A stretch of 64,000 nucleotides of DNA, from contig CAVQRZ010000028.1 in assembly GCA_963715335.1 (NCBI GenBank), positions 1 through 64,000 of the forward strand, in the 5' to 3' direction. The number at the start of each line of letters is the position of its first letter. Position 1 is the stretch's first letter. The stretch comes from an uncultured delta proteobacterium. GTDB lineage: Bacteria > Desulfobacterota > Desulfuromonadia > Desulfuromonadales > BM103. The notes under the pieces were generated by a model. That model saw nothing but the letters and a program-made list of their open reading frames with translations, was not told the origin of the DNA and did not search any database. Both the position numbers and the translations under genes were made by a program. This document shows positions 1-64,000 of this stretch, in pieces.

Positions 1-1
1 C

Positions 2-1090
2 GTCACGTACGATGAGCAAGATCCGCGCAAGTTCGTGAAACACTTCAGTCGCAATGGCCGGGCATTACTGACCGCACTCTATGCTTTCGGGGTCGCGGAG
101 ACCGTCGAGTTTTTTGCCGGTCATGGAGTCCCGCTCAAGGTTGAGCGCGGTGGGCGCATCTTTCCAGAGAGCGGCCTTGCCGAAGACGTGCAGAAGGCCT
201 TGGTCGACTTTGTGCGTGGCGAGGGGGTTGAGATCCGCACGGGGTGCGAGGTCAAAGGTCTCCTGGTCGACGCAGAGCGGGTTCGCGAAATTGAGACATC
301 CGACGGTAATTTCGCCGCGGACAAGGTTATCCTTGCTACAGGCGGTCTGTCTTACCCGGAAACCGGCTGTACCGGAGACGGCTACGCCTGGGCGCAGGAT
401 TGCGGCCACCAGCTGGTCAAGCCTGAGCCGGCCCTGATGCCGGTCAAACTGAAAGAACGCTGGACCTCCGAAGTCAGCAGATTTAACCTCAAGAACGTCC
501 GGATTACCCTGTTTGTTGACGGCAAGCAGGTCGACGAACGCTTCGGCGAAGCCTTTTTTACCCGTTCAGGTATCGGCGGACCGATCGTGCTCGACCTGAG
601 CAGTCGTATCCGCGATGCACTGAAGCAGGGCAAGGTAAAGCTGCAGCTCGATTTCAAACCGGCTGTCGTCGCCGAGCTGTTCGACAAGCGTTTGCAGCGG
701 GAACTGGCCGAGCACAGCAACCTGGATTTCGGTAACTCCCTCGGCAAGCTTTTGCCTCGCGACTTGATCCCGATCTTTGTCAGGCTGGCCGGAATCGATC
801 CTGCCAAGAAATGTCATTCGGTGACCCGCACGGAGCGACAGCGCCTGCTGAAGCTTTTCAAGGAGATGGATCTAGAAGTGACCGGCTGCGCAGGCTTTCG
901 GCGCGCGATCATCACTTCCGGAGGCGTTTCCCTCAAGGATATCGACATGCGCAGCATGCGTTCGAAGAAAATCTCAAACCTGTTCTTTGCCGGTGAGATC
1001 GTCGACCTGGACGGCCCCACCGGCGGTTTCAACCTGCAGGTCTGCTGGTCGACCGGCTACCTGGCCGGTCTTAAAGCCGCAGAGGAATAG
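2..1090 (+). CDS. HI0933/YhiN (BaiN-like) family flavoprotein, 5'-partial
   Basis: Motifs ILATGGLSYPETGCTGDGY, AIITSGGV and FFAGEIVDLDGPTGGFNLQ; the frame is open to the window edge and the N-terminal FAD-binding motif lies upstream. Confidence 0.9.
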   Translation, partial: VTYDEQDPRKFVKHFSRNGRALLTALYAFGVAETVEFFAGHGVPLKVERGGRIFPESGLAEDVQKALVDFVRGEGVEIRTGCEVKGLLVDAERVREIETSDGNFAADKVILATGGLSYPETGCTGDGYAWAQDCGHQLVKPEPALMPVKLKERWTSEVSRFNLKNVRITLFVDGKQVDERFGEAFFTRSGIGGPIVLDLSSRIRDALKQGKVKLQLDFKPAVVAELFDKRLQRELAEHSNLDFGNSLGKLLPRDLIPIFVRLAGIDPAKKCHSVTRTERQRLLKLFKEMDLEVTGCAGFRRAIITSGGVSLKDIDMRSMRSKKISNLFFAGEIVDLDGPTGGFNLQVCWSTGYLAGLKAAEE

Positions 1091-1141
1091 ACTGGCTCCC
1101 GGCTGTCCGGGATGCTGACAAAATTCAGATTTCATATATAG

Positions 1142-1183
1142 AGAGTGCAACAGATGGTTCATCTGTTGCACTCTTTCTTTTCT
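1142..1183 (+). terminator. Perfect 14-bp hairpin plus T-rich tail (terminator or REP-like palindrome)
   Basis: AGAGTGCAACAGAT-ggttc-ATCTGTTGCACTCT followed by TTCTTTTCT, about 50 nt after the stop. Confidence 0.65.
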
Positions 1184-1193
1184 TGAAATGCGT

Positions 1194-1615
1194 AAAAGCA
1201 AAACCGGCGGGTCGCGTCCCGCCCGACGCCATACTTTTGTCCGGCAACAAAAGTATGCAAAAGTGCCTTCTCCTTGCGGAGGGCATCTCCTCTGCCAGAT
1301 TTCTGTGACTTCAACAACCTTTACTGATGGGGATCCGGCCCTGTGTCAAAGGGCCTGACCTTGCCGTGTGATTGACAAGGGAAAAGCCAAAACAACCTCT
1401 ACCGATGCAAGCCTCCACAAAAGGAGAGGCTCTCAAGAGCCTCGGCTCCTGCGGGGGAAGCGTAGGCTCTTGATCGTTTAGAACGATCCGGATTGAGGTT
1501 GCCGCCTTGACGAACCAGACATGCCCAGCGCAGCGCAGGCCCTTTTCTGCTTACTCTTTTGGGCCAGCAAAAGAGTAAGGCGCAGTCGGGGGGCGCAACC
1601 CCCGGGTTTGCTTTT
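1194..1615. mobile_element. Non-coding MITE-like element with long imperfect terminal inverted repeats
   Basis: Left end AAAAGCAAAACCGGCGGG..CATACTTTTGT-ccggca-ACAAAAGTATG..AAAAGTGCC mirrors right end GGCCCTTTT..CTTACTCTTTTG-ggccag-CAAAAGAGTAAG..CCCCCGGGTTTGCTTTT; no credible ORF inside. Confidence 0.6.
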
Positions 1616-1646
1616 GTCTTTGAATTCCAGAGTACAATAGAAAAGG

Positions 1647-1671
1647 GCAACAGATTAACCCTCTGTTGCAC
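1647..1671. repeat. Second copy of the GCAACAGA..TCTGTTGC palindrome
   Basis: GCAACAGA-ttaaccc-TCTGTTGCAC matches the core of the 1142-1174 hairpin. Confidence 0.55.
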
Positions 1672-1867
1672 TAAGATTCATAGCGCCCCATCGGCCAAAC
1701 CCAAAAAATCCCGCATTATGTGTAGGATCTGATCAACGATCTGAGGCCGGCCCACGGACTGCCCTTTGTTTATGGAAGCAAACCTGCTATAACTTATAAA
1801 CTTGTGAGTCACGCCAGAATGAACCTGGACTGAGTTAATCGTTTGCACCGATAAAAGGGAGGAAAAT

Positions 1868-2899
1868 ATGCAGGATTGGGGCCAGGGTCCCTCAAGCGAC
1901 GACCTGGAAAAGAAGGTCATCGAGATCAGGGACTATTTCAAGAACAAGTTCAACCCGCAAAAGGGTTTGCTGCCGATACTGGTCGTCGTTGTCCTGGTCG
2001 TTATCGGCGCCTACACCAGTATGTACGAAGTCGATACCGAAGAGACCGGTGTCGTCCTACGCTTCGGCAAGTTTTCCGGCTTCGCTGACCCCGGGCTGCA
2101 TTTCAAGCTGCCACTCGGCATTGACCGGGTGTACCTGGTGCAGACCGGTCGCGTCCTCAAGGAAGAGTTCGGTTTCCGCACGGTCACGCCGGATATCCGT
2201 TCGACTTTCACCAAGGGTGGTCTGGAAGAGGAATCCCTGACCCTGACCGGCGATCTTAACGTCAGTGATGTCGAGTGGATTGTGCAGTTCCAGATTTCCG
2301 ACCCCTTCAAGTTTATCTTCCGTATCAAGGATCCGGTTGATACCATCCGTGACATTTCTGAAGCGATGGTGCGCAAGGCGATCGGCAATGCCAACGTCAC
2401 CGAGGTCCTGACCACCGAGCGTGCCCAGCTTGCGAGTGACATTGAACGAGACCTGCAAGCCACTCTCAACCAGTACGATATTGGTGTGCGGATCGTTACG
2501 GTCAAATTTCAGGACGTGACCCCGCCTGACCCGGTCAAGGCGGCCTACAACGAGGTCAACGAGTCTGAACAACAGAGGGAGAGCCTGATTTTCCAGGCGC
2601 GCGAGCAGTACAACCGAGAAGTTCCGCGTGCCCGTGGCGAGGCAAAGCAAGCCCTGCAGGAGGCGGAAGGCTATGCTGTTGAGCGGGTCAACAAGGCGCG
2701 AGGCGAGACCAACAGGTTTTTGGCGCTGCTCACTGAATATCGCAAGGCCCCCTCGGTAACCCGCAGCCGAATCTACCTTGAAACGCTTGAAGAGGTATTG
2801 CCGAGACTCGAGGAAATCTACGTTATGGACGATAAAACCGGCGGGTTGCTGCCGTTGCTGCCGCTGCGCAAGGCAATGGAAGGAGGGGCCAAACAATGA
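1868..2899 (+). CDS. hflK: FtsH protease modulator HflK
   Basis: N-terminal TM, SPFH domain (GVVLRFGK, PGLHFKLP, LTGDLN), YRKAPSVTRSRIYLETLEEVL; RBS GGAGG. Confidence 0.95.
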   Translation: MQDWGQGPSSDDLEKKVIEIRDYFKNKFNPQKGLLPILVVVVLVVIGAYTSMYEVDTEETGVVLRFGKFSGFADPGLHFKLPLGIDRVYLVQTGRVLKEEFGFRTVTPDIRSTFTKGGLEEESLTLTGDLNVSDVEWIVQFQISDPFKFIFRIKDPVDTIRDISEAMVRKAIGNANVTEVLTTERAQLASDIERDLQATLNQYDIGVRIVTVKFQDVTPPDPVKAAYNEVNESEQQRESLIFQAREQYNREVPRARGEAKQALQEAEGYAVERVNKARGETNRFLALLTEYRKAPSVTRSRIYLETLEEVLPRLEEIYVMDDKTGGLLPLLPLRKAMEGGAKQ

Positions 2900-3828
2900 A
2901 AGCACCTGTGATCTTTTTTGTTGTCATTGCCCTGATTTTTGTCGGCATGGATGGCCTTTACGTGGTTAATGAAGCGGAGCAGGCAATCGTCACCCAGTTC
3001 GGTAAGCCGGTCGGTGATGTGGTCGGCTCGGGGCTGCATCTGAAAATGCCTTTCGTACAGAAAGTCACCCGTTTTGAAAAACGTATTCTGAAATGGGACG
3101 GCGACCCGAACCAGATCCCGACCAAGGACAAGCGCTTTATCTGGATCGATACCACGGCACGCTGGCGGATCAATGATCCGCTCCTGTTCTACACCACGGT
3201 TGCCACCGAGCGTGGCGCCATGAGCCGCCTCGACGATATCATCGACTCCGTGGTGCGTGATGCCGTCTCCGGGCGCTTGCTGGTGGAACTGGTCCGTGGT
3301 CGCGACTACCAGTCCCAGGCGGGTGGAGGAGAAGAGCGCTTTGAGGTTGAAGGTGTGGAAATTGCCAAGGAGAACCTGGTTGGCCGTGAGGAGATCATGG
3401 CCGGGATTCTCGAAAAGGCCCGAGCCAATACTCCTGAATACGGCATCGAACTGCTTGATGTCGTGATCAAGCGCATCAACTATGTCGAGCAGGTGCGGAC
3501 CCGGGTCTACGAGCGCATGATCAACGAGCGCAAGAAGGTCGCCGCCCAATACCGCTCGGAAGGCGAGGGCGAGAAGGCCGACATCCTCGGCCAGATGGAG
3601 CGTGAGCTCAAGAATATTAGTTCCGAAGCCTACCGCAAGGTGCTCGAGGTGCGCGGTGCCGCCGATGCCGAGGCTGCAGCAATATACGCAGAGGCATACA
3701 ACAAGGACAAGGAGTTCTACGCTTTCCTGCGGACACTCGAATCTTACAAGAAGTCGATTAAGGAGAACGGCCGTTTGGTGATCTCCACCGACTCAGACTA
3801 CTACAGGTACCTGAAACAGGCTCAGTAG
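2896..3828 (+). CDS. hflC: FtsH protease modulator HflC
   Basis: EQAIVTQFGKP, GLHLKMPF, VYERMINER, EFYAFLRTLESY; ATGA overlap with hflK. Confidence 0.95.
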   Translation: MKAPVIFFVVIALIFVGMDGLYVVNEAEQAIVTQFGKPVGDVVGSGLHLKMPFVQKVTRFEKRILKWDGDPNQIPTKDKRFIWIDTTARWRINDPLLFYTTVATERGAMSRLDDIIDSVVRDAVSGRLLVELVRGRDYQSQAGGGEERFEVEGVEIAKENLVGREEIMAGILEKARANTPEYGIELLDVVIKRINYVEQVRTRVYERMINERKKVAAQYRSEGEGEKADILGQMERELKNISSEAYRKVLEVRGAADAEAAAIYAEAYNKDKEFYAFLRTLESYKKSIKENGRLVISTDSDYYRYLKQAQ

Positions 3829-3843
3829 TCCTGGCTTGAGAAG

Positions 3844-4827
3844 ATGACGCTGAGTTCTCGTCAAACGTACCGTGATCTGCTCGACAAGCTGGTCACACAG
3901 GACGTCGGGCAATACGCTTTTGACGTGCCGCTGTCCGGCCACAATAGCTGGCAGATCGGCGGCCCGGCCGATCTGCTGGTTGAGCCCGACCGGGCTGAGC
4001 AGGTGGTCGCGGTTGTCCGCTTCGCCAGCCAGTTCCGGATTCCCCTGGTCGTCATCGGCCAGGGGACCAATCTGCTCTTTGACGATGCCGGCCTGCGCGG
4101 CGTCGTGCTCAAGCTGGGCGAGAATTTTTCCACCATCACAATCGAAGGCAACCACATCACCGCCGAGTCCGGAGCCTGGGTCCCGGGCTTGGCGCGCAAG
4201 GCGATGCTGGCCGGCCTGGCCGGGCTCGAGCACATAATCGGCATTCCCGGCACGATAGGCGGGCTGGTCCTGATGAACGGGGGCAGCCAACGCAAGGGCA
4301 TTGGGGAGAATGTGCGCCGGGTCCAGTTTGTCGACCGCGAGGGTGAGATGCGCGAGCTGAACCGTGAGGAGTGTATATTCTCCTACCGGAAGAGCGCCCT
4401 GCAGGGGATCGGCGCCGTGGTGGTCAAGGTTGAACTGGAATGCGAGCGCCTGGATTCACGGCGAATCCGTCGCATGATGCTTGATGACCTGCGCGAGCGT
4501 CGACGCAAGTTTCCACGCAAGGAGCCGAATTGCGGCTCGGTCTTTCTAAGCACCAGTGAAATGCACGCAAGTGTCGGCCCGCCCGGGAAAATTATCGAGG
4601 AGGCGGCTCTGAAGGGCTTTCGCATTGGCAATGCCGAAGTGTCGCATCAACATGCCAACTTCATCGTCAATCGTGGCGGGGCCACGTCCAGGAACGTGCT
4701 CGACCTGATCAGTCACATCCGCCGGACGGTCAAGGAAAGAATCAGTTTCGACCTTGACTGTGAAGTCCGTTATGTCAGCCCGACCGGGGACATTCTACCG
4801 GCGCACATGGCTGGTCGACAGAACTGA
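3844..4827 (+). CDS. murB: UDP-N-acetylenolpyruvoylglucosamine reductase
   Basis: IGGPAD, IGQGTNLL, GIPGTIGG, FSYRKS, NCGSVF, HANFIVN, final EV motifs. Confidence 0.9.
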   Translation: MTLSSRQTYRDLLDKLVTQDVGQYAFDVPLSGHNSWQIGGPADLLVEPDRAEQVVAVVRFASQFRIPLVVIGQGTNLLFDDAGLRGVVLKLGENFSTITIEGNHITAESGAWVPGLARKAMLAGLAGLEHIIGIPGTIGGLVLMNGGSQRKGIGENVRRVQFVDREGEMRELNREECIFSYRKSALQGIGAVVVKVELECERLDSRRIRRMMLDDLRERRRKFPRKEPNCGSVFLSTSEMHASVGPPGKIIEEAALKGFRIGNAEVSHQHANFIVNRGGATSRNVLDLISHIRRTVKERISFDLDCEVRYVSPTGDILPAHMAGRQN

Positions 4828-5221
4828 TTGCCTCTACACCAGCCCCGACCTGTTCCACCCATTCCAGCACTTCGGTCAGTCGAAAAGGTTTTCTGATCAC
4901 ATGCAGACCTTCTCCCATGATCTGTCTCTCCTCCTCATCGGTTATGGCGCTGCTCATGATTGCCTTGTTGCACAATGGGATTTTACAGCCATTTTCAGAC
5001 AAACCGGTCAGGGCTTCGACGACGGACAAAGTGGGCCTTTTCATGTTGACAATGACCGCATCGGCACAAGCCGTGCTAGACGGGCACTGGTTGTCACCGA
5101 GGAGATTGAAGGAACAGATGTGTGGTTCGGGGAAGGCCCGGACCTTGTGACCATGATTGGTCAGGAGGGTTTTCAGTCTCTCCAGGGTTGATATGTCGTT
5201 GTCGAAGATAGTGACTTTCAC
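4775..5221 (-). CDS. Atypical single-domain response regulator (Cys-rich insert, Asn at the phosphoacceptor position)
   Basis: Receiver fold pattern VTIFDND..AVIVNMKRP..AIMSS..VIRKPF; likely GTG start 5221 (ORF track 5329); overlaps the murB 3' end. Confidence 0.7.
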   Translation of the reverse strand: MKVTIFDNDISTLERLKTLLTNHGHKVRAFPEPHICSFNLLGDNQCPSSTACADAVIVNMKRPTLSVVEALTGLSENGCKIPLCNKAIMSSAITDEEERQIMGEGLHVIRKPFRLTEVLEWVEQVGAGVEAISSVDQPCAPVECPRSG

Positions 5222-5461
5222 GGCGGTGTTCCCCGGATCAAAGCAAATGATATATACTTTTCTGCATTTTTCGGGCCTTTCCGTGTAACATGCTGAAATA
5301 ATAGAGTTGTAACTGTTTTCCTGGGGCACGTGGCCGCCAATTGACGGACTGTCACTTGTGCAGATCTCAGGGTTTCGGTGATTTGCCCAGATTTGTCCTG
5401 ATCATCGATTTCGGTGTATTATGAAGTCTCAATGCTGGTTGCGAACTGTCAGGATGATAAG

Positions 5462-5767
5462 ATGACCGCTCGAAATGAGATTATTCTGGAAACCGAAAGC
5501 GTCCGTGTCCGCATCATGTCCCTCGAAAACTGCGCAGCGACGGCGTGGCATTATCACACCGAGGTAACGGACAACATGTTCTGCCTGGACGGACCTATTG
5601 CCGTCGAATTCCGGAACCCCGGCGAGCGCATCGAACTCGTCAATGGCCAGCACTGTGATGTCTCTGTCAAACGGGTGCACAGAGTTGTCAACCTGAGTAC
5701 ACGGCAAGCTAAATATCTTTTGGTCCAGGGTATTGGACACTATGATTTTAACGTGGTGGAGGAATGA
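5462..5767 (+). CDS. Cupin domain protein
   Basis: WHYHTEVTD and HRVVN cupin motifs; probable ATG 5462 (ORF track 5414). Confidence 0.85.
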   Translation: MTARNEIILETESVRVRIMSLENCAATAWHYHTEVTDNMFCLDGPIAVEFRNPGERIELVNGQHCDVSVKRVHRVVNLSTRQAKYLLVQGIGHYDFNVVEE

Positions 5768-6017
5768 GGGGTGGGAATGTTGAATCGGTTTGTGATGTTA
5801 CTGTAGGGGATTTCCCTGGAACAAAGCGTTAATATTCAGTCCTCAGGGTTGAAAAGGGTGGCCTGTAAAGCCTGGTGTGATGCAGCCATTCAATTTAACA
5901 GTACTACAGAAAACCCCAACCTGCACAAACGGGAAGGGGACGATTTTGCTTCAGTAGTGATCTATAGAACCCCCCGAAATCCTCAAATTTAAGGCTTCTC
6001 TCATAGCCGGCCTGTTT

Positions 6018-6905
6018 TTAGAACTGAAAATTCAGAGTCATGGTCAGGTCGTTACGCAACTGGTTTGTGAGTGACAGGTTCCACTTCCGTGCGGCCTTTG
6101 TCGCCCCGTAGACGTTGCCAAGATAGAAAGGCAAGCCTATGCCGCCGACAATTCCAGCCAAGGCGTAGTTTTCATCGTCAATTGCGGCAACGGTTCCCGC
6201 GATAAACAGGCTGTTGACCAAGAAAGCCATGAGGCCGTCTTGGTAATGTTCCGCGTACATCTGCCCGCTACCAGGGATGACAGTGGACAATGCACCGGCC
6301 AGGGCCGGGGATTTCCTTGGCCGCGCTTCGTAAGCATCAAGAAGGCTGAATGAGTCCTGGATTTTGCTTGACCGCTCATCTTCAGGATAATTAACTCGGA
6401 AATTTATCAATTCGGACCGAGTTTTGGGGATGTCATCCTGTGCCGTAGCGTTCAGAATCAGACCAACATGAGCATTGACTGCGTCGGGGTGTTTTACGTC
6501 AAATAGACGGGCTCGTTCGTATGCCAGGGCCGCGGCGTCAGGCATGCCGAGTTTTTCATAACTCAGCCCCTCGTAAAAAGCTGCACTGCTGAAATAGCTG
6601 GACGCGTAGGTCTGTCGTACCTTGGCAAAGCTCTTTACTGCCGAAGCGTAATCTTTCCCCTTGTAATAGGCCGTGCCAATCTCGTAGAGGGCCTCCGGCA
6701 GGCGCGCTGAATCCGGGAAGAGAATAACCAGCTTTTTGTATTCCGTGATCGCTCTATAGTAGTCCCCCTCGGCCATAAAGGCGTTCCCCAAAACCATCTG
6801 GAGATCATCGGTGAGTTCAATCCCATGCGCTTCCCTCGCGGCATGCCCATGACAGAACAAAAGCAATAGCAGCAGGATTACAGGAAGGACGTTTTGTTTA
6901 CTCAT
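6018..6905 (-). CDS. Exported TPR protein with C-terminal hydrophobic TM2-like region
   Basis: Signal peptide, TPR repeats (GDYYRAITEY, ALYEIGTAYY), KSPALAGALSTVIPGSGQMY; probable ATG 6905. Confidence 0.8.
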   Translation of the reverse strand: MSKQNVLPVILLLLLLFCHGHAAREAHGIELTDDLQMVLGNAFMAEGDYYRAITEYKKLVILFPDSARLPEALYEIGTAYYKGKDYASAVKSFAKVRQTYASSYFSSAAFYEGLSYEKLGMPDAAALAYERARLFDVKHPDAVNAHVGLILNATAQDDIPKTRSELINFRVNYPEDERSSKIQDSFSLLDAYEARPRKSPALAGALSTVIPGSGQMYAEHYQDGLMAFLVNSLFIAGTVAAIDDENYALAGIVGGIGLPFYLGNVYGATKAARKWNLSLTNQLRNDLTMTLNFQF

Positions 6906-7353
6906 AGCTGGCTCGACTGGTTTTTTCGACCGGATCGTGCAAAGCCCCATTCGGCAACCGAGGATAATCCATGCCCGGCTCAGTCCAGTAACTGCAGCGC
7001 ATGAGACGATCAGCTGTCATGACGACTCCTGCGAAGGGGCCGTGTTCGTGAACTGCGTCGTAGCCAAACTGGGAACAAGTTGGCGAGAAGCTGCAACGTT
7101 GTCCATCGACCGGCGAAAGCCATTTCTGAAAGAATCGCACACTCCCTAATAAAGTGGAGCTTAGGATTGAAGATGGTGTGTCAGGACGAGGGGGCTGAGA
7201 TGTCGAGACCTGAATCCACTGTGGTGATTTCATGTCACGGGTCTCCAGGCCTTGTGCCGTGCAGGTTGTGCCATGCAAAAGCCAGAGGACAAGAAACCCC
7301 GCACAAAAACCGGCGGGGCTTCGCATGTATAAAGATTGAGTCAAACCATGCAT
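6898..7353 (-). CDS. YidD-family (membrane protein insertion efficiency factor-like) protein with N-terminal extension
   Basis: FQKWLSP..RCSFSPTCSQF..ADRLMRC..HDP signature; start uncertain (7353 or 7326). Confidence 0.8.
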   Translation of the reverse strand: MHGLTQSLYMRSPAGFCAGFLVLWLLHGTTCTAQGLETRDMKSPQWIQVSTSQPPRPDTPSSILSSTLLGSVRFFQKWLSPVDGQRCSFSPTCSQFGYDAVHEHGPFAGVVMTADRLMRCSYWTEPGMDYPRLPNGALHDPVEKTSRASYE

Positions 7354-7383
7354 GGCATCAGGTAGGAAAAGGATTAAATACGG

Positions 7384-7605
7384 CTAGTCAGCCTTAAGAA
7401 TCTTCTCTTTCGCCTTTTCAAATTCCTCGTCTGTGATAGCGCCTTGATCATGGGCGGCCTTAAGATCCTGTAGTTGCTGCCCGGCAGTAGCACCACCACC
7501 TTCAGGAGGAGCAACAACAACGGTCTCCTTGCCGCCGCCACAGCAGCCGGCCAAAACAACCGCCATGACAAGAATGACCAAACCACTAACGAGAGAGCGT
7601 TTCAT
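7384..7605 (-). CDS. Small lipoprotein with SHOCT domain
   Basis: Lipobox LAGC; QLQDLKAAHDQGAITDEEFEKAKEKIL; RBS AGGAGG. Confidence 0.85.
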   Translation of the reverse strand: MKRSLVSGLVILVMAVVLAGCCGGGKETVVVAPPEGGGATAGQQLQDLKAAHDQGAITDEEFEKAKEKILKAD

Positions 7606-7748
7606 TTGTAACCTCCTAAGGCAGATAAAGTATTATGGGGAACCGCTGGGATGGAACAGGCCACGATTTTCATAATAATGTGCAGTTCCATTTATGACAA
7701 GGGTTTTGGTTGGCTTGCTGTTTTCGGCTCGGCAGTGGTGATAAATAG

Positions 7749-7982
7749 TTAGATGTCTCTATATAACTCAAGCTGATTTCTCCCGTTCTCCTTGGCTCGA
7801 TAGAGTGCGTCGTCGGCCCGTTTAACAAGTTCCTCGTCAGAAAGGGCTGCCCCTGCGGCCATGGTTGCGACGCCAAGACTTAAGGTCACAACTTGCACGG
7901 GCAATGATTTCTCATGCGCAATCATGAGAGACTCAACAGCCGTTCTGATTTGCTCGGCAATATGTATAGATTCTCTCTGTTG
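7749..7982 (-). pseudogene. C-terminal remnant of a GGDEF diguanylate cyclase
   Basis: Manual translation IAEQIRTAVESLMIAHEKSLPVQVVTLSLGVAT..LVKRADDALYRAKENGRNQ; in-frame stop upstream at 7983-7985 and no GG(D/E)EF motif. Confidence 0.8.
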
Positions 7983-8178
7983 TTAATCCTCCCGCATTGT
8001 CAGCACAGCTTGAAAATACAAAATGCGACTGCCCCTGATTTCTCCGGCCATCAGGGATGCCAGAAGCCATCTGTAGAGAATCGCAGATCCCAGCCAATTA
8101 TCTCGCCAAATCACAATATCCCGCTTTTTCGCTTATAAACACCGCCATACCTAATAGTAAAATCAGGCACTTATGATA

Positions 8179-8194
8179 TGGCACGCAGAATGCA
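8179..8194 (+). promoter_or_regulatory. Putative sigma-54 (-24/-12) promoter
   Basis: TGGCACgcagaATGCA, GG-N10-GC spacing, about 110 nt before the DUF1328 gene. Confidence 0.55.
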
Positions 8195-8305
8195 TACTAA
8201 AGCAGTAATGTATGCGTGATTCAAAGTAGTATCTTGTTGGTCGGGAATATAATTGTTGATGCAGACAAATGCTAACAAGAAAGATCCCTGAGTGGAGGCA
8301 CAGCG

Positions 8306-8503
8306 ATGCAAACAAAAAGTAATACAGGGAAAAAATTAAGGTGGGACATGATTTTCTTCTTCAATGCTTTAGCTGCGGCGATATTCAGTTTCAGCGAGAT
8401 TGCTCCTGTTGCTGCCGGAGTCGCCAAGGGCTTTTGCTACATCTTTCTGATCTTTTTCGTGCTTTCCCTGTGTAATCTATTCTTAGAGAAAGCTTTAGAG
8501 TGA
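8306..8503 (+). CDS. DUF1328 (YtjA-like) small membrane protein
   Basis: LRWxxIFF..AAIFSFSEIA..AAGVAK..IFLIFFVLSL pattern; RBS GGAGG. Confidence 0.75.
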   Translation: MQTKSNTGKKLRWDMIFFFNALAAAIFSFSEIAPVAAGVAKGFCYIFLIFFVLSLCNLFLEKALE

Positions 8504-8538
8504 CATTCTTGCCACAACTACGCGAGAGGCAGGAATGG

Positions 8539-8573
8539 AGCAGCCCCCGGGAAGGCCGGGGGCTGCTTTTTTT
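8539..8573 (+). terminator. Intrinsic terminator
   Basis: AGCAGCCCCCGG-gaagg-CCGGGGGCTGCT plus T-run. Confidence 0.85.
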
Positions 8574-8710
8574 GAATTAAAGGGTGCCATGACTCTGCCT
8601 ACCAATAACACCCCCGTTTTCGACTTAGCAGTGGTTATGACTTAGACGTATTTTCAGTTTCTCGATAAGGTTTGTCATGGTGCTACCCAAGGTGTCCCAA
8701 TCGCCGCATA

Positions 8711-10405
8711 TTACGAATTGGGGCTTCTCAACAGGGCTAGAAATTCAGTGTAACTGGAGGACATCAAGGCCCGTTCGCTCAAGCCCTCAGTGCGAAAGGT
8801 TGCCGCAATGTCGGCGAGGATCTCCAACTGTGCGCCGTTGTCATGCAGCGGGGCGAGGATCATGCAGATGATGCGTACCGGGATACCGTCCGGAGCATCG
8901 AAATCGACACCCTGGTGCGCCAGGCCGACCGCCACAAACGGCCGGTCGAGCCCTTCGAGTCGCGCGTGCGGCACCGCCACTCCCCTGCCGATGCCGGTCG
9001 CCATGAGCTGCTCACGGGAGAGCACAGCATCGGCGACCACATCGGGCGGCAACCCAACCAGCGCGGCAAGACGCCAGCTCAGTTCACGGATTACCGCCTC
9101 GCGGTCGCCAGCTTTGAGCTTTTTGAAAAAGGCATTGGCCGCAAGGTAATCGATCATCCGGCGCGGCCGCTTGAGATGCAGGATATACTGAAGCACCGGC
9201 CCGCTTAGAATCGAAGTGGCCAGCGCCATGACCACCAGCGAAACAAATACTGTCGAAGAGATCAGGTTGATCTGCAAGGCCAGAACACCGAGAATGATCC
9301 CCATTGTCCCCTGAGCGCTCATGCCGAAGCCAACAGCCCAAACTTCTCGTTGCGGCAGCCCACCCCAGTGACCGCCCAGAGAACTGCCCAACACTTTACC
9401 GGTTACGGCCAGGGCCATCAGCACCAGCGTCAACTGCAGGTTGAAATGGGCCAGGAAATCGACCCGCAGACCGATGCTGGCAAAAAACAACGGCGCGAAA
9501 ATGAAGGAGATGAACTGGTCAATGGTGGCGCGGGTCTGTTCGCGCAGGTGGCGTGACTGACCGAGGGCCACTCCGGCCAGAAAAGAACCGAAGATGGCAT
9601 GGATACCGAGCCACTCGGTGAAAGCGGCAGCGAACAGACAAAAGGAGAGTGCAAAGCCAAGCACTACTCCAGGACCACTAGTATAGGCCAGGGCAAATGC
9701 CAGAAGGTGGTTGATGACCCATGGCACGAGAGTCAGCATTATCAGGGTGAAACTGATCACTATGCCGATGGTCGTGCCGATCGGCAGCCCTTGCCCATGG
9801 ATGACACCCATCTGACCAAGGATGACGGCGAACACCAACCAACCGAGCAGGTCGTTAAGCACCGCGGCAGCGACCATGGTGACACCGAGTTCGCTGCGAT
9901 AGATATTGAGATCCATGAGAATCTTGACGATAATCGGCAGCGCCGAAATTGACAGCACCGTAGCCATAAACAAGGAAAACGCCAGGTGGTCGGTGCCCGC
10001 CTGCCAGCCTAACAGAGCCGGCAACCACCAAGCCGCGGCAAAGCCGAGGCCAAAAGGCAGCAGCATGCCGCAAAGTGCCACCGTCAAAGCCGCGCGTCCT
10101 CTACGCCAGACCGTGGCCAAATTGATTTCCATTCCAGCTACCAGCAAAAACAGGGCAATAGCCAGCGTAGTCAGGCCTTCCAGCATCAGTGCCCCGTTAC
10201 CCCGGGCCGGGAACAGGGCGGCGCTCAACCCGGGCGCCAAATGACCAAGCACGGTCTGTCCGAGCAATATGCCGGCGAGGATCTCACCGATCACCGACGG
10301 CAGGCTGAGTCTGCGGGCCATCTCGCCCAGTACCCTGGCGCTCAGGAGCAGGGTGCCGAGTGCCAGGAACATGGTGGTGATTTCGTGAGGTTGCAAGTTA
10401 TCCAC
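8711..10405 (-). CDS. Cation/H+ antiporter (CPA2-like) fused to a C-terminal PTS EIIA domain
   Basis: Many TM segments with IGEILAGILLG, AAAVLNDLLGW, APLFFASIG; C-terminal REQLMATGIGRGVAVPHAR and GVDFDAPDG. Confidence 0.9.
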   Translation of the reverse strand: MDNLQPHEITTMFLALGTLLLSARVLGEMARRLSLPSVIGEILAGILLGQTVLGHLAPGLSAALFPARGNGALMLEGLTTLAIALFLLVAGMEINLATVWRRGRAALTVALCGMLLPFGLGFAAAWWLPALLGWQAGTDHLAFSLFMATVLSISALPIIVKILMDLNIYRSELGVTMVAAAVLNDLLGWLVFAVILGQMGVIHGQGLPIGTTIGIVISFTLIMLTLVPWVINHLLAFALAYTSGPGVVLGFALSFCLFAAAFTEWLGIHAIFGSFLAGVALGQSRHLREQTRATIDQFISFIFAPLFFASIGLRVDFLAHFNLQLTLVLMALAVTGKVLGSSLGGHWGGLPQREVWAVGFGMSAQGTMGIILGVLALQINLISSTVFVSLVVMALATSILSGPVLQYILHLKRPRRMIDYLAANAFFKKLKAGDREAVIRELSWRLAALVGLPPDVVADAVLSREQLMATGIGRGVAVPHARLEGLDRPFVAVGLAHQGVDFDAPDGIPVRIICMILAPLHDNGAQLEILADIAATFRTEGLSERALMSSSYTEFLALLRSPNS

Positions 10406-10867
10406 GGCTGAAGTTCGGCAGGGGGTTCCTGTCCAAGGAGGCTCGAATAGACTAACTACAAGTCAATATATTGGTATGATATCTGATTTTCTCAACTGAG
10501 CTAGTGGAAACCATTAAAGAAAGATAAAAATACTTTATTTTCGGACAGGGTTTCTACCGGCATTCGGGCTATGGTGTTCAATACGACGGCTATTTTTGTC
10601 CCGGGCGTTGTAACTTTTGTGATCTTTCCACCAGGGCCTTCGATGGTTTTTTAACTATAGGCTTCCGAACGGCGAAATTGCTTAGCATCCTTCGTTCAAG
10701 AATAGTATCGAGTGAGATTGTCGTCGAAGCGGCCGAAGAATGCAAAGTGCCAAGCACAGAAATCCCCATCGACTTCGTAGTGGCTCTTGATGTATATTCT
10801 TCGTGTCTCCCTGAATGTTGGGGACTGGCAATTTGATGCGTAAGCGGTCGGAACCCAAACAAAAGTC

Positions 10868-11227
10868 ATGTCAAGTCTGTTGTATCGCCTGCATCCTTCT
10901 CCACGGCGAGTGAGATGCTGGCTCGGGCTTTTCGTCATCTCCTGTCTTTTTCTCAGTCACGGAGCCTGTACTAAAGAGACGCTTACAACGGCCCTGTCGT
11001 TGTCGCTGTCCACATTGCCGCCAGCGCAAGAGCAGTCAATCCTCCCCTATCCCAAACTGCAAATCGTTCATCTCCTGTCCGTTCAGTTTTACTCCGCATC
11101 ACCTGAGACATCGTTCCTGACGGACCCCGGTCCGTCGGCTCGCCGTTCCCAGTTCGACGACTTCCATCCTCATTCCTATACACTGGCGTGGCCATCCCAG
11201 TTTTTGCCGCGACCACCGAACTGCTGA
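10868..11227 (+). CDS. Small putatively exported leader protein ending in PRPP (candidate arrest peptide)
   Basis: Basic then hydrophobic N-terminus (RRVRCWLGLFVISCLFLSHGA), S/P/T-rich linker, C-terminal FLPRPPNC; directly upstream of secF; no clear RBS. Confidence 0.5.
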   Translation: MSSLLYRLHPSPRRVRCWLGLFVISCLFLSHGACTKETLTTALSLSLSTLPPAQEQSILPYPKLQIVHLLSVQFYSASPETSFLTDPGPSARRSQFDDFHPHSYTLAWPSQFLPRPPNC

Positions 11228-11367
11228 TCCCGCTATTCTCCTGTATCTAAAAGATAAGCATACGGCCGAGCCTTGCTACTCTTCGTCCCGAGGTCTCTCC
11301 CTTTGGCGGTGACTATCAGTGTGCCAGCCTGGAACAATCACAGCAGAACATTCAAGTGGAGCTATAT

Positions 11368-12297
11368 ATGGAACTCATCAGGCCGCAGACCAAGTTTGAC
11401 TTTGTTGGCAAAAATCGTTTTGCGGTGACCATCTCCTTGGTGGTCATCGCCGCAGGGCTGCTATCCCTGTTGCTCAAGGGTGGCCCCTCTTACGGAGTGG
11501 ATTTCGCCGGAGGGACACTGGTCCAGGTGCGGTTCGCTGAACCCCAGCGCAGCGACGATATCAAGGAAGCCCTGGCCGGGCTGGGGCTGAGCAATATTAC
11601 CGTCCAGCAGTTCGGCGATCGCGAGGGTGAATTTTTGATCCGAACTCCGGATGCAGACGACGAGACAGACCAATTCTCCAAACGCTTCGAGCAAGTGCTC
11701 ACAGACAGATATGGAGAGGGCAGGCTAGAAATCGTGCGCACAGAGATGGTCGGCCCCCAGGTTGGCAAGGATCTTCGACAAAAAGGGGCTATGGCGCTGA
11801 TTTACGCTATGGCCGGGACATTGATCTACATCGCCTGGCGATTCGATCTCCGTTTTGCCGTTGCTGCCATTGTCGCCCTGGTTCACGACGTGCTGATCAC
11901 CTTGGGATTTTTTTCAATCTTCGATAAGGACATCGACCTGCCGATCATTGCGGCTTTCTTGACAATCATCGGTTATTCCCTTAACGACACGATCATCATT
12001 TACGACCGGATTCGCGAACACCTCGGCAAAACCGCTGGAGAAGACTTTGCCGGCCTGGTCAACCGCAGCATCAACGAAACCCTGTCGCGAACGATTCTGA
12101 CCTCGGGGACCACCTTGCTGGTCGTTCTCTCCCTGTTCATTTTCGGTGGCGGCGTGATTCATGACTTTGCCTTCGCCTTGCTGGTTGGCATTATTTCGGG
12201 CACCTATTCCACCATTTTCGTGGCCAGCGCCCTGGTCCTGTTCTGGGAAAAGCACCATCCAGGCAAGATTCAGGCGGCCCTTCTTGGTCGCAGCTAG
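11368..12297 (+). CDS. secF: Protein translocase subunit SecF
   Basis: GVDFAGG, VGPQVGKDL, IIGYSLNDTIIIYDRIRE, SINETLSRTILTS, GTYSTIFVAS; probable ATG 11368. Confidence 0.95.
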   Translation: MELIRPQTKFDFVGKNRFAVTISLVVIAAGLLSLLLKGGPSYGVDFAGGTLVQVRFAEPQRSDDIKEALAGLGLSNITVQQFGDREGEFLIRTPDADDETDQFSKRFEQVLTDRYGEGRLEIVRTEMVGPQVGKDLRQKGAMALIYAMAGTLIYIAWRFDLRFAVAAIVALVHDVLITLGFFSIFDKDIDLPIIAAFLTIIGYSLNDTIIIYDRIREHLGKTAGEDFAGLVNRSINETLSRTILTSGTTLLVVLSLFIFGGGVIHDFAFALLVGIISGTYSTIFVASALVLFWEKHHPGKIQAALLGRS

Positions 12298-12358
12298 TTT
12301 TTGTCCAGCTGTATGGGTTTGAGAAAAGGCAACGGCGCCGGTCAGACGGTGCGGAGAG

Positions 12359-13132
12359 GTGGACATGGTTGAAGAGACGCGCTTGTCTATGGGCCTTCTG
12401 GAGAGCCTGCGAAGACGGCTGATGCTTGCCGGAGGCTGCTGGCTGGTCAGTTTCATTCTGCTGCTGAGCGTATCGGGTCGGCTCTTCAGCCTGGTCTCCG
12501 CACCCTTGCAGCGAGCCTTGCCGGCAGGTGGTTCGCTGGTGTTCCTCTCGGCGACGGAGCCCATATTGACTTATCTCACCGTTGCCGCCGTAACGGCTCT
12601 GGTCGTTTCGTTGCCGGTGGTGCTGTGGCAGCTCTGGGCGTTGATTGCTGAAACCGGTTCGGTTCAGACGCGCGGCGCCGGGGTGGTCTTCGCCCTGACC
12701 GGCTTTCTCGCATTTCTGGCTGGGGCATGGCTCGGGTTTTACTATGTCTTTCCCACCATCATCAAGGTGCTGCTGCGGATGGGCGAGGCCACTGGGGAAC
12801 TCGACGCCATGCTGTCGATGGGTGACTACCTGGCCCTGGCCATGAAAATGATGGTAGCCTTCGGACTGGTTTGTGAATTGCCGGTAGTTATGGTCGCCTT
12901 GTCCCGTATGCAACTTATCGATCGCGGCTGGTTCATCGCCAAGCGCAAATACATGGTCATCGTCGGTTTCGTCTTCGGTGCGGTCATCACTCCTGGGCCG
13001 GATGTCTTCTCCCAATGCTCGATCGCCATTCCTTTTGTTATCCTCTACGAGGTGGGCATTCTTGGTTGCCGCGTGTTTGGCCGGGGGGCCGCGCCCCCGG
13101 TTCAATCCCCGCGGATGACGCAGCCGTCGTAG
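12359..13132 (+). CDS. tatC: Divergent twin-arginine translocase subunit TatC paralog
   Basis: Six TM segments, LRRRL, SAPL, QLWALIA, AFGLVCELPV, ITPGPDVFSQ, LYE. Confidence 0.85.
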   Translation: MDMVEETRLSMGLLESLRRRLMLAGGCWLVSFILLLSVSGRLFSLVSAPLQRALPAGGSLVFLSATEPILTYLTVAAVTALVVSLPVVLWQLWALIAETGSVQTRGAGVVFALTGFLAFLAGAWLGFYYVFPTIIKVLLRMGEATGELDAMLSMGDYLALAMKMMVAFGLVCELPVVMVALSRMQLIDRGWFIAKRKYMVIVGFVFGAVITPGPDVFSQCSIAIPFVILYEVGILGCRVFGRGAAPPVQSPRMTQPS

Positions 13133-13183
13133 CGCTGCCTGCTGTTCGACGATGACTTATGGTCGGGTCCCGCAACTTCTTCT

Positions 13184-13852
13184 CTACCTGAAATCAGCGA
13201 TCACCGTTCCTGCCTGGCGGACTTCTTTTTCGTGCTCTTCATCTCGCCAGACTTCACCCAGTGCCGAATCATACCACTCCTTCATGGACGGCAGGGAAAG
13301 GAGTTTATGGGTGTATTGCAGAGATATCTCAGACAGTTTTGGCGCGTACGTTTGAACACGGAAGGCGACGGGGGCAAAAAACGCATCGACTGCAGTGAAC
13401 GACTCGCCGGTTAAAAATGCCCCGCCGAACCGAGAAAAGCCATCATTCCAGAGCTCATCGATGCGATCGAGGTCGTTAAGCAATGCCGGTGGACAGGGAT
13501 CAATCCGCACTCGCAAGCCACAGTTCATGGGGCAAATACCGCGCAGGCCTGAAAACCCGGAATGCATTTCCGCAGCAGCGGACCGCGCCCAAGCTCGTGC
13601 GCCCCTGTCTGCAGGCCATACATTGGGAAATTGCTCTGCCAGGTACTCGACAATGGCCAGTGAATCCCAGACCACGGTATTGCCGTCCATAAGGCAAGGG
13701 ACCTTTCCAGAAGGAGAGAATACGCGGAAGGCGTTTGTCTCGCCAAACGGACGCAATTCTTCCTGGAAGGGAATCCCCAGTTCGCGCAGGAGGACCCAGG
13801 GCCGCAGTGACCAGGAAGAGTAGTTCTTGTTGGCAATGTAGAGGCGAAACAT
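13184..13852 (-). CDS. Glutathione S-transferase family protein
   Basis: NKNYSSWSLRPW, SPSGKVPCL, VWDSLAIVEYLAE, AEMHSGF. Confidence 0.92.
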   Translation of the reverse strand: MFRLYIANKNYSSWSLRPWVLLRELGIPFQEELRPFGETNAFRVFSPSGKVPCLMDGNTVVWDSLAIVEYLAEQFPNVWPADRGARAWARSAAAEMHSGFSGLRGICPMNCGLRVRIDPCPPALLNDLDRIDELWNDGFSRFGGAFLTGESFTAVDAFFAPVAFRVQTYAPKLSEISLQYTHKLLSLPSMKEWYDSALGEVWRDEEHEKEVRQAGTVIADFR

Positions 13853-14136
13853 AAAAACCCTGTCGTATGATTAGTTCGCGGCCTGAAAAGTGGCCAAGGA
13901 ACAAAGATGCCATGAACTCTTTAGGATACTTCTAGCACCCGCTGTAAACTTTGCAACTTGTGACAAAATCGACGGGACAAGGCTCTCCTGATTTATCACC
14001 AAGCACGTTTCCTTGCCACAAGCTTTAATTGCCATAATTCTGAAAGATTTGACGTAAGAGAAAATGGCCACCCGGCAGATCCAGGTGGCCATCATTTTGT
14101 CTTCCTGAATGGCTATCAATAAGTCGCCTGTTTTCG

Positions 14137-14160
14137 TCCCGCAAGTCATGACTTGCGGGA
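14137..14160. repeat. Perfect 24-bp palindrome
   Basis: TCCCGCAAGTCATGACTTGCGGGA equals its own reverse complement. Confidence 0.8.
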
Positions 14161-14198
14161 ACAAGTCGACATCAATAACTGACTGCACAATAATCGAT

Positions 14199-15671
14199 TC
14201 AGCCCTTGTTCTGACTCTCTATCTCCATTTCCTCCCCAAGTCTTAGTACAGCCTCCAACAAACCGTCGACTTGCGATTGTTCTGCACGTGCCCCCACATA
14301 GCAGGGGCGAAGCGCTAACCGCCCTTTTACCCGGGTGGTACTGGGCATATATTGATTCTCCCTTACCAGACGGCGATGAAGTCTTTGGTTAAATTGGTCA
14401 AGGTCAGTAATCTTGGGGGAAACGTAACGAAAACAACAGATAGAAAGTGTCGGTTCAACCAGGACTTCCAGATTAGGATGCCCTTTTGCATATTGGGCAA
14501 GGTAGCGGGCCATCGCATTATGTCGTTTCACTCTCCGGCTCATCCCCTGAACACCAATTTCCCGAATCAATGCCCAAACCACAACCCCACGGCAAGGAGA
14601 ACTCAACTCGACGCCGAAATCAAAATAGGGGATACCAAAGTCGTCCATCGAGTGTTCTATCGCTGAGCAGGCAGTGTCCTCATGTTCTACTGACCCTTCC
14701 AGGTAGTCGGCTGGCTCTTGAGTAAATGCACGGTATAAAATCTGTCTGTCACGAACAAACGTAGCTGCTACGCCAACAGACGCGCCAAGCCATTTGTGAG
14801 GGTCAACAATAACCGAATCTGCCAAGTCAAGGCCTTTGAAGAGGTGGCTGACCTGTTCGTCCAAAATTCCGGGCAGGCCATAAGCCCCATCTACATGGAA
14901 CCAGATCGAATTTTCAGCGGCAATTTCACCCAGGACCTGTAGAGGGTCGATTGCTCCCGTGTTGGTCGTGCCCGCATTGGCGACAATGGCAACTGGCAGC
15001 CTTCCCGTTGCCTTGTCTTCTGCAATCGCTTGCCGTAAAGCCTCTGGTTGCATACGGCCCTTATTATCACAAGCGATCAACTTCACTGCATGCCGTCCGA
15101 GGCCCAAGACACCACAGGATCTCTGAATAGTGTGATGACACTCTTCGCTGGCATAAACGGAGGCCTGCCGGTTGACGCCATCCGCCGAAGGATCATGCCC
15201 GATCTTTTCAAATGCGGACTGTCGAGCCCCGCCCAGGGCAACGAGATTTGCAACTGAGCCACCACTGCTATAGACACCCTGCATGCTTTTAATGCCACAC
15301 ATTTCTGCCAACCATTGTAAAGACAGTTCTTCCAGAAAATTGAAAGCGGTATGCATATAGCGTTGCGGAGAAGCGATGCTTGCTGCAGCGGAAGCCAGTG
15401 TTGAGGCAGTCGTCGAACCGGTCGTAATGAAAGAGCTAAAGCCAGGTCTGGGAACCGGTGAACCGTTAGGAATAATTTGCTTGATGAGGTCCTGAGTGAC
15501 CTGCGCAATACCGACCCCCTGTTGAGGCAGGGGGATGTCTAAAAACTCACGCCAGTTATTGCCAGGGTGCAGTGCGTCTGGGTGTTCAAATTTTAAATAC
15601 TGATCCAGGCCAGCCCCCACCTGCGCCAATAATTTCTGTAAATTACCGGTCTCAGCCTGTTCATTAAACAT
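14199..15671 (-). CDS. Group II PLP-dependent amino acid decarboxylase
   Basis: SGGSVAN, AGTTNTGAIDPL, WFHVDGAYG, DPHKW (PLP lysine); probable ATG 15671 with RBS GGGAG. Confidence 0.9.
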   Translation of the reverse strand: MFNEQAETGNLQKLLAQVGAGLDQYLKFEHPDALHPGNNWREFLDIPLPQQGVGIAQVTQDLIKQIIPNGSPVPRPGFSSFITTGSTTASTLASAAASIASPQRYMHTAFNFLEELSLQWLAEMCGIKSMQGVYSSGGSVANLVALGGARQSAFEKIGHDPSADGVNRQASVYASEECHHTIQRSCGVLGLGRHAVKLIACDNKGRMQPEALRQAIAEDKATGRLPVAIVANAGTTNTGAIDPLQVLGEIAAENSIWFHVDGAYGLPGILDEQVSHLFKGLDLADSVIVDPHKWLGASVGVAATFVRDRQILYRAFTQEPADYLEGSVEHEDTACSAIEHSMDDFGIPYFDFGVELSSPCRGVVVWALIREIGVQGMSRRVKRHNAMARYLAQYAKGHPNLEVLVEPTLSICCFRYVSPKITDLDQFNQRLHRRLVRENQYMPSTTRVKGRLALRPCYVGARAEQSQVDGLLEAVLRLGEEMEIESQNKG

Positions 15672-15963
15672 AACGACTCCCCTGTAGTGAGAATAAACGA
15701 CCAGCAGAACTTGGCATGGTTCTCCAGTGGACAGCGTTTTGAGTTCCAAAGTACAAGTTACTACCAATTAAAGACCAGTCAAGTCACCTATTGGATTGAT
15801 TGAAAATTGATGGCATCCAAACAGTTAACCAGGGCGGTTTTCCAATAACCCCTGACGAATAAGAAACGGCCACCCGAAATCGATCCGGTTGGCCAGTGTT
15901 TTGTCCTCATAAAGGGCTCTATCAATGACACGCCTGCTTTCATCCTGGCAGGCGTGACTGTAA

Positions 15964-16161
15964 GAAAAAAACCCCACAGCTCTGGAGGTAGAGACTGTGG
16001 GGCAAGCTTTTCTATGTTTAGGAGGTTTTGAAGAAGATTATCTCTGACCCGCCTGCCACAGCAGGCCTTCGATGGTTGTTAATTTATCGAATCCTTCAAT
16101 AAAAAGATACGTGGTGTCTGGTAAAAATTGACTCTACATCACACGAAAATGAACTGTGCAA
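15964..16161 (-). ncRNA. Putative sRNA, copy A of a CCTCC-motif family
   Basis: Minus strand GGGTC..ACCTCCT..GCCCCACAG-tctctaCCTCCagag-CTGTGGGG-T run; homologous to 28262-28465 and 57731-57822; 5' end uncertain. Confidence 0.55.
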
Positions 16162-16290
16162 TGACGCACTACCGAGGATCCGATTGATAGCGATCAAGTC
16201 CGCGCCTATTTAAGTCTTGGCAGTGGAGATAAACAATAATTGCAGCGTAACTCAACAGTGCGCTTCTTCATGTCAGCTGGACTCGTCTTT

Positions 16291-16692
16291 TTAATCACGG
16301 TCTCCCAAAAAATCCCCCGAAGCGATTACTGGCAACCCTTCGGTAGGCCGATTGTATAAATAGACCCATGCCGGCAGCTTTTGGCCGGGGCCTAGGACTA
16401 CTTCCTGCTTTACGCGCACATACTCCGTGGGTTCAGTGGCCATGGGGCCACACCCTTCGTACTGATCAAGGGTGGAAAGTAGTCTCGCAGGCTCATGGAG
16501 GGAGTATACCTCACCTTTCACCTGCTGAGTTGGGTCGTCTGAAGGTACGGTGCCAGGGTAGTCGTCAATTCTGTACAGTCGACCCTGGTATGTTGCTTCG
16601 CCCACAAAAACCGCACAGCGAGCGAGGAGATGGTACATCTCGCTTGCTGTATCTCTTCTCAGGGTGCCATATACGAACAAGTACTCCAGCAT
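16291..16692 (-). CDS. Gamma-glutamylcyclotransferase (AIG2-like) family protein
   Basis: LFVYGTLR, VKGEVY, LDQYEG, AWVYLY. Confidence 0.9.
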   Translation of the reverse strand: MLEYLFVYGTLRRDTASEMYHLLARCAVFVGEATYQGRLYRIDDYPGTVPSDDPTQQVKGEVYSLHEPARLLSTLDQYEGCGPMATEPTEYVRVKQEVVLGPGQKLPAWVYLYNRPTEGLPVIASGDFLGDRD

Positions 16693-16850
16693 TTCCCCTT
16701 ATCCTTCAATCCTCACACTTGTTGGCAGAAATGCGAGATTCCTGCTAACCATGCATGCTGAGAAACCAACACGACCATGCAGTTTCAAAATGGGACTCAC
16801 AGGGTTGCCAGTTCTATCTTTCAACGCGAGATTACAAATACCTTTTTGAA

Positions 16851-17075
16851 CTAGCGAAGCGGATCGAACAGGGATTCGAGACCGTTTAATTTTATCTCGT
16901 AGACAGCGCGCAGTCTTCTCCCAAGCGGCCCCTCCGGGAAGCCCTGGTTGGCGAACCAGACCAGGTAATTCTCCGGCAGGTCAATGAGCCGGCGGCCCTG
17001 GTATTTGCCGAACGGCATGCGCGCTTGTGCCAGATCCACAAGCTCCTTGTGTCCGGAATCGACATCACTGCTCAT
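16851..17075 (-). CDS. DUF3820 family protein
   Basis: MPFGKYQGRRLIDLPENYLVWF..GFP..EIKLNGLE. Confidence 0.9.
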   Translation of the reverse strand: MSSDVDSGHKELVDLAQARMPFGKYQGRRLIDLPENYLVWFANQGFPEGPLGRRLRAVYEIKLNGLESLFDPLR

Positions 17076-18076
17076 GATGGTTCAATCTTTGCGACCAGGT
17101 TGGCAAAGGCTGCCAGGCTCCTGACCCTTTTCAGCTTGCCGACCGACCGGGCAAATTCGGGCTGATCGAGAAACGCCAGAACGTTCTTGGCCTTGTCGAG
17201 AATCTGCTGTTCGCCACGGAAAAGTTCCTGGTAACGTTCCAGAACAGCGCCCATGTATTTGCGAATCATTTCCGCCGTTTCGACTGGCGTCGGTTCGTGC
17301 GTGCAGTGGCTTCTGATCCGGGCAAAGAGGAGCGGGTCGGCGATTGCGCCGCGTCCGAGCATCAACCCCGAGGCCCCGGTCGTCTCGAGCACCAGAAGCC
17401 CCTGTTTCGCGCTACGTATGTCGCCGTTGGCAATGACCGGTATTGAGGTCCGCTTAACCAGGCGTGCGGTGATGGAGTGGTCAGCCGAGCCGGCATATTT
17501 TTGCAGGACTGTCCGCGGATGCAGGACCAGGAAGTCGACCTGGTTGTCCTCGAACAGCGAGACCAGGGAAAAAACCTGTTCGGGGTCGCTGTAGCCGGCC
17601 CGCATTTTGATTGAGAAACTACCTGTAATCGCCTGGCGCAGGGCCGGTATGATGGCCGAAAGTCGCGCGGGGTCTTGCAACATGGCCCCGCCGGTTGCGC
17701 CGGTGGTCATGCGCCCGTACGGGCAACCCATGTTGAGGTTGATGTGGCGCGCCCCGGCGGCTTCAGCGTTGCGGGCGGCAGCGACCAGCGCCCGGGGGTC
17801 GTTGCCGACCAGCTGCGCCACCAGCGGAACGCCTCCGGTTGCGCTGCCGGCCTCGGTCAGGTCGTTGCGGGCCAGGCGCTTGCGGCTGACGTTGCTGACT
17901 CGCATGAACTCGGTAAAGACCACGTCGGGGCGAACCCAATTTATAAACAGGTCCCGCATTGCGCGATTGGTCAGCCCCTGCATCGGCGCCAGCATAATCG
18001 GGGTTTCACCTTGCCGCCACGGCAGCTTGCTGTGTATGCAGCCTCCCTGGTCAGTCGATGATCTGTTCTCGTTCAT
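17072..18076 (-). CDS. tRNA-dihydrouridine synthase family protein
   Basis: LAPMQG, NLNMGCP, SIKMRAG, LHPRT, PVIANGDI, GLMLGRGA. Confidence 0.9.
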   Translation of the reverse strand: MNENRSSTDQGGCIHSKLPWRQGETPIMLAPMQGLTNRAMRDLFINWVRPDVVFTEFMRVSNVSRKRLARNDLTEAGSATGGVPLVAQLVGNDPRALVAAARNAEAAGARHINLNMGCPYGRMTTGATGGAMLQDPARLSAIIPALRQAITGSFSIKMRAGYSDPEQVFSLVSLFEDNQVDFLVLHPRTVLQKYAGSADHSITARLVKRTSIPVIANGDIRSAKQGLLVLETTGASGLMLGRGAIADPLLFARIRSHCTHEPTPVETAEMIRKYMGAVLERYQELFRGEQQILDKAKNVLAFLDQPEFARSVGKLKRVRSLAAFANLVAKIEPS

Positions 18077-18095
18077 GGTTTGCGTCTTCGACGGG

Positions 18096-19977
18096 TTAAT
18101 CGCTCAGGGCGTCCAGCTCTTCCCAGCGGCTATAGGTTGCGGCGAGTTCCCGTTCAATTTCTTCTAGCCTTGTATTGACTTCTGCGACCGTAGCTCCCGC
18201 GGTCCGGTAGAACTCCGGGTCGGCGATTTTCTCGTGCAGTTTGGCGACCCCCGTTTCAAGGCTCTCGATTCGCAAAGGCAGCTCATTGAGCTCCTGTCTT
18301 TCCTTGAAGGTCAACTTTCGCGGCCGCTCTTTTTTCGGCTTGCCACGGTTAAGGGGCTTTTCCTTGTCAGGCGACGATCGAGTTTTGCGGCCTCTGGTGC
18401 AGCCAGTCGTCATAGCCACCGACATACTCCCGTACCTGGCCGTCTCCCTCAAAGGCGATGGTGCTGGTGACGACCCGGTTGAGAAATGCCCGATCGTGAC
18501 TGACCAGAAAGAGCGTGCCCTTGAAATCGGCCAGCAACTCCTCGAGCAGGTCCAGCGTCTCCAGGTCAAGATCGTTGGTTGGTTCGTCGAGGACCAGGAC
18601 GTTGGCCTCGCGAGTAAAAAGGCGGGCCAGCAGGAGCCGGTTCCGCTCTCCTCCGGAGAGGATGCGTACCGGGCTACGGGCTCGGTCGGGCGTGAACAGG
18701 AAATCCTGGAGATAACCGATCACGTGGCGTGACCTGCCGTCGATAACCACCGAATCCTGATCACCGGCAAGGTTCTGCTGAACGGTCAGGTTGGGGTCGA
18801 GCTGCTCGCGCATCTGATCAAAATAAAGTACGTGCAGGTTGGTGCCGAGCCGCACTGTCCCCTGTTGTGGCTTGATTTCACCCAGCAACAGTTTCAGCAG
18901 GGTCGTCTTGCCGATCCCGTTTGGCCCGATAATGCCGATCCGGTCGCCACGCAGGACCATGGCCGAGAAGTCACTGACCAGCGGTACTTTGTCATACGCG
19001 AATGACAGCCCCTTGACTTCGGCGACCAGTTTGCCGCTGCGTTCTGCCTCCTGCAGATTGAGACGCGCCGTACCGATACGTTCACGGCGCTGGCGGAACT
19101 CTTCGCGCATTTTCTTCAACGCACGGACGCGTCCTTCGTTGCGAGTCCGCCGGGCCTTGATCCCTTTGCGGATCCAGACCTCCTCCTCTGCCAGTTTCTT
19201 GTCGAAGCGGGCCTGCTCCTGTGCTTCGGCATTGAGCAGTTCATCCTTGCGTTGCAGGAAGGTGTCGTAGTCGCAGGCAAAGTCAAACAGGCGGCCACGG
19301 TCTATTTCGACGATGCGGGTCGCAAGCCTGCGCAGGAATGCCCGGTCGTGGGTGACAAAAACCAGAGTCAGGTTCTCACGCTGCAGAAACTCCTCGAGCC
19401 AGGTGATCGATTCGATGTCGAGATGGTTGGTCGGCTCGTCAAGCAACAGGATGTCGGGGTCGACTGCCAGGGCGCGCGCCAGAAGCACCCGGCGCAGGAT
19501 CCCCCCGGAGAGGCTTGAGACCGGTAGGTCGGTCGGCAGCTTCAGGCGGGAGAGGACTTGCTCGATACGCTGCTGGTGTGACCAGCCGTCGCTGCTCTCG
19601 AGGCGCTGCTGAACCTCTGTCAATTGGCTGCTCAGGCCGGTTTCACCACTGTCCGCGCGCCGGGTGAGGTCGTGATAGCGGACCAGCAGGGCCCCTGTTT
19701 CAGCCAACCCTTGTGCCGTAGCTTCGTAAATGGTCCCCTGCAGGTTTCTGGGGACGTCCTGCTCCAGGCGTGCGACCCGCAACCCCTGCTGGCGGTCGAT
19801 GAGTCCGCCGTCAGCCTGTATTTCGCCGGCAATGACCTTCAAGAGCGTGGATTTCCCCGTGCCATTGCGTCCCAGCAGAGCGATACGCTCACCTTTTTGT
19901 ATCCGCAGGGAGATATCCAGGAGCAGGGGGGGGCCGCCGAAGGCGAGGTTTATATTGCGCAGGTTGATCAGTGCCAT
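18096..19977 (-). pseudogene. uup: ABC-F ATPase Uup, frameshifted before the C-terminal coiled-coil domain (real lesion or sequence error)
   Basis: Two ABC domains (GRNGTGKST, GPNGIGKTT, DEPTN) in 18367-19977; the Uup tail KLTFKERQEL..LPLRIESLE..YSRWEEL continues in the +1 frame to 18096. Confidence 0.85.
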
Positions 19978-20135
19978 GGGATTGCTTTCCGTGGTAAAGA
20001 CGGAATTATGGCAGAGCCTTCCGAAGATGAAAAGTAAAATGGGATATTTCTGCGAGCCTTGATTTTCAATGTTTTCTTGAGGCCTTGATGTTAGACTGAC
20101 TACCCGTTGTTAACGGTTATATCAGGAGTCTGAGA

Positions 20136-20963
20136 ATGCTTGAGCCTGGCCGCACGAACCTGCTTACAGTACATGCGATAGATGATGAAGGAGCTTGGCT
20201 CCAGGTCAACAAGGAAAGAGCCCTGCTGCCGAAATCCGAAGTCCCCGCAGAGATGGCCCCGGGTGACCAGTTGGCCGCCTTTGTCTATGCGAATTTAGAA
20301 GGTCAAATGGTTGCGACACTCCGACAGCCTTTGGCGGAGTTCGGCGAGTTCGCCTTGATGCGGGTCAGCCAGGTGAACAGCCACGGTGCCTTCATGGACT
20401 GGGGGTTAGCCAAGGATCTCCTGGTGCCGCCCAAGGAGCAGCTGGAGCAGATGAAGCCGGGACGGCGCTATCTGGTCAAGGTGCGCCTTGATCGCCAGAA
20501 CCGCCCGATCGGGACGGCGCGTATCGAGAAAAGCCTCTCATCCGCCGATGAGACGATACAGGCCGGGCAGAAGGTCGACCTGATCGTCTACCTGTTCACG
20601 CCATTAGGGGCCAAGGTGATTATCAATCACCGTTTCAGCGGTCTGCTGTATCGTGATGAAATCGGTAACCGCCTCAGTTATGGGGATCAAATCTCGGGCT
20701 ATATCAGACAGATCCGTGCCGACGGCAAGATTGACTGCTCGCTGAGCCTGGGCACCCGTGACGGTCTGGATGATGCCAGGGCGACGATCATGAAAGCGCT
20801 GAATGATAACCAGGGCTTTCTGCCCCTGCACGACAAAAGTTCGCCGGAGCAGATTCAGGAAACCCTCGGCCTAAGCAAGAAGCTTTTCAAGAAGGGGATT
20901 GGCGGGCTATACAAGGCTGGCCTGATTAAATTGACTGACGGTGGGATTCGCCTTAAAAATTGA
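20136..20963 (+). CDS. cvfB: CvfB/YitL-type S1 RNA-binding protein
   Basis: GAFMDWGLAKDLLVP, DGKIDCSL, winged-helix tail DKSSPEQI..LSKKLFKKGIGGLYK. Confidence 0.88.
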   Translation: MLEPGRTNLLTVHAIDDEGAWLQVNKERALLPKSEVPAEMAPGDQLAAFVYANLEGQMVATLRQPLAEFGEFALMRVSQVNSHGAFMDWGLAKDLLVPPKEQLEQMKPGRRYLVKVRLDRQNRPIGTARIEKSLSSADETIQAGQKVDLIVYLFTPLGAKVIINHRFSGLLYRDEIGNRLSYGDQISGYIRQIRADGKIDCSLSLGTRDGLDDARATIMKALNDNQGFLPLHDKSSPEQIQETLGLSKKLFKKGIGGLYKAGLIKLTDGGIRLKN

Positions 20964-21068
20964 GTCAGGAGCTTTGACAGACATAGAATGCTGTTGTAGA
21001 AGTTCAGTAATGGTTTAGTTCTGACCGACACCGAGCGCTATAACAAAATCTGACAACAAAAGGAGAGA

Positions 21069-21263
21069 ATGATGGCTACTTATAGCTGTGCAAAATGTGG
21101 CATGGGTGTGAATGCAACCTGCGCTAAGTGTGATGCTCCTCTAGAAAACGACAACCTGAAACTGCCCGATGGCAAGAGCGTTCAGATATCCAAATGCCCG
21201 AACGGCCACGGCAAGATCAAGTCGCCGATGTGTTGTGGCCAGGATATGAGTTGTTCCATTTGA
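21069..21263 (+). CDS. Small Cys-rich putative metal-binding protein
   Basis: Two CAKC motifs, CPNGH and PMCCGQDM in 64 aa; RBS AGGAG and own terminator. Confidence 0.8.
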   Translation: MMATYSCAKCGMGVNATCAKCDAPLENDNLKLPDGKSVQISKCPNGHGKIKSPMCCGQDMSCSI

Positions 21264-21284
21264 ACAATTCACGGTATAAGCATT

Positions 21285-21314
21285 AAAAAGGCAGCCGGTT
21301 GGCTGCCTTTTTTT
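21285..21314. terminator. Bidirectional intrinsic terminator
   Basis: AAAAA-GGCAGCC-ggtt-GGCTGCC-TTTTTTT between convergent genes. Confidence 0.85.
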
Positions 21315-21341
21315 GGTCGGCCTGCTTGAGGGCCTTCCCCT

Positions 21342-22019
21342 TCACAGTTCATGTTTGGGAGGAAACCCGCTTTTATCGACATATTGTCTGGATTTGCCGC
21401 TACGGAATGCGAGGGTGATTGTCAACAGGACCGCCAGCGCAAGAGAGATGCCCCCACCCCAAAGTATAAGTTGATCAAACCGGCCGCCTTCATTCGTCTT
21501 CAGGGCTGCAAGCTCTGAACGGGTTTCTGCGAGCTGTTCTTGCGTTTCAGTGAGCTGTTGTCGCGTTTCTGCCAGGGCCTGTTCGGTCTGCTTGCGACTC
21601 GAGGTGAGTTCCTCACGCAGGGTTCGAAGCACCCCTTCCTGGGAGTCAGATTTTTCTGCCTGTTGTTGCAAGCGGGCCTGATTCTGCTGGTTGAACTCGT
21701 TGACCATTGCCTGGACTGTCTCCTTCAGGCTTTGCATGGCGCTCTCTATCCCTCGCAAAGCTTCCTGCTGACTGCCAAGCGTCTTGGTCGCGGCCGCCAA
21801 ATGCGATTCCAGGTCGCGCTGTTTCTTCTCGGTGCCGGCTAAAAGGCGGTTGAACTGCTCCGGTTGTTTTTCAATGAGGGCTTTCTGTGTGGCAAGGTCT
21901 CTCTGGAGATACCAGATTTTTTCCTGAATCTGTTCTATTTCAGTTAAAACCAGGGCCTGGTCGGCATACAGAGGGGCTGCACAGAGCAGTGCTACGAATA
22001 GGGACAGTAGTGTTTTCAT
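21342..22019 (-). CDS. Exported coiled-coil protein with C-terminal membrane anchor
   Basis: Signal peptide, Q/E/L-rich heptads, TM segment ILWGGGISLALAVLLTITLAF. Confidence 0.75.
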   Translation of the reverse strand: MKTLLSLFVALLCAAPLYADQALVLTEIEQIQEKIWYLQRDLATQKALIEKQPEQFNRLLAGTEKKQRDLESHLAAATKTLGSQQEALRGIESAMQSLKETVQAMVNEFNQQNQARLQQQAEKSDSQEGVLRTLREELTSSRKQTEQALAETRQQLTETQEQLAETRSELAALKTNEGGRFDQLILWGGGISLALAVLLTITLAFRSGKSRQYVDKSGFPPKHEL

Positions 22020-22200
22020 CTTGAACGTAACCCTTCTTCTTGTTGCAACTGGTTAGGTAAGCGTTGCTTGGAGCCTCCCGCGATGGTAACAAATTTTCGT
22101 GTTATCTGTTATGTTTTTTGCATTGAAAATGTGGCGGCGGGTTCTTGTAAAATTTCAGCTGTCGATTTATGGTTAAACTTACGATGTGTTTAGAGGCCTT

Positions 22201-22965
22201 ATGCATGTAGTCGTTATTCATCGCGGGCATGAAGCAACACCGGAACACGTTCAATCCCTCGCGGTAACTCTAGGCACCACTGCATTCGATGCACGCCAGA
22301 GGCTCATTTGTCAGGGACCCGTCATAGTTTCCACACAAGCAGACCCTCGGCGAGCCCTTACCATTCTGCGGCAACTCCAGGAAAGCGGACTCCATGCCTT
22401 TGTCGTCGATGTCGATACAGCGCTGAACAAATGTCCGGTTTTTTTCGTTCAAAGCTTTAAGTTTCAAGATGAATTGATTCGCGTTCTTGACCCCGCAGGG
22501 CGTAAAGGGTCGATCTCCTACAAAGACATAAGACTCATCCTGCCTACCTCTCGCACGGTGCCCATTGCTGAATTTGACACCGTGGCCGAAAGAAAGTTTA
22601 GTGTTGGCAAGACTCTCATGACCGGAGGCTTGACAATGACCAAAAAAGTTACATTCCAAGAAAAGTCCTCAAAGGAGGAGCGCGAAAAAATCCTCTATTT
22701 ATGCGGTGGGCAGCGAGCGAGATTAATCTGTGGTCAAGAGCAGATGGAATATGAAGGCTTCAGTGACGAGATGAAGCCTTCAAGGGAAATGAACTTCAAT
22801 CTCTTTGTTTCCAAAATACGTCAAAAGTGTCCTGCCGCAGCTTATGATGAACGGTTGATGAAGCGTACCGAGCAGATAAAATTGCTTGGCCCATTGCTGG
22901 ACCCAGATAGCCACATCGGCCTTGCTGCTGATATTCTCGCCACTTCTGCAGCAATGGGAGATTGA
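22201..22965 (+). CDS. Hypothetical protein
   Basis: About 254-aa ORF, probable ATG 22201 after GAGG; no family recognised. Confidence 0.7.
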   Translation: MHVVVIHRGHEATPEHVQSLAVTLGTTAFDARQRLICQGPVIVSTQADPRRALTILRQLQESGLHAFVVDVDTALNKCPVFFVQSFKFQDELIRVLDPAGRKGSISYKDIRLILPTSRTVPIAEFDTVAERKFSVGKTLMTGGLTMTKKVTFQEKSSKEEREKILYLCGGQRARLICGQEQMEYEGFSDEMKPSREMNFNLFVSKIRQKCPAAAYDERLMKRTEQIKLLGPLLDPDSHIGLAADILATSAAMGD

Positions 22966-23090
22966 TACGATTAACCATAGGTGTATGCCTGCGGAAGCTT
23001 ATGTCAGTCTCTCTTGGCTCGGTCTTAAGCCTTCTGAATGGAGCGCCCCGGTATTCTGGCTTCGGTTAGAGTTCTTACAAAGGATGTCTG

Positions 23091-23474
23091 ATGAAGAACA
23101 TCGATCTTGGCAAAGCCCTGATTACACTGATAGATGAATGTATCGTATTATTTGAAGCAGGCCCTGACCTGGTGATAGACAAAAGGGCCGCGACAGATTT
23201 TTACAATGCAATTAATCAACATGTTACAGGCAACTACAGCTTGCTAATTCACAGAAAACACAAGTATCAATTGTTGCGAATGGAGGTTTTTAGTGTCATT
23301 AACAGCCAGGAGAGGTTGGTTGGAATGGCCATCGTCGCACCCCATAATACGGCAAAAAAGATGGCTGACATGGAAGCCCCTCTCAGCCAGAAACCCTTTG
23401 CAACATTCAACAATCTTGACGATGCAATCGTCTGGCTCAAAACATTGCATACTGATGGACGAGAGCAAGCATAG
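23091..23474 (+). CDS. Hypothetical protein, possibly SpoIIAA/STAS-SEC14-like
   Basis: RBS AAGGA; GMAIV and C-terminal FNNLDDAIVWL pattern. Confidence 0.65.
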   Translation: MKNIDLGKALITLIDECIVLFEAGPDLVIDKRAATDFYNAINQHVTGNYSLLIHRKHKYQLLRMEVFSVINSQERLVGMAIVAPHNTAKKMADMEAPLSQKPFATFNNLDDAIVWLKTLHTDGREQA

Positions 23475-23504
23475 CCAAGGCCCCCATTAACGGAGTCATA
23501 AAGC

Positions 23505-23540
23505 AAGAACGCCCTCAATCTTTGGATCGGGGGCGTTTTT
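23505..23540 (+). terminator. Intrinsic terminator
   Basis: AAGAACGCCCTC..GGGGGCGTTTTT after the 23474 stop. Confidence 0.6.
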
Positions 23541-23594
23541 ATATCACGGGCGATGTGAGAAAAAAATGAGGCCTATTTGTTATAATACCCATTG

Positions 23595-23996
23595 ATGCTT
23601 GGGAACCGACTTCCCTTAAAGGACGGAACAACGATAGTGGCTTTTTGCAATTGTGACAGCAGTCTCCCCGTAATCACAGAACTTATCAGCAAAGAGGCAG
23701 GTTCCTTTCAGGCAACGCATACTTGCTCTAATTGTGACAAGGATGTGTTTGATTGCGAGTTGAATCCGGGTATGCAACTTATTGCCACCAAAGACATCCT
23801 CAACATTACAGGCGATTATGTGGTTCCCCAGGGCAGGATCTTGCGCATTTCAGCTTTTAGCGAATTGCCGGCAGTCTCATCTCCCGGCTTGCTCTTTGCC
23901 GGGCTGTTCGGGGTTGGCGCTTTCCCCCCTCAAGGTTTTGCCACTCAGTGGGATATTCACAAAATACTGAGTACGGCAGATCAAGGGTCCAGATAG
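23595..23996 (+). CDS. Hypothetical Cys-containing protein
   Basis: About 133 aa with CNC and CSNC motifs; an extended -10 (TGtTATAAT, 23578-23586) lies just upstream. Confidence 0.55.
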   Translation: MLGNRLPLKDGTTIVAFCNCDSSLPVITELISKEAGSFQATHTCSNCDKDVFDCELNPGMQLIATKDILNITGDYVVPQGRILRISAFSELPAVSSPGLLFAGLFGVGAFPPQGFATQWDIHKILSTADQGSR

Positions 23997-24279
23997 GTCG
24001 GTCGGCCAAACTGGAGAGTCCTTTGGTTTGTCACGACTTCGGAGGCGAAAACGACTAATCCGCAAAATTATGGCCACCCGATACCCGGTGGTCATTCTTG
24101 TTTTGCCCTGATCAGTGGAATCACGTAAATTTTCATGATATTTCTGGTTAATAAACAGAGTCATATCGGGACCGCTTGATTCTGAACGCCAAGCCTAACT
24201 AGCTGATGTCTTTATAAAGAAGCAAAAGCTGGCGCCGGCATTCTTCGTTGGCTTACTTGTTGCTGTATTAACTTTTAAT

Positions 24280-24355
24280 CTCCGATAATGGCAAAACCGA
24301 TGCGAGTCGGTGACGCAAAACCACAGGCCCCATGAGGGTAGCTGGGTTGCCGAAG
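24280..24355 (+). promoter_or_regulatory. c-di-GMP-I (GEMM-I) riboswitch aptamer
   Basis: GGCAAAACCGAT-GCGA-GTCGGTGACGCAAAACCACAGGCCC..GGGTAGCTGGGTTGCCGAA matches the GEMM P2 (GNRA loop)/GACGCAAA/P3 consensus. Confidence 0.85.
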
Positions 24356-24380
24356 AAAAAAGCATCAAGAAGATCTTTTT

Positions 24381-24412
24381 GCTCGTCTCGGCGCATCGGG
24401 ACGAGTTTTTTT
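24381..24412 (+). terminator. Riboswitch expression-platform terminator
   Basis: GCTCGTCTCG-gcgcat-CGGGACGAGT plus T-run between the aptamer and the start codon. Confidence 0.8.
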
Positions 24413-24443
24413 GTGTTAGGGGATTCGGGAAAGGGGTGGGTCA

Positions 24444-24833
24444 ATGGCAATCAAGATCGTAGACATCATTGTCGAGAGGAGAGGCAAGATTCTCTTAACG
24501 AAAAAAGGCGACTTCTGGATTTTGCCAAGCGGAGAGAACGAGCCTGGTGAAGACGAGATGCAATGTCTCGAAAAGATTGTCGCCCTAGAGATCAATGATC
24601 AGGTTGCAAGCGTTTTCAGAAAGCTTGAAAAATCCATCAGAGGTCTTTCTCCTGTCAGGGGGGGAGAAGTTGAAGTCTCTACCTATGTTGGGGAGATCAG
24701 TAGCACGAAAATGTCTGAAGTGAGGGATTGTAATGCCTACTGGTTTAGCAGAGAGAGTCTCCCTTCGGTAAGGCTTTCCAGTATTACCAAGGAAGTATTG
24801 AATGCCTATTTTTCCGAAGGATCAGAAGGTTGA
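24444..24833 (+). CDS. NUDIX-fold protein with degenerate Nudix box
   Basis: GKILLTK..WILPSGENEPGE pattern, but REUXEE is replaced by KIVALE. Confidence 0.75.
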   Translation: MAIKIVDIIVERRGKILLTKKGDFWILPSGENEPGEDEMQCLEKIVALEINDQVASVFRKLEKSIRGLSPVRGGEVEVSTYVGEISSTKMSEVRDCNAYWFSRESLPSVRLSSITKEVLNAYFSEGSEG

Positions 24834-25055
24834 AATAGGGGTTTGGAGAGGTGCCAGTTGTCGGAACCTTCCTATGCCAATCTGGACGAGGTGATTCTCC
24901 CGGCGGGATAGGAACGGCAAAGCGGTTGGCCTGAGTCCCTGCTCTCCGTGAAGCCTGGGTCGGGATGACTAAATTCGCAAAGTGCCCTCCTGCGCCCGCA
25001 TTATTTGGGCAGGCAGGGAACCAATGTCTGATTAGATTCCTCACCCTTTGCGGAA

Positions 25056-25724
25056 TTATTCTCTCAGACTTTCTTTGAGCTCAATAAGGCTTGTCACTGT
25101 AATCGTCGGCTCGATCCCCCATGGATCAAACACAGCTTCTGGAGAACGACGAACCCACGCTGATCGCATTCCTGCGGAAATCGCGCCGATCACATCAAAG
25201 GGATTGCTTGAAATCAACCATGCACTGCCCCCCGTCGACTTTGATTGCCTGAGGAAGTGACTATATACCGCTGGATTAGGCTTGAACGACTTGATGTCGT
25301 CGACACTGACGACACCGAGAAACAGGTCACGAATCCCGGCATTGCCCAGTAACACTTCAAGGGCTTCTGCTGCGCCATTTGAAAAGGCATAGAGGCGAAA
25401 GCCAGCTTCTTGCAAACGGGCCAGGCCCTCTTGAACGTCATCAAACGCTGGCAGGATGCGATAGAGGCTCATCAGTTCCTTTTTCTGCCCCTCGCTCAGG
25501 CTGGCCCCGTAAAACGTGCAGGTATAATCAAGGGCCTGGCTTGTACATACGGCAAAGGTCTCGTAGTTTTGCATCAGGCCTTTGCGAAATGAATACTCCA
25601 GCTGCTTGTCCCGCCAGGTGTTCGAAAAAGCTTTCGCATCACCACCGACGAGTTCTTCCAGCGCGGACAGAACCCCGTGTGTGTTGATCAGGGTTCCATA
25701 TACGTCAAAAGCAAGTGTTGTCAT
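25056..25724 (-). CDS. Haloacid dehalogenase type II
   Basis: AFDVYGTL, WRDKQLEYS, FSNG, FKPNPAVY, SSNPFDVIGA. Confidence 0.92.
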   Translation of the reverse strand: MTTLAFDVYGTLINTHGVLSALEELVGGDAKAFSNTWRDKQLEYSFRKGLMQNYETFAVCTSQALDYTCTFYGASLSEGQKKELMSLYRILPAFDDVQEGLARLQEAGFRLYAFSNGAAEALEVLLGNAGIRDLFLGVVSVDDIKSFKPNPAVYSHFLRQSKSTGGSAWLISSNPFDVIGAISAGMRSAWVRRSPEAVFDPWGIEPTITVTSLIELKESLRE

Positions 25725-25774
25725 GGTTTTCTCCCTCCCTGGGGTCGCTAACGGTCCCTTTAGATTGTCTGCAA

Positions 25775-26410
25775 TCAGTGAGGTTTTTGACCTGTAATCA
25801 GAAAGACCGGGTAGGCATGCTCAACGTCACCATGCTGTTTAAGGAAAGTGTGAACGATTTGTGATTTTAGGGCAATGCAACCCTGTTGTTCCAGCATGGT
25901 TATAAGCGCTTGTGAGTCGAAGCCGAAATGGGCAATGCCTGTTGGGTCGTCGTGAAATGTGCCATCTTCGCGTTCCAGGTCGGCGAGGGCCAGAAACCCC
26001 CCGGGCTTTAGTCCATTCAGAAGGTTTTTCAGCAAGCTTTGGATATCTTCAACATGATGTAAAACCATGCTGGAGAAAACCAGGTCATAGACTTTCCGTG
26101 GCAGCGTCCAGCTATCCGGCGAGATGAGGACTGATGTCACATTCCTCAATCCAAGCTCCTGGCATTTCTTCCGCAGCTCTGCCAACATTCCTGCTGAGGT
26201 GTCAGCTGCCGTCAAATGGCCTATCCCCGAGGCCAGCTTTAATCCGCACAGGCCGGTTCCGCAACCGTATTCCAGGGCCTGAAACTCACAATTCAAAGGA
26301 ATGTTGGCTGTAATCCCCGCTGTAACAGCCTCCGCCACCTGGCGTCGCTGGGGCTTCTCATCCCAGTTGGCAGCGACTTTGTCAAAGTCGCGACGCAATT
26401 CTTTAGTCAT
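25775..26410 (-). CDS. Class I SAM-dependent methyltransferase
   Basis: FDKVAANWD, LEYGCGTG, SSMVLHHV, LKPGG; probable ATG 26410. Confidence 0.9.
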   Translation of the reverse strand: MTKELRRDFDKVAANWDEKPQRRQVAEAVTAGITANIPLNCEFQALEYGCGTGLCGLKLASGIGHLTAADTSAGMLAELRKKCQELGLRNVTSVLISPDSWTLPRKVYDLVFSSMVLHHVEDIQSLLKNLLNGLKPGGFLALADLEREDGTFHDDPTGIAHFGFDSQALITMLEQQGCIALKSQIVHTFLKQHGDVEHAYPVFLITGQKPH

Positions 26411-26558
26411 GAAAATACATTTCCTTGCTGGTTCTATTGATCGGGCATCATAAAATATAACCCTTAATTGATAATCTTCAAACGGCAACAAGGCCCAACC
26501 GAAGAGCTTTGAATGGGCCTAGTCAGATTTTCGATTTTACTTGTCTGGATGGCTGCGC

Positions 26559-26820
26559 TCAGCTCCGACCGCCTCCGCCACTTCCGGAGCCACCATTACC
26601 ACCATCACCACCGCCGGTACCATTTGTCGCCTGTAGACGCAGAGGCCTCCTCACCATGGGAGCCGATAACACCGCTGTCATCGTTATTTATCTCGCCCTG
26701 CATTGACTGGTTGGCGCTGACGGTGCCATTGATATTGTCAGGTCCACCGCCGAGGTTGCTGTCACCTCCCTGCATGGAGGAGGTCATGCCACTTCCAGCC
26801 GCATCCTTTTGACCCCGGCC
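26559..26820 (-). pseudogene. Remnant of a Gly/Ser/Asn-rich protein C-terminus
   Basis: GRGQKDAAGSGMTSSMQGGD..ASTG continues after a +1 shift as NGTGGGDGGNGGSGSGGGGRS-stop; in-frame TAG upstream. Confidence 0.45.
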
Positions 26821-27001
26821 CTAGGTTGCGGTACATTGGCAGAGAGACTGACAGACAGGGCTTCTGGGAAAGAGGGGTAATCCCTGAATGAGACCACAGG
26901 CCAATCCTTGTATTTCGGGCCGCCTGCTTTATTAAATGGTCTGTTTTGGAGAAGCTTACGGTCTAGTCTTTGAACGAGGTTTTCTTTGCCGGGGAATCGC
27001 C

Positions 27002-28111
27002 ATGCAACTTTTTCAATGGGATCAAACTTTTGAAACTGGAAGCACCGTCGTTGACGGACAACACCAATACTTAATTGAAATTATCAACCAGTTTGGTGAA
27101 TTGATAACACGCAATGACCCTGAAACGAAAGAAATCGAAGAAGTCTGCTTAAAATTGATGGAGTACACAAATTATCATTTTTCCGAGGAAGAGCGGTTAA
27201 TGGAAACGGCCGGTCTTGACCAAAGGCATATCATCCATCATTGCCAGCAGCACGAAGATTTACTCAATGAAGTTATCCCGTTACGCCAGTCGCTTGTCGC
27301 AGGAGATTTGGCCGCAGGCAAACATCTATTCGAGTTCCTGATCAACTGGCTGGTTTTTCATATTCTTGGCACGGATATGCTTATGTCCAGGCAGATAGAT
27401 GGTATGCATCGTGGGATGACGGCCAGTGATGCCTACTCCTTTGAGGAAGAGCACAACCAAAAAACAACCGGGGTCTTGTTAACAGCAGTCAAGAAACTTC
27501 TCTATCAGTTGTCCAGCCGCAACCGGGAACTGGTTGAGCTCAATGAAACGCTCGAGAAAAAAATTCAAGACCGAACGATTGAATTATCAAAGGCTAACGA
27601 GAAGTTGACGCAATTGGCAAGCACCGACAGCCTGACAGGAGTCCTGAATCGCAGGGCCTTCATGGAAAGCGCGCAGAGCGTGTTTGATTTGGCTCAACGT
27701 TACCGGCGCCCCTTGTCACTGCTTATGATTGATGTGGATCATTTCAAGCGGGTCAATGACACTTTCGGACATCAATCTGGAGATCTCGTATTAATCCGCC
27801 TCAGCGAGATGATGAATAAATGTCTCCGTGGGACGGATATCATCGGCCGGGTAGGGGGTGAGGAGTTTGCCGTGATTTTGCCGGAAACCGGTCCGGAACA
27901 GACTGCTCAGCTCGCCGAGCGATTATTGACCTCTGTGCGTGGCGAAGCTGTTGAGGTCGAACAAACAACCAAGGTAAATATTACAGTCAGTATCGGGTTT
28001 GCTACTGTACCGCCATTGGCGTCAGATGTGGATTCCGTCATGAAAGAGGCCGACCGTGCCCTTTACACAGCGAAGTCAAAGGGGCGGGATCGCTGTTGCA
28101 GGGCAGGCTGA
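27002..28111 (+). CDS. Bacteriohemerythrin-domain diguanylate cyclase
   Basis: DGQH, HFSEEE, HCQQH, HILGTD hemerythrin ligands; DHFKRVND, RGTD I-site, GGEEF; probable ATG 27002. Confidence 0.93.
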   Translation: MQLFQWDQTFETGSTVVDGQHQYLIEIINQFGELITRNDPETKEIEEVCLKLMEYTNYHFSEEERLMETAGLDQRHIIHHCQQHEDLLNEVIPLRQSLVAGDLAAGKHLFEFLINWLVFHILGTDMLMSRQIDGMHRGMTASDAYSFEEEHNQKTTGVLLTAVKKLLYQLSSRNRELVELNETLEKKIQDRTIELSKANEKLTQLASTDSLTGVLNRRAFMESAQSVFDLAQRYRRPLSLLMIDVDHFKRVNDTFGHQSGDLVLIRLSEMMNKCLRGTDIIGRVGGEEFAVILPETGPEQTAQLAERLLTSVRGEAVEVEQTTKVNITVSIGFATVPPLASDVDSVMKEADRALYTAKSKGRDRCCRAG

Positions 28112-28203
28112 CCAGCCGGTTGTTTCCCGTCAACCAGCACTGTTGAGCCGAGAACGTGCGTGTCTCTGATAGTCACGTTTGGCCTGTCCTTTAGTCTATG
28201 TAT

Positions 28204-28239
28204 GGCCGCCCGGGCTCACGCCGGGCGGCCCTTTGTTTT
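28204..28239 (+). terminator. Intrinsic terminator
   Basis: GGCCGCCCGG-gctcacg-CCGGGCGGCC plus CTTTGTTTT. Confidence 0.75.
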
Positions 28240-28261
28240 AAGAGGTCGTTGGACTGTGTTC

Positions 28262-28465
28262 TTGCACAGATGCTTTTCGTTGAATAGGGCCACCTTTTTT
28301 ACGAGTCTCCACGTTTATTTTTACAGCGTAGAGTTGTACCTTATGAGCCAACAGAGAGTTGTTGTGGAAAACGGGTCTGCAACAACCGTGCTCATAACCT
28401 CCTTATAGCCCGTTACCCTAATACCCCACAGTCGCCCCCCCCCTCCTGACTGTGGGGTATTTTTT
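28262..28465 (+). ncRNA. Putative sRNA, copy C of the CCTCC-motif family
   Basis: GGGTC..ACCTCCT..ATACCCCACAGTC-[C-run CTCCT]-GACTGTGGGGTAT-T run; 5' part aligns ungapped with copy A. Confidence 0.55.
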
Positions 28466-28558
28466 GCATGTCACGCCTCCCGATTACATTGCACGGAAGC
28501 CTCACGGGTCACTGCGGTGAAAACCTTCGCAGAGGTTTAGCCCGTTGCTACGTCATTG

Positions 28559-28934
28559 CTACGCTTTTTGGTGTAGCGCGTCGAAAATCATGTCAAGTAC
28601 GGCTCTCTGCCGAACTTCATGTTTATTCAGGACCGCCAGGCATTGCCCCATCGGGAAGCATTTGTGCAGGTAGTCGGCGTCGCGTCCGGATAAAATGATA
28701 ATACGCCGGCAATCGAGGCCCTTCGCGGTTGCATAGGCCAGGAGTTTGCCGCCGTCAAGGTCCGGCATTTCCAGGTCGAGCAGCAACAGGTCGAGATCGG
28801 TATTGATGTGTGCACAGCCCCTGCAGGGCATTATCAAAGGCGAGAATTTCAAGGTTGGGATAGCGCTCACTTACATAGTCTGTAAGAAAGTTCAGGAAGA
28901 GTTGATCGTCATCGATGATCAAAACCTTTTTCAT
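28559..28934 (-). pseudogene. Single-domain response regulator with a +1 frameshift near 28814
   Basis: MKKVLIIDDDQLFL..NALQGL from ATG 28934 continues in the next frame as AHINTDLDLLLLDLEMPDLDG..IIILSG..VLNK. Confidence 0.8.
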
Positions 28935-28985
28935 GGTCCAAGTCCGTCGTTTTTCTGTTTTGGCTAAAGTATATCAATCATTATT

Positions 28986-29015
28986 AAAAAAGGGCGACCG
29001 TCTCGGTCGCCCTTT
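28986..29015 (-). terminator. Intrinsic terminator after dapL
   Basis: AGGGCGACCG-tct-CGGTCGCCCT with an A-run on the left (U-tract on the minus strand). Confidence 0.85.
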
Positions 29016-29032
29016 GAGAAGCAATTTACAAA

Positions 29033-30268
29033 CTATTTTCCCCACTTGTCCTTGATTCTCTGCACCGCTGTTTCAACGTTCTTTTTGTCACCGAATGCAG
29101 AGAGTCTGAAATAACCTTCGCCGGAAGGACCGAAGCCGCTGCCGGGAGTACCGACGACGTGACATTCGTTGAGCAGCTTGTCAAAAAAGTCCCAACTGGA
29201 CAGTCCCCCCGGCGTTTTAAGCCAGATGTAGGGGGCGTCGACACCGCCGTAGCAGGTGATGCCGGCGGCGGTGAGCCCTTCGCGGATGATGCGGGCGTTG
29301 TCCATATAGTAGTCGATGATCGCCTTGGTCTCCTTCCACCCCTGTTCCGAGTAGACGGCGGCCGCAGCTTTCTGCACCGGGTAGGAGGCGCCGTTGAACT
29401 TGGTAGTGGTGCGGCGGTTCCAGAGTTTATTGAGGCTGTACTTCTCACCGGTTGCGGTGGTCCCCATCAATTCCTCGGGGACGACCACCAGGCCACAGCG
29501 TACGCCGGTGAAGCCGGCGGTCTTGGAGAAAGAGCGGAACTCGATGGCGCAGGTCCGTGCGCCGTCGATCTCGTAGATCGAGTGCGGAATCCCCGGGGTG
29601 GTGATGAAAGCCTCGTAGGCGGCATCGAAGAAGATGATCGCGCCGTTGGCGTTGGCGTAGTCGACCCAGGTTTTGAGTTGCGCCCTGGTGGTGACGGCGC
29701 CGGTCGGGTTGTTCGGCGAGCAGAGGTAGATGATGTCGACCTTCTCACTGGGCAAAGCCGGGACGAAGTTGTTCTCCTCGGTGCAGGGCATGTAGACGAT
29801 CCCCTTGTAGTACCCCTTGGCATCGGCCTCGCCGGTGCGGCCGACCATGACGTTGGTGTCGTTGTAGACCGGGTAGACCGGATCGCCAATGGCGACCGTG
29901 TTGTCAAGGGCAAAGATGTCAAGGATGTTTGCGCAGTCGCACTTGGAACCGTCAGAAATGAAGACTTCGGAGGTTTTCAGGTCGACGCCGAGTGATTTGT
30001 AGGACTTGTCGATAATGACCTGTGACAGCCAGTCGTAGCCCTGCTCGGGGCCATAGCCGGCGAAGTTTTCGCTGGTGCCGAGGTCGTCGATGGCAGCGTG
30101 GAAGGCCTTGAGCACGGTCGGTGCGAGCGGCTGGGTGACGTCGCCGATGCCGAGGCGTATCACCTTGGCGCTCGGGTTGGCGGAGGAAAATTCACGTACC
30201 CGGCGGCCGATCTCGGGAAAAAGGTATCCTGCTTTGAGTTTCAGATAGTTGTCGTTGATTCTTGCCAT
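29033..30268 (-). CDS. dapL: LL-diaminopimelate aminotransferase
   Basis: [46 protein letters not shown]. Confidence 0.96.
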
Positions 30269-30303
30269 CTTATTTTATGCCTCCATTGGATAATTTCTTA
30301 TGG

Positions 30304-30370
30304 GAGGCGCGAGGCGCGAGGTGCGAGGTGCGAAAAATCGCACTTCACGCTTCGCTATTCGCGCTTCGAC
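30304..30370. repeat. Heptamer tandem repeats in inverted arrangement (dapB/dapL junction)
   Basis: GAGG(C/T)GC x4, then degenerate complementary TCGCGCT-like units. Confidence 0.75.
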
Positions 30371-30376
30371 TTGGCC

Positions 30377-31180
30377 TCACTTGAGGCCAAGAACATCCTG
30401 CATATCGTACAGCCCGGCTTTTTTGCCGCCCAGCCAGCCGGCAGCGCGTACGGCACCGCGGGCAAACATGTCGCGGCTCATGGCACGATGGGTCAGTTCG
30501 ATGCGTTCACCCATGCCAATGAAGTAGACGGTGTGCTCACCTACGATGTCGCCGCCGCGCACGGTCTGCATACCAATCTCTTCGGCGGTGCGTTCGCCGC
30601 ATATCCCCTCGCGATGATAGTTGGCAACCTGACGGTAGTCACGATCAAGGGCCTCGGCAACAATCTCACCCATCCGCACGGCAGTCCCGGAGGGCGAGTC
30701 CTTCTTCTTGTTGTGATGCAACTCGACGATTTCGATATCGAAACCGTCGCCAAGGGTTTTGGCCATATCCTTAAGCAGCTTGAAGCAGACATTCACTCCG
30801 ACGCTCATGTTCGGTGCAAAGACTACGGGAATCTTTTCGCCGGCCCGGACAATGCCCGCACGTTGCTCAGGGTTGAGGCCGGTTGTGCCAACCACCATGG
30901 CCTTGCCGAGTTCTGCGCAGATTCGGGCATTCGCCAGGGTTACTTCCGGCCAGGTGAAATCGATCAGCACATCGCTGCCGGCCATGGCCTGTTCCAAGGA
31001 GGCGGTTATGTTCACGCCGAGGTTGCCACAGCCGGCGATATATCCGGCATCTTCGCCGATGCGGGCGTGTCCGGCCATTTCGACAGCGCCGGTTACTTCG
31101 AGCCCTTCGGCTTCTGTGACCAGGGTAATAATGCGGCCGCCCATCCTGCCGGCGGCTCCGGTAACAGCAACTTTAATCAT
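30377..31180 (-). CDS. dapB: 4-hydroxy-tetrahydrodipicolinate reductase
   Basis: GAAGRMG, VGTTG, ELHHNKKKDSPSGTA; probable ATG 31180. Confidence 0.96.
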   Translation of the reverse strand: MIKVAVTGAAGRMGGRIITLVTEAEGLEVTGAVEMAGHARIGEDAGYIAGCGNLGVNITASLEQAMAGSDVLIDFTWPEVTLANARICAELGKAMVVGTTGLNPEQRAGIVRAGEKIPVVFAPNMSVGVNVCFKLLKDMAKTLGDGFDIEIVELHHNKKKDSPSGTAVRMGEIVAEALDRDYRQVANYHREGICGERTAEEIGMQTVRGGDIVGEHTVYFIGMGERIELTHRAMSRDMFARGAVRAAGWLGGKKAGLYDMQDVLGLK

Positions 31181-31197
31181 GATAGGCCTCAATAAAG

Positions 31198-31255
31198 GAA
31201 TTCAGAATTCAGTATTCAGGAGTAAGAATATTCTGAATCCTTGATACTGGATACT
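31198..31255. repeat. Heptamer repeats (dapA/dapB junction)
   Basis: GAATTCA GAATTCA GTATTCA GGAGTAA, then CTGAATC CTTGATA CTGGATA. Confidence 0.65.
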
Positions 31256-31265
31256 TGTCTGCGAC

Positions 31266-32141
31266 TCAGATCAGGTCATACTTCTTCAGGACCACTTTCA
31301 ACTTCTCGAGGGTATCGACACCCATGCCGACCAGCGGCAAGCGGACGTTTGCCTGCATCTTACCCATCAGCTCAAGAGTGGTCTTGACCGGCACCGGGTT
31401 TGACTCGATGAACATGGCGGTGTGGAATTCGAGGAGCTCCAGATGCCGTCTGCGGGCCATCATGTAGTCGCCGCTCAAAACCGCTTCGACCATATCCTTG
31501 ACCAGCTTGGGGATGGCGTTGGCAGAGACCGAGATAACTCCTTTTGCACCGCAGCACATCATCGGGAAGGTCAGGAAGTCGTCACCAGAGATGACATCGA
31601 TCTTGTCGCCGGCCCTGGCCAGGATTTCACTGACCTGGGTCAGGCTTCCCGAAGCCTCTTTGATCGCCACGATGTTGTCAAATTCGGCCAGGCGGACGGT
31701 CGTATCCGCCGCCATGTTGACTCCGGTGCGTGCCGGGACGTTGTAGAGGACCTGCGGGAGGGAAACCTCCGTAGCCAGCGTCTTGTAGTGCTGATAAATC
31801 CCCTCCTGGGAGGGCTTGTTGTAGTAAGGGCAAACCAGCAACAGTCCGTCGGCACCCATGGCCTTGGCGTTCTTCGACAGGTGGATCGCCTCTGCGGTAT
31901 TGTTGGCACCGGTGCCGGCAATGACCGGAATCCGCTTGTTGACGTGGTCGATACAGACCTTGATGACGTATTCGTGCTCGTCAAAATCAAGGGTTGCCGA
32001 CTCCCCGGTCGTTCCGCAGGGGACAATGACATCGGTGCCGTTTTCGATCTGGAAATCGATCAACCGGCGATAGGTTTCCTCGGCGAACTTCCCTTGACTG
32101 TCGAACGGGGTAACGATGGCGACCATTGATCCAGTGAACAT
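31266..32141 (-). CDS. dapA: 4-hydroxy-tetrahydrodipicolinate synthase
   Basis: GTTGES, PYYNKP, LYNVPART, IKEASG. Confidence 0.97.
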   Translation of the reverse strand: MFTGSMVAIVTPFDSQGKFAEETYRRLIDFQIENGTDVIVPCGTTGESATLDFDEHEYVIKVCIDHVNKRIPVIAGTGANNTAEAIHLSKNAKAMGADGLLLVCPYYNKPSQEGIYQHYKTLATEVSLPQVLYNVPARTGVNMAADTTVRLAEFDNIVAIKEASGSLTQVSEILARAGDKIDVISGDDFLTFPMMCCGAKGVISVSANAIPKLVKDMVEAVLSGDYMMARRRHLELLEFHTAMFIESNPVPVKTTLELMGKMQANVRLPLVGMGVDTLEKLKVVLKKYDLI

Positions 32142-32246
32142 GATGCTCTCCTTGCGTGAATATCAGAAAATTATCTTTGAGTTTGTGTCAGTAAAGCTAA
32201 GTACCTAACATAGCCCAAGTCTCATGTAAAGAGCGTAACAACGACT

Positions 32247-33038
32247 CTACTGCGGGGTGATCAACGCCCCCGGGCTGGCCATGCTCTCGATCACCTGGTC
32301 GCCGGCGCTGACCAGTGCGCTGACCCGATATTCATAAGCCCTGCCATTGTCGAGGCCGCGATCGAGCAGTTGAGTCTCTTGCAGCGGCTCTTTGTTAACA
32401 GGGATGATCGGAAAGGCGCGTTTGGCGTGACGGCGGTAGAGGTTGTAGCCGATCAGTTCCATCCCGTCCGGCAGTTCAGGGGCTGCCCATTGCAGGAAAA
32501 CCCGTGCGTCGCCCGCTTCGGTCCGAAGGTTGGTTGGTGCCGGTGGCGGCTGCACAGCGGCCAGGTGAACCAACGCAGCCGGAGTCTCATGGCCGCCAAT
32601 GGTCAACGGCGCAATCGCATAGCGGTACCCGGTGCCGGGGCGGATGTCGAGGTCACGCCAGTAAAGGCGTTTACCGATGCGCTGTGCCGGGTCGGGGTAC
32701 TTCAACTCGATCTCCGCCACTTCGGTTTGCGGATCTCGGCAGGTGGGACAGCCCTCCGCACCGTCATAGGTCAAACGCTTGATTCGAAATCCTGTCAGGT
32801 CTTCAACTGCAGTGCCGTCCTGATGCTTCTCGGGGATTGCCCAGCCGAGGACGAACAGCATGCCCTGCTGTTGCAGGGTGACTTCCTTAGGTGCTTCCGG
32901 AAGCGTGTCGAGCTTCGGCCGAACCGGGCCTTTTTTACCACAGCCTGTCATCATTGTCAGAGTCAGAGTGATAATGATAAGAAGCCCGAGGCGCGAGACG
33001 TGAAGCGCGAGGGTTCTGGAGAGATAAACAGTATTCAT
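32247..33038 (-). CDS. Lipoprotein with fibronectin type III-like domains
   Basis: Lipobox MTGC followed by [25 protein letters not shown]. Confidence 0.8.
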
Positions 33039-34423
33039 TCTCGTCCTTCCTTCAGAGCCTGGCGGGCCAGGGTAATTTCCTTTTCGACGGCTTCACGGGC
33101 GGTACCACCGGTTGCCTTGCGGGCATTTACCGAGGCCTCAAGAGTGACAAAGCCAAAGATGTCGCTATCGATCTCTGCAGAGAACTGACGGAATTCCTCC
33201 AGGGTCAGATCCGGGATCGCCTTTTCATTCTCAACGCAGAAACGGACGGTTTTGCCGACCACTTCGTGAGCATTCCGGAATGGCAGCCCCTTGCGTACCA
33301 GGTAGTCGGCGATGTCCGTTGCAGTGGAGAAGCCACGCCCGGCGGCAACGCGCATCTGCTTGGGATTGACCCGCATTTCAGCAATCATGCCGGCAAAGAC
33401 CTTGAGGGAGCCACGTACCGTGTCGATGGTGTCGAAAAGGGGTTCCTTGTCCTCCTGCATATCCTTGTTGTAGGCCAGCGGCAGCGACTTCATCAGTGTC
33501 AGGAGGCTGATCAGGTTGCCGTAGGTCCGACCGGTTTTTCCCCGCACCAGTTCAGGTACGTCAGGGTTCTTCTTCTGCGGCATGATCGAACTGCCGGTGC
33601 AGAAGCTGTCAGAGAGTTCGACAAATGCGAAGTCGGCACTCGACCAGAGGATCAGCTCCTCGGAGAGGCGCGAGAGATGCATCATCAGAATCGAGGCAAA
33701 GCTGCAGAATTCGATGGCGAAATCACGATCTGAGACGGTGTCCAGGCTGTTGCGTGTCACGCCGGCAAAACTGAGTTGATCGGCGACCCATTCGCGATCA
33801 ATGGCAAAAGTTGTCCCGGCCAGGGCGCCGGCACCCAGCGGCATCAGGTTAAGGCGGCTGCGCAGATCATGGAGCCGGCCGGTGTCGCGGCTCAGCATTT
33901 CGACATAAGCCAGCATGTGATGGGCAAAGAGCACCGGTTGGGCGGTTTGCAGATGGGTGTACCCAGGCATGATGACATCGAGGTTGTTTTCGGCCTGGTC
34001 AAGCAGGGTCGCCTGCAATGCACCCAAGGCCTGGACAATCGCGTCGACTTCATCGCGCAGGTAAAGCCGGACATCGAGGGCGACCTGGTCATTGCGGGAG
34101 CGGGCGGTGTGCAGTTTGCCGCCGACCGCTCCAATCTTCTCGATCAGCCGTGCTTCGATGTTCATGTGAATATCTTCGCGGGCAACCGAAAATTCAAAGT
34201 CTCCAGCCTCGATTTCCACGAGAATCGCCTCGAGACCATGGACGATCGCTGCAGCCTCAGTTTCGGCAATGATCCCCTGCCTGGCCAACATCCTGGCGTG
34301 GGTGACCGAGCCGAGAATGTCGTAGCGGTACAGGCGCTGGTCAAAGTTGATTGAAGCGGTAAATTCTTCGACAAATGCATCGGTTGGTTGGGTAAAACGT
34401 CCGGCCCAGAGTTTTTCGCTCAT
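33035..34423 (-). CDS. argH: Argininosuccinate lyase
   Basis: [29 protein letters not shown]. Confidence 0.97.
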
Positions 34424-35634
34424 GATTTGTCTGTCTTCCTCCCTGCAGAATCGGCGGCGTCGATCCTGCGCGCCGCTACGTAGTCATGATGACTGTCGGT
34501 CTGCGTCTGGTCAAGGTCGCCGCAACGTTCCCAGCCGCCAGTTGTTGGCTTGTAAATGGCATGAATCTTCATCGGGAAGCGGGTGGTCCGTGGGTCGAGT
34601 TCGTGGAATAGCGGCAGGTTGAAGTAATAGAGCCGGCTCGCTGTGCCGAAACGCATACGGCAGACCGGCAGATTGTCGAAATTATCGCTGACGTATTCGG
34701 GCGTTTCTGCCGGGGCTATTTTGTGACTCTGGTGCATGATGACCATAGAACGACCGAAACTGAAGTCCGGGTTTTTGCCAAAGCCGGTGGTCTGCTCGGA
34801 ACTGTTGCAGAAAACCGTGATGGTGTCGCGCACACCCGGGGTGTAGGCGAGGTATTCGCCGTAAAAACCGTTGACCACGTCGCGGAATGCTTTGTGCTCG
34901 GGCTTTGGATTACATTCCAGCACGCAGAGCAGGTCGAGACGTTGGCGGGTCTGGTAAAACAGCTCATTGGCTTTATCGATCAGGACGCTGATGTTTGACT
35001 GGTAGAGGTCGCGGTAGATGTAATCGAGACAGATCATGGTCATGAAGTTAAAGCCGTTGGGGGTGCAACGTAGCAGCGGGAAAACCTTGCCACGATAGAG
35101 ATCATGGCCCAGGTCGATAGTCTCCTCACCGAAAAATGGATGGCTCTTGGCCTGAATAAAGACCCGCAATTGACCGTCTGACTCCTTGACTGCTGTGACG
35201 CAGCAGTTAACCGGAACCCCGGCAATATCGGCGGCAGAAAAATCCTTGCGGACACATGCCAAGGCTTCACTATTGTCATCCGCGTAGCGCTCAAGCAGGT
35301 TCTGGTAGGTTGCCAGGTCGATATGCTCGATGCCGAATATGGTAACAGAGTTGGCTTTACGGTGGCGATCGATCAGGGTGAGCAGGTCGTCAAAGCGAGC
35401 ATAAGGCACGGTGCCTTCCGGGAGCACCAGGAAATGTAGCCGGCTGAGGTTGCTGCCATTATCGGCCACCAGTTCGAAAATCGAACAGAGCTGCTGCCAT
35501 TGCTCCTCCGGGTCGCTGATCACGCAGATATAATCCTGCTTCTGAAGATGGTTGGCGATTTGGCAGACCAGAGCATGCAGGTGGTGGCCTCGCGGGAATT
35601 CGAGATTGACCGGTTTATCTACGATCTGAAACAT
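34420..35634 (-). CDS. Uncharacterised protein with carbon-nitrogen hydrolase (nitrilase)-like E-K-C motifs
   Basis: FLVLPEG, QAKSHP and MICLDY in the canonical order; stop overlaps the argH start. Confidence 0.65.
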
Positions 35635-35643
35635 GGCTTTTAC

Positions 35644-36135
35644 TCAAGATTCCGGGGCGTCACCGCCCACCTGTAGCCGATTCGACAATTCATCTTCCGG
35701 TTCGCCGGGGTCACTTACCCGGCCCGGCAAAACCTGGGCGAGGATGTGCCGGGTTCCGGGAGTCATATCATATTGATGCAAATCTTCGCCGGCGACCCAG
35801 GCCGCTTCGGTCACTTCTCCGGGGTTGAGTTCAAGTGTTCCGCTGAGCGGGTGGGCGCGGTAATAAAGAATCACGTAATGATCTTCTACCGCACCGACCC
35901 CGACATGCTCATAGGCGTCGAGCAGGCCATCGACAAGAATCTCCAGGCCAACCTCTTCACGAACCTCACGATGCACCGCTTCGAGCAGCCGCTCGCCATG
36001 GTCAATCTTGCCTCCTGGCATAACCCATTGGCCGCAAAAAGGTTCTATGCAACGTCGAGTTAACAGGACGCGCTGCTGGTCATCGATGATGCAGGCAACG
36101 ACCGAAGTTTTGATCGATTGTTTTTTAAAGTCCAT
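35644..36135 (-). CDS. NUDIX hydrolase
   Basis: Intact Nudix box GGKIDHGERLLEAVHREVREEVGL. Confidence 0.92.
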   Translation of the reverse strand: MDFKKQSIKTSVVACIIDDQQRVLLTRRCIEPFCGQWVMPGGKIDHGERLLEAVHREVREEVGLEILVDGLLDAYEHVGVGAVEDHYVILYYRAHPLSGTLELNPGEVTEAAWVAGEDLHQYDMTPGTRHILAQVLPGRVSDPGEPEDELSNRLQVGGDAPES

Positions 36136-36140
36136 TCATC

Positions 36141-36215
36141 CGGGACGCGTGACGAGGGACGAGGGACGAGAAAAATCTTGTCCTGTCGCGTCCCGCGTTC
36201 CGCGTTCCTCGTCCC
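36141..36215. repeat. Heptamer tandem repeats in inverted arrangement (argG/NUDIX junction)
   Basis: GGGACGC GTGACGA GGGACGA GGGACGA, then TCGCGTC CCGCGTT CCGCGTT CCTCGTC. Confidence 0.8.
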
Positions 36216-36216
36216 G

Positions 36217-37437
36217 TTATTTTTTTGCTTCTCTCTGCAGTGCTGCGATACGCAGACGCAAAGCGTTGAGTTTGATGAAGCCTTCGGCATCGGCCTGATT
36301 GTAAACCTGATCGGCTTCGAAGGTGGCGAAGTCAACGTTGAAGAGGCTGTCGGTGGCCGAATCACGACCGACCACGCGGCAGTGCCCCCTGTAGAGCTTG
36401 ATCCGGGCCTTGCCGTTGACGGTCTGCTGGGACTGGTCAATCAGCGCCTGCAGGGTGAGGCGCTCGGGGGCGAACCAGAAACCGTTGTAAATCATACTGG
36501 CATAACGCGGAACCAGGGAATCGCGCAAGTGCATCACTTCGCGGTCCATGGTGATCGATTCGACGGCACGGTGTGCTTCCTCAAGAATCGTACCGCCCGG
36601 AGTTTCATAGACGCCGCGGCTCTTCATACCGACGAAGCGGTTTTCCATCAGGTCGACACGACCTATGCCATGCCTGCCACCCAGTTCGTTGAGTTTGGCC
36701 AGCAGATTGGCCGGCGACAGACGTTTGCCGTTGACGGCCACGGCGTTGCCCTTCTCGAATTCAACCTCAACGTATTCGGGCTGGTCTGGTGCGTCCTCGG
36801 GGCGTACCGTGAGTGCGTACATCTCTTCCGGAGCCTCGGCCCACGGATTTTCCAGCACATCGCCTTCAAAGGAGATGTGCAGGAGATTGCGGTCCGAGCT
36901 CCAGGGGAATTTCTTGCTGGTTGGAACCGGAATCTTATGCTTGCGGGCATACTCCTCCAGGGCAGTCCGGCTGTTCAGATCCCATTCACGCCAGGGCGCG
37001 ATGACCGTTACCGAGGGGTCGAAGTGGTAGTAAGCGAGCTCGAAACGGACCTGGTCGTTGCCCTTGCCGGTCGCGCCGTGGGAGACGGCGTCGGCACCTT
37101 CCAGTTTGACCACATCCATCTGGGCTTTGGCAATCAACGGCCGGGCAATCGAGGTGCCGAGAAAATAGCGGCCCTCGTAAATGGCGTTGGCGCGGAACAT
37201 CGGGAAGACGAAGTCACGGGCGAACTCCTCGCGCAGATCGAGGATGTGGCACGCGCTTGCACCGGTATTTTTGGCCTTTTCGGGGATGCCATCGAGTTCT
37301 CCGCCCTGGCCGAGGTCGGCTGAATAGGCAACCACCTCGCAACCATATTCCTCGATCAGCCACTTGAGAATGATCGATGTATCGAGTCCGCCGGAATAGG
37401 CGAGCACAACTTTTTTGACAGTTCCTTTTTTGCTCAT
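36217..37437 (-). CDS. argG: Argininosuccinate synthase
   Basis: [33 protein letters not shown]. Confidence 0.97.
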
Positions 37438-37468
37438 TTGACTGAATCTCCTTAAGGTTATATCGGCA

Positions 37469-37514
37469 GCGCGAGGTGCGAAACTCTTCGCTTTTCCCGC
37501 TTCGCGGCTCTCGG
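37469..37514. repeat. Degenerate heptamer repeats (RDD/argG junction)
   Basis: GCGCGAG GTGCGAA then TTCGC/TCCCGC/TTCGCG units of the same family as 30304-30370. Confidence 0.5.
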
Positions 37515-37515
37515 T

Positions 37516-38283
37516 TTATAGTTTTATCACATATGTGCCTGCAATTTTATCGTGTAACCCCTGCTTCTGGTTGTCGAAAGCGACCATGAGGTAGCCAATG
37601 CCCAGCAGGATGCTTGAGACGAATTTGCCAAGCACCTCACGTTTTACCGCGCGGCCATAGGTGAGAGGGTTGCCGTCCGATTGTACAACCTTGATGCGCA
37701 GGGCCATTTTGCCTGGGGTCTGACCACAGTAGCCGACAAAGAAAACCGCGTAGCCGAGACTTAACGTCGTGCCGAAGAGCCAGACGATGATACTTACTGC
37801 AGGGTCATCGCCGGCAGCGATACCCAGAAATCCGATCGTCAGTGTAATCGTCAGGGTAAGGACAGACTGCACGATAAACAGCAGGAACGTGTCGAGCAGC
37901 GTAGCGACCACACGGACCCAGAAGCCCGCTTTGGGCTGGAATTCCGGTGACTGGTTGACAGCAATGCCGCGTGGCCTGGCACGATTCGCATTGGTCTCAT
38001 CGGCGTTTGGCTCTGCCGGGGCCTGTTCTTTCTGCCGGAGACGATATTTGGCATAGTTGACGCCGCAGCCGTTGCAGTTGTCCTGTTTTGCCTGAGCCAG
38101 GCCGCAAGCCGGACATATGACCTGTGCAGGCTGGGTCGGCCCGGCCGTTTTGCCGGCGCTTTTCGCTTTTTCAAAACTGAATGACGCGGCGCATTTCGGA
38201 CAGTTCACCTTGATCGGACGGTCCGGGACCTGTGCCGGGTCAACAGCCTTTGAAAAACCACATTTGGGACAAGTTATATTCAT
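37516..38283 (-). CDS. Zinc-ribbon + RDD family membrane protein
   Basis: Four CxxC motifs; AGFWVRVVATLLD, GQTPGKMAL, QGLHDKIAGT. Confidence 0.9.
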   Translation of the reverse strand: MNITCPKCGFSKAVDPAQVPDRPIKVNCPKCAASFSFEKAKSAGKTAGPTQPAQVICPACGLAQAKQDNCNGCGVNYAKYRLRQKEQAPAEPNADETNANRARPRGIAVNQSPEFQPKAGFWVRVVATLLDTFLLFIVQSVLTLTITLTIGFLGIAAGDDPAVSIIVWLFGTTLSLGYAVFFVGYCGQTPGKMALRIKVVQSDGNPLTYGRAVKREVLGKFVSSILLGIGYLMVAFDNQKQGLHDKIAGTYVIKL

Positions 38284-38298
38284 TCTTCTGTTAAAGCC

Positions 38299-38326
38299 TT
38301 TTCGCGTTTCTCGCTTCGCGCCTCGT
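38299..38326. repeat. Degenerate heptamer repeats (argF/RDD junction)
   Basis: TTTCGCG TTTCTCG CTTCGCG CCTCG. Confidence 0.55.
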
Positions 38327-38328
38327 TT

Positions 38329-39237
38329 TTAACCCATCAATAACGCCATGATTGCTTTTTGCACATGCAGACGATTCTCGGCTTCATCGTAGATGATCGA
38401 ATGGCGACTCTCCATGACCTCGTCGGTGATTTCTTCATCGCGATGGGCCGGCAGACAATGCATGACAACGCAATCCGGGTTGGCCAGCGCGAGCAACTCC
38501 AGGTTGACCTGGTAGCCGACGAAGGCTTTCTGCCGCTCTGCCTGTTCGGCCTCCTGGCCCATGCTGGCCCACACATCAGTATTCAGCACGTCGGCGCCCC
38601 TGGCAGCCCGTTCCGGGTCGTTGGTGTAGATGATGTTGGCTCCGGCTTCGGCGGCACGTTCCTTGACCATGGCATCGGGCTCGTAGCCTGCCGGTGTCGC
38701 TACACGCAGCTCGAAACCGAACACGGAGGCGGCGTTGATCCAGCTGTTGGCCATGTTGTTGCCGTCGCCGATCCAGCAGTAGGTCAGATCCCGGTAGTTG
38801 CCCTTATGTTCGATAACCGTCAGCAGGTCGGCCAAGATCTGGCAGGGGTGATACATGTCGGTCAGGCCGTTGATCACCGGTACCGAACTGAACTCAGCGT
38901 ACTCTTCGACCGCCTCTTGCGAGTAAGTCCGGATCATCACGCCATCGACATAACGGGCCATACAGCGGGCGGTATCCTTGATCGGTTCGCCGCGGCCCAT
39001 CTGGGTGTTCCCCGCAGCAAGGAAGAGCGCGTGGCCACCGAGATGGTACATGCCGACCTCAAAGGAAACCCGGGTTCGGGTCGAACTCTTCTCAAACAAC
39101 ATGCCGAGAGTCTTGCCGGCCAGCAGGTGATGCGGTTCGCCCGACTGCTGCTTGGCTTTGAGTCCTCTGGCCAGGGCAAAAATCTTTTCCAGCTCTTCAA
39201 CGCTCCAGTCACTGAGACAGAGAAAGTCTTTCTTCAC
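38329..39237 (-). CDS. argF: Ornithine carbamoyltransferase
   Basis: SSTRTR, HPCQ, WASMG, HCLP; probable GTG 39237. Confidence 0.96.
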   Translation of the reverse strand: MKKDFLCLSDWSVEELEKIFALARGLKAKQQSGEPHHLLAGKTLGMLFEKSSTRTRVSFEVGMYHLGGHALFLAAGNTQMGRGEPIKDTARCMARYVDGVMIRTYSQEAVEEYAEFSSVPVINGLTDMYHPCQILADLLTVIEHKGNYRDLTYCWIGDGNNMANSWINAASVFGFELRVATPAGYEPDAMVKERAAEAGANIIYTNDPERAARGADVLNTDVWASMGQEAEQAERQKAFVGYQVNLELLALANPDCVVMHCLPAHRDEEITDEVMESRHSIIYDEAENRLHVQKAIMALLMG

Positions 39238-39268
39238 AATCAACTCCTTGAATCTTTATTGGCCGGCG

Positions 39269-40483
39269 CTAGCCTGCCTGCGTGCCGAGATCAACCGTTG
39301 CCAATACACTATCGAGAATAGTGATGGCCTCGTCGATTTCATCCTTGTTCACGATCAGTGGCGGGACGAAGCGCAAAACATTGCCGACGGTACAATTGAT
39401 CAGTAAACCACGCTCCATGGCGGCAACCACCAGCTTGCCACCTTCGGTCGTTAATTCCATGCCGAGAATCAGCCCTTGCCCACGGATTTCCTTGATGACG
39501 GCGTATCTATCCCTGAGCTGTTCCAGCCTCTCCGCGAGGTATTTCCCCATGGCCCGGCAGTTCTCGAGGACGCCGTCCTCGGCGATTGTCCTGATGGCGG
39601 CAAGGGCTGCGGCACAGACCAGCGGATTGCCACCGAAAGTGGAACCGTGTGTGCCTGGGCCAAGCCGCTCGGCGAGGGTCGCTGTGGTCAGCATGGCCCC
39701 AATCGGCGGGCCGCCGGCCAGTGCTTTTGCCAGGGTCATGATGTCCGGAACAATCCCTTCCTGCTCGTAGGCCCAGAGGGTGCCGGTCCGGCCACAGCCG
39801 ACCTGCACCTCGTCGAAGATCAACAGAAGGTCGAATTCGTTACAGAGGGCATTGACTGCCTTGAGGTAGCCGGGCGGCGGAACGTTGACGCCCCCTTCGC
39901 CCTGGATCGGTTCGAGCATGATGGCGCAGGTCTGCGGCGTCACCACTTCACGTAACGCGTCAATGTTACCGAAAGGAACGTACCTGAATCCCGGGACAAT
40001 GGGGCTAAATCCTGCGCGGACCTTGTCCTGGCCGGTGGCGCTGATGGTGCCGATGGTCCGGCCGTGGAATGACGCCAGTGCCGTGATGATCTCGTGGCGG
40101 TTCTCCCCGAACGCCTCCAGGCTATGTTTACGCGCCAGCTTTATGGCGGCTTCGTTGGCTTCTGCACCCGAGTTGCAGAAGAACACCCGGTCGGCAAAGG
40201 AATGCTTGCAGAGCCAGTCAGCCAGTTCAATCTGCCGGGGGATATGATAGTAGTTGGAGCAATGCAGCAGTCGGGCGGCCTGATCCTGCAGGGCGGTGAC
40301 CACCTTCGGGTGGCAATGGCCGAGGTTGTTGACTGCCACCCCGGCCAGAAAATCGAGATAGACTTTGCCGTCAACATCCCATAGCCGACACCCCTCACCG
40401 CGCTCAGCGACGATCGGGTAGCGACCGTAGGTCTTCATGACGCATTGCTCTGCTTTATCGATCCAGGTTTGTGTAAGATTCAT
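39269..40483 (-). CDS. argD: Acetylornithine aminotransferase
   Basis: NSGAEANE, FHGRT, EPIQGEGG, DEVQ, LAKAL, HGSTFGGNP; arg operon context. Confidence 0.93.
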   Translation of the reverse strand: MNLTQTWIDKAEQCVMKTYGRYPIVAERGEGCRLWDVDGKVYLDFLAGVAVNNLGHCHPKVVTALQDQAARLLHCSNYYHIPRQIELADWLCKHSFADRVFFCNSGAEANEAAIKLARKHSLEAFGENRHEIITALASFHGRTIGTISATGQDKVRAGFSPIVPGFRYVPFGNIDALREVVTPQTCAIMLEPIQGEGGVNVPPPGYLKAVNALCNEFDLLLIFDEVQVGCGRTGTLWAYEQEGIVPDIMTLAKALAGGPPIGAMLTTATLAERLGPGTHGSTFGGNPLVCAAALAAIRTIAEDGVLENCRAMGKYLAERLEQLRDRYAVIKEIRGQGLILGMELTTEGGKLVVAAMERGLLINCTVGNVLRFVPPLIVNKDEIDEAITILDSVLATVDLGTQAG

Positions 40484-40500
40484 AAATGCTCCAAACTCAT

Positions 40501-40557
40501 GTATCCAGCAGTCAGGATCAAGCGTAAAATTCTGAACTCTGAATCCTGAATTCAGGT
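40501..40557. repeat. Heptamer repeats (argB/argD junction)
   Basis: GTATCCA GCAGTCA GGATCAA, then TTCTGAA CTCTGAA TCCTGAA. Confidence 0.65.
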
Positions 40558-40558
40558 G

Positions 40559-42784
<2,226 letters not shown>

Positions 42785-42788
<4 letters not shown>

Positions 42789-43315
42789 GTCAGGGTCTCC
42801 ACAGTAATCTGGTCGTTGGTGTAGACGCAGATCTCGGCTGCGATCTTCAGGGCCTGTTCGGCAATCTCGGCCACCGGCAACTGCGTGTGCGCAACCAGGG
42901 CTCGGGCCGCTGCCTGGGCGAATGCGCCGCCGGAGCCGATCGCCGCGATGCCGTGCTCCGGTTCGATGACGTCACCGACTCCGGAGAGCACCAGGGTCGT
43001 CTCGCGATCGGCCACGATAAGCAGGGCTTCGAGGTGGCGGAGGATGCGGTCGGTCCGCCAGTCCTTGGCCAACTCGACGGCAGCTCTCTGCAGGTTGCCG
43101 CGGTATTCCTGGAGTTTGGCGTCAAACTTCTCAAACAGGGTAAATGCATCGGCTGTACTGCCGGCAAAACCGGCGATGACCTGGTCGTCGTACATGCGAC
43201 GCAGCTTCCTGGCGGTGTGTTTCATGACTGTATTGCCAAGGCTGACCTGGCCGTCGCCGGCCATGGCCACTTCGGCGCCGCGGCGTATGCAGAGAATCGT
43301 TGTTCCCTTGAACAT
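42785..43315 (-). CDS. hslV: ATP-dependent protease peptidase subunit HslV
   Basis: [30 protein letters not shown]; probable ATG 43315. Confidence 0.97.
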
Positions 43316-43548
43316 TATAACCTCGCTCTGAATCGTCCCGTAATTCAGCGAAAAATATTGCAAATATAACATAACCGTACGGGCAGGCAAAATAAAATGC
43401 CCCCAGCCGGCAAAGATGTCAAGACCCTAATTTTACTGAAAAAGTTGGCGGGTTAACCGATCTGTCAGCGCGCATTCCCGATGTGCCAGTAGGCAGGGCC
43501 GGTTTCGCTGGCGGGAGACTGCCGGTTTGTCGTGAAGCAGTGCCTCTG

Positions 43549-44700
43549 TCAGGCTGTTGATGGCAGTGCAGAAATCGAAAGGCGCGGAAGCCGGATCATC
43601 ACGGAAGTCCCCTGGCCGAGTGTGCTGTCAAGGCTGATTTTGCCGCCATGATCTTTGACAAACTGGTTGGCATAGAACATCCCCAGCCCGAAGCCGCGGA
43701 TCTGCCCGGTGTTGTTCGGGTCGACCTGGTAAAATTTTTCGAAGATCTTGCCCAGCTCTTTCGGGGCGATCCCAGGACCGTTGTCAGAGATGGTCAGTGA
43801 AATTTCCCGTTCACCAAGCTCTCCCGACAAGGTTATCTCTCCACCCGGCTGCGTGAACTTGATGGCATTGTCCAGAATTGCATCGAGGGCAAACTCGATC
43901 CGCCGTCGGTCAACGGTCACGATCGGCCAGTCGCCCTCCAGTTTGGTGTGCAATACCTGCCTGTTCTGTTCGAGGGTATGGCGTTTTCCGGTAACGACCT
44001 TGGTCGCTATTTCCTTGAGGTCCTCGCGGGAGGTTTTGCGCTCACTGTCCTGCAAGATGATATCGCTGTAGTAAAGCAGGTCCTGGATCAGGTAGGCCAG
44101 GTACTCAGACTCCTTGCGGATTGCCTCGACTGCGGAGGCAAAGCCGGGATCCTCGAGGGTGAAAATCCCGCTGGCCAGGTTCTGGATGAATAGTGAGATT
44201 GAGGTTGTCGGAGTCCGTAGCTTGTGTGAGATCAGGCCGAGGAAGTCAGACTTGAGCCGGTCCAGCTGCTTGAGTTGCATCAGCTCACGGCGCAAAGCCT
44301 TTTTTTCCAGGGCCTGCGCTATAGTGGTCTTCAGCTGGAGGAGGTTGATCGGTTTCTGAATGAAGTCGTCGGCGTGGGCCTTGAGGGCGCGCAGGATAAT
44401 GTCTTTGTCGGCGTAACCGGTCATGACGATGACCAGCTGCTCGGCATCCTTGTCCTTGATCTGCTGCAGGAGGTCAAGGCCGTTCATTACCGGCATCATG
44501 ACGTCGACCAGCAAGAGGTCCACGGGCCTTTCGCTGAGAATGCTTAAAGCCTCTCTGCCATTATCGGCTTCGAGGATATGGTAGTCCTTCAATGCTCGGG
44601 CGCAGAGGTCGCGGATGATCTCCTCGTCGTCGACGACGAGGATGGTCAACTTCTCCCCTTCCTGCAGGAGTTGTGGCTCTTTGCGCGTTTCGAGTCGCAT
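43549..44700 (-). CDS. Receiver + histidine kinase hybrid
   Basis: LVVDDE, DVMMP, QKP; SHKLRTP H-box; NAIKF, DNGPGI, GFGLG. Confidence 0.9.
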   Translation of the reverse strand: MRLETRKEPQLLQEGEKLTILVVDDEEIIRDLCARALKDYHILEADNGREALSILSERPVDLLLVDVMMPVMNGLDLLQQIKDKDAEQLVIVMTGYADKDIILRALKAHADDFIQKPINLLQLKTTIAQALEKKALRRELMQLKQLDRLKSDFLGLISHKLRTPTTSISLFIQNLASGIFTLEDPGFASAVEAIRKESEYLAYLIQDLLYYSDIILQDSERKTSREDLKEIATKVVTGKRHTLEQNRQVLHTKLEGDWPIVTVDRRRIEFALDAILDNAIKFTQPGGEITLSGELGEREISLTISDNGPGIAPKELGKIFEKFYQVDPNNTGQIRGFGLGMFYANQFVKDHGGKISLDSTLGQGTSVMIRLPRLSISALPSTA

Positions 44701-44739
44701 CGTATCCCCGAGAAAAGTTACCCTCTTATCGATCTGTGC

Positions 44740-47385
44740 TCAGCCGCACAGCGCGCTGCGAACCAGGGTGCCGGCGAGTTCCAGTGCTGCGGATAATCTG
44801 TTTGGCCGGCTGCCGCCCGCCTGGGCCAGGTCCGGACGACCACCCCCCTTGCCACCGACTTCTGCCGCCATGGCCCCGACCAGCTTACCCGCATGCAGCT
44901 TGTTCGTCAAATCGTTGGTGACGGCGACGAGCAGGTTGACCTTGCCTTCAAATGGACAGCCTATGGCAACGACCCCCGATCCGAGCTTGTCGCGTAGCTT
45001 GTCTGCCATATCTCTAAGGCCCTTGCCGTCAGTTGGGTCCACTTCGGCAGCCAGCAGCCGCACACCGCCAATCTCCTGGACATTGCTCATGATGTCGTCT
45101 GCCTGGCCGGCCTTCAGGCGGCTCTCAAGTTTGACCAGTTCTCTTTCCATTTCTTTCTGGCGTTCGAGCATCTTGACCAGGCGGGTTTCCAGCTGCTGAG
45201 GGTCGCTTTTAACCAGGTCAGCCAGCCTCTGCAGAATCTTCTCCTGGCGGTGGACCTGGGCTATCGCCCCATCGCCGGTGGCCGCTTCGATCCGCCGAAC
45301 TCCGGCAGCGATGCCTCCTTCGGAGAGAATGCGGAACAGGCCAATATCCCCTGCGGCATTGGCGTGAGTGCCGCCGCACAGCTCCATGCTGTAATCGCCA
45401 ACGCTGATGACTCGAACTTCATCCCCGTACTTTTCACCGAACAGCGCCATGGCCCCGGCCGCCTGGGCCTGGTCGGCGGCCATCACCCGCGATTCAACTG
45501 TCGCGTTGACGCGGATCTGGGCGTTGACTTCCTCTTCGATTTGCATAAGCTCTGCTGTGGTGACCGGCGAGAAATGGGTGAAGTCGAAACGCAGCCGTTC
45601 CGGCTCGACCAGCGAGCCCGCCTGCTTGATGTGGTCGCCGAGGATTTTCTGCATGGCGGCCTGCAGGAGGTGAGTCGCGGTGTGGTTGAGGACGATCCTT
45701 TGCCGGCGCGCAGCATCAACCTTGATCGTTGCTGTGGCCCCCTTCTTGAGCGCTCCGGTGACGACTTCGCAGAGATGAACGTGCAGGGCTTCGAGCGGTT
45801 TCCTGGTGTTGATGATGCGCAGGCTGGCTTCAGGTGTTGAGATTTCACCGGTATCGCCGACCTGGCCGCCTGACTCTCCGTAACAGGGGGTGGTGGATGT
45901 GACCACTTCGACGGTTTCACCGCAGAGTGCTTCTTCGATCTGTATGCCATCCCTGATCAGCGACAGGACTTTACCGGTATCTTCGGTTTTTTCGTAACCA
46001 CTGAATGTTGACCTGACGCCCTGGTCGACCAGTTGTTTATAAATGGCCGAAACGGCTTCCTCCCCTGAGCCCTTCCAATGTTCACGGGCCTTGGTGCGCT
46101 GGGCTTCCATGCAGATTTCAAAGCCGGCTTCATCGAGGCTGTAGCCGTCCTTTTCAACAATGTCGGCGGTCAGGTCGACCGGAAAACCATAGGTGTCGTA
46201 CAACTTGAAGACGGTTTTCCCTGGAATAACGGTCTGTCCGGCTTTTCTCAGTTGGGCGACCTCGTCCTGCAGAATGCGCAGGCCGTTGCCAAGGGTGGCA
46301 ATAAAACGTTCTTCCTCGTTCTGTACAACCTTGGCGACAAAGTCCTTGCGTCCCGCCTCCGTCGGATAGGCACCGACCATGAACTCGAGGACAAAACTGG
46401 CGGTTTTGAACAGCACCGGACCTTCGAACCCGAGCATCTTGGCGTGGCGCATCGCCCTGCGCATGATCCGTCGCAGCACGTAGCCACGCCCCTCATTGGA
46501 AGGGAGGATGCCGTCGGCGATCAGGTAAGCCATGGCGCGGCTGTGATCGGCCATGACCCGCATCGAAACGTCGTCTTCGGTGTGGTCGCCGTAGCGTTTG
46601 GCGGACAACTTTTCGATGTAGCCAATGATGTCGCGCAGGAGGTCGGTGTCGTAGTTTGATTGGACGCCCTGGATAACCGTACAGAGACGTTCCAGGCCCA
46701 TGCCGGTATCGACCGCGGGCTTGGGCAGAGGAACCAGTTCGCCGTCCGGTTGGCGGTTGAACTGCATGAAGACGTTGTTCCAGATTTCCATGTAGCGGTC
46801 ACAGTCGCAGCCGACCGCGCAGTCCGGTGAGCCGCAGCCGATTTCCTCGCCGTTGTCATAAAAAATTTCCGAACAGGGTCCGCAGGGGCCGGTATCTCCC
46901 ATCGCCCAGAAGTTGTCTTCTTCGAAACGGAAGATGCGTTCACGGGGAACCCCTTCCTGCTCGTGCCAGATCTCCGCGGCCTCATCGTCATCGGTGTAGA
47001 CCGAGACGTAGAGGCGGGTCTTGTCAATGCCGAGATTAACCGTCAGGAACTCCCAGGCATAGGCGATCGCCTCTTTTTTGAAGTAATCACCAAAGGAGAA
47101 GTTGCCGAGCATTTCAAAGAAGGTATGGTGTCGGGCGGTCCGACCGACATTCTCCAGGTCATTGTGCTTGCCGCCGGCGCGAACACATTTCTGTGAAGTT
47201 GTCGCACGGACGTAGTCGCGCTTTTCCGCTCCGAGGAAACAATCCTTGAACTGGTTCATCCCCGCGTTGGTAAAGAGCAGGGTCGGGTCATTGTGCGGGA
47301 CGAGAGAAGAAGACTCGACCACCGTGTGGCCGCGTTCTTCAAAATATTTCAGAAACAGTTGACGTATTTCACTACCGGTCTTCAT
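44740..47385 (-). CDS. alaS: Alanine--tRNA ligase
   Basis: [53 protein letters not shown]. Confidence 0.98.
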
Positions 47386-47878
47386 TGTCCGAGGCAATAC
47401 CTTTCCGTGTCAGTTGGTCCATGATGCGGCCGATTGCGAACCCGCGTCGCTGGAGAAAATTTACGATCCGGCGCTTTTCCCTGGCCGGGGCCGTGTCGTA
47501 GCTGAACCCCGGAAACCTCCGGGTCAGCAGGTCTGAGAGCAGGGCCTCTTCGTCACAGGCCTCGCGAGCGGCCGCCAACGCCTGTTCGGCAAGCTCTGCA
47601 CTGACGCCGCGTTGCCGCAGGTCTGCCAGGATCCGGTGGCCGACCGCGCGACCATGACTCATCAGGCTGGTCGCCCGGGCCAAAGCGTAGCGTGCGTCGT
47701 CGAGGTAGCCGAGGTCGATGCAACGCTGCAGGGTTGTATCTATTTGTTCAGGATCAAACCCCTTGTCGGCCAGTCGCTTCCGTAGTTCGGCCTGACTGTA
47801 GTCACGACGGGTTAATATCCGCAGGGCCTCTGGCCAGGGATTGTCCTGGTTCGTTTTTGACTCAGGTTTTTTTCTCAC
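47372..47878 (-). CDS. recX: Regulatory protein RecX
   Basis: [35 protein letters not shown]; start uncertain (GTG 47878 or upstream). Confidence 0.9.
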
Positions 47879-48995
47879 CTTCGTTATCGGTGCCACCGAA
47901 GGCATCCCAGGAAAGATCTGAAGTTGACGAGACACCGGAGACCTTGAGCTTGAAGTCGTCCGGGTTGGAACACTGGCGCAGAGCTTCCTCGAAGCTGATG
48001 AGCTTTTGTTTGAGCAGGCTCATCAGGGACTGGTCGAAAGTCTGCATGCCGTAGGACTCGTAGCCTTGCTGGATCGCATCCGGTAACTGTTTGGTCAGCT
48101 CCTTGTCATCAATCATCTGGCGGACGCGGGCCGAAGCAACCATGACTTCGACCGCCGGGACGCGGCCCTTGCCATCAAGTTTCGGAACCAGGCGCATGGA
48201 AATAACTCCGCGCAGAACGGCGGCGAGCTGGATGCGCATCTGTCGCTGCTGGTGTGGCGGGAAGACCGAGATGATACGGTTGACGGTTTCCGTTGCGTCA
48301 ATTGTATGCAGAGTTGAAAGGACCAGATGCCCGGTTTCGGCGGCGGTCAGTGCCGTTTCGATGGTTTCATGGTCACGCATCTCGCCGACCAGAATGACGT
48401 CGGGGTCCTGACGCAAGGCCGATTTCAGGGCCTGCTGGAAGCCTTCAGTGTCGGAGCCGACTTCGCGCTGGTTGATGATACTTTTCTTGTCGCGATGCAG
48501 GAACTCGATCGGGTCCTCAATCGTGACAATATGTGATTTGCGGTTGGCGTTGATATAGTCGACGATTGCTGCGAGGGTCGTCGACTTGCCGGAACCCGTG
48601 GCTCCGGTGACGAGAATCAGGCCGCGGTTGGCCATGGCCATCTTCTTGATGACAGGCGGCAGGAGCAGGCCTTCGAGACCTTTGATGTCAAACGGGATGG
48701 CGCGAAATACCAGTGAAACCGAACCGCGTTGGGTAAACGCGTTGACGCGGAAACGGCCCAAACCGGGAACCCCGTAGGCCAGGTCGACCTCACAGGATTT
48801 CTCAAAACGTTCCCTCTGCAGATCATTCATGATTCCCTCAGTGATCTGCTCGGTCTGCTCGGGTGAAATCCTCGGTGCTTTCGGCAGGGGCCTGAGGGTG
48901 CCGTCAATCCGATAGATTGGCGGCAAACCGACCTTGAGATGAATGTCGGAGGCCCCGGATTTCAGTCCAATGGCCAGGATTTCATTGAGGTCCAT
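47862..48995 (-). CDS. pilT: Type IV pilus retraction ATPase PilT family
   Basis: ASDIHL, GATGSGKST, TIEDPIE, LRQDPDVILVGEMRD, AETGHLV, GMQTFDQ. Confidence 0.93.
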   Translation of the reverse strand: MDLNEILAIGLKSGASDIHLKVGLPPIYRIDGTLRPLPKAPRISPEQTEQITEGIMNDLQRERFEKSCEVDLAYGVPGLGRFRVNAFTQRGSVSLVFRAIPFDIKGLEGLLLPPVIKKMAMANRGLILVTGATGSGKSTTLAAIVDYINANRKSHIVTIEDPIEFLHRDKKSIINQREVGSDTEGFQQALKSALRQDPDVILVGEMRDHETIETALTAAETGHLVLSTLHTIDATETVNRIISVFPPHQQRQMRIQLAAVLRGVISMRLVPKLDGKGRVPAVEVMVASARVRQMIDDKELTKQLPDAIQQGYESYGMQTFDQSLMSLLKQKLISFEEALRQCSNPDDFKLKVSGVSSTSDLSWDAFGGTDNEGEKKT

Positions 48996-48998
48996 GAA

Positions 48999-50021
48999 TT
49001 ATTCTCCTTCAGGCCGTTTGCCTGGGGATTTAAGGCCGTAATGTGCGAGAACTCTGGTTTCGATTGCAGCGGCTGTTTCCGGGTGCTCCACCAGGAACTG
49101 CTTGGCATTCTCGCGCCCTTGCCCGATCCGCTCCTCGCCATAGGAGAACCAGGAGCCGCTTTTTTCGACGATGTTGCATTCAACGCCGAGGTCGACCAGG
49201 TCTCCTTCCCGGGAGATACCGGTGCCGTACATGATGTCGAATTCGGCTTCTTTGAAGGGCGGGGCAACCTTGTTCTTGACAACCTTGACCCGAGTGCGGT
49301 TGCCGATCGCATCCTGCCCCTGTTTGAGAGAGGCAATCCTGCGGATGTCCATGCGTACGGAAGCGTAAAATTTCAGGGCGTTGCCACCCGTTGTGGTTTC
49401 GGGGTTGCCGAACATGACGCCGATCTTCATACGGATCTGGTTGATGAAAATCACGCAACAGTTCGATTTGCTGATTGTCGCGGTCAGTTTGCGCAGGGCC
49501 TGTGACATCAGGCGGGCCTGCAGGCCCATGTGGGAGTCACCCATTTCGCCTTCGATTTCTGCTCTAGGAACCAGGGCTGCAACCGAGTCGATCACCAAAA
49601 CGTCGATCGCCCCGCTGCGGACCAGGACTTCGACTATTTCGAGGGCCTGCTCGCCGGTGTCGGGCTGAGAGATCAGCAGCTCATCGGTGTTGACGCCGAG
49701 TTTCTTGGCGTAGTGCACATCCAGGGCGTGCTCGGCGTCGATGAAGGCTGCTACCCCTCCGACCTTTTGGGCTTCCGCTGCAATGTGCAGGGCAAGGGTG
49801 GTCTTGCCGGAAGATTCGGGACCGTAGATCTCGATAATCCGGCCGCGCGGCACACCACCGATGCCCAGGGCGATGTTCAGGCTCAGGGCACCGGTCGAAA
49901 TAGATTTGACATCCGGCAGAACGGCGTCCTCGCCGAGGCGCATGATGCTGCCTTTACCGAACTGTTTTTCAATCTGGCCCATGGCCAGTTCAATAGCTCT
50001 GTTGCGATCACTCTCTGCCAT
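48999..50021 (-). CDS. recA: Recombinase RecA
   Basis: [35 protein letters not shown] 50021 with RBS GGAGG. Confidence 0.98.
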
Positions 50022-50060
50022 TACTTTCCCTCCTCGCAGGGCGAATGCCCACATTGAAAT

Positions 50061-50648
50061 TTATGGATGTTCCAGGAAGTCATCAGTCTCATTGGTCAAG
50101 CCTATCGTAAATAATGGGATATGTTCAGCACCGCCGGGTCTGAGCCGGCTTTCATACAGGACCAGCCTGTCGACCGGGAGATGCCCGATCAGTCGATCTT
50201 CGAGTTCACCACCCACGGCGATCAGTTCCTTTGTCCGCTGCCTGGCCCTGCCAATCGTCAAGTGCGCAGAATACGGTACGGTGTCTGTGACAAGACCCGC
50301 TTCCCGCAAAGCCCTCTGACAATCTCGGTGCAGTTGTCCAAGCTGATCCTGCGGATTCAGACCTAGCCAGAGGACCCTGGGGCGTCGCAGATCAGGGAAG
50401 GCCCCCAACCCGACCACATCGACCTGGAAGGGGCGATGGCAGCGCTTAACGGATAGCATAGAAACCCTGATCTTTTCAAGGTTTTCCTGCGTGGTTTCAC
50501 CGAAGAAATGCAAGGTCAGATGAAGGTTCTCCGGTCGGCTCCAGCGGATGTCACGAATCCGGGTCTTGAGGTTGCTCTGCAGCGAGTGGATGGCCCCCTG
50601 CAGTTCTGCTGTGATCGGCACACCCAGAAAGGCTCTAACCGAGGACAT
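50061..50648 (-). CDS. thpR: RNA 2',3'-cyclic phosphodiesterase
   Basis: Two HxT motifs (HLTL, HLTI), GAFP..PRVLW; cinA-recA context. Confidence 0.9.
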   Translation of the reverse strand: MSSVRAFLGVPITAELQGAIHSLQSNLKTRIRDIRWSRPENLHLTLHFFGETTQENLEKIRVSMLSVKRCHRPFQVDVVGLGAFPDLRRPRVLWLGLNPQDQLGQLHRDCQRALREAGLVTDTVPYSAHLTIGRARQRTKELIAVGGELEDRLIGHLPVDRLVLYESRLRPGGAEHIPLFTIGLTNETDDFLEHP

Positions 50649-52587
50649 GTTTCCCCTCTTCAGGGGGGCTCAGAGGTAACAGGGCCGAAAAACAGCTGCC
50701 CTGGTCGGGGCCGGCGCTCTCAACCCAGATTAAACCGTCGTGGGTCTCGATAATCCCTTTGACCAGGGTCAGCCCGAGCCCGACCCCCTTGCCGCCGAAA
50801 CTCTCACGGGATGACGAATGGCCTGAGATGTCGCCGACGCCGTGGAACTTGTCGAAAATCCGCAGTTGATCGTCCTTGGCAAGCCCGATTCCGCTGTCAC
50901 TGATTGAAACCTCCAGGTATTTGTCGCTTAGGGGGGCGCTGAAGAAGCTCTCCGAGAACTGTTTGAGAATGTCAGCGCGGGAGACGACCTCCGCCCGGCT
51001 GGTTTCGCGCCCGCCGACATGGACCCAGCCCCCACTGGGGGTGAACTTCACGGCGTTTTCCAGCAGCCTGCCAAAGGCACGCTTCAGGTAATGGCTGTCG
51101 CCCCTGACTACCGAACACTCGGGGAATTCCAGGATCTCAAGTCGCAGGTTGCGGCTCAAACAGTCGGCCCGGTAATCGTCAACCAGCTCCCTGATCATCA
51201 ACAGCGGGTTGAAAGACTCCCGTGCCATGTAGAGGACCTTCGCCTCGAGCCTGGCCGCTTCGAGCAGATTGTCGACAATATGATTCAGCCGTTCGCTGCC
51301 GCGCGTGATGACATTCATGGCCCGCTGCTCGTTTTCTCCCAACCTCTCCCCGACCGTGTCCTGGAGGAATTCTGCACCGGACATGATGGTCGTCAGGGGG
51401 GTGCGCAGCTCATGCGAGGCCAACGAGAGAAATGTGCTTTTCATCTGATTGAGGCTTTGCAGGGCACGGTGGTTCTGTTCGAGTTGCTCCAGGTGGCTAC
51501 GTAGCGCCACACGGGATCTTTCGAGTTCGCGCATACTGGCAAAATTGAGCCGATGCTGCCACTTCAATTCATCGAAAAGCTCGGCATTTTTCAGAATCGG
51601 TCCGAGTTGTCGGCCGATCGCCTGAATCAGCCTGACATCCTCCCGGTTGAAAACCCGGTGGCCGCGATCAAAGACGAAGAGGACACCGAGCGTCTCCTCC
51701 TCGGCTATAAAGGGTACGGCCAGGAAGGCTCGCCAATTGTCGGCGAAGACGGCGCTGGAGATGCGCCGCTGGTCTTTTTGCAGGTTTGTCGACATCCGCG
51801 GACGGCCGGTTTCCACGACCTTGCCGGCCAGCCCCATGCCAGGTCGGAACCGTCCGAGTTCTTCGACCACATTGTCCGGGATGTTGTGGTGCAGGGCCAG
51901 CTTCATTTCCGTGCCACGATGCTCCAGAAGGAAGATTCCGCCGCCGGAAATGGAGAAGCTCCTGACAACCTCGTCAAGGATGATCTCCAGAGTCCGGGCC
52001 AGGTCGTGACCTTCGGCAACCCGATGGGAGATCTGGTTCAGAAGCGTCAGGTGGTGATTATGACGGCGCAGTTCAAGTTGCAGGTTGGTGATTTGAGTTG
52101 TGTCGCGAAAGGTCCCGTAGATGATGTTTGTCTCGTCGATGCGGCCGGATTTGAACTTGACTTCGCCGACAAAGTGAGAGCCGTCCTTACGGCGGATTTT
52201 GATGCCAGATATCTCTGCGCATCCTGATTTGCATGCCTTGCTGATGGCGCGCAGCAGGCGCTGCCGCTGATCACGTGAGAAGAGGGTTCTGAAGCTCAGA
52301 AGAATGGTTTCTGACGATGTGTACCCCAGCAGCTGTCTCGCCAGTCGGTTGACTTCGAGCAGGGCGCCACTCTTCTGGTTGAAAATGAAGGTCGCTTCTC
52401 CGGCGTCCTGGAAAAAGAGCCGGTCCCGGTTGCGGAAATATTCGAGGCGTACGTCCCGCTGTGCGGCCTCCTTTTCCAGCTTCGCCAGGCTGGCTTGCAT
52501 GGCGCGGGCTCTTTGTCGGCAGGATATGGCCCAAGCCGAAGCGACGAGGATCAAGACCCCGGCAATGACGAAGATTGCGAAAGACAT
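50635..52587 (-). CDS. Membrane-anchored PAS-GAF sensor histidine kinase
   Basis: N-terminal TM, PAS (RRKDGS), GAF, SHELRTPL, NAVKF, DSGIG, GVGLG. Confidence 0.9.
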   Translation of the reverse strand: MSFAIFVIAGVLILVASAWAISCRQRARAMQASLAKLEKEAAQRDVRLEYFRNRDRLFFQDAGEATFIFNQKSGALLEVNRLARQLLGYTSSETILLSFRTLFSRDQRQRLLRAISKACKSGCAEISGIKIRRKDGSHFVGEVKFKSGRIDETNIIYGTFRDTTQITNLQLELRRHNHHLTLLNQISHRVAEGHDLARTLEIILDEVVRSFSISGGGIFLLEHRGTEMKLALHHNIPDNVVEELGRFRPGMGLAGKVVETGRPRMSTNLQKDQRRISSAVFADNWRAFLAVPFIAEEETLGVLFVFDRGHRVFNREDVRLIQAIGRQLGPILKNAELFDELKWQHRLNFASMRELERSRVALRSHLEQLEQNHRALQSLNQMKSTFLSLASHELRTPLTTIMSGAEFLQDTVGERLGENEQRAMNVITRGSERLNHIVDNLLEAARLEAKVLYMARESFNPLLMIRELVDDYRADCLSRNLRLEILEFPECSVVRGDSHYLKRAFGRLLENAVKFTPSGGWVHVGGRETSRAEVVSRADILKQFSESFFSAPLSDKYLEVSISDSGIGLAKDDQLRIFDKFHGVGDISGHSSSRESFGGKGVGLGLTLVKGIIETHDGLIWVESAGPDQGSCFSALLPLSPPEEGKHVLG

Positions 52588-52589
52588 GG

Positions 52590-53843
52590 TCAGCTCTCCA
52601 GCACCATACCGGAAATCCGGTGCATGGCCTGGCGGCGAAGCCAGTCGAGGGCTGTGCAGGCGGTACGTATACGCACCTGCTCACGGTTGCCGTGGAAAAA
52701 AAACCTCTCGACGCGCTCTCCATCGGGGCCAGCCATGGCCAGAAAGACCGTGCCGACCGGTTTATCGTCGGTGCCGCCGTCCGGCCCGGCAATGCCGGTC
52801 ACGGCGAGGCCTATGTCGGTCAGCGATGCGCTTTTCACCCCCCTTGCCATGGCAATCGCGCAGGCTTCGCTGACCGCGCCGTGCTGTTCGAGAATCTCGG
52901 CGGACACGTGCAGACAATCGATTTTTGCCGAATTGGCATAGGTGACGACGCTGCGATCGAGAAAGCTTGATGCTCCGGGCTGGTCAGTGAGCAGCTTGGC
53001 AATCAGGCCGCCCGTGCATGATTCGGCGAGCGACAGGGTCAGCCCCGCCGAGATCAGATGCCTGGCCGTTGCTGCCGCAAGGGTCTCGCTGCCAAAGCCG
53101 ACGACATGCTCCCCGAGTGCCCTCCTGACGACGACCTCGGCGCGGTCAACCCGTTTCGAAGCATCCTTGCCCCTTGCCCGCAGCTTGATCCGGACCACCG
53201 GCAGATCGACATTGAATGCCAGTTCAATCCCTTCCGGCAGGGGATGGCTAATGATCCGCGACTCGATCTCGGGTTCGGGCAAGCCCAGAACTGTGATGGT
53301 CTGCTGGCACAACAAGGGCGGGTCGGGAAAGCGACGCAGCAGTGACGGGACAATGTGTTCATCGAGCATCGCCAGCATTTCCCCGGGCACGCCCGGCAGG
53401 AAATAAAGGTCCGTCTCGTGATGCTGCAGATGGAAGCCGGGAGCCGTGCCGTTGCGGTTGGCAATCACGGTGCTCCTGCCTGGCAGCATGGCCTGCTTCT
53501 CGTTGGCGGGAGGCATGTCGCGCTGCATGGTGCGAAAGCGAGCCCGGATTTGTTGCAGGGCCTTGTCGTTCAGGCTGAGAGATCTGTTGAAGGCTGCAGC
53601 GGCAGCCTTGGCGGTCCGGTCATCCTCGGTCGGGCCAAGCCCGCCGGTTACGACAACCGCGTCGTGCGTTGCGGCCAGGCGTTGCAGTGCAGAAGCGATG
53701 TCTGTTGCCCGGTCGCCTACGGTGACCGCCTCACGAACCGACAGCGAATGGTCGATTAACAGCCCTGCGATGGCGGCGGTGTTGGTATCAGCCAGGTCAC
53801 CGTTGAGCAGTTCATCTCCTATGGTAAGGATTGCAATCCTCAT
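52590..53843 (-). CDS. cinA: Competence/damage-inducible protein CinA
   Basis: GDELLNG..DTN, TGGLGPTEDD, LPGVP, AESCTGG, TGIAGPDGG. Confidence 0.95.
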   Translation of the reverse strand: MRIAILTIGDELLNGDLADTNTAAIAGLLIDHSLSVREAVTVGDRATDIASALQRLAATHDAVVVTGGLGPTEDDRTAKAAAAAFNRSLSLNDKALQQIRARFRTMQRDMPPANEKQAMLPGRSTVIANRNGTAPGFHLQHHETDLYFLPGVPGEMLAMLDEHIVPSLLRRFPDPPLLCQQTITVLGLPEPEIESRIISHPLPEGIELAFNVDLPVVRIKLRARGKDASKRVDRAEVVVRRALGEHVVGFGSETLAAATARHLISAGLTLSLAESCTGGLIAKLLTDQPGASSFLDRSVVTYANSAKIDCLHVSAEILEQHGAVSEACAIAMARGVKSASLTDIGLAVTGIAGPDGGTDDKPVGTVFLAMAGPDGERVERFFFHGNREQVRIRTACTALDWLRRQAMHRISGMVLES

Positions 53844-53891
53844 CGGGCTCCGGTTTCCGTTCAGATTGATATGGGCAGTGTTGTGCCGGTC

Positions 53892-54350
53892 TCAGTCCAG
53901 GTTGAATATCCACAAAGTCAGGCGCAAAGCAATGGCTGCGTAAATGCCTGCTGCAAAATCATCGAGTACGACGCCGACCCCATGCTTGAGATTCTTGTCA
54001 AGCCACCCTGCAGGCGGCGGTTTGAGAATGTCGAAAAGGCGGAACCAGAAGAAGCCGAGCAACGCCGCGCTCCAGCTCCAGGGCAGAAAGGCAACGGTGA
54101 CGAGGTAACCCATCAGCTCATCGATGACAATCCGGCCGTCGTCGGCGACGCCGTAGATCTGACCAGCGGCATCGGCGACCCAGAAGCTCAAAAAGAGCAG
54201 GGCGGTCATGGTGACCATGTATAGCCACCATGGCCACGCCCCGGTCAGGTAGAAGACTGGAATTCCGGCCAGGGTGCCGAAGGTCCCGGACGCAAACGGC
54301 GCATAGCCGAGGCCGCCGTTGCTGGCAAGGAAAAGGGTCAATTTGCGCAC
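53892..54350 (-). CDS. pgpA: Phosphatidylglycerophosphatase A
   Basis: ASGTFGT, IVIDE, FRLFDILKP, DDFAAG. Confidence 0.95.
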   Translation of the reverse strand: MRKLTLFLASNGGLGYAPFASGTFGTLAGIPVFYLTGAWPWWLYMVTMTALLFLSFWVADAAGQIYGVADDGRIVIDELMGYLVTVAFLPWSWSAALLGFFWFRLFDILKPPPAGWLDKNLKHGVGVVLDDFAAGIYAAIALRLTLWIFNLD

Positions 54351-55535
54351 TTAATCCTCCAGTCCGAATTGGCGGTTTGCCGCCGTCGTGACGATACGGT
54401 AAACGTCCGGCAGGGAGCGTCCGCTGGCTTTCGCCAGCTGCTGGCAGCTGGCATGTTCCGGGGTTATTCGCAGCAGCCGCTCTGCTGCGTAGATCAACTT
54501 CACTTCAGCATCGCCGAGGCTTGTCCGAACCGTTGCCGGTTGCCGTCTCAGCTTCATGCGCCGGGCCTCATGCAACCGTACGCCTGTGGCGCTGCTCTCC
54601 AGTAAAATTGTCCGTGCCAGGGCTGCCGCATCATGGGGCTCGGCAACCACGGTCAGGCGTGTCCCCGGGCGATTCTTTTTCATTTGCAGGGGCGCGAGGG
54701 CGGCATCCAGGGCCCCGTCTTTCAACAATCGTTCGATCAGGGAACCCAGCCATTCAGGCGAAGAGTCGTCTATATGGGTTTCGATGACTGCGACGAGATC
54801 ATGTTCAACTCCTGCAGCGGGTTCCCGGCGGCCAATGATACCGCGCAACAGGTTGGGCCGCTCATCCAGGTCCCAGCCGCCAACGCCATAGCCGATGCAG
54901 TCGATAGTCATTTCCGGTATGGACCCGAATTGTGCGGTCGTCGCAGCGATGGCTGCCCCCGTTGGCGTGACCAGTTCCCGAAGACTGTCAGCGTTGCGGA
55001 TCGGACGGCCTGAAAGAATTTGCAGTGTGGCCGGTGCCGGCAACGGAATGCTGCCGTGGCTGCCCCGGGTCATGCCGCTGGACATCGGCAGCGGAGCACA
55101 CAGGAGCTCCTGAATTCCGAGCAGGTGCAGGCCGATGGCGCTGCCAACAATATCAACGATTGCGTCGACGGCGCCGACCTCGTGAAAATGAACATCATCC
55201 AGGGCAACCCGGTGCACATGGGCCTCCGCCTCGCCGAGGCAGCGGAAGATGCGGCGCGCCGTGTCTTTCACCGGTGCGGCAAGTGCGCTTTCGGCAATCA
55301 TGGTGTCGATCCCTGACCAGGTTCGCGACTTTTGCTCGCCGTCACAGACGACCTCGATCCGCGTGCCAGCGATGCCGTGGCGCTTTTCCTGGCGCTGCTC
55401 AAGCCGGTAACCGGTCATCGGCAACTTCTCCAGCTCTCCCCGGAGCCCCTCAAGGTCAACACCCAGATCGACCAGCAGGCCGAGCATCATGTCGCCGGAT
55501 ATCCCGGAAAAAGTGTCGAGGTAGAGGGTTGTCAT
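54351..55535 (-). CDS. larC: Nickel-pincer cofactor biosynthesis protein LarC
   Basis: SGISGDM, VHFHEVGAVDAIVD, PAPAT, ELVTPTGAA, MKKNRPG. Confidence 0.92.
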   Translation of the reverse strand: MTTLYLDTFSGISGDMMLGLLVDLGVDLEGLRGELEKLPMTGYRLEQRQEKRHGIAGTRIEVVCDGEQKSRTWSGIDTMIAESALAAPVKDTARRIFRCLGEAEAHVHRVALDDVHFHEVGAVDAIVDIVGSAIGLHLLGIQELLCAPLPMSSGMTRGSHGSIPLPAPATLQILSGRPIRNADSLRELVTPTGAAIAATTAQFGSIPEMTIDCIGYGVGGWDLDERPNLLRGIIGRREPAAGVEHDLVAVIETHIDDSSPEWLGSLIERLLKDGALDAALAPLQMKKNRPGTRLTVVAEPHDAAALARTILLESSATGVRLHEARRMKLRRQPATVRTSLGDAEVKLIYAAERLLRITPEHASCQQLAKASGRSLPDVYRIVTTAANRQFGLED

Positions 55536-56290
55536 GTTTCGCGTTTCCGGTTGATGCGGGTCGCGGCAAATGCGGCGCCAAAGCCGTTGTCAATGTTGAC
55601 TACGCTGACCCCCCCCGCGCACGAATTGAGCATGCCGAGCAGTGCGGCGATGCCGTTGAAAGAGGCGCCGTAGCCGACTGAAGTGGGGACGGCGACCACG
55701 GGAACATCGACCAGCCCGCCGACCACGGAGGGGAGAGCCCCTTCCATGCCCGCAACGACGATAATCACGGTTGCTTTGCAGAGTTCGCTGGTGTGGGCCA
55801 GAAGCCTGTGGATGCCGGCGACGCCGACGTCGATCAGTTCCTCAACCTGGTTGTTGAACATCCGCGCGGTTATCACGGCTTCGCGAGCCACCGGCAAGTC
55901 CGAGGTGCCGGCGCAGATGACAAGGATTTTGCCCCGACCGAGGTCGACGAAGGGTTTTTGCTGCAAAACGAAGGTTCGGGCCTCCGGGTTGTATTCACCT
56001 TCCGGATGGGCATTTACCAGCAATTCGGCTTTTTCACTGGAAATGCGGGTCACCAGGACATTTTCGCCGTGGGCGGCCATGTGTCTCACGATTGTCGCAA
56101 TCTGCTCCGCCGACTTTGCTTCTCCGAGCACCACTTCGGGCACGCCCTGGCGCAGGGCGCGGTGATGATCGATCTTGGCGACATCGGTCTCCTCGTACGG
56201 CAGGGCACGGAGACGTTCAAGACCCTCCTCGACACTGAGGTCGCCGGTCTGCACGGCAGTCAGTAAGTGCTTTAAATCGTTGATATCCAT
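55532..56290 (-). CDS. larB: Nickel-pincer cofactor biosynthesis protein LarB
   Basis: AGTSDLPVA, DVGVAGIHR, AGMEGAL, PTSVGYG, VNIDNGFGA. Confidence 0.95.
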   Translation of the reverse strand: MDINDLKHLLTAVQTGDLSVEEGLERLRALPYEETDVAKIDHHRALRQGVPEVVLGEAKSAEQIATIVRHMAAHGENVLVTRISSEKAELLVNAHPEGEYNPEARTFVLQQKPFVDLGRGKILVICAGTSDLPVAREAVITARMFNNQVEELIDVGVAGIHRLLAHTSELCKATVIIVVAGMEGALPSVVGGLVDVPVVAVPTSVGYGASFNGIAALLGMLNSCAGGVSVVNIDNGFGAAFAATRINRKRET

Positions 56291-56321
56291 CGTCTGGTCT
56301 CCGTGCTGCGCTGAAGTTCAC

Positions 56322-56349
56322 ATGTTAGCATTCCCAGGCGGTTTTTCAA
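56322..56349 (-). promoter_or_regulatory. Putative sigma-70 promoter for larB
   Basis: Minus strand TTGAAA-N16-TAACAT with extended -10 TG. Confidence 0.45.
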
Positions 56350-56545
56350 ACTATTCGCGGCGAGTGACAGAATATTAACCACCGGCTATTTGGGCTGCTG
56401 GGCTGTTTGCCGTCATGGTGTGGTCAGCGGCCCCCGTACTGTCCTGGCCACGTCGCAGAAAAAGGGCGCGGTTGTGATCGAGAAAAACTATTTGCGGTGG
56501 CATGACAAAGAAGAATGGCCACCTGTTGCCAGGCGGCCGTTTTCC

Positions 56546-57607
56546 TTACTCCGATTTGAGAGAAGCCATATCGATTGAGAAACGGTACTTTACGTCAGAC
56601 TTCAGCAGCCGCTCGTAGGCCTCGTTGACTTTCTGGATCGGAATGACTTCTACGTCGGAGGTTATGTTGTGCTCGCCGCAGAAATCAAGCATCTCCTGGG
56701 TCTCTTCGATGCCGCCGATCAGCGAGCCGGAGAGGCTCTTGCGACCAAAGATCAGGGCGAAGGCAGAGACCTGCAACGGCTTCTCCGGAGCGCCTACCAG
56801 GGTCAGGTTGCCGTCGAGGGTAAGCATGCCGAGGTAGGCGTTGATATCGTGATCGGCAGCGACGGTGTCGAGAATGAAGTCGAAGCTTCCTGCATGCTTT
56901 TGCATCTCTTCGGAGTTGGTGGAGATGATGACCTCGTGGGCACCGAGGCGCAGTGCATCCTTTTTCTTCCCCGGCGAGGTGGTGAATACCACAACGTGGG
57001 CACCGAAAGAACAGGCGAACTTCACCCCCATGTGGCCCAGTCCACCGAGACCGACAACGCCAACCTTTTTCCCTTTAAGATCTCCCCAGCGACGGATCGG
57101 CGAGTAAGTGGTGATTCCGGCACAGAGCAGCGGTGCTACCCCGGCCAGGTTGAGGTTGCCGGGGATGCGCAAGACAAAACGTTCATCAACGACGATACTT
57201 TCCGAGTAACCCCCGAAAGTGACCGGGGCCGTGCCGTGCTTGTCCGGCGAGTTGTAGGTGAACGTTGCGTTTGCACAGAACTGCTCGAGGTCTGCCTGGC
57301 AACTGGGGCAATTGTGGTCCGAATCGACCAGGCAGCCGACCCCGACAATGTTGCCGGGCTTGAAGTCGCTGACAGCCGAGCCGACCGCAGTGACCCGGCC
57401 GACAATCTCGTGTCCGGGCACGCAGGGGTAGGTCGTGGCCATGACGCTGCTCCACTCATTGCGCACCGTGTGCAGGTCGGAATGGCAGATACCGCAGTAA
57501 AGGATTTCGATCTGCACGTCGTTGGAGGTGGCGTCCCGGCGCGGGATGGTCGTTGTGGTCAGCGGCGCCGTGGCGCTGGAGGCTGAATAGGCTTTGGCTT
57601 TGAACAT
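56546..57607 (-). CDS. Zn-dependent NAD(P)-alcohol dehydrogenase (YahK/AdhC-like)
   Basis: CGICHSD, GHEIVG, LLCAGIT, GLGGLG, VKYRF. Confidence 0.95.
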   Translation of the reverse strand: MFKAKAYSASSATAPLTTTTIPRRDATSNDVQIEILYCGICHSDLHTVRNEWSSVMATTYPCVPGHEIVGRVTAVGSAVSDFKPGNIVGVGCLVDSDHNCPSCQADLEQFCANATFTYNSPDKHGTAPVTFGGYSESIVVDERFVLRIPGNLNLAGVAPLLCAGITTYSPIRRWGDLKGKKVGVVGLGGLGHMGVKFACSFGAHVVVFTTSPGKKKDALRLGAHEVIISTNSEEMQKHAGSFDFILDTVAADHDINAYLGMLTLDGNLTLVGAPEKPLQVSAFALIFGRKSLSGSLIGGIEETQEMLDFCGEHNITSDVEVIPIQKVNEAYERLLKSDVKYRFSIDMASLKSE

Positions 57608-57730
57608 AGCTGTATCCTTTTGTTAGGGCTCTCAAGTAGATGTGACTGGAATACCATTATACCTCCTGCCAGAATTATTTTCATTACAGCCTGGCAGAGG
57701 GGCAAGGGCCTTGTCTGCTCTGTCCTGCAA

Positions 57731-57822
57731 GAAAAAGCCCCACAGCCAGGAGGGGACTGTGGGGCATCGGGTGCTATGGGTTTTTCTCTAGGAGGTAGAA
57801 CATGAAGAAGTATGTCCTGACC
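57731..57822 (-). ncRNA. Putative sRNA, copy B of the CCTCC-motif family
   Basis: Minus strand GGTCAG..CTTCTTCA..ACCTCCTA..GCCCCACAG-tccCCTCCtgg-CTGTGGGGC-TTTTT. Confidence 0.6.
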
Positions 57823-57825
57823 AAT

Positions 57826-57853
57826 AGATTACTACAATGGTCATGTATGTCAA
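57826..57853 (-). promoter_or_regulatory. Putative sigma-70 promoter for sRNA copy B
   Basis: Minus strand TTGACA-N16-TAATCT immediately 5' of the element. Confidence 0.6.
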
Positions 57854-57874
57854 CAGGAAAGTAATCGTGACCGT

Positions 57875-59167
57875 TTACTCTTTCATCCATTCACACATCC
57901 GCTTGATGGCCGTCATCACCTTGTCGCAGTTGCGGCGGAGGAAATCTTCACCCAGCGACTGGTCGACCGGAACCTGTTCGGCGGCAGCCAGGGTCCTGGA
58001 TCCGTCGAAATCAACGTAGGCAAGCCTGGCGGTCAGTTCGGTTTGCGGACGACCGAAACAGCTTCCCGGCAAGATCGCTACTCCGGTGTCCTCGAGCAGA
58101 CGGGTGCACAGCTCGGCACTGGTCTTGATGCCGCGCGCTGCCAACCGGTCACGCAGCGGACTGAAGTCGGGGAAGGCATAGAAGCCGCCATCCAGGGGAG
58201 CCATAGTCAGCCCGAGCGTGGTCAGTTCGGCATGCACGCGCGCAGCAATTGCGGCAAGCACCCGGCGCGACTGCCAGAGGTAGCGCTCGATGGTGACGCC
58301 ACCGTTGAATGCACGCACCGCGGCATACTGGATCGGTGCGCTGGTCGAGGTAAAAGTTTCGGACGAAACGGTCGCCATCCCCTTGACCAGCCATTCCAGC
58401 TCCTTCGGCGCGGCGAAAATGCCGAGTCGCCAGCCGCCGGCACCGCACCACTTGCTCAGACCGCTGCTGATGATCGTCCCTTCCGGGTAGTAACGGGCAA
58501 TGGAACGATGACCGCCGTCGAACTGGGTCTCGCCGTATATTTCATCGGAGAGCATGATGATCTTGTATTTGCGCGCGACCGTTGCGAGGGACTGCAGTTC
58601 GTCATCGCTGTAAGTGTAGCCGGTGGGGTTGTTCGGATAGTTGAGGATGACTATGCGGGGTTTGGAGGAATCCTCAGCACAGACTTTGTCCAGCTCCTCG
58701 GGGGTCAGCAGCCACTTGTTCGCAGCGCTGGTCGGGATCCAGCGTACGTGACGACCGATAATGTGGGCCTGGGGTGCGTAGGAGACCCAGCTCGGCGTCG
58801 GGATCACCAGGTCTCCGTAGTAGACCAGCTGGAGGATAAACATCAGCTCCTTGGAGCCTGGGCCGACCAGCACGTGCTGCGGCTGGAAGACGAGATCCTG
58901 GGTGCGTTCGAAGTAACTGGCCACCGCTTGCTGCAGGGCCGGCAGGCCGCGCACCGGCAGATAGTCCTTCTGGTGGGCATTGACTTTGAGTTCATCGACC
59001 ACCACCTGCGGCACCGGAAACGGCGACTGACCGAGGCCGAGCTTGTAGACCTGCTTCCCCTGGGCAAGCAGAGCGTTGGAGAGCTCATTGATCTCGAGCG
59101 TCGCCGAAAGCGGCAGCCCGCGAACATTGAGGTTGAGATGCATCTCGTGGGTACCATTGGGAGTCAT
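57875..59167 (-). CDS. Class I/II PLP-dependent aminotransferase (aspartate aminotransferase-like)
   Basis: GSKEL, PSWVSY, NYPNNPTG, SDEIY, LSKWCGAGGWRLG. Confidence 0.9.
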   Translation of the reverse strand: MTPNGTHEMHLNLNVRGLPLSATLEINELSNALLAQGKQVYKLGLGQSPFPVPQVVVDELKVNAHQKDYLPVRGLPALQQAVASYFERTQDLVFQPQHVLVGPGSKELMFILQLVYYGDLVIPTPSWVSYAPQAHIIGRHVRWIPTSAANKWLLTPEELDKVCAEDSSKPRIVILNYPNNPTGYTYSDDELQSLATVARKYKIIMLSDEIYGETQFDGGHRSIARYYPEGTIISSGLSKWCGAGGWRLGIFAAPKELEWLVKGMATVSSETFTSTSAPIQYAAVRAFNGGVTIERYLWQSRRVLAAIAARVHAELTTLGLTMAPLDGGFYAFPDFSPLRDRLAARGIKTSAELCTRLLEDTGVAILPGSCFGRPQTELTARLAYVDFDGSRTLAAAEQVPVDQSLGEDFLRRNCDKVMTAIKRMCEWMKE

Positions 59168-59200
59168 GTTGTTCGTTTCCTTCCTGCTCCGATAGGGAGG

Positions 59201-62200
59201 TCAGGCCGCCAGACAACGTCGCGCATGGCCACGCAGCATTTCGACAAAATTCGCCTCCGAGTCGCCACGGTAGACCAGCGATGAGGCCAGCTCGCTGGCG
59301 AGGATCGCGTAACGGTATTTCGGCGGCAAGTTTTTGATCCGCGACCGGAAGCGCTTGGTCTCGACAAGGAATTTCGGCAGGTGCTGCTCGATGATGCCGA
59401 CGAACAGCGGGTCATTGGACAGGGCTGGGTTCTTCTGAAAATAGTCGAACAGCCGCGCATAATGGGCGTTGATCTCGCTGCTGATGGCAGCGGAGATTTC
59501 CGTATAAAGCAGGGTGTTCCCGGGTTCGGCAAAACGCCGCAGGATCAGACGTGCCTCGTCTTCGGCGCGACGTTCGAGGATTTGCAGTACATCGGCGACA
59601 TAGCGCTGCTTGTGCAGCAGGAACTCCTTGTCACTGAGCATCAGGTTGGCGATGATTTCATAGGATGAGGAAATCACGCCGCATTTGTTGGCTGAAGCGT
59701 CACGCAGGATGATCGCCCCATGCTTCTGCAATCCCACCCGTGCGGCCGGGGTTATGAACGAGTTGGCGCCTTCGACAATGACCTTTGAACTCGGCGTTCC
59801 GTCGATCTTGAGAAAGCTGTTCCAGTTGTCAGCGTCTATGGTCTCCGGGCGACCACCGGCCGGGATGAACAGGTCGGCTTCGACGATAAACGGCAACGTG
59901 TTGTAATCACGGAAGAACTCATCGGCAATGATCCAGCTTTCGACCAGACCGTCCACGGTCCGTTCCATTTTGCGGTAAAGCTGACGAAGCCCCTCAACCT
60001 GGCGTTGATTGCGATAAATGATGAAGCCGCCGATATGCAGGGCCTGCGGATCGAAGGCTTCGACGTCCGCCGTCAGCACGATCTTGTGCAGTGCCTCGCG
60101 ATCGGCTCCGAGAGGATCATAAAGGGCGCCGGTGCCGTCGACGATGAGGCGGATTTCAACCTCGGGCGAACGCTCGAGCAGCAGTCGCATGGCGTTGCCG
60201 GCGACGTCGCCGTTGGGGCCGCCGGTAAACTTGACGCTGTAGGGTTGCCGGCGAATGTCGATCCCCTGCCCGGCCATGACGATCTCTGCAAAGGTGACCA
60301 CGCCGGTCGAGGTGACGCCGAACTCCTTGTGGTTGATACCGACCTCTTTGCTGGAAATCACGCCGATCCCGAGCAGGTAGCCGCGCCGGACCGACTGGCG
60401 GGCGATCAGCTCAACCATCGAATCGTGCATGTTTTCGTCCGGACCGAGCTCGATCGGCTCATCTTCGCCATAGTAATCGACAACCCGCGGATTCCTGGCC
60501 CGGCCGTTTTCGGTGACGAAGATATCGAAAAACGCATTGATGAAGCCGAACTGGACCTTGTAAAGCCGCCGGGTCACCAGTTCCCGATCCGAGAGGTCGG
60601 CCGCGTCGAGGACCACGACCATCTTCGAACCGCCTTCGTAGATGTCCTTGTTCTTCAGGTGCTGGGTATGTGCGAGCACGTAGTTCTCACGAAAAATGGT
60701 GTTGGAGATGGTGATAAAATCATCCCAGCCCTGGCTCATGACCGTCCGCCAGCCACCACGGGCGATGTCGGAGAAGCCGATATGGTAGCCGGCACCATGG
60801 CGGGCATAAAAATAAGTGACCCGGAACGGTCGTTCCGGCGGCAGGTCGGCGGTAAAATCGGGACCGAGCCGGTCGAGGTAGGCGGGATCGAGACGAAACG
60901 CCAGCGCCTGCTTCTCGGCAACGAAATAGTTGGTCTTCAGGGTATGGCTGATAAACAGCAGCGCGGTGCGCAAGACCGTACGCCGAATTTCATCCAGGTA
61001 GCGATGGCCGGTGTTGTAGGCATCAATTGCCGCCGATACGTCGTTGAGCAGAACCTGGCAGCGGTCTGCGCGGTCCTTGAGCAGCGGATCAAATCGGGCA
61101 TGGAACAGCTGAATCAGCTGCAGCGCAATGTCCGGGTGCACGGTAAACGAGTACATGACATCTGCATAACCAAAACGGTCCGGCTGATTGTGCGCCAGGT
61201 TGGTGTGGCAGAAGGTCGCCATGGCGTTGACCAGTGCCGCTTCCGGTCCGGTCACCAGTCCCCGACCTAGCAGCTTGCGGTAGGGGGCGGAAGCGGTGCC
61301 GAGAACCTGAGTGTTGTAGAGTTCGGACTGCAGCCGCAGGTAGAGCTCGGAGCCCTTGTCGAGCAGGGCGGCCTCACGGCTGCGAATATAAAAAGTGCCG
61401 AGGAAATAGGGCAACTGGCCGTTGCTGATAGTCAGGCAGTAAGCCCGGCGGACGCCGAGGCCCAGGCGGTTGAACAGCTCCATGATCTGGGTCAGGAAAT
61501 CAATCTGCGGCGGGTTGGCGGCCGCAAACATGACCCGGTATTCCGGTTCTCCGTCGACGGCCAGTTCGGTGGCAGGCTCGATGTCGAAATATATTCCTCC
61601 CAGCAGGTCGCTCTGCTGGTACATCCAGAGGACCTGGGCGACCCGTTTGGCTGGCGAAACCCGTACATAGTGCTCGTTGTTGAGCCAGAGGATCTGCAGT
61701 AGGGGGCTGAAACTACTGAAGTCGAACTGCGGGTAGAAGGTCTTGAGCGCGGTGCGAATTTCCGTGCGGACCCGCAGGGGGATCGTTACGTTGCCGGCTT
61801 CGCTGATCTGCTTGTGGTCTTTGCGGTCGAATTCAAACCGCTGAACTTCGATACCGGTCTCCAGGCCAGGAGGAACACTGCTCGACTGGGTGAACTGGGC
61901 GTAAGAGATATCCCGCTCCGGCAGCTTGGCCATGGTCCGGTAGAGAGATCCCGGACGATTCTGGGTTGCCACCACCAGCCGCTTGTCGCGCTCGGCGAGG
62001 ATCAGGCGATCGACGTTGGCGAGGTTCTGCAGGCGAATTGCCAGGGCCGCTATCGCCTCCGGCTCGTCCTGCATGGTGATGGAAAAATAAGGGTGCATCT
62101 GTTCCAGCAACCAGGTGAGGTTGCCGGCGGCGCGGCCGCAGCTGCTGCCGATTTCACGCAGTACGCCATCGGCCAGGCGTTGCTTGGCACTTTCAACCAT
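59201..62200 (-). CDS. Large NAD-specific glutamate dehydrogenase
   Basis: FSDIARGGWR, QHLKNKDIYEGGSK, LGPDE, GGPNGDVAGN, PAGGRP, VEGAN, ANKCGVISSSYE. Confidence 0.88.
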   Translation of the reverse strand: MVESAKQRLADGVLREIGSSCGRAAGNLTWLLEQMHPYFSITMQDEPEAIAALAIRLQNLANVDRLILAERDKRLVVATQNRPGSLYRTMAKLPERDISYAQFTQSSSVPPGLETGIEVQRFEFDRKDHKQISEAGNVTIPLRVRTEIRTALKTFYPQFDFSSFSPLLQILWLNNEHYVRVSPAKRVAQVLWMYQQSDLLGGIYFDIEPATELAVDGEPEYRVMFAAANPPQIDFLTQIMELFNRLGLGVRRAYCLTISNGQLPYFLGTFYIRSREAALLDKGSELYLRLQSELYNTQVLGTASAPYRKLLGRGLVTGPEAALVNAMATFCHTNLAHNQPDRFGYADVMYSFTVHPDIALQLIQLFHARFDPLLKDRADRCQVLLNDVSAAIDAYNTGHRYLDEIRRTVLRTALLFISHTLKTNYFVAEKQALAFRLDPAYLDRLGPDFTADLPPERPFRVTYFYARHGAGYHIGFSDIARGGWRTVMSQGWDDFITISNTIFRENYVLAHTQHLKNKDIYEGGSKMVVVLDAADLSDRELVTRRLYKVQFGFINAFFDIFVTENGRARNPRVVDYYGEDEPIELGPDENMHDSMVELIARQSVRRGYLLGIGVISSKEVGINHKEFGVTSTGVVTFAEIVMAGQGIDIRRQPYSVKFTGGPNGDVAGNAMRLLLERSPEVEIRLIVDGTGALYDPLGADREALHKIVLTADVEAFDPQALHIGGFIIYRNQRQVEGLRQLYRKMERTVDGLVESWIIADEFFRDYNTLPFIVEADLFIPAGGRPETIDADNWNSFLKIDGTPSSKVIVEGANSFITPAARVGLQKHGAIILRDASANKCGVISSSYEIIANLMLSDKEFLLHKQRYVADVLQILERRAEDEARLILRRFAEPGNTLLYTEISAAISSEINAHYARLFDYFQKNPALSNDPLFVGIIEQHLPKFLVETKRFRSRIKNLPPKYRYAILASELASSLVYRGDSEANFVEMLRGHARRCLAA

Positions 62201-62217
62201 GTAGACAGGGCCTCCGA

Positions 62218-62712
62218 CTATTGATTCTGATGAAGCGGCACGATCAGCATCGGCCGATGACTTTTGTTAAGCACCTTCTCCGCAACGCTGCCGAGGAAGG
62301 CGTACTTGAGCGCGCCCTTGCCGTGGCTGCCGAGTACGATCAGGTCGGCGTCGATGCGGTCGGCCATTTCAAGGATGTTGGCAACCGGGTTGCCGTGGTG
62401 GACCTCGATCTCCTTGAGTCGCTCAACGTCCTCAGGATGGTCACCGAGCTCTTGCTTGGCAAACTCGTGCAGACGCTTGCGGATCATGTCCTTGACCTCT
62501 TCCTTGTGAGCAAGCTCAAGGTCGGCGAGCTGATCCTTGCCCATCACCGTCGAGACATAATTGACCACCGCAGCCTCGACGTCAGGCAGCACATGCAGCA
62601 GGTGGATGTCGGCCCGGTATTTGCGTGCCAGGCTGACTGCGTGGCGAAACGCCTGTGCCGCATTGACCGACAGGTCGGTCGCATAAACGATTTTCTTGTA
62701 TTCAGCGATCAT
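62218..62712 (-). CDS. Universal stress protein
   Basis: KIVYATDLS, ADLIVLGSHG, FLGSVAEKV. Confidence 0.93.
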   Translation of the reverse strand: MIAEYKKIVYATDLSVNAAQAFRHAVSLARKYRADIHLLHVLPDVEAAVVNYVSTVMGKDQLADLELAHKEEVKDMIRKRLHEFAKQELGDHPEDVERLKEIEVHHGNPVANILEMADRIDADLIVLGSHGKGALKYAFLGSVAEKVLNKSHRPMLIVPLHQNQ

Positions 62713-62721
62713 TTAATCCTC

Positions 62722-64000
62722 CTAGGCCACGGCCGGCTGAGCTTTTTTCGTGCGCAATTTCTGCAACAGGTAGAGGCCGACAAAGCATCCGCCTCCGATC
62801 ATATAGGCGAGGTGATGTTCCTGCACCCCGATCAGCCCGGCAAAGAAACGGGGGCGGAACATGAAACCACAGACCAGGACGAGACCGATCAGTTCGTACC
62901 AGCGGTTCTTGGCGATGAACCAACCCTGGGTCGCTGCGGCGAAGGCGCAGGTACCGATACAGGTCATGATAAAAATAAACACTGCTTCGAAAAAATTGTT
63001 GATGCCGATCAGCAGGATGTCGGTGTTGAAGATGAACATGAATGGCAGGGCTGCGGTGCGCATGTCATAGAGAAAGCCCTGGACCCCGGTCGGGATCGGA
63101 TCACTTTTGGCAATCGCCGCAGCAGCATAGGCCGCCAGCCCCACCGGTGGGGTGTCGTCGGCCAGGATGCCGAAATAAAAGCAATAGAGATGCGCCGCGA
63201 TCAACGGTACGGCAAAGCCGTTCAGGTCGGCCAGAGTCACCAGGGCCGGTGCGGTCAGGCTGGCCATGACGATGTAATTGGCGGTGGTCGGCAACCCCAT
63301 GCCGAGAATCAGGCTACAGATGGCGACGATGAAGAGCATCATGTAGAGATTGCCCATGCTCAGTGTGTCGATGATATCTGTGACCAGGCCGCCAAGGCCC
63401 ATGGTCACAACCCCGACCACTATTCCGGCCGCCGCGGTTGCCACCCCGACGCTGACCATGTTGCGTGCCCCGGCCACCATCCCATGATAGATATCGGCGA
63501 TCCCCTTCAAAAAGCCGGCACTTACCGAGTGGCCTTCACGGCGAGCCCGAATGGCGTGCTGGAAAAACATCAGGACCAGCAGCACCATGGTCGCGCGGAA
63601 CGCAGCCATATCCGGAGAATGGCGGGGGATGATCAGTTCGTAGAGCAGGTAGAGGATCGGCACCAGGTAATGAAAGCCGTTGAACAACACCTTGAAAAAT
63701 ATCGGCAGCTCCGCCTTGGGCAGGCCACGCATCCCGAGTTTGCTGGCCTCGATATGGGTCACGAAGAAGAGTGCCACGTAGGACGCGAAGGCCGGGACAG
63801 CCGCCGCCTTGCAGACCTCCAGGTAGGGCAGGTTGACGTATTCGGCGATGATGAAGGCTGCGGCCCCCATGACCGGCGGCATCAACTGGCCGTTGGTGGA
63901 AACGGCTACCTCGATCGCCGCCGCCTTCTTGGCCGGGTAGCCGACTTTCTTCATCAATGGGATGGTGAAGGTCCCGGTCGTCACCACGTTGGCGATCGAC
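62722..64000 (-). CDS. TRAP transporter fused permease (4TM/12TM type), 5'-partial
   Basis: TTGTFTIPLM, GQLMPPVMGAAAF, LGMGLPTTANY, ADDTPPVGLAA; open to the window edge. Confidence 0.9.
   Translation of the reverse strand, partial: SIANVVTTGTFTIPLMKKVGYPAKKAAAIEVAVSTNGQLMPPVMGAAAFIIAEYVNLPYLEVCKAAAVPAFASYVALFFVTHIEASKLGMRGLPKAELPIFFKVLFNGFHYLVPILYLLYELIIPRHSPDMAAFRATMVLLVLMFFQHAIRARREGHSVSAGFLKGIADIYHGMVAGARNMVSVGVATAAAGIVVGVVTMGLGGLVTDIIDTLSMGNLYMMLFIVAICSLILGMGLPTTANYIVMASLTAPALVTLADLNGFAVPLIAAHLYCFYFGILADDTPPVGLAAYAAAAIAKSDPIPTGVQGFLYDMRTAALPFMFIFNTDILLIGINNFFEAVFIFIMTCIGTCAFAAATQGWFIAKNRWYELIGLVLVCGFMFRPRFFAGLIGVQEHHLAYMIGGGCFVGLYLLQKLRTKKAQPAVA

Follow-up and report, generated by a model that had tools for sequence, protein, structure and literature searches.

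The window analysed here, a 64,000-nucleotide stretch of DNA, carries three co-oriented genes on the + strand: a 119-aa leader ORF, a secF and a tatC, which we call secF2 and tatC2 (Table 1). These genes and their flanks, a divergent antiporter and a convergent GST gene, are as an earlier note on this DNA described them. The secF is complete (TIGR00966 score 326 against a cut-off of 160), has no secD beside it and encodes both the Asp of SLNDT (11986-11988) and the Arg of TLSRT (12088-12090), which are invariant in 19/19 SecF2 proteins. The gene proposed in the note stands, with its start moved by homology from GTG 11356 to ATG 11368.

Table 1. Features of the leader-secF2-tatC2 module and its neighbours
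Feature	Position	Strand	Basis
119-aa leader ORF, putative export monitor of the ribosome-arrest type	10868..11227	+	n-region, h-region, spacer, C-terminal motif; dN/dS
Leader h-region, signal-peptide-like	10922..10954	+	Kyte-Doolittle 11-residue window 2.8
Leader Arg-Pro-Pro-Asn (RPPN); family consensus (L)PRPPP	11210..11221	+	Family alignment
Last leader codons, predicted anti-SD arm pairing with secF ribosome-binding region	11209..11227	+	Duplex -16.9 kcal/mol
Partner arm containing secF2 Shine-Dalgarno GGAG (11358-11361)	11340..11363	+	Duplex and fold prediction
secF2, stand-alone SecF paralog, 309 aa, Asp207 and Arg241 present	11368..12297	+	TIGR00966, clade, dN/dS
tatC2, TatC paralog; possible start ATG 12365	12359..13132	+	TIGR00945, residue pattern, dN/dS
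Na+/H+ exchanger fused to PTS EIIA, divergent neighbour	8711..10405	-	Context gene
GST gene, convergent neighbour of module	13184-13852	-	Context gene

A canonical queA-tgt-yajC-secD-secF locus is present elsewhere in the genome (C25), with a SecF 60% identical to SecF2. There is also a tatB-tatC pair (C9; TatC 47% identical to TatC2), and a tatA-family gene stands apart (C31). The secF and tatC of the window are therefore extra copies, as the note had supposed. The order leader-secF2-tatC2 recurs in six genomes (G000, G053, G009, G221, G214 and G097), and dN/dS below 1 for all three genes speaks against neutral decay. The relatives that bear names are Desulfuromonadales.

The module sits at a variable site: its flanks (window about 1600-5950 and 16800-20000) are joined on one module-free contig in G002 and in G004, and no second secF or tatC was found in four same-genus genomes (83-96% complete). 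G020 holds a close leader homolog (L296:6128-6466), with nothing kept past leader codon ~92 and with secF2 and tatC2 absent. The block, which includes the divergent exchanger-PTS EIIA gene beside the 5' part of the leader, is 89% identical and ends before the motif; on sequence comparison this leader is a deletion remnant. The module is thus dispensable, being missing from the four same-genus genomes and truncated in G020. A promoter and terminator scan gave chance-level counts (2 vs 1.6 and 3 vs 3.1), RNA run X20 yielded two 151-nt contigs over the leader, too little for a firm reading, and the small-share read runs X7-X20 carry no weight on habitat.

Two other features of the window were recorded. 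Positions 1100-1770 hold a dispersed, apparently non-coding repeat of ~500 bp (95 blastn segments in G000, many copies in G001-G004) with no Rfam match, which may be a MITE-like element. At 6018-7353 a YidD-like gene is followed by a TPR protein gene, with no yidC adjoining.

The paralogs SecF2 and TatC2

Two or more SecF matches were found in 23 of the 233 genomes of the order: 19 have a SecD-less secF (20 loci), three a fused secDF (G131, G201, G192) and one two canonical operons (G232). Two more genomes, G096 and G215, in which secF starts at a contig end, came from the leader profile, giving 22 SecD-less secF loci in 21/233 order genomes and seven families. Every one of these 21 genomes has exactly one secD match (one match partial), and secD does not adjoin secF2 as it does in a SecDF operon or in the VemP-type secD2F2 arrangement. 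In a careful tree of 38 rows (19 SecF2 and 19 chosen canonical SecFs), made after an earlier quick one, SecF2 formed one clade (support 99/97) nested among the order's canonical SecFs. Family f1 has three SecF2 copies, each in a different subclade, while the canonical SecFs that go with them cluster at 100/99; this suggests that SecF2 spread horizontally. SecF2 is under purifying selection, with NG86 dN/dS of 0.12-0.22 (14 pairs) compared with 0.05-0.19 for secF1 (7 pairs). The single secD per carrier genome, the single clade, the purifying selection and the retained essential Asp (TM10) and Arg (TM11) together indicate that SecF2 probably swaps into SecDF, and we regard a partnership with SecD1 as likely.

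A change of coupling ion through the SecF swap is a doubtful further step. At position 199 (TM10) 16/19 SecF2 have Thr, against Ala in 45/45 canonical Desulfuromonadales SecFs. Thr199 is also found in 61/63 SecFs of other taxa and agrees with the proton-driven SecDF of Thermus and Deinococcus, while E. coli has Ser; it was rejected as a marker of ion specificity because the VemP-linked Vibrio SecF2 has Ala. Comparison with canonical, other-taxa and Vibrio SecF2 sequences identified no ion-switch residue in SecF2. The genes that follow secF2, other than tatC2, include a Ca2+/Na+ antiporter at four loci (that of G044 was scanned) and, at further loci, genes that we take to be CPA2-like, P-type-ATPase-like or CBS/MgtE-like. 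Separately, a Desulfomonile plasmid (L298:1123-6282) carries a small unannotated ORF with no RxPP end, together with secD, secF and a cation:proton antiporter.

TatC2 is recognized narrowly by the TatC profile (TIGR00945, 140.3 vs cut-off 132.7). Its gene follows secF2 at 6 of the 19 loci with downstream sequence, with spacing that includes a 4-nt overlap in G221 and 5 nt in G214. Of the five residues defined as binding the twin-arginine signal (H12, E15, F94, Y100 and E103; PMC13323110, excerpts), TatC2 in the window has none, so that the site of a functional TatC receptor is absent, and the six TatC2 keep 0, 2, 0, 0, 0 and 1 of the five. By comparison, canonical TatC has H12, E15, F94 and E103 in 32/32 and Y100 in 31/32 sequences. 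The polar site for TatA/B (T208 and Q215, M205 left out) is nevertheless retained, together with E170, D211 and E227 (E. coli numbering), in 6/6 TatC2.

Among the 120 best TatC homologs, 88 have a TPGPD signature, and these keep at most two of the five twin-arginine-site residues in 42 cases, three in 9, four in 12 and all five in 25; the 32 homologs that lack the signature keep four or five. This graded pattern indicates that TatC2 originated within a TatC subgroup whose twin-arginine site was intact, and that some copies have lost more of the site than others. The TatC homolog of a cultured species, Desulfuromonas soudanensis (P0014), has 2/5. A quick TatC tree placed five of the six TatC2 together (98); the G097 copy was not placed. 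Of 29 metagenome loci returned, 14 were examined and 10 were TatC2-like: six lie after secF, two directly after an RPPP leader, one has no upstream sequence and one another neighbour. Twin-arginine-degenerate TatCs also occur with neither secF nor leader (L137:1060-2736, after htpX in G071; L312; L050), those other than the htpX-linked one forming a separate subgroup. In G188 (L129; 95% complete, 640 contigs) the only tatC found encodes Pro in place of both H12 and Y100.

In E. coli TatC the F94A/E103A change abolishes signal binding, and dominant-negative changes lie almost all in the periplasmic cap (PMC5102672, excerpts), so a signal-blind subunit need not poison the complex. We put the chance that TatC2 joins the Tat complex at about even. 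TatC2 could instead be a once-normal second TatC in slow decay under relaxed selection, the leader-secF2 pair alone being what matters. The replacements at the site do vary by lineage, two secF-linked metagenome copies (L303, L311) retain 4/5 residues, branches are long, most secF2 loci are without tatC2, and the N-terminal half has the higher dN/dS (0.18-0.50). However, the loss is site-specific, since 39 of the 42 homologs with at most two twin-arginine residues keep all of E170, T208, D211, Q215 and E227, and whole-gene dN/dS is 0.14-0.40 (15 pairs, dS mostly >1) with frames intact over deep divergence. We therefore consider decay the less likely account, though one with some appeal.

The earlier note had joined SecF2 and TatC2 in one alternative unit, which would be a SecD-independent membrane machine (an insertase or quality-control unit) under leader control. 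The two genes are adjacent in six GTDB genomes of four families and in 6 of the 10 TatC2-like metagenome loci; a TatC2 that no longer has the twin-arginine site could take on a new role, and the htpX-linked copy in G071 is another TatC with a degenerate site. Yet tatC2 is missing at 13/19 secF2 loci, two metagenome loci (L306, L310) have leader and tatC2 with no secF between, and TatC2 retains its TatA/B contacts. SecF, moreover, supplies one half of a pseudo-symmetric TM bundle, and the third essential residue of that bundle belongs to SecD (PMC5974789, excerpts); the single secD of the genome is the natural partner of SecF2. With linkage at 6/19 loci and leader-tatC2 pairs that dispense with secF, such a machine is not supported and appears improbable. 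What survives of that proposal is induction under export stress, to which the anatomy of the leader points.

The leader family

The leader, which has no Pfam or NCBIfam match, appears to be the decisive element that the earlier note missed, because it is built like a ribosome-arrest export monitor. At this locus it has a basic n-region, hydrophobic residues 19-29, an 85-residue spacer and a C-terminal arrest-like motif. The N-terminal signal, judged by hydropathy and charge only, is present in all 34 aligned family members (net positive n-region; hydrophobic windows 2.19-3.33, Kyte-Doolittle, 11 residues), and the spacer from h-region to Arg is 81-90 residues in 34/34. The middle of the leader is poorly conserved. 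The motif, RPPP in 29 members, RSPP in 4 and RPPN in 1, lies 0-7 residues before the stop, and its Arg is invariant. An upstream ORF of ~120 aa with RPPP was found at 21/22 SecD-less secF loci, the 22nd being the RPPN leader of this locus; these lie 108-298 nt before the secF start. Chance would give far fewer: counted over both strands, G000 has 68 RPPP motifs no more than 8 aa from a stop, or 0.010 per kb and ~0.003 per 330-nt window. The loci share descent, but the leaders at SecD-less secF loci are only 18-34% identical to that of this locus.

Leader dN/dS was 0.20-0.74 in 14/14 informative pairs, a 15th pair being identical. Across 19 loci the motif Arg is encoded by CGT (11), CGC (4), CGA (2) and AGG (2), and all four Pro codons occur; since synonymous codons vary, the motif is conserved as protein. 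The same variation argues against a non-coding RNA, and no Rfam match was found in window 1-20000. The 12 database homologs of the leader all terminate in RPPP, and one (P0010) is from a cultured species, Geoalkalibacter halelectricus. Three leaders are incomplete as assembled: G180 (contig end), G221 (across two contigs) and G054 (a stop in the N-terminal part). An assembly error behind RPPN was ruled out, because contigs of runs X1 and X2, one possibly the source sample, match this allele gap-free and RPPN also occurs at a diverged metagenome locus (L304). A Tat substrate was ruled out as well, an RR pair being present in just 12/34 n-regions.

By the four criteria that PMC10987492 uses to screen for monitoring substrates, the leader qualifies: it is a small uORF of unknown function before a sec/yidC gene, has an N-terminal signal or TM segment, and ends in a conserved motif after a spacer of >30 aa. 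The family falls outside the RQH motif set (RAPP, RGPP, HAPP, QAPP, RAGP and RAPG; Fujiwara 2024); by analogy it may work like the RQH arrest peptides, yet we do not class it as a member. ApdP with RPPP arrests in B. subtilis near the wild-type level (2.4 vs 1.9 units), and RPPP arrest is only partial in ApdA and in E. coli (PMC12992588, excerpts). Asn in the A site is wild-type-like in ApcA and among the better residues in ApdP, but ApdA and ApdP need Pro where the present leader has Asn (PMC7897499, excerpts). The predicted arrest at this locus may thus be weak. By its construction, the leader is very probably an arrest-based export monitor.

The end of the leader is predicted to pair with the secF2 ribosome-binding site (RBS). 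The duplex at this locus (-16.9 kcal/mol) was the best among 19 leaders for this RBS. Over 19 loci (near-identical G190 left out), cognate duplexes averaged -16.1 kcal/mol, whereas leaders paired with the RBS of another locus averaged -14.2 kcal/mol (p 0.002 by permutation, ignoring kinship and shared base composition); two control segments gave p 0.15 and p 0.09. Helices were clear in G054, G097, G180 and G189, and where G054 and G097 differ by a G-C/A-U exchange the helix is kept. When stalling was modelled, the cost of opening the RBS fell at 15/20 loci and rose at 5/20. At this locus the cost fell from 5.6 to 4.7, a gain of 0.9 kcal/mol; here the arm pairing was seen in both the MFE and the centroid structure, and the whole-region z of 0.08 was no better than shuffles.

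Related leaders precede other genes. A first leader profile matched 23/401 class genomes and 0/200 outside the order, and a second matched 37/233 order genomes at E 0.01 and, weakly, 2/400 phylum genomes. Leaders ending in RxPP stand before nhaD in seven genomes of one family (the nhaD of G082 was scanned), the RPPP leaders so linked being L261, L287, L288, L290, L291, L293 and L246, several of which start with GTG. Others precede lpxD (2), a membrane pyrophosphatase (1) and an ActP-type operon (1). The genes behind five leaders, presumably MarR-like, had no NCBIfam match at 1e-15, and the gene pair behind one leader we take to be motAB. The GNTTKA motif of the pyrophosphatase and the Val eleven residues after the Asp of MotB are, we assume, of the proton type. 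The range of these genes, NhaD, pyrophosphatase, MotAB, ActP, LpxD and MarR-like, suggests that the family may be a wider ion-stress switch.

Some loci bear more than one leader. G192 has two in 6 kb (L135:652-1026 and 6024-6482), RPPP before the pyrophosphatase and RSPP before the ActP-type operon; an intact tatC of the TPGPD type separates the two. In G181 (L259:2931-4010) leaders stand back to back, RPPP towards secF2 and RSPP towards a MarR-like gene. At L310:1903-5701 an RPPP leader and tatC2 come directly before a RAPP leader, behind which a secD-type gene runs off the end of the locus.

The poorly conserved middle, and the departure of this copy from the consensus, would suit an ordinary small exported protein, or a proline run that simply causes an EF-P-sensitive pause and takes no part in feedback, but the invariant Arg before the prolines at 0-7 aa from the stop, the fixed spacer, the recurrence before many unrelated membrane genes and the cognate RBS pairing make this very unlikely.

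Proposed mechanism and known systems

We think there is a good chance that the module is a stress switch of these sediment bacteria in which monitoring of export governs translation: a SecF that swaps in would be induced, and a signal-blind TatC would be carried along under the same control. The gene order, the conserved build of the leader, selection, the single secD and the residue pattern are computed results, whereas the following steps, from stalling to the role of TatC2, are inferred. The leader would act as a monitoring substrate: the signal at its N-terminus would take it into the Sec pathway, and the RPPP or RPPN near its C-terminus would stall the ribosome. Normal export would pull the nascent chain and release the stall; under poor export the stall would last longer, and the stalled ribosome would cover the anti-SD arm. 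Translation of secF2 could then start, with tatC2 coupled to it. SecF2 would replace SecF1 at the single housekeeping SecD and retune SecDF under stress, the likeliest trigger being a change in salinity or ion-motive force. TatC2 would bind no twin-arginine signal and, as a separately co-regulated passenger, would assemble with TatA, TatB and TatC1 as a signal-blind subunit.

A broader version is speculative, and we hold it only tentatively: RPPP leaders would be a Desulfuromonadales-wide gauge of ion-motive force, read via Sec export and recruited to non-Sec genes (NhaD, pyrophosphatase, MotAB, ActP, MarR-like, LpxD). At this locus both export routes would be retuned, the SecF swap altering the coupling ion of SecDF and the signal-blind TatC building asymmetric Tat complexes.

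If the proposal is true, a natural RPPP/RSPP arrest family would be added and export monitors would extend from sec/yidC to ion-homeostasis genes. SecF1/SecF2 pairs on one SecD would offer a clean test of the contribution of SecF itself, including Na+ vs H+ coupling. A bacterial TatC with no twin-arginine site and with TatA/B contacts kept would make the asymmetric-Tat idea, so far haloarchaeal, testable in E. coli.

The available portions of the open-access literature report no RPPP leader family, no arrest control of a lone secF or tatC and no bacterial twin-arginine-blind TatC, and the accessible part of the LudP preprint (10.64898/2026.10.26.761930) mentions neither RPPP nor Desulf-. The leaders may already be listed, through clustering, in the supplementary material of PMC10987492, probably in its secDF table, although the script of that paper has both RPPP and RSPP commented out in its list of motifs.

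Our working model, by analogy, is the Vibrio VemP system, in which VemP arrest induces SecD2/F2 once the Na+-driven SecD1/F1 falters (PMC11470409, excerpts). Both systems place a signal-bearing leader before a spare SecDF component, with the housekeeping secDF elsewhere (PMC11470409, PMC5974789, excerpts), but the arrest motif here is unrelated, secF alone is duplicated and tatC2 is co-located. SecM-secA and MifM-yidC2 (PMC7897499, excerpts) resemble the mechanism proposed here in the stall-driven unmasking of a downstream SD, and differ in motifs and target genes.

The RQH arrest peptides (including uDF_RQH_Desulfuromonadales) and ApdA/ApdP share with this family an N-terminal localisation signal, a spacer of >30 aa, a C-terminal Arg-x-Pro-Pro and a place before a secDF gene (PMC10987492, excerpts). 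The RQH motifs are RAPP/RGPP whereas those here are RPPP/RSPP/RPPN, and the present family is also found in front of genes other than sec. In G131 the fused secDF stands behind a RAPP leader whose length and numbering agree with those published (111 aa, R103), and G201 has a similar leader; neither matches the RPPP-family profile. The RPPP and RAPP types lie side by side at L310.

TatC2 finds its closest parallel in haloarchaeal TatCt, whose TatC units without F94 and E103 occur beside normal TatC and for which asymmetric complexes were proposed; the double TatCs of Chloroflexota and Bacillota all retain the twin-arginine site (2026 review, PMC13673990, excerpts). TatCt, as described there, is an essential, tatCo-linked 14-TM fusion, whereas TatC2 has a single TatC unit and is the product of an accessory gene that stands behind an arrest-like leader in bacteria.
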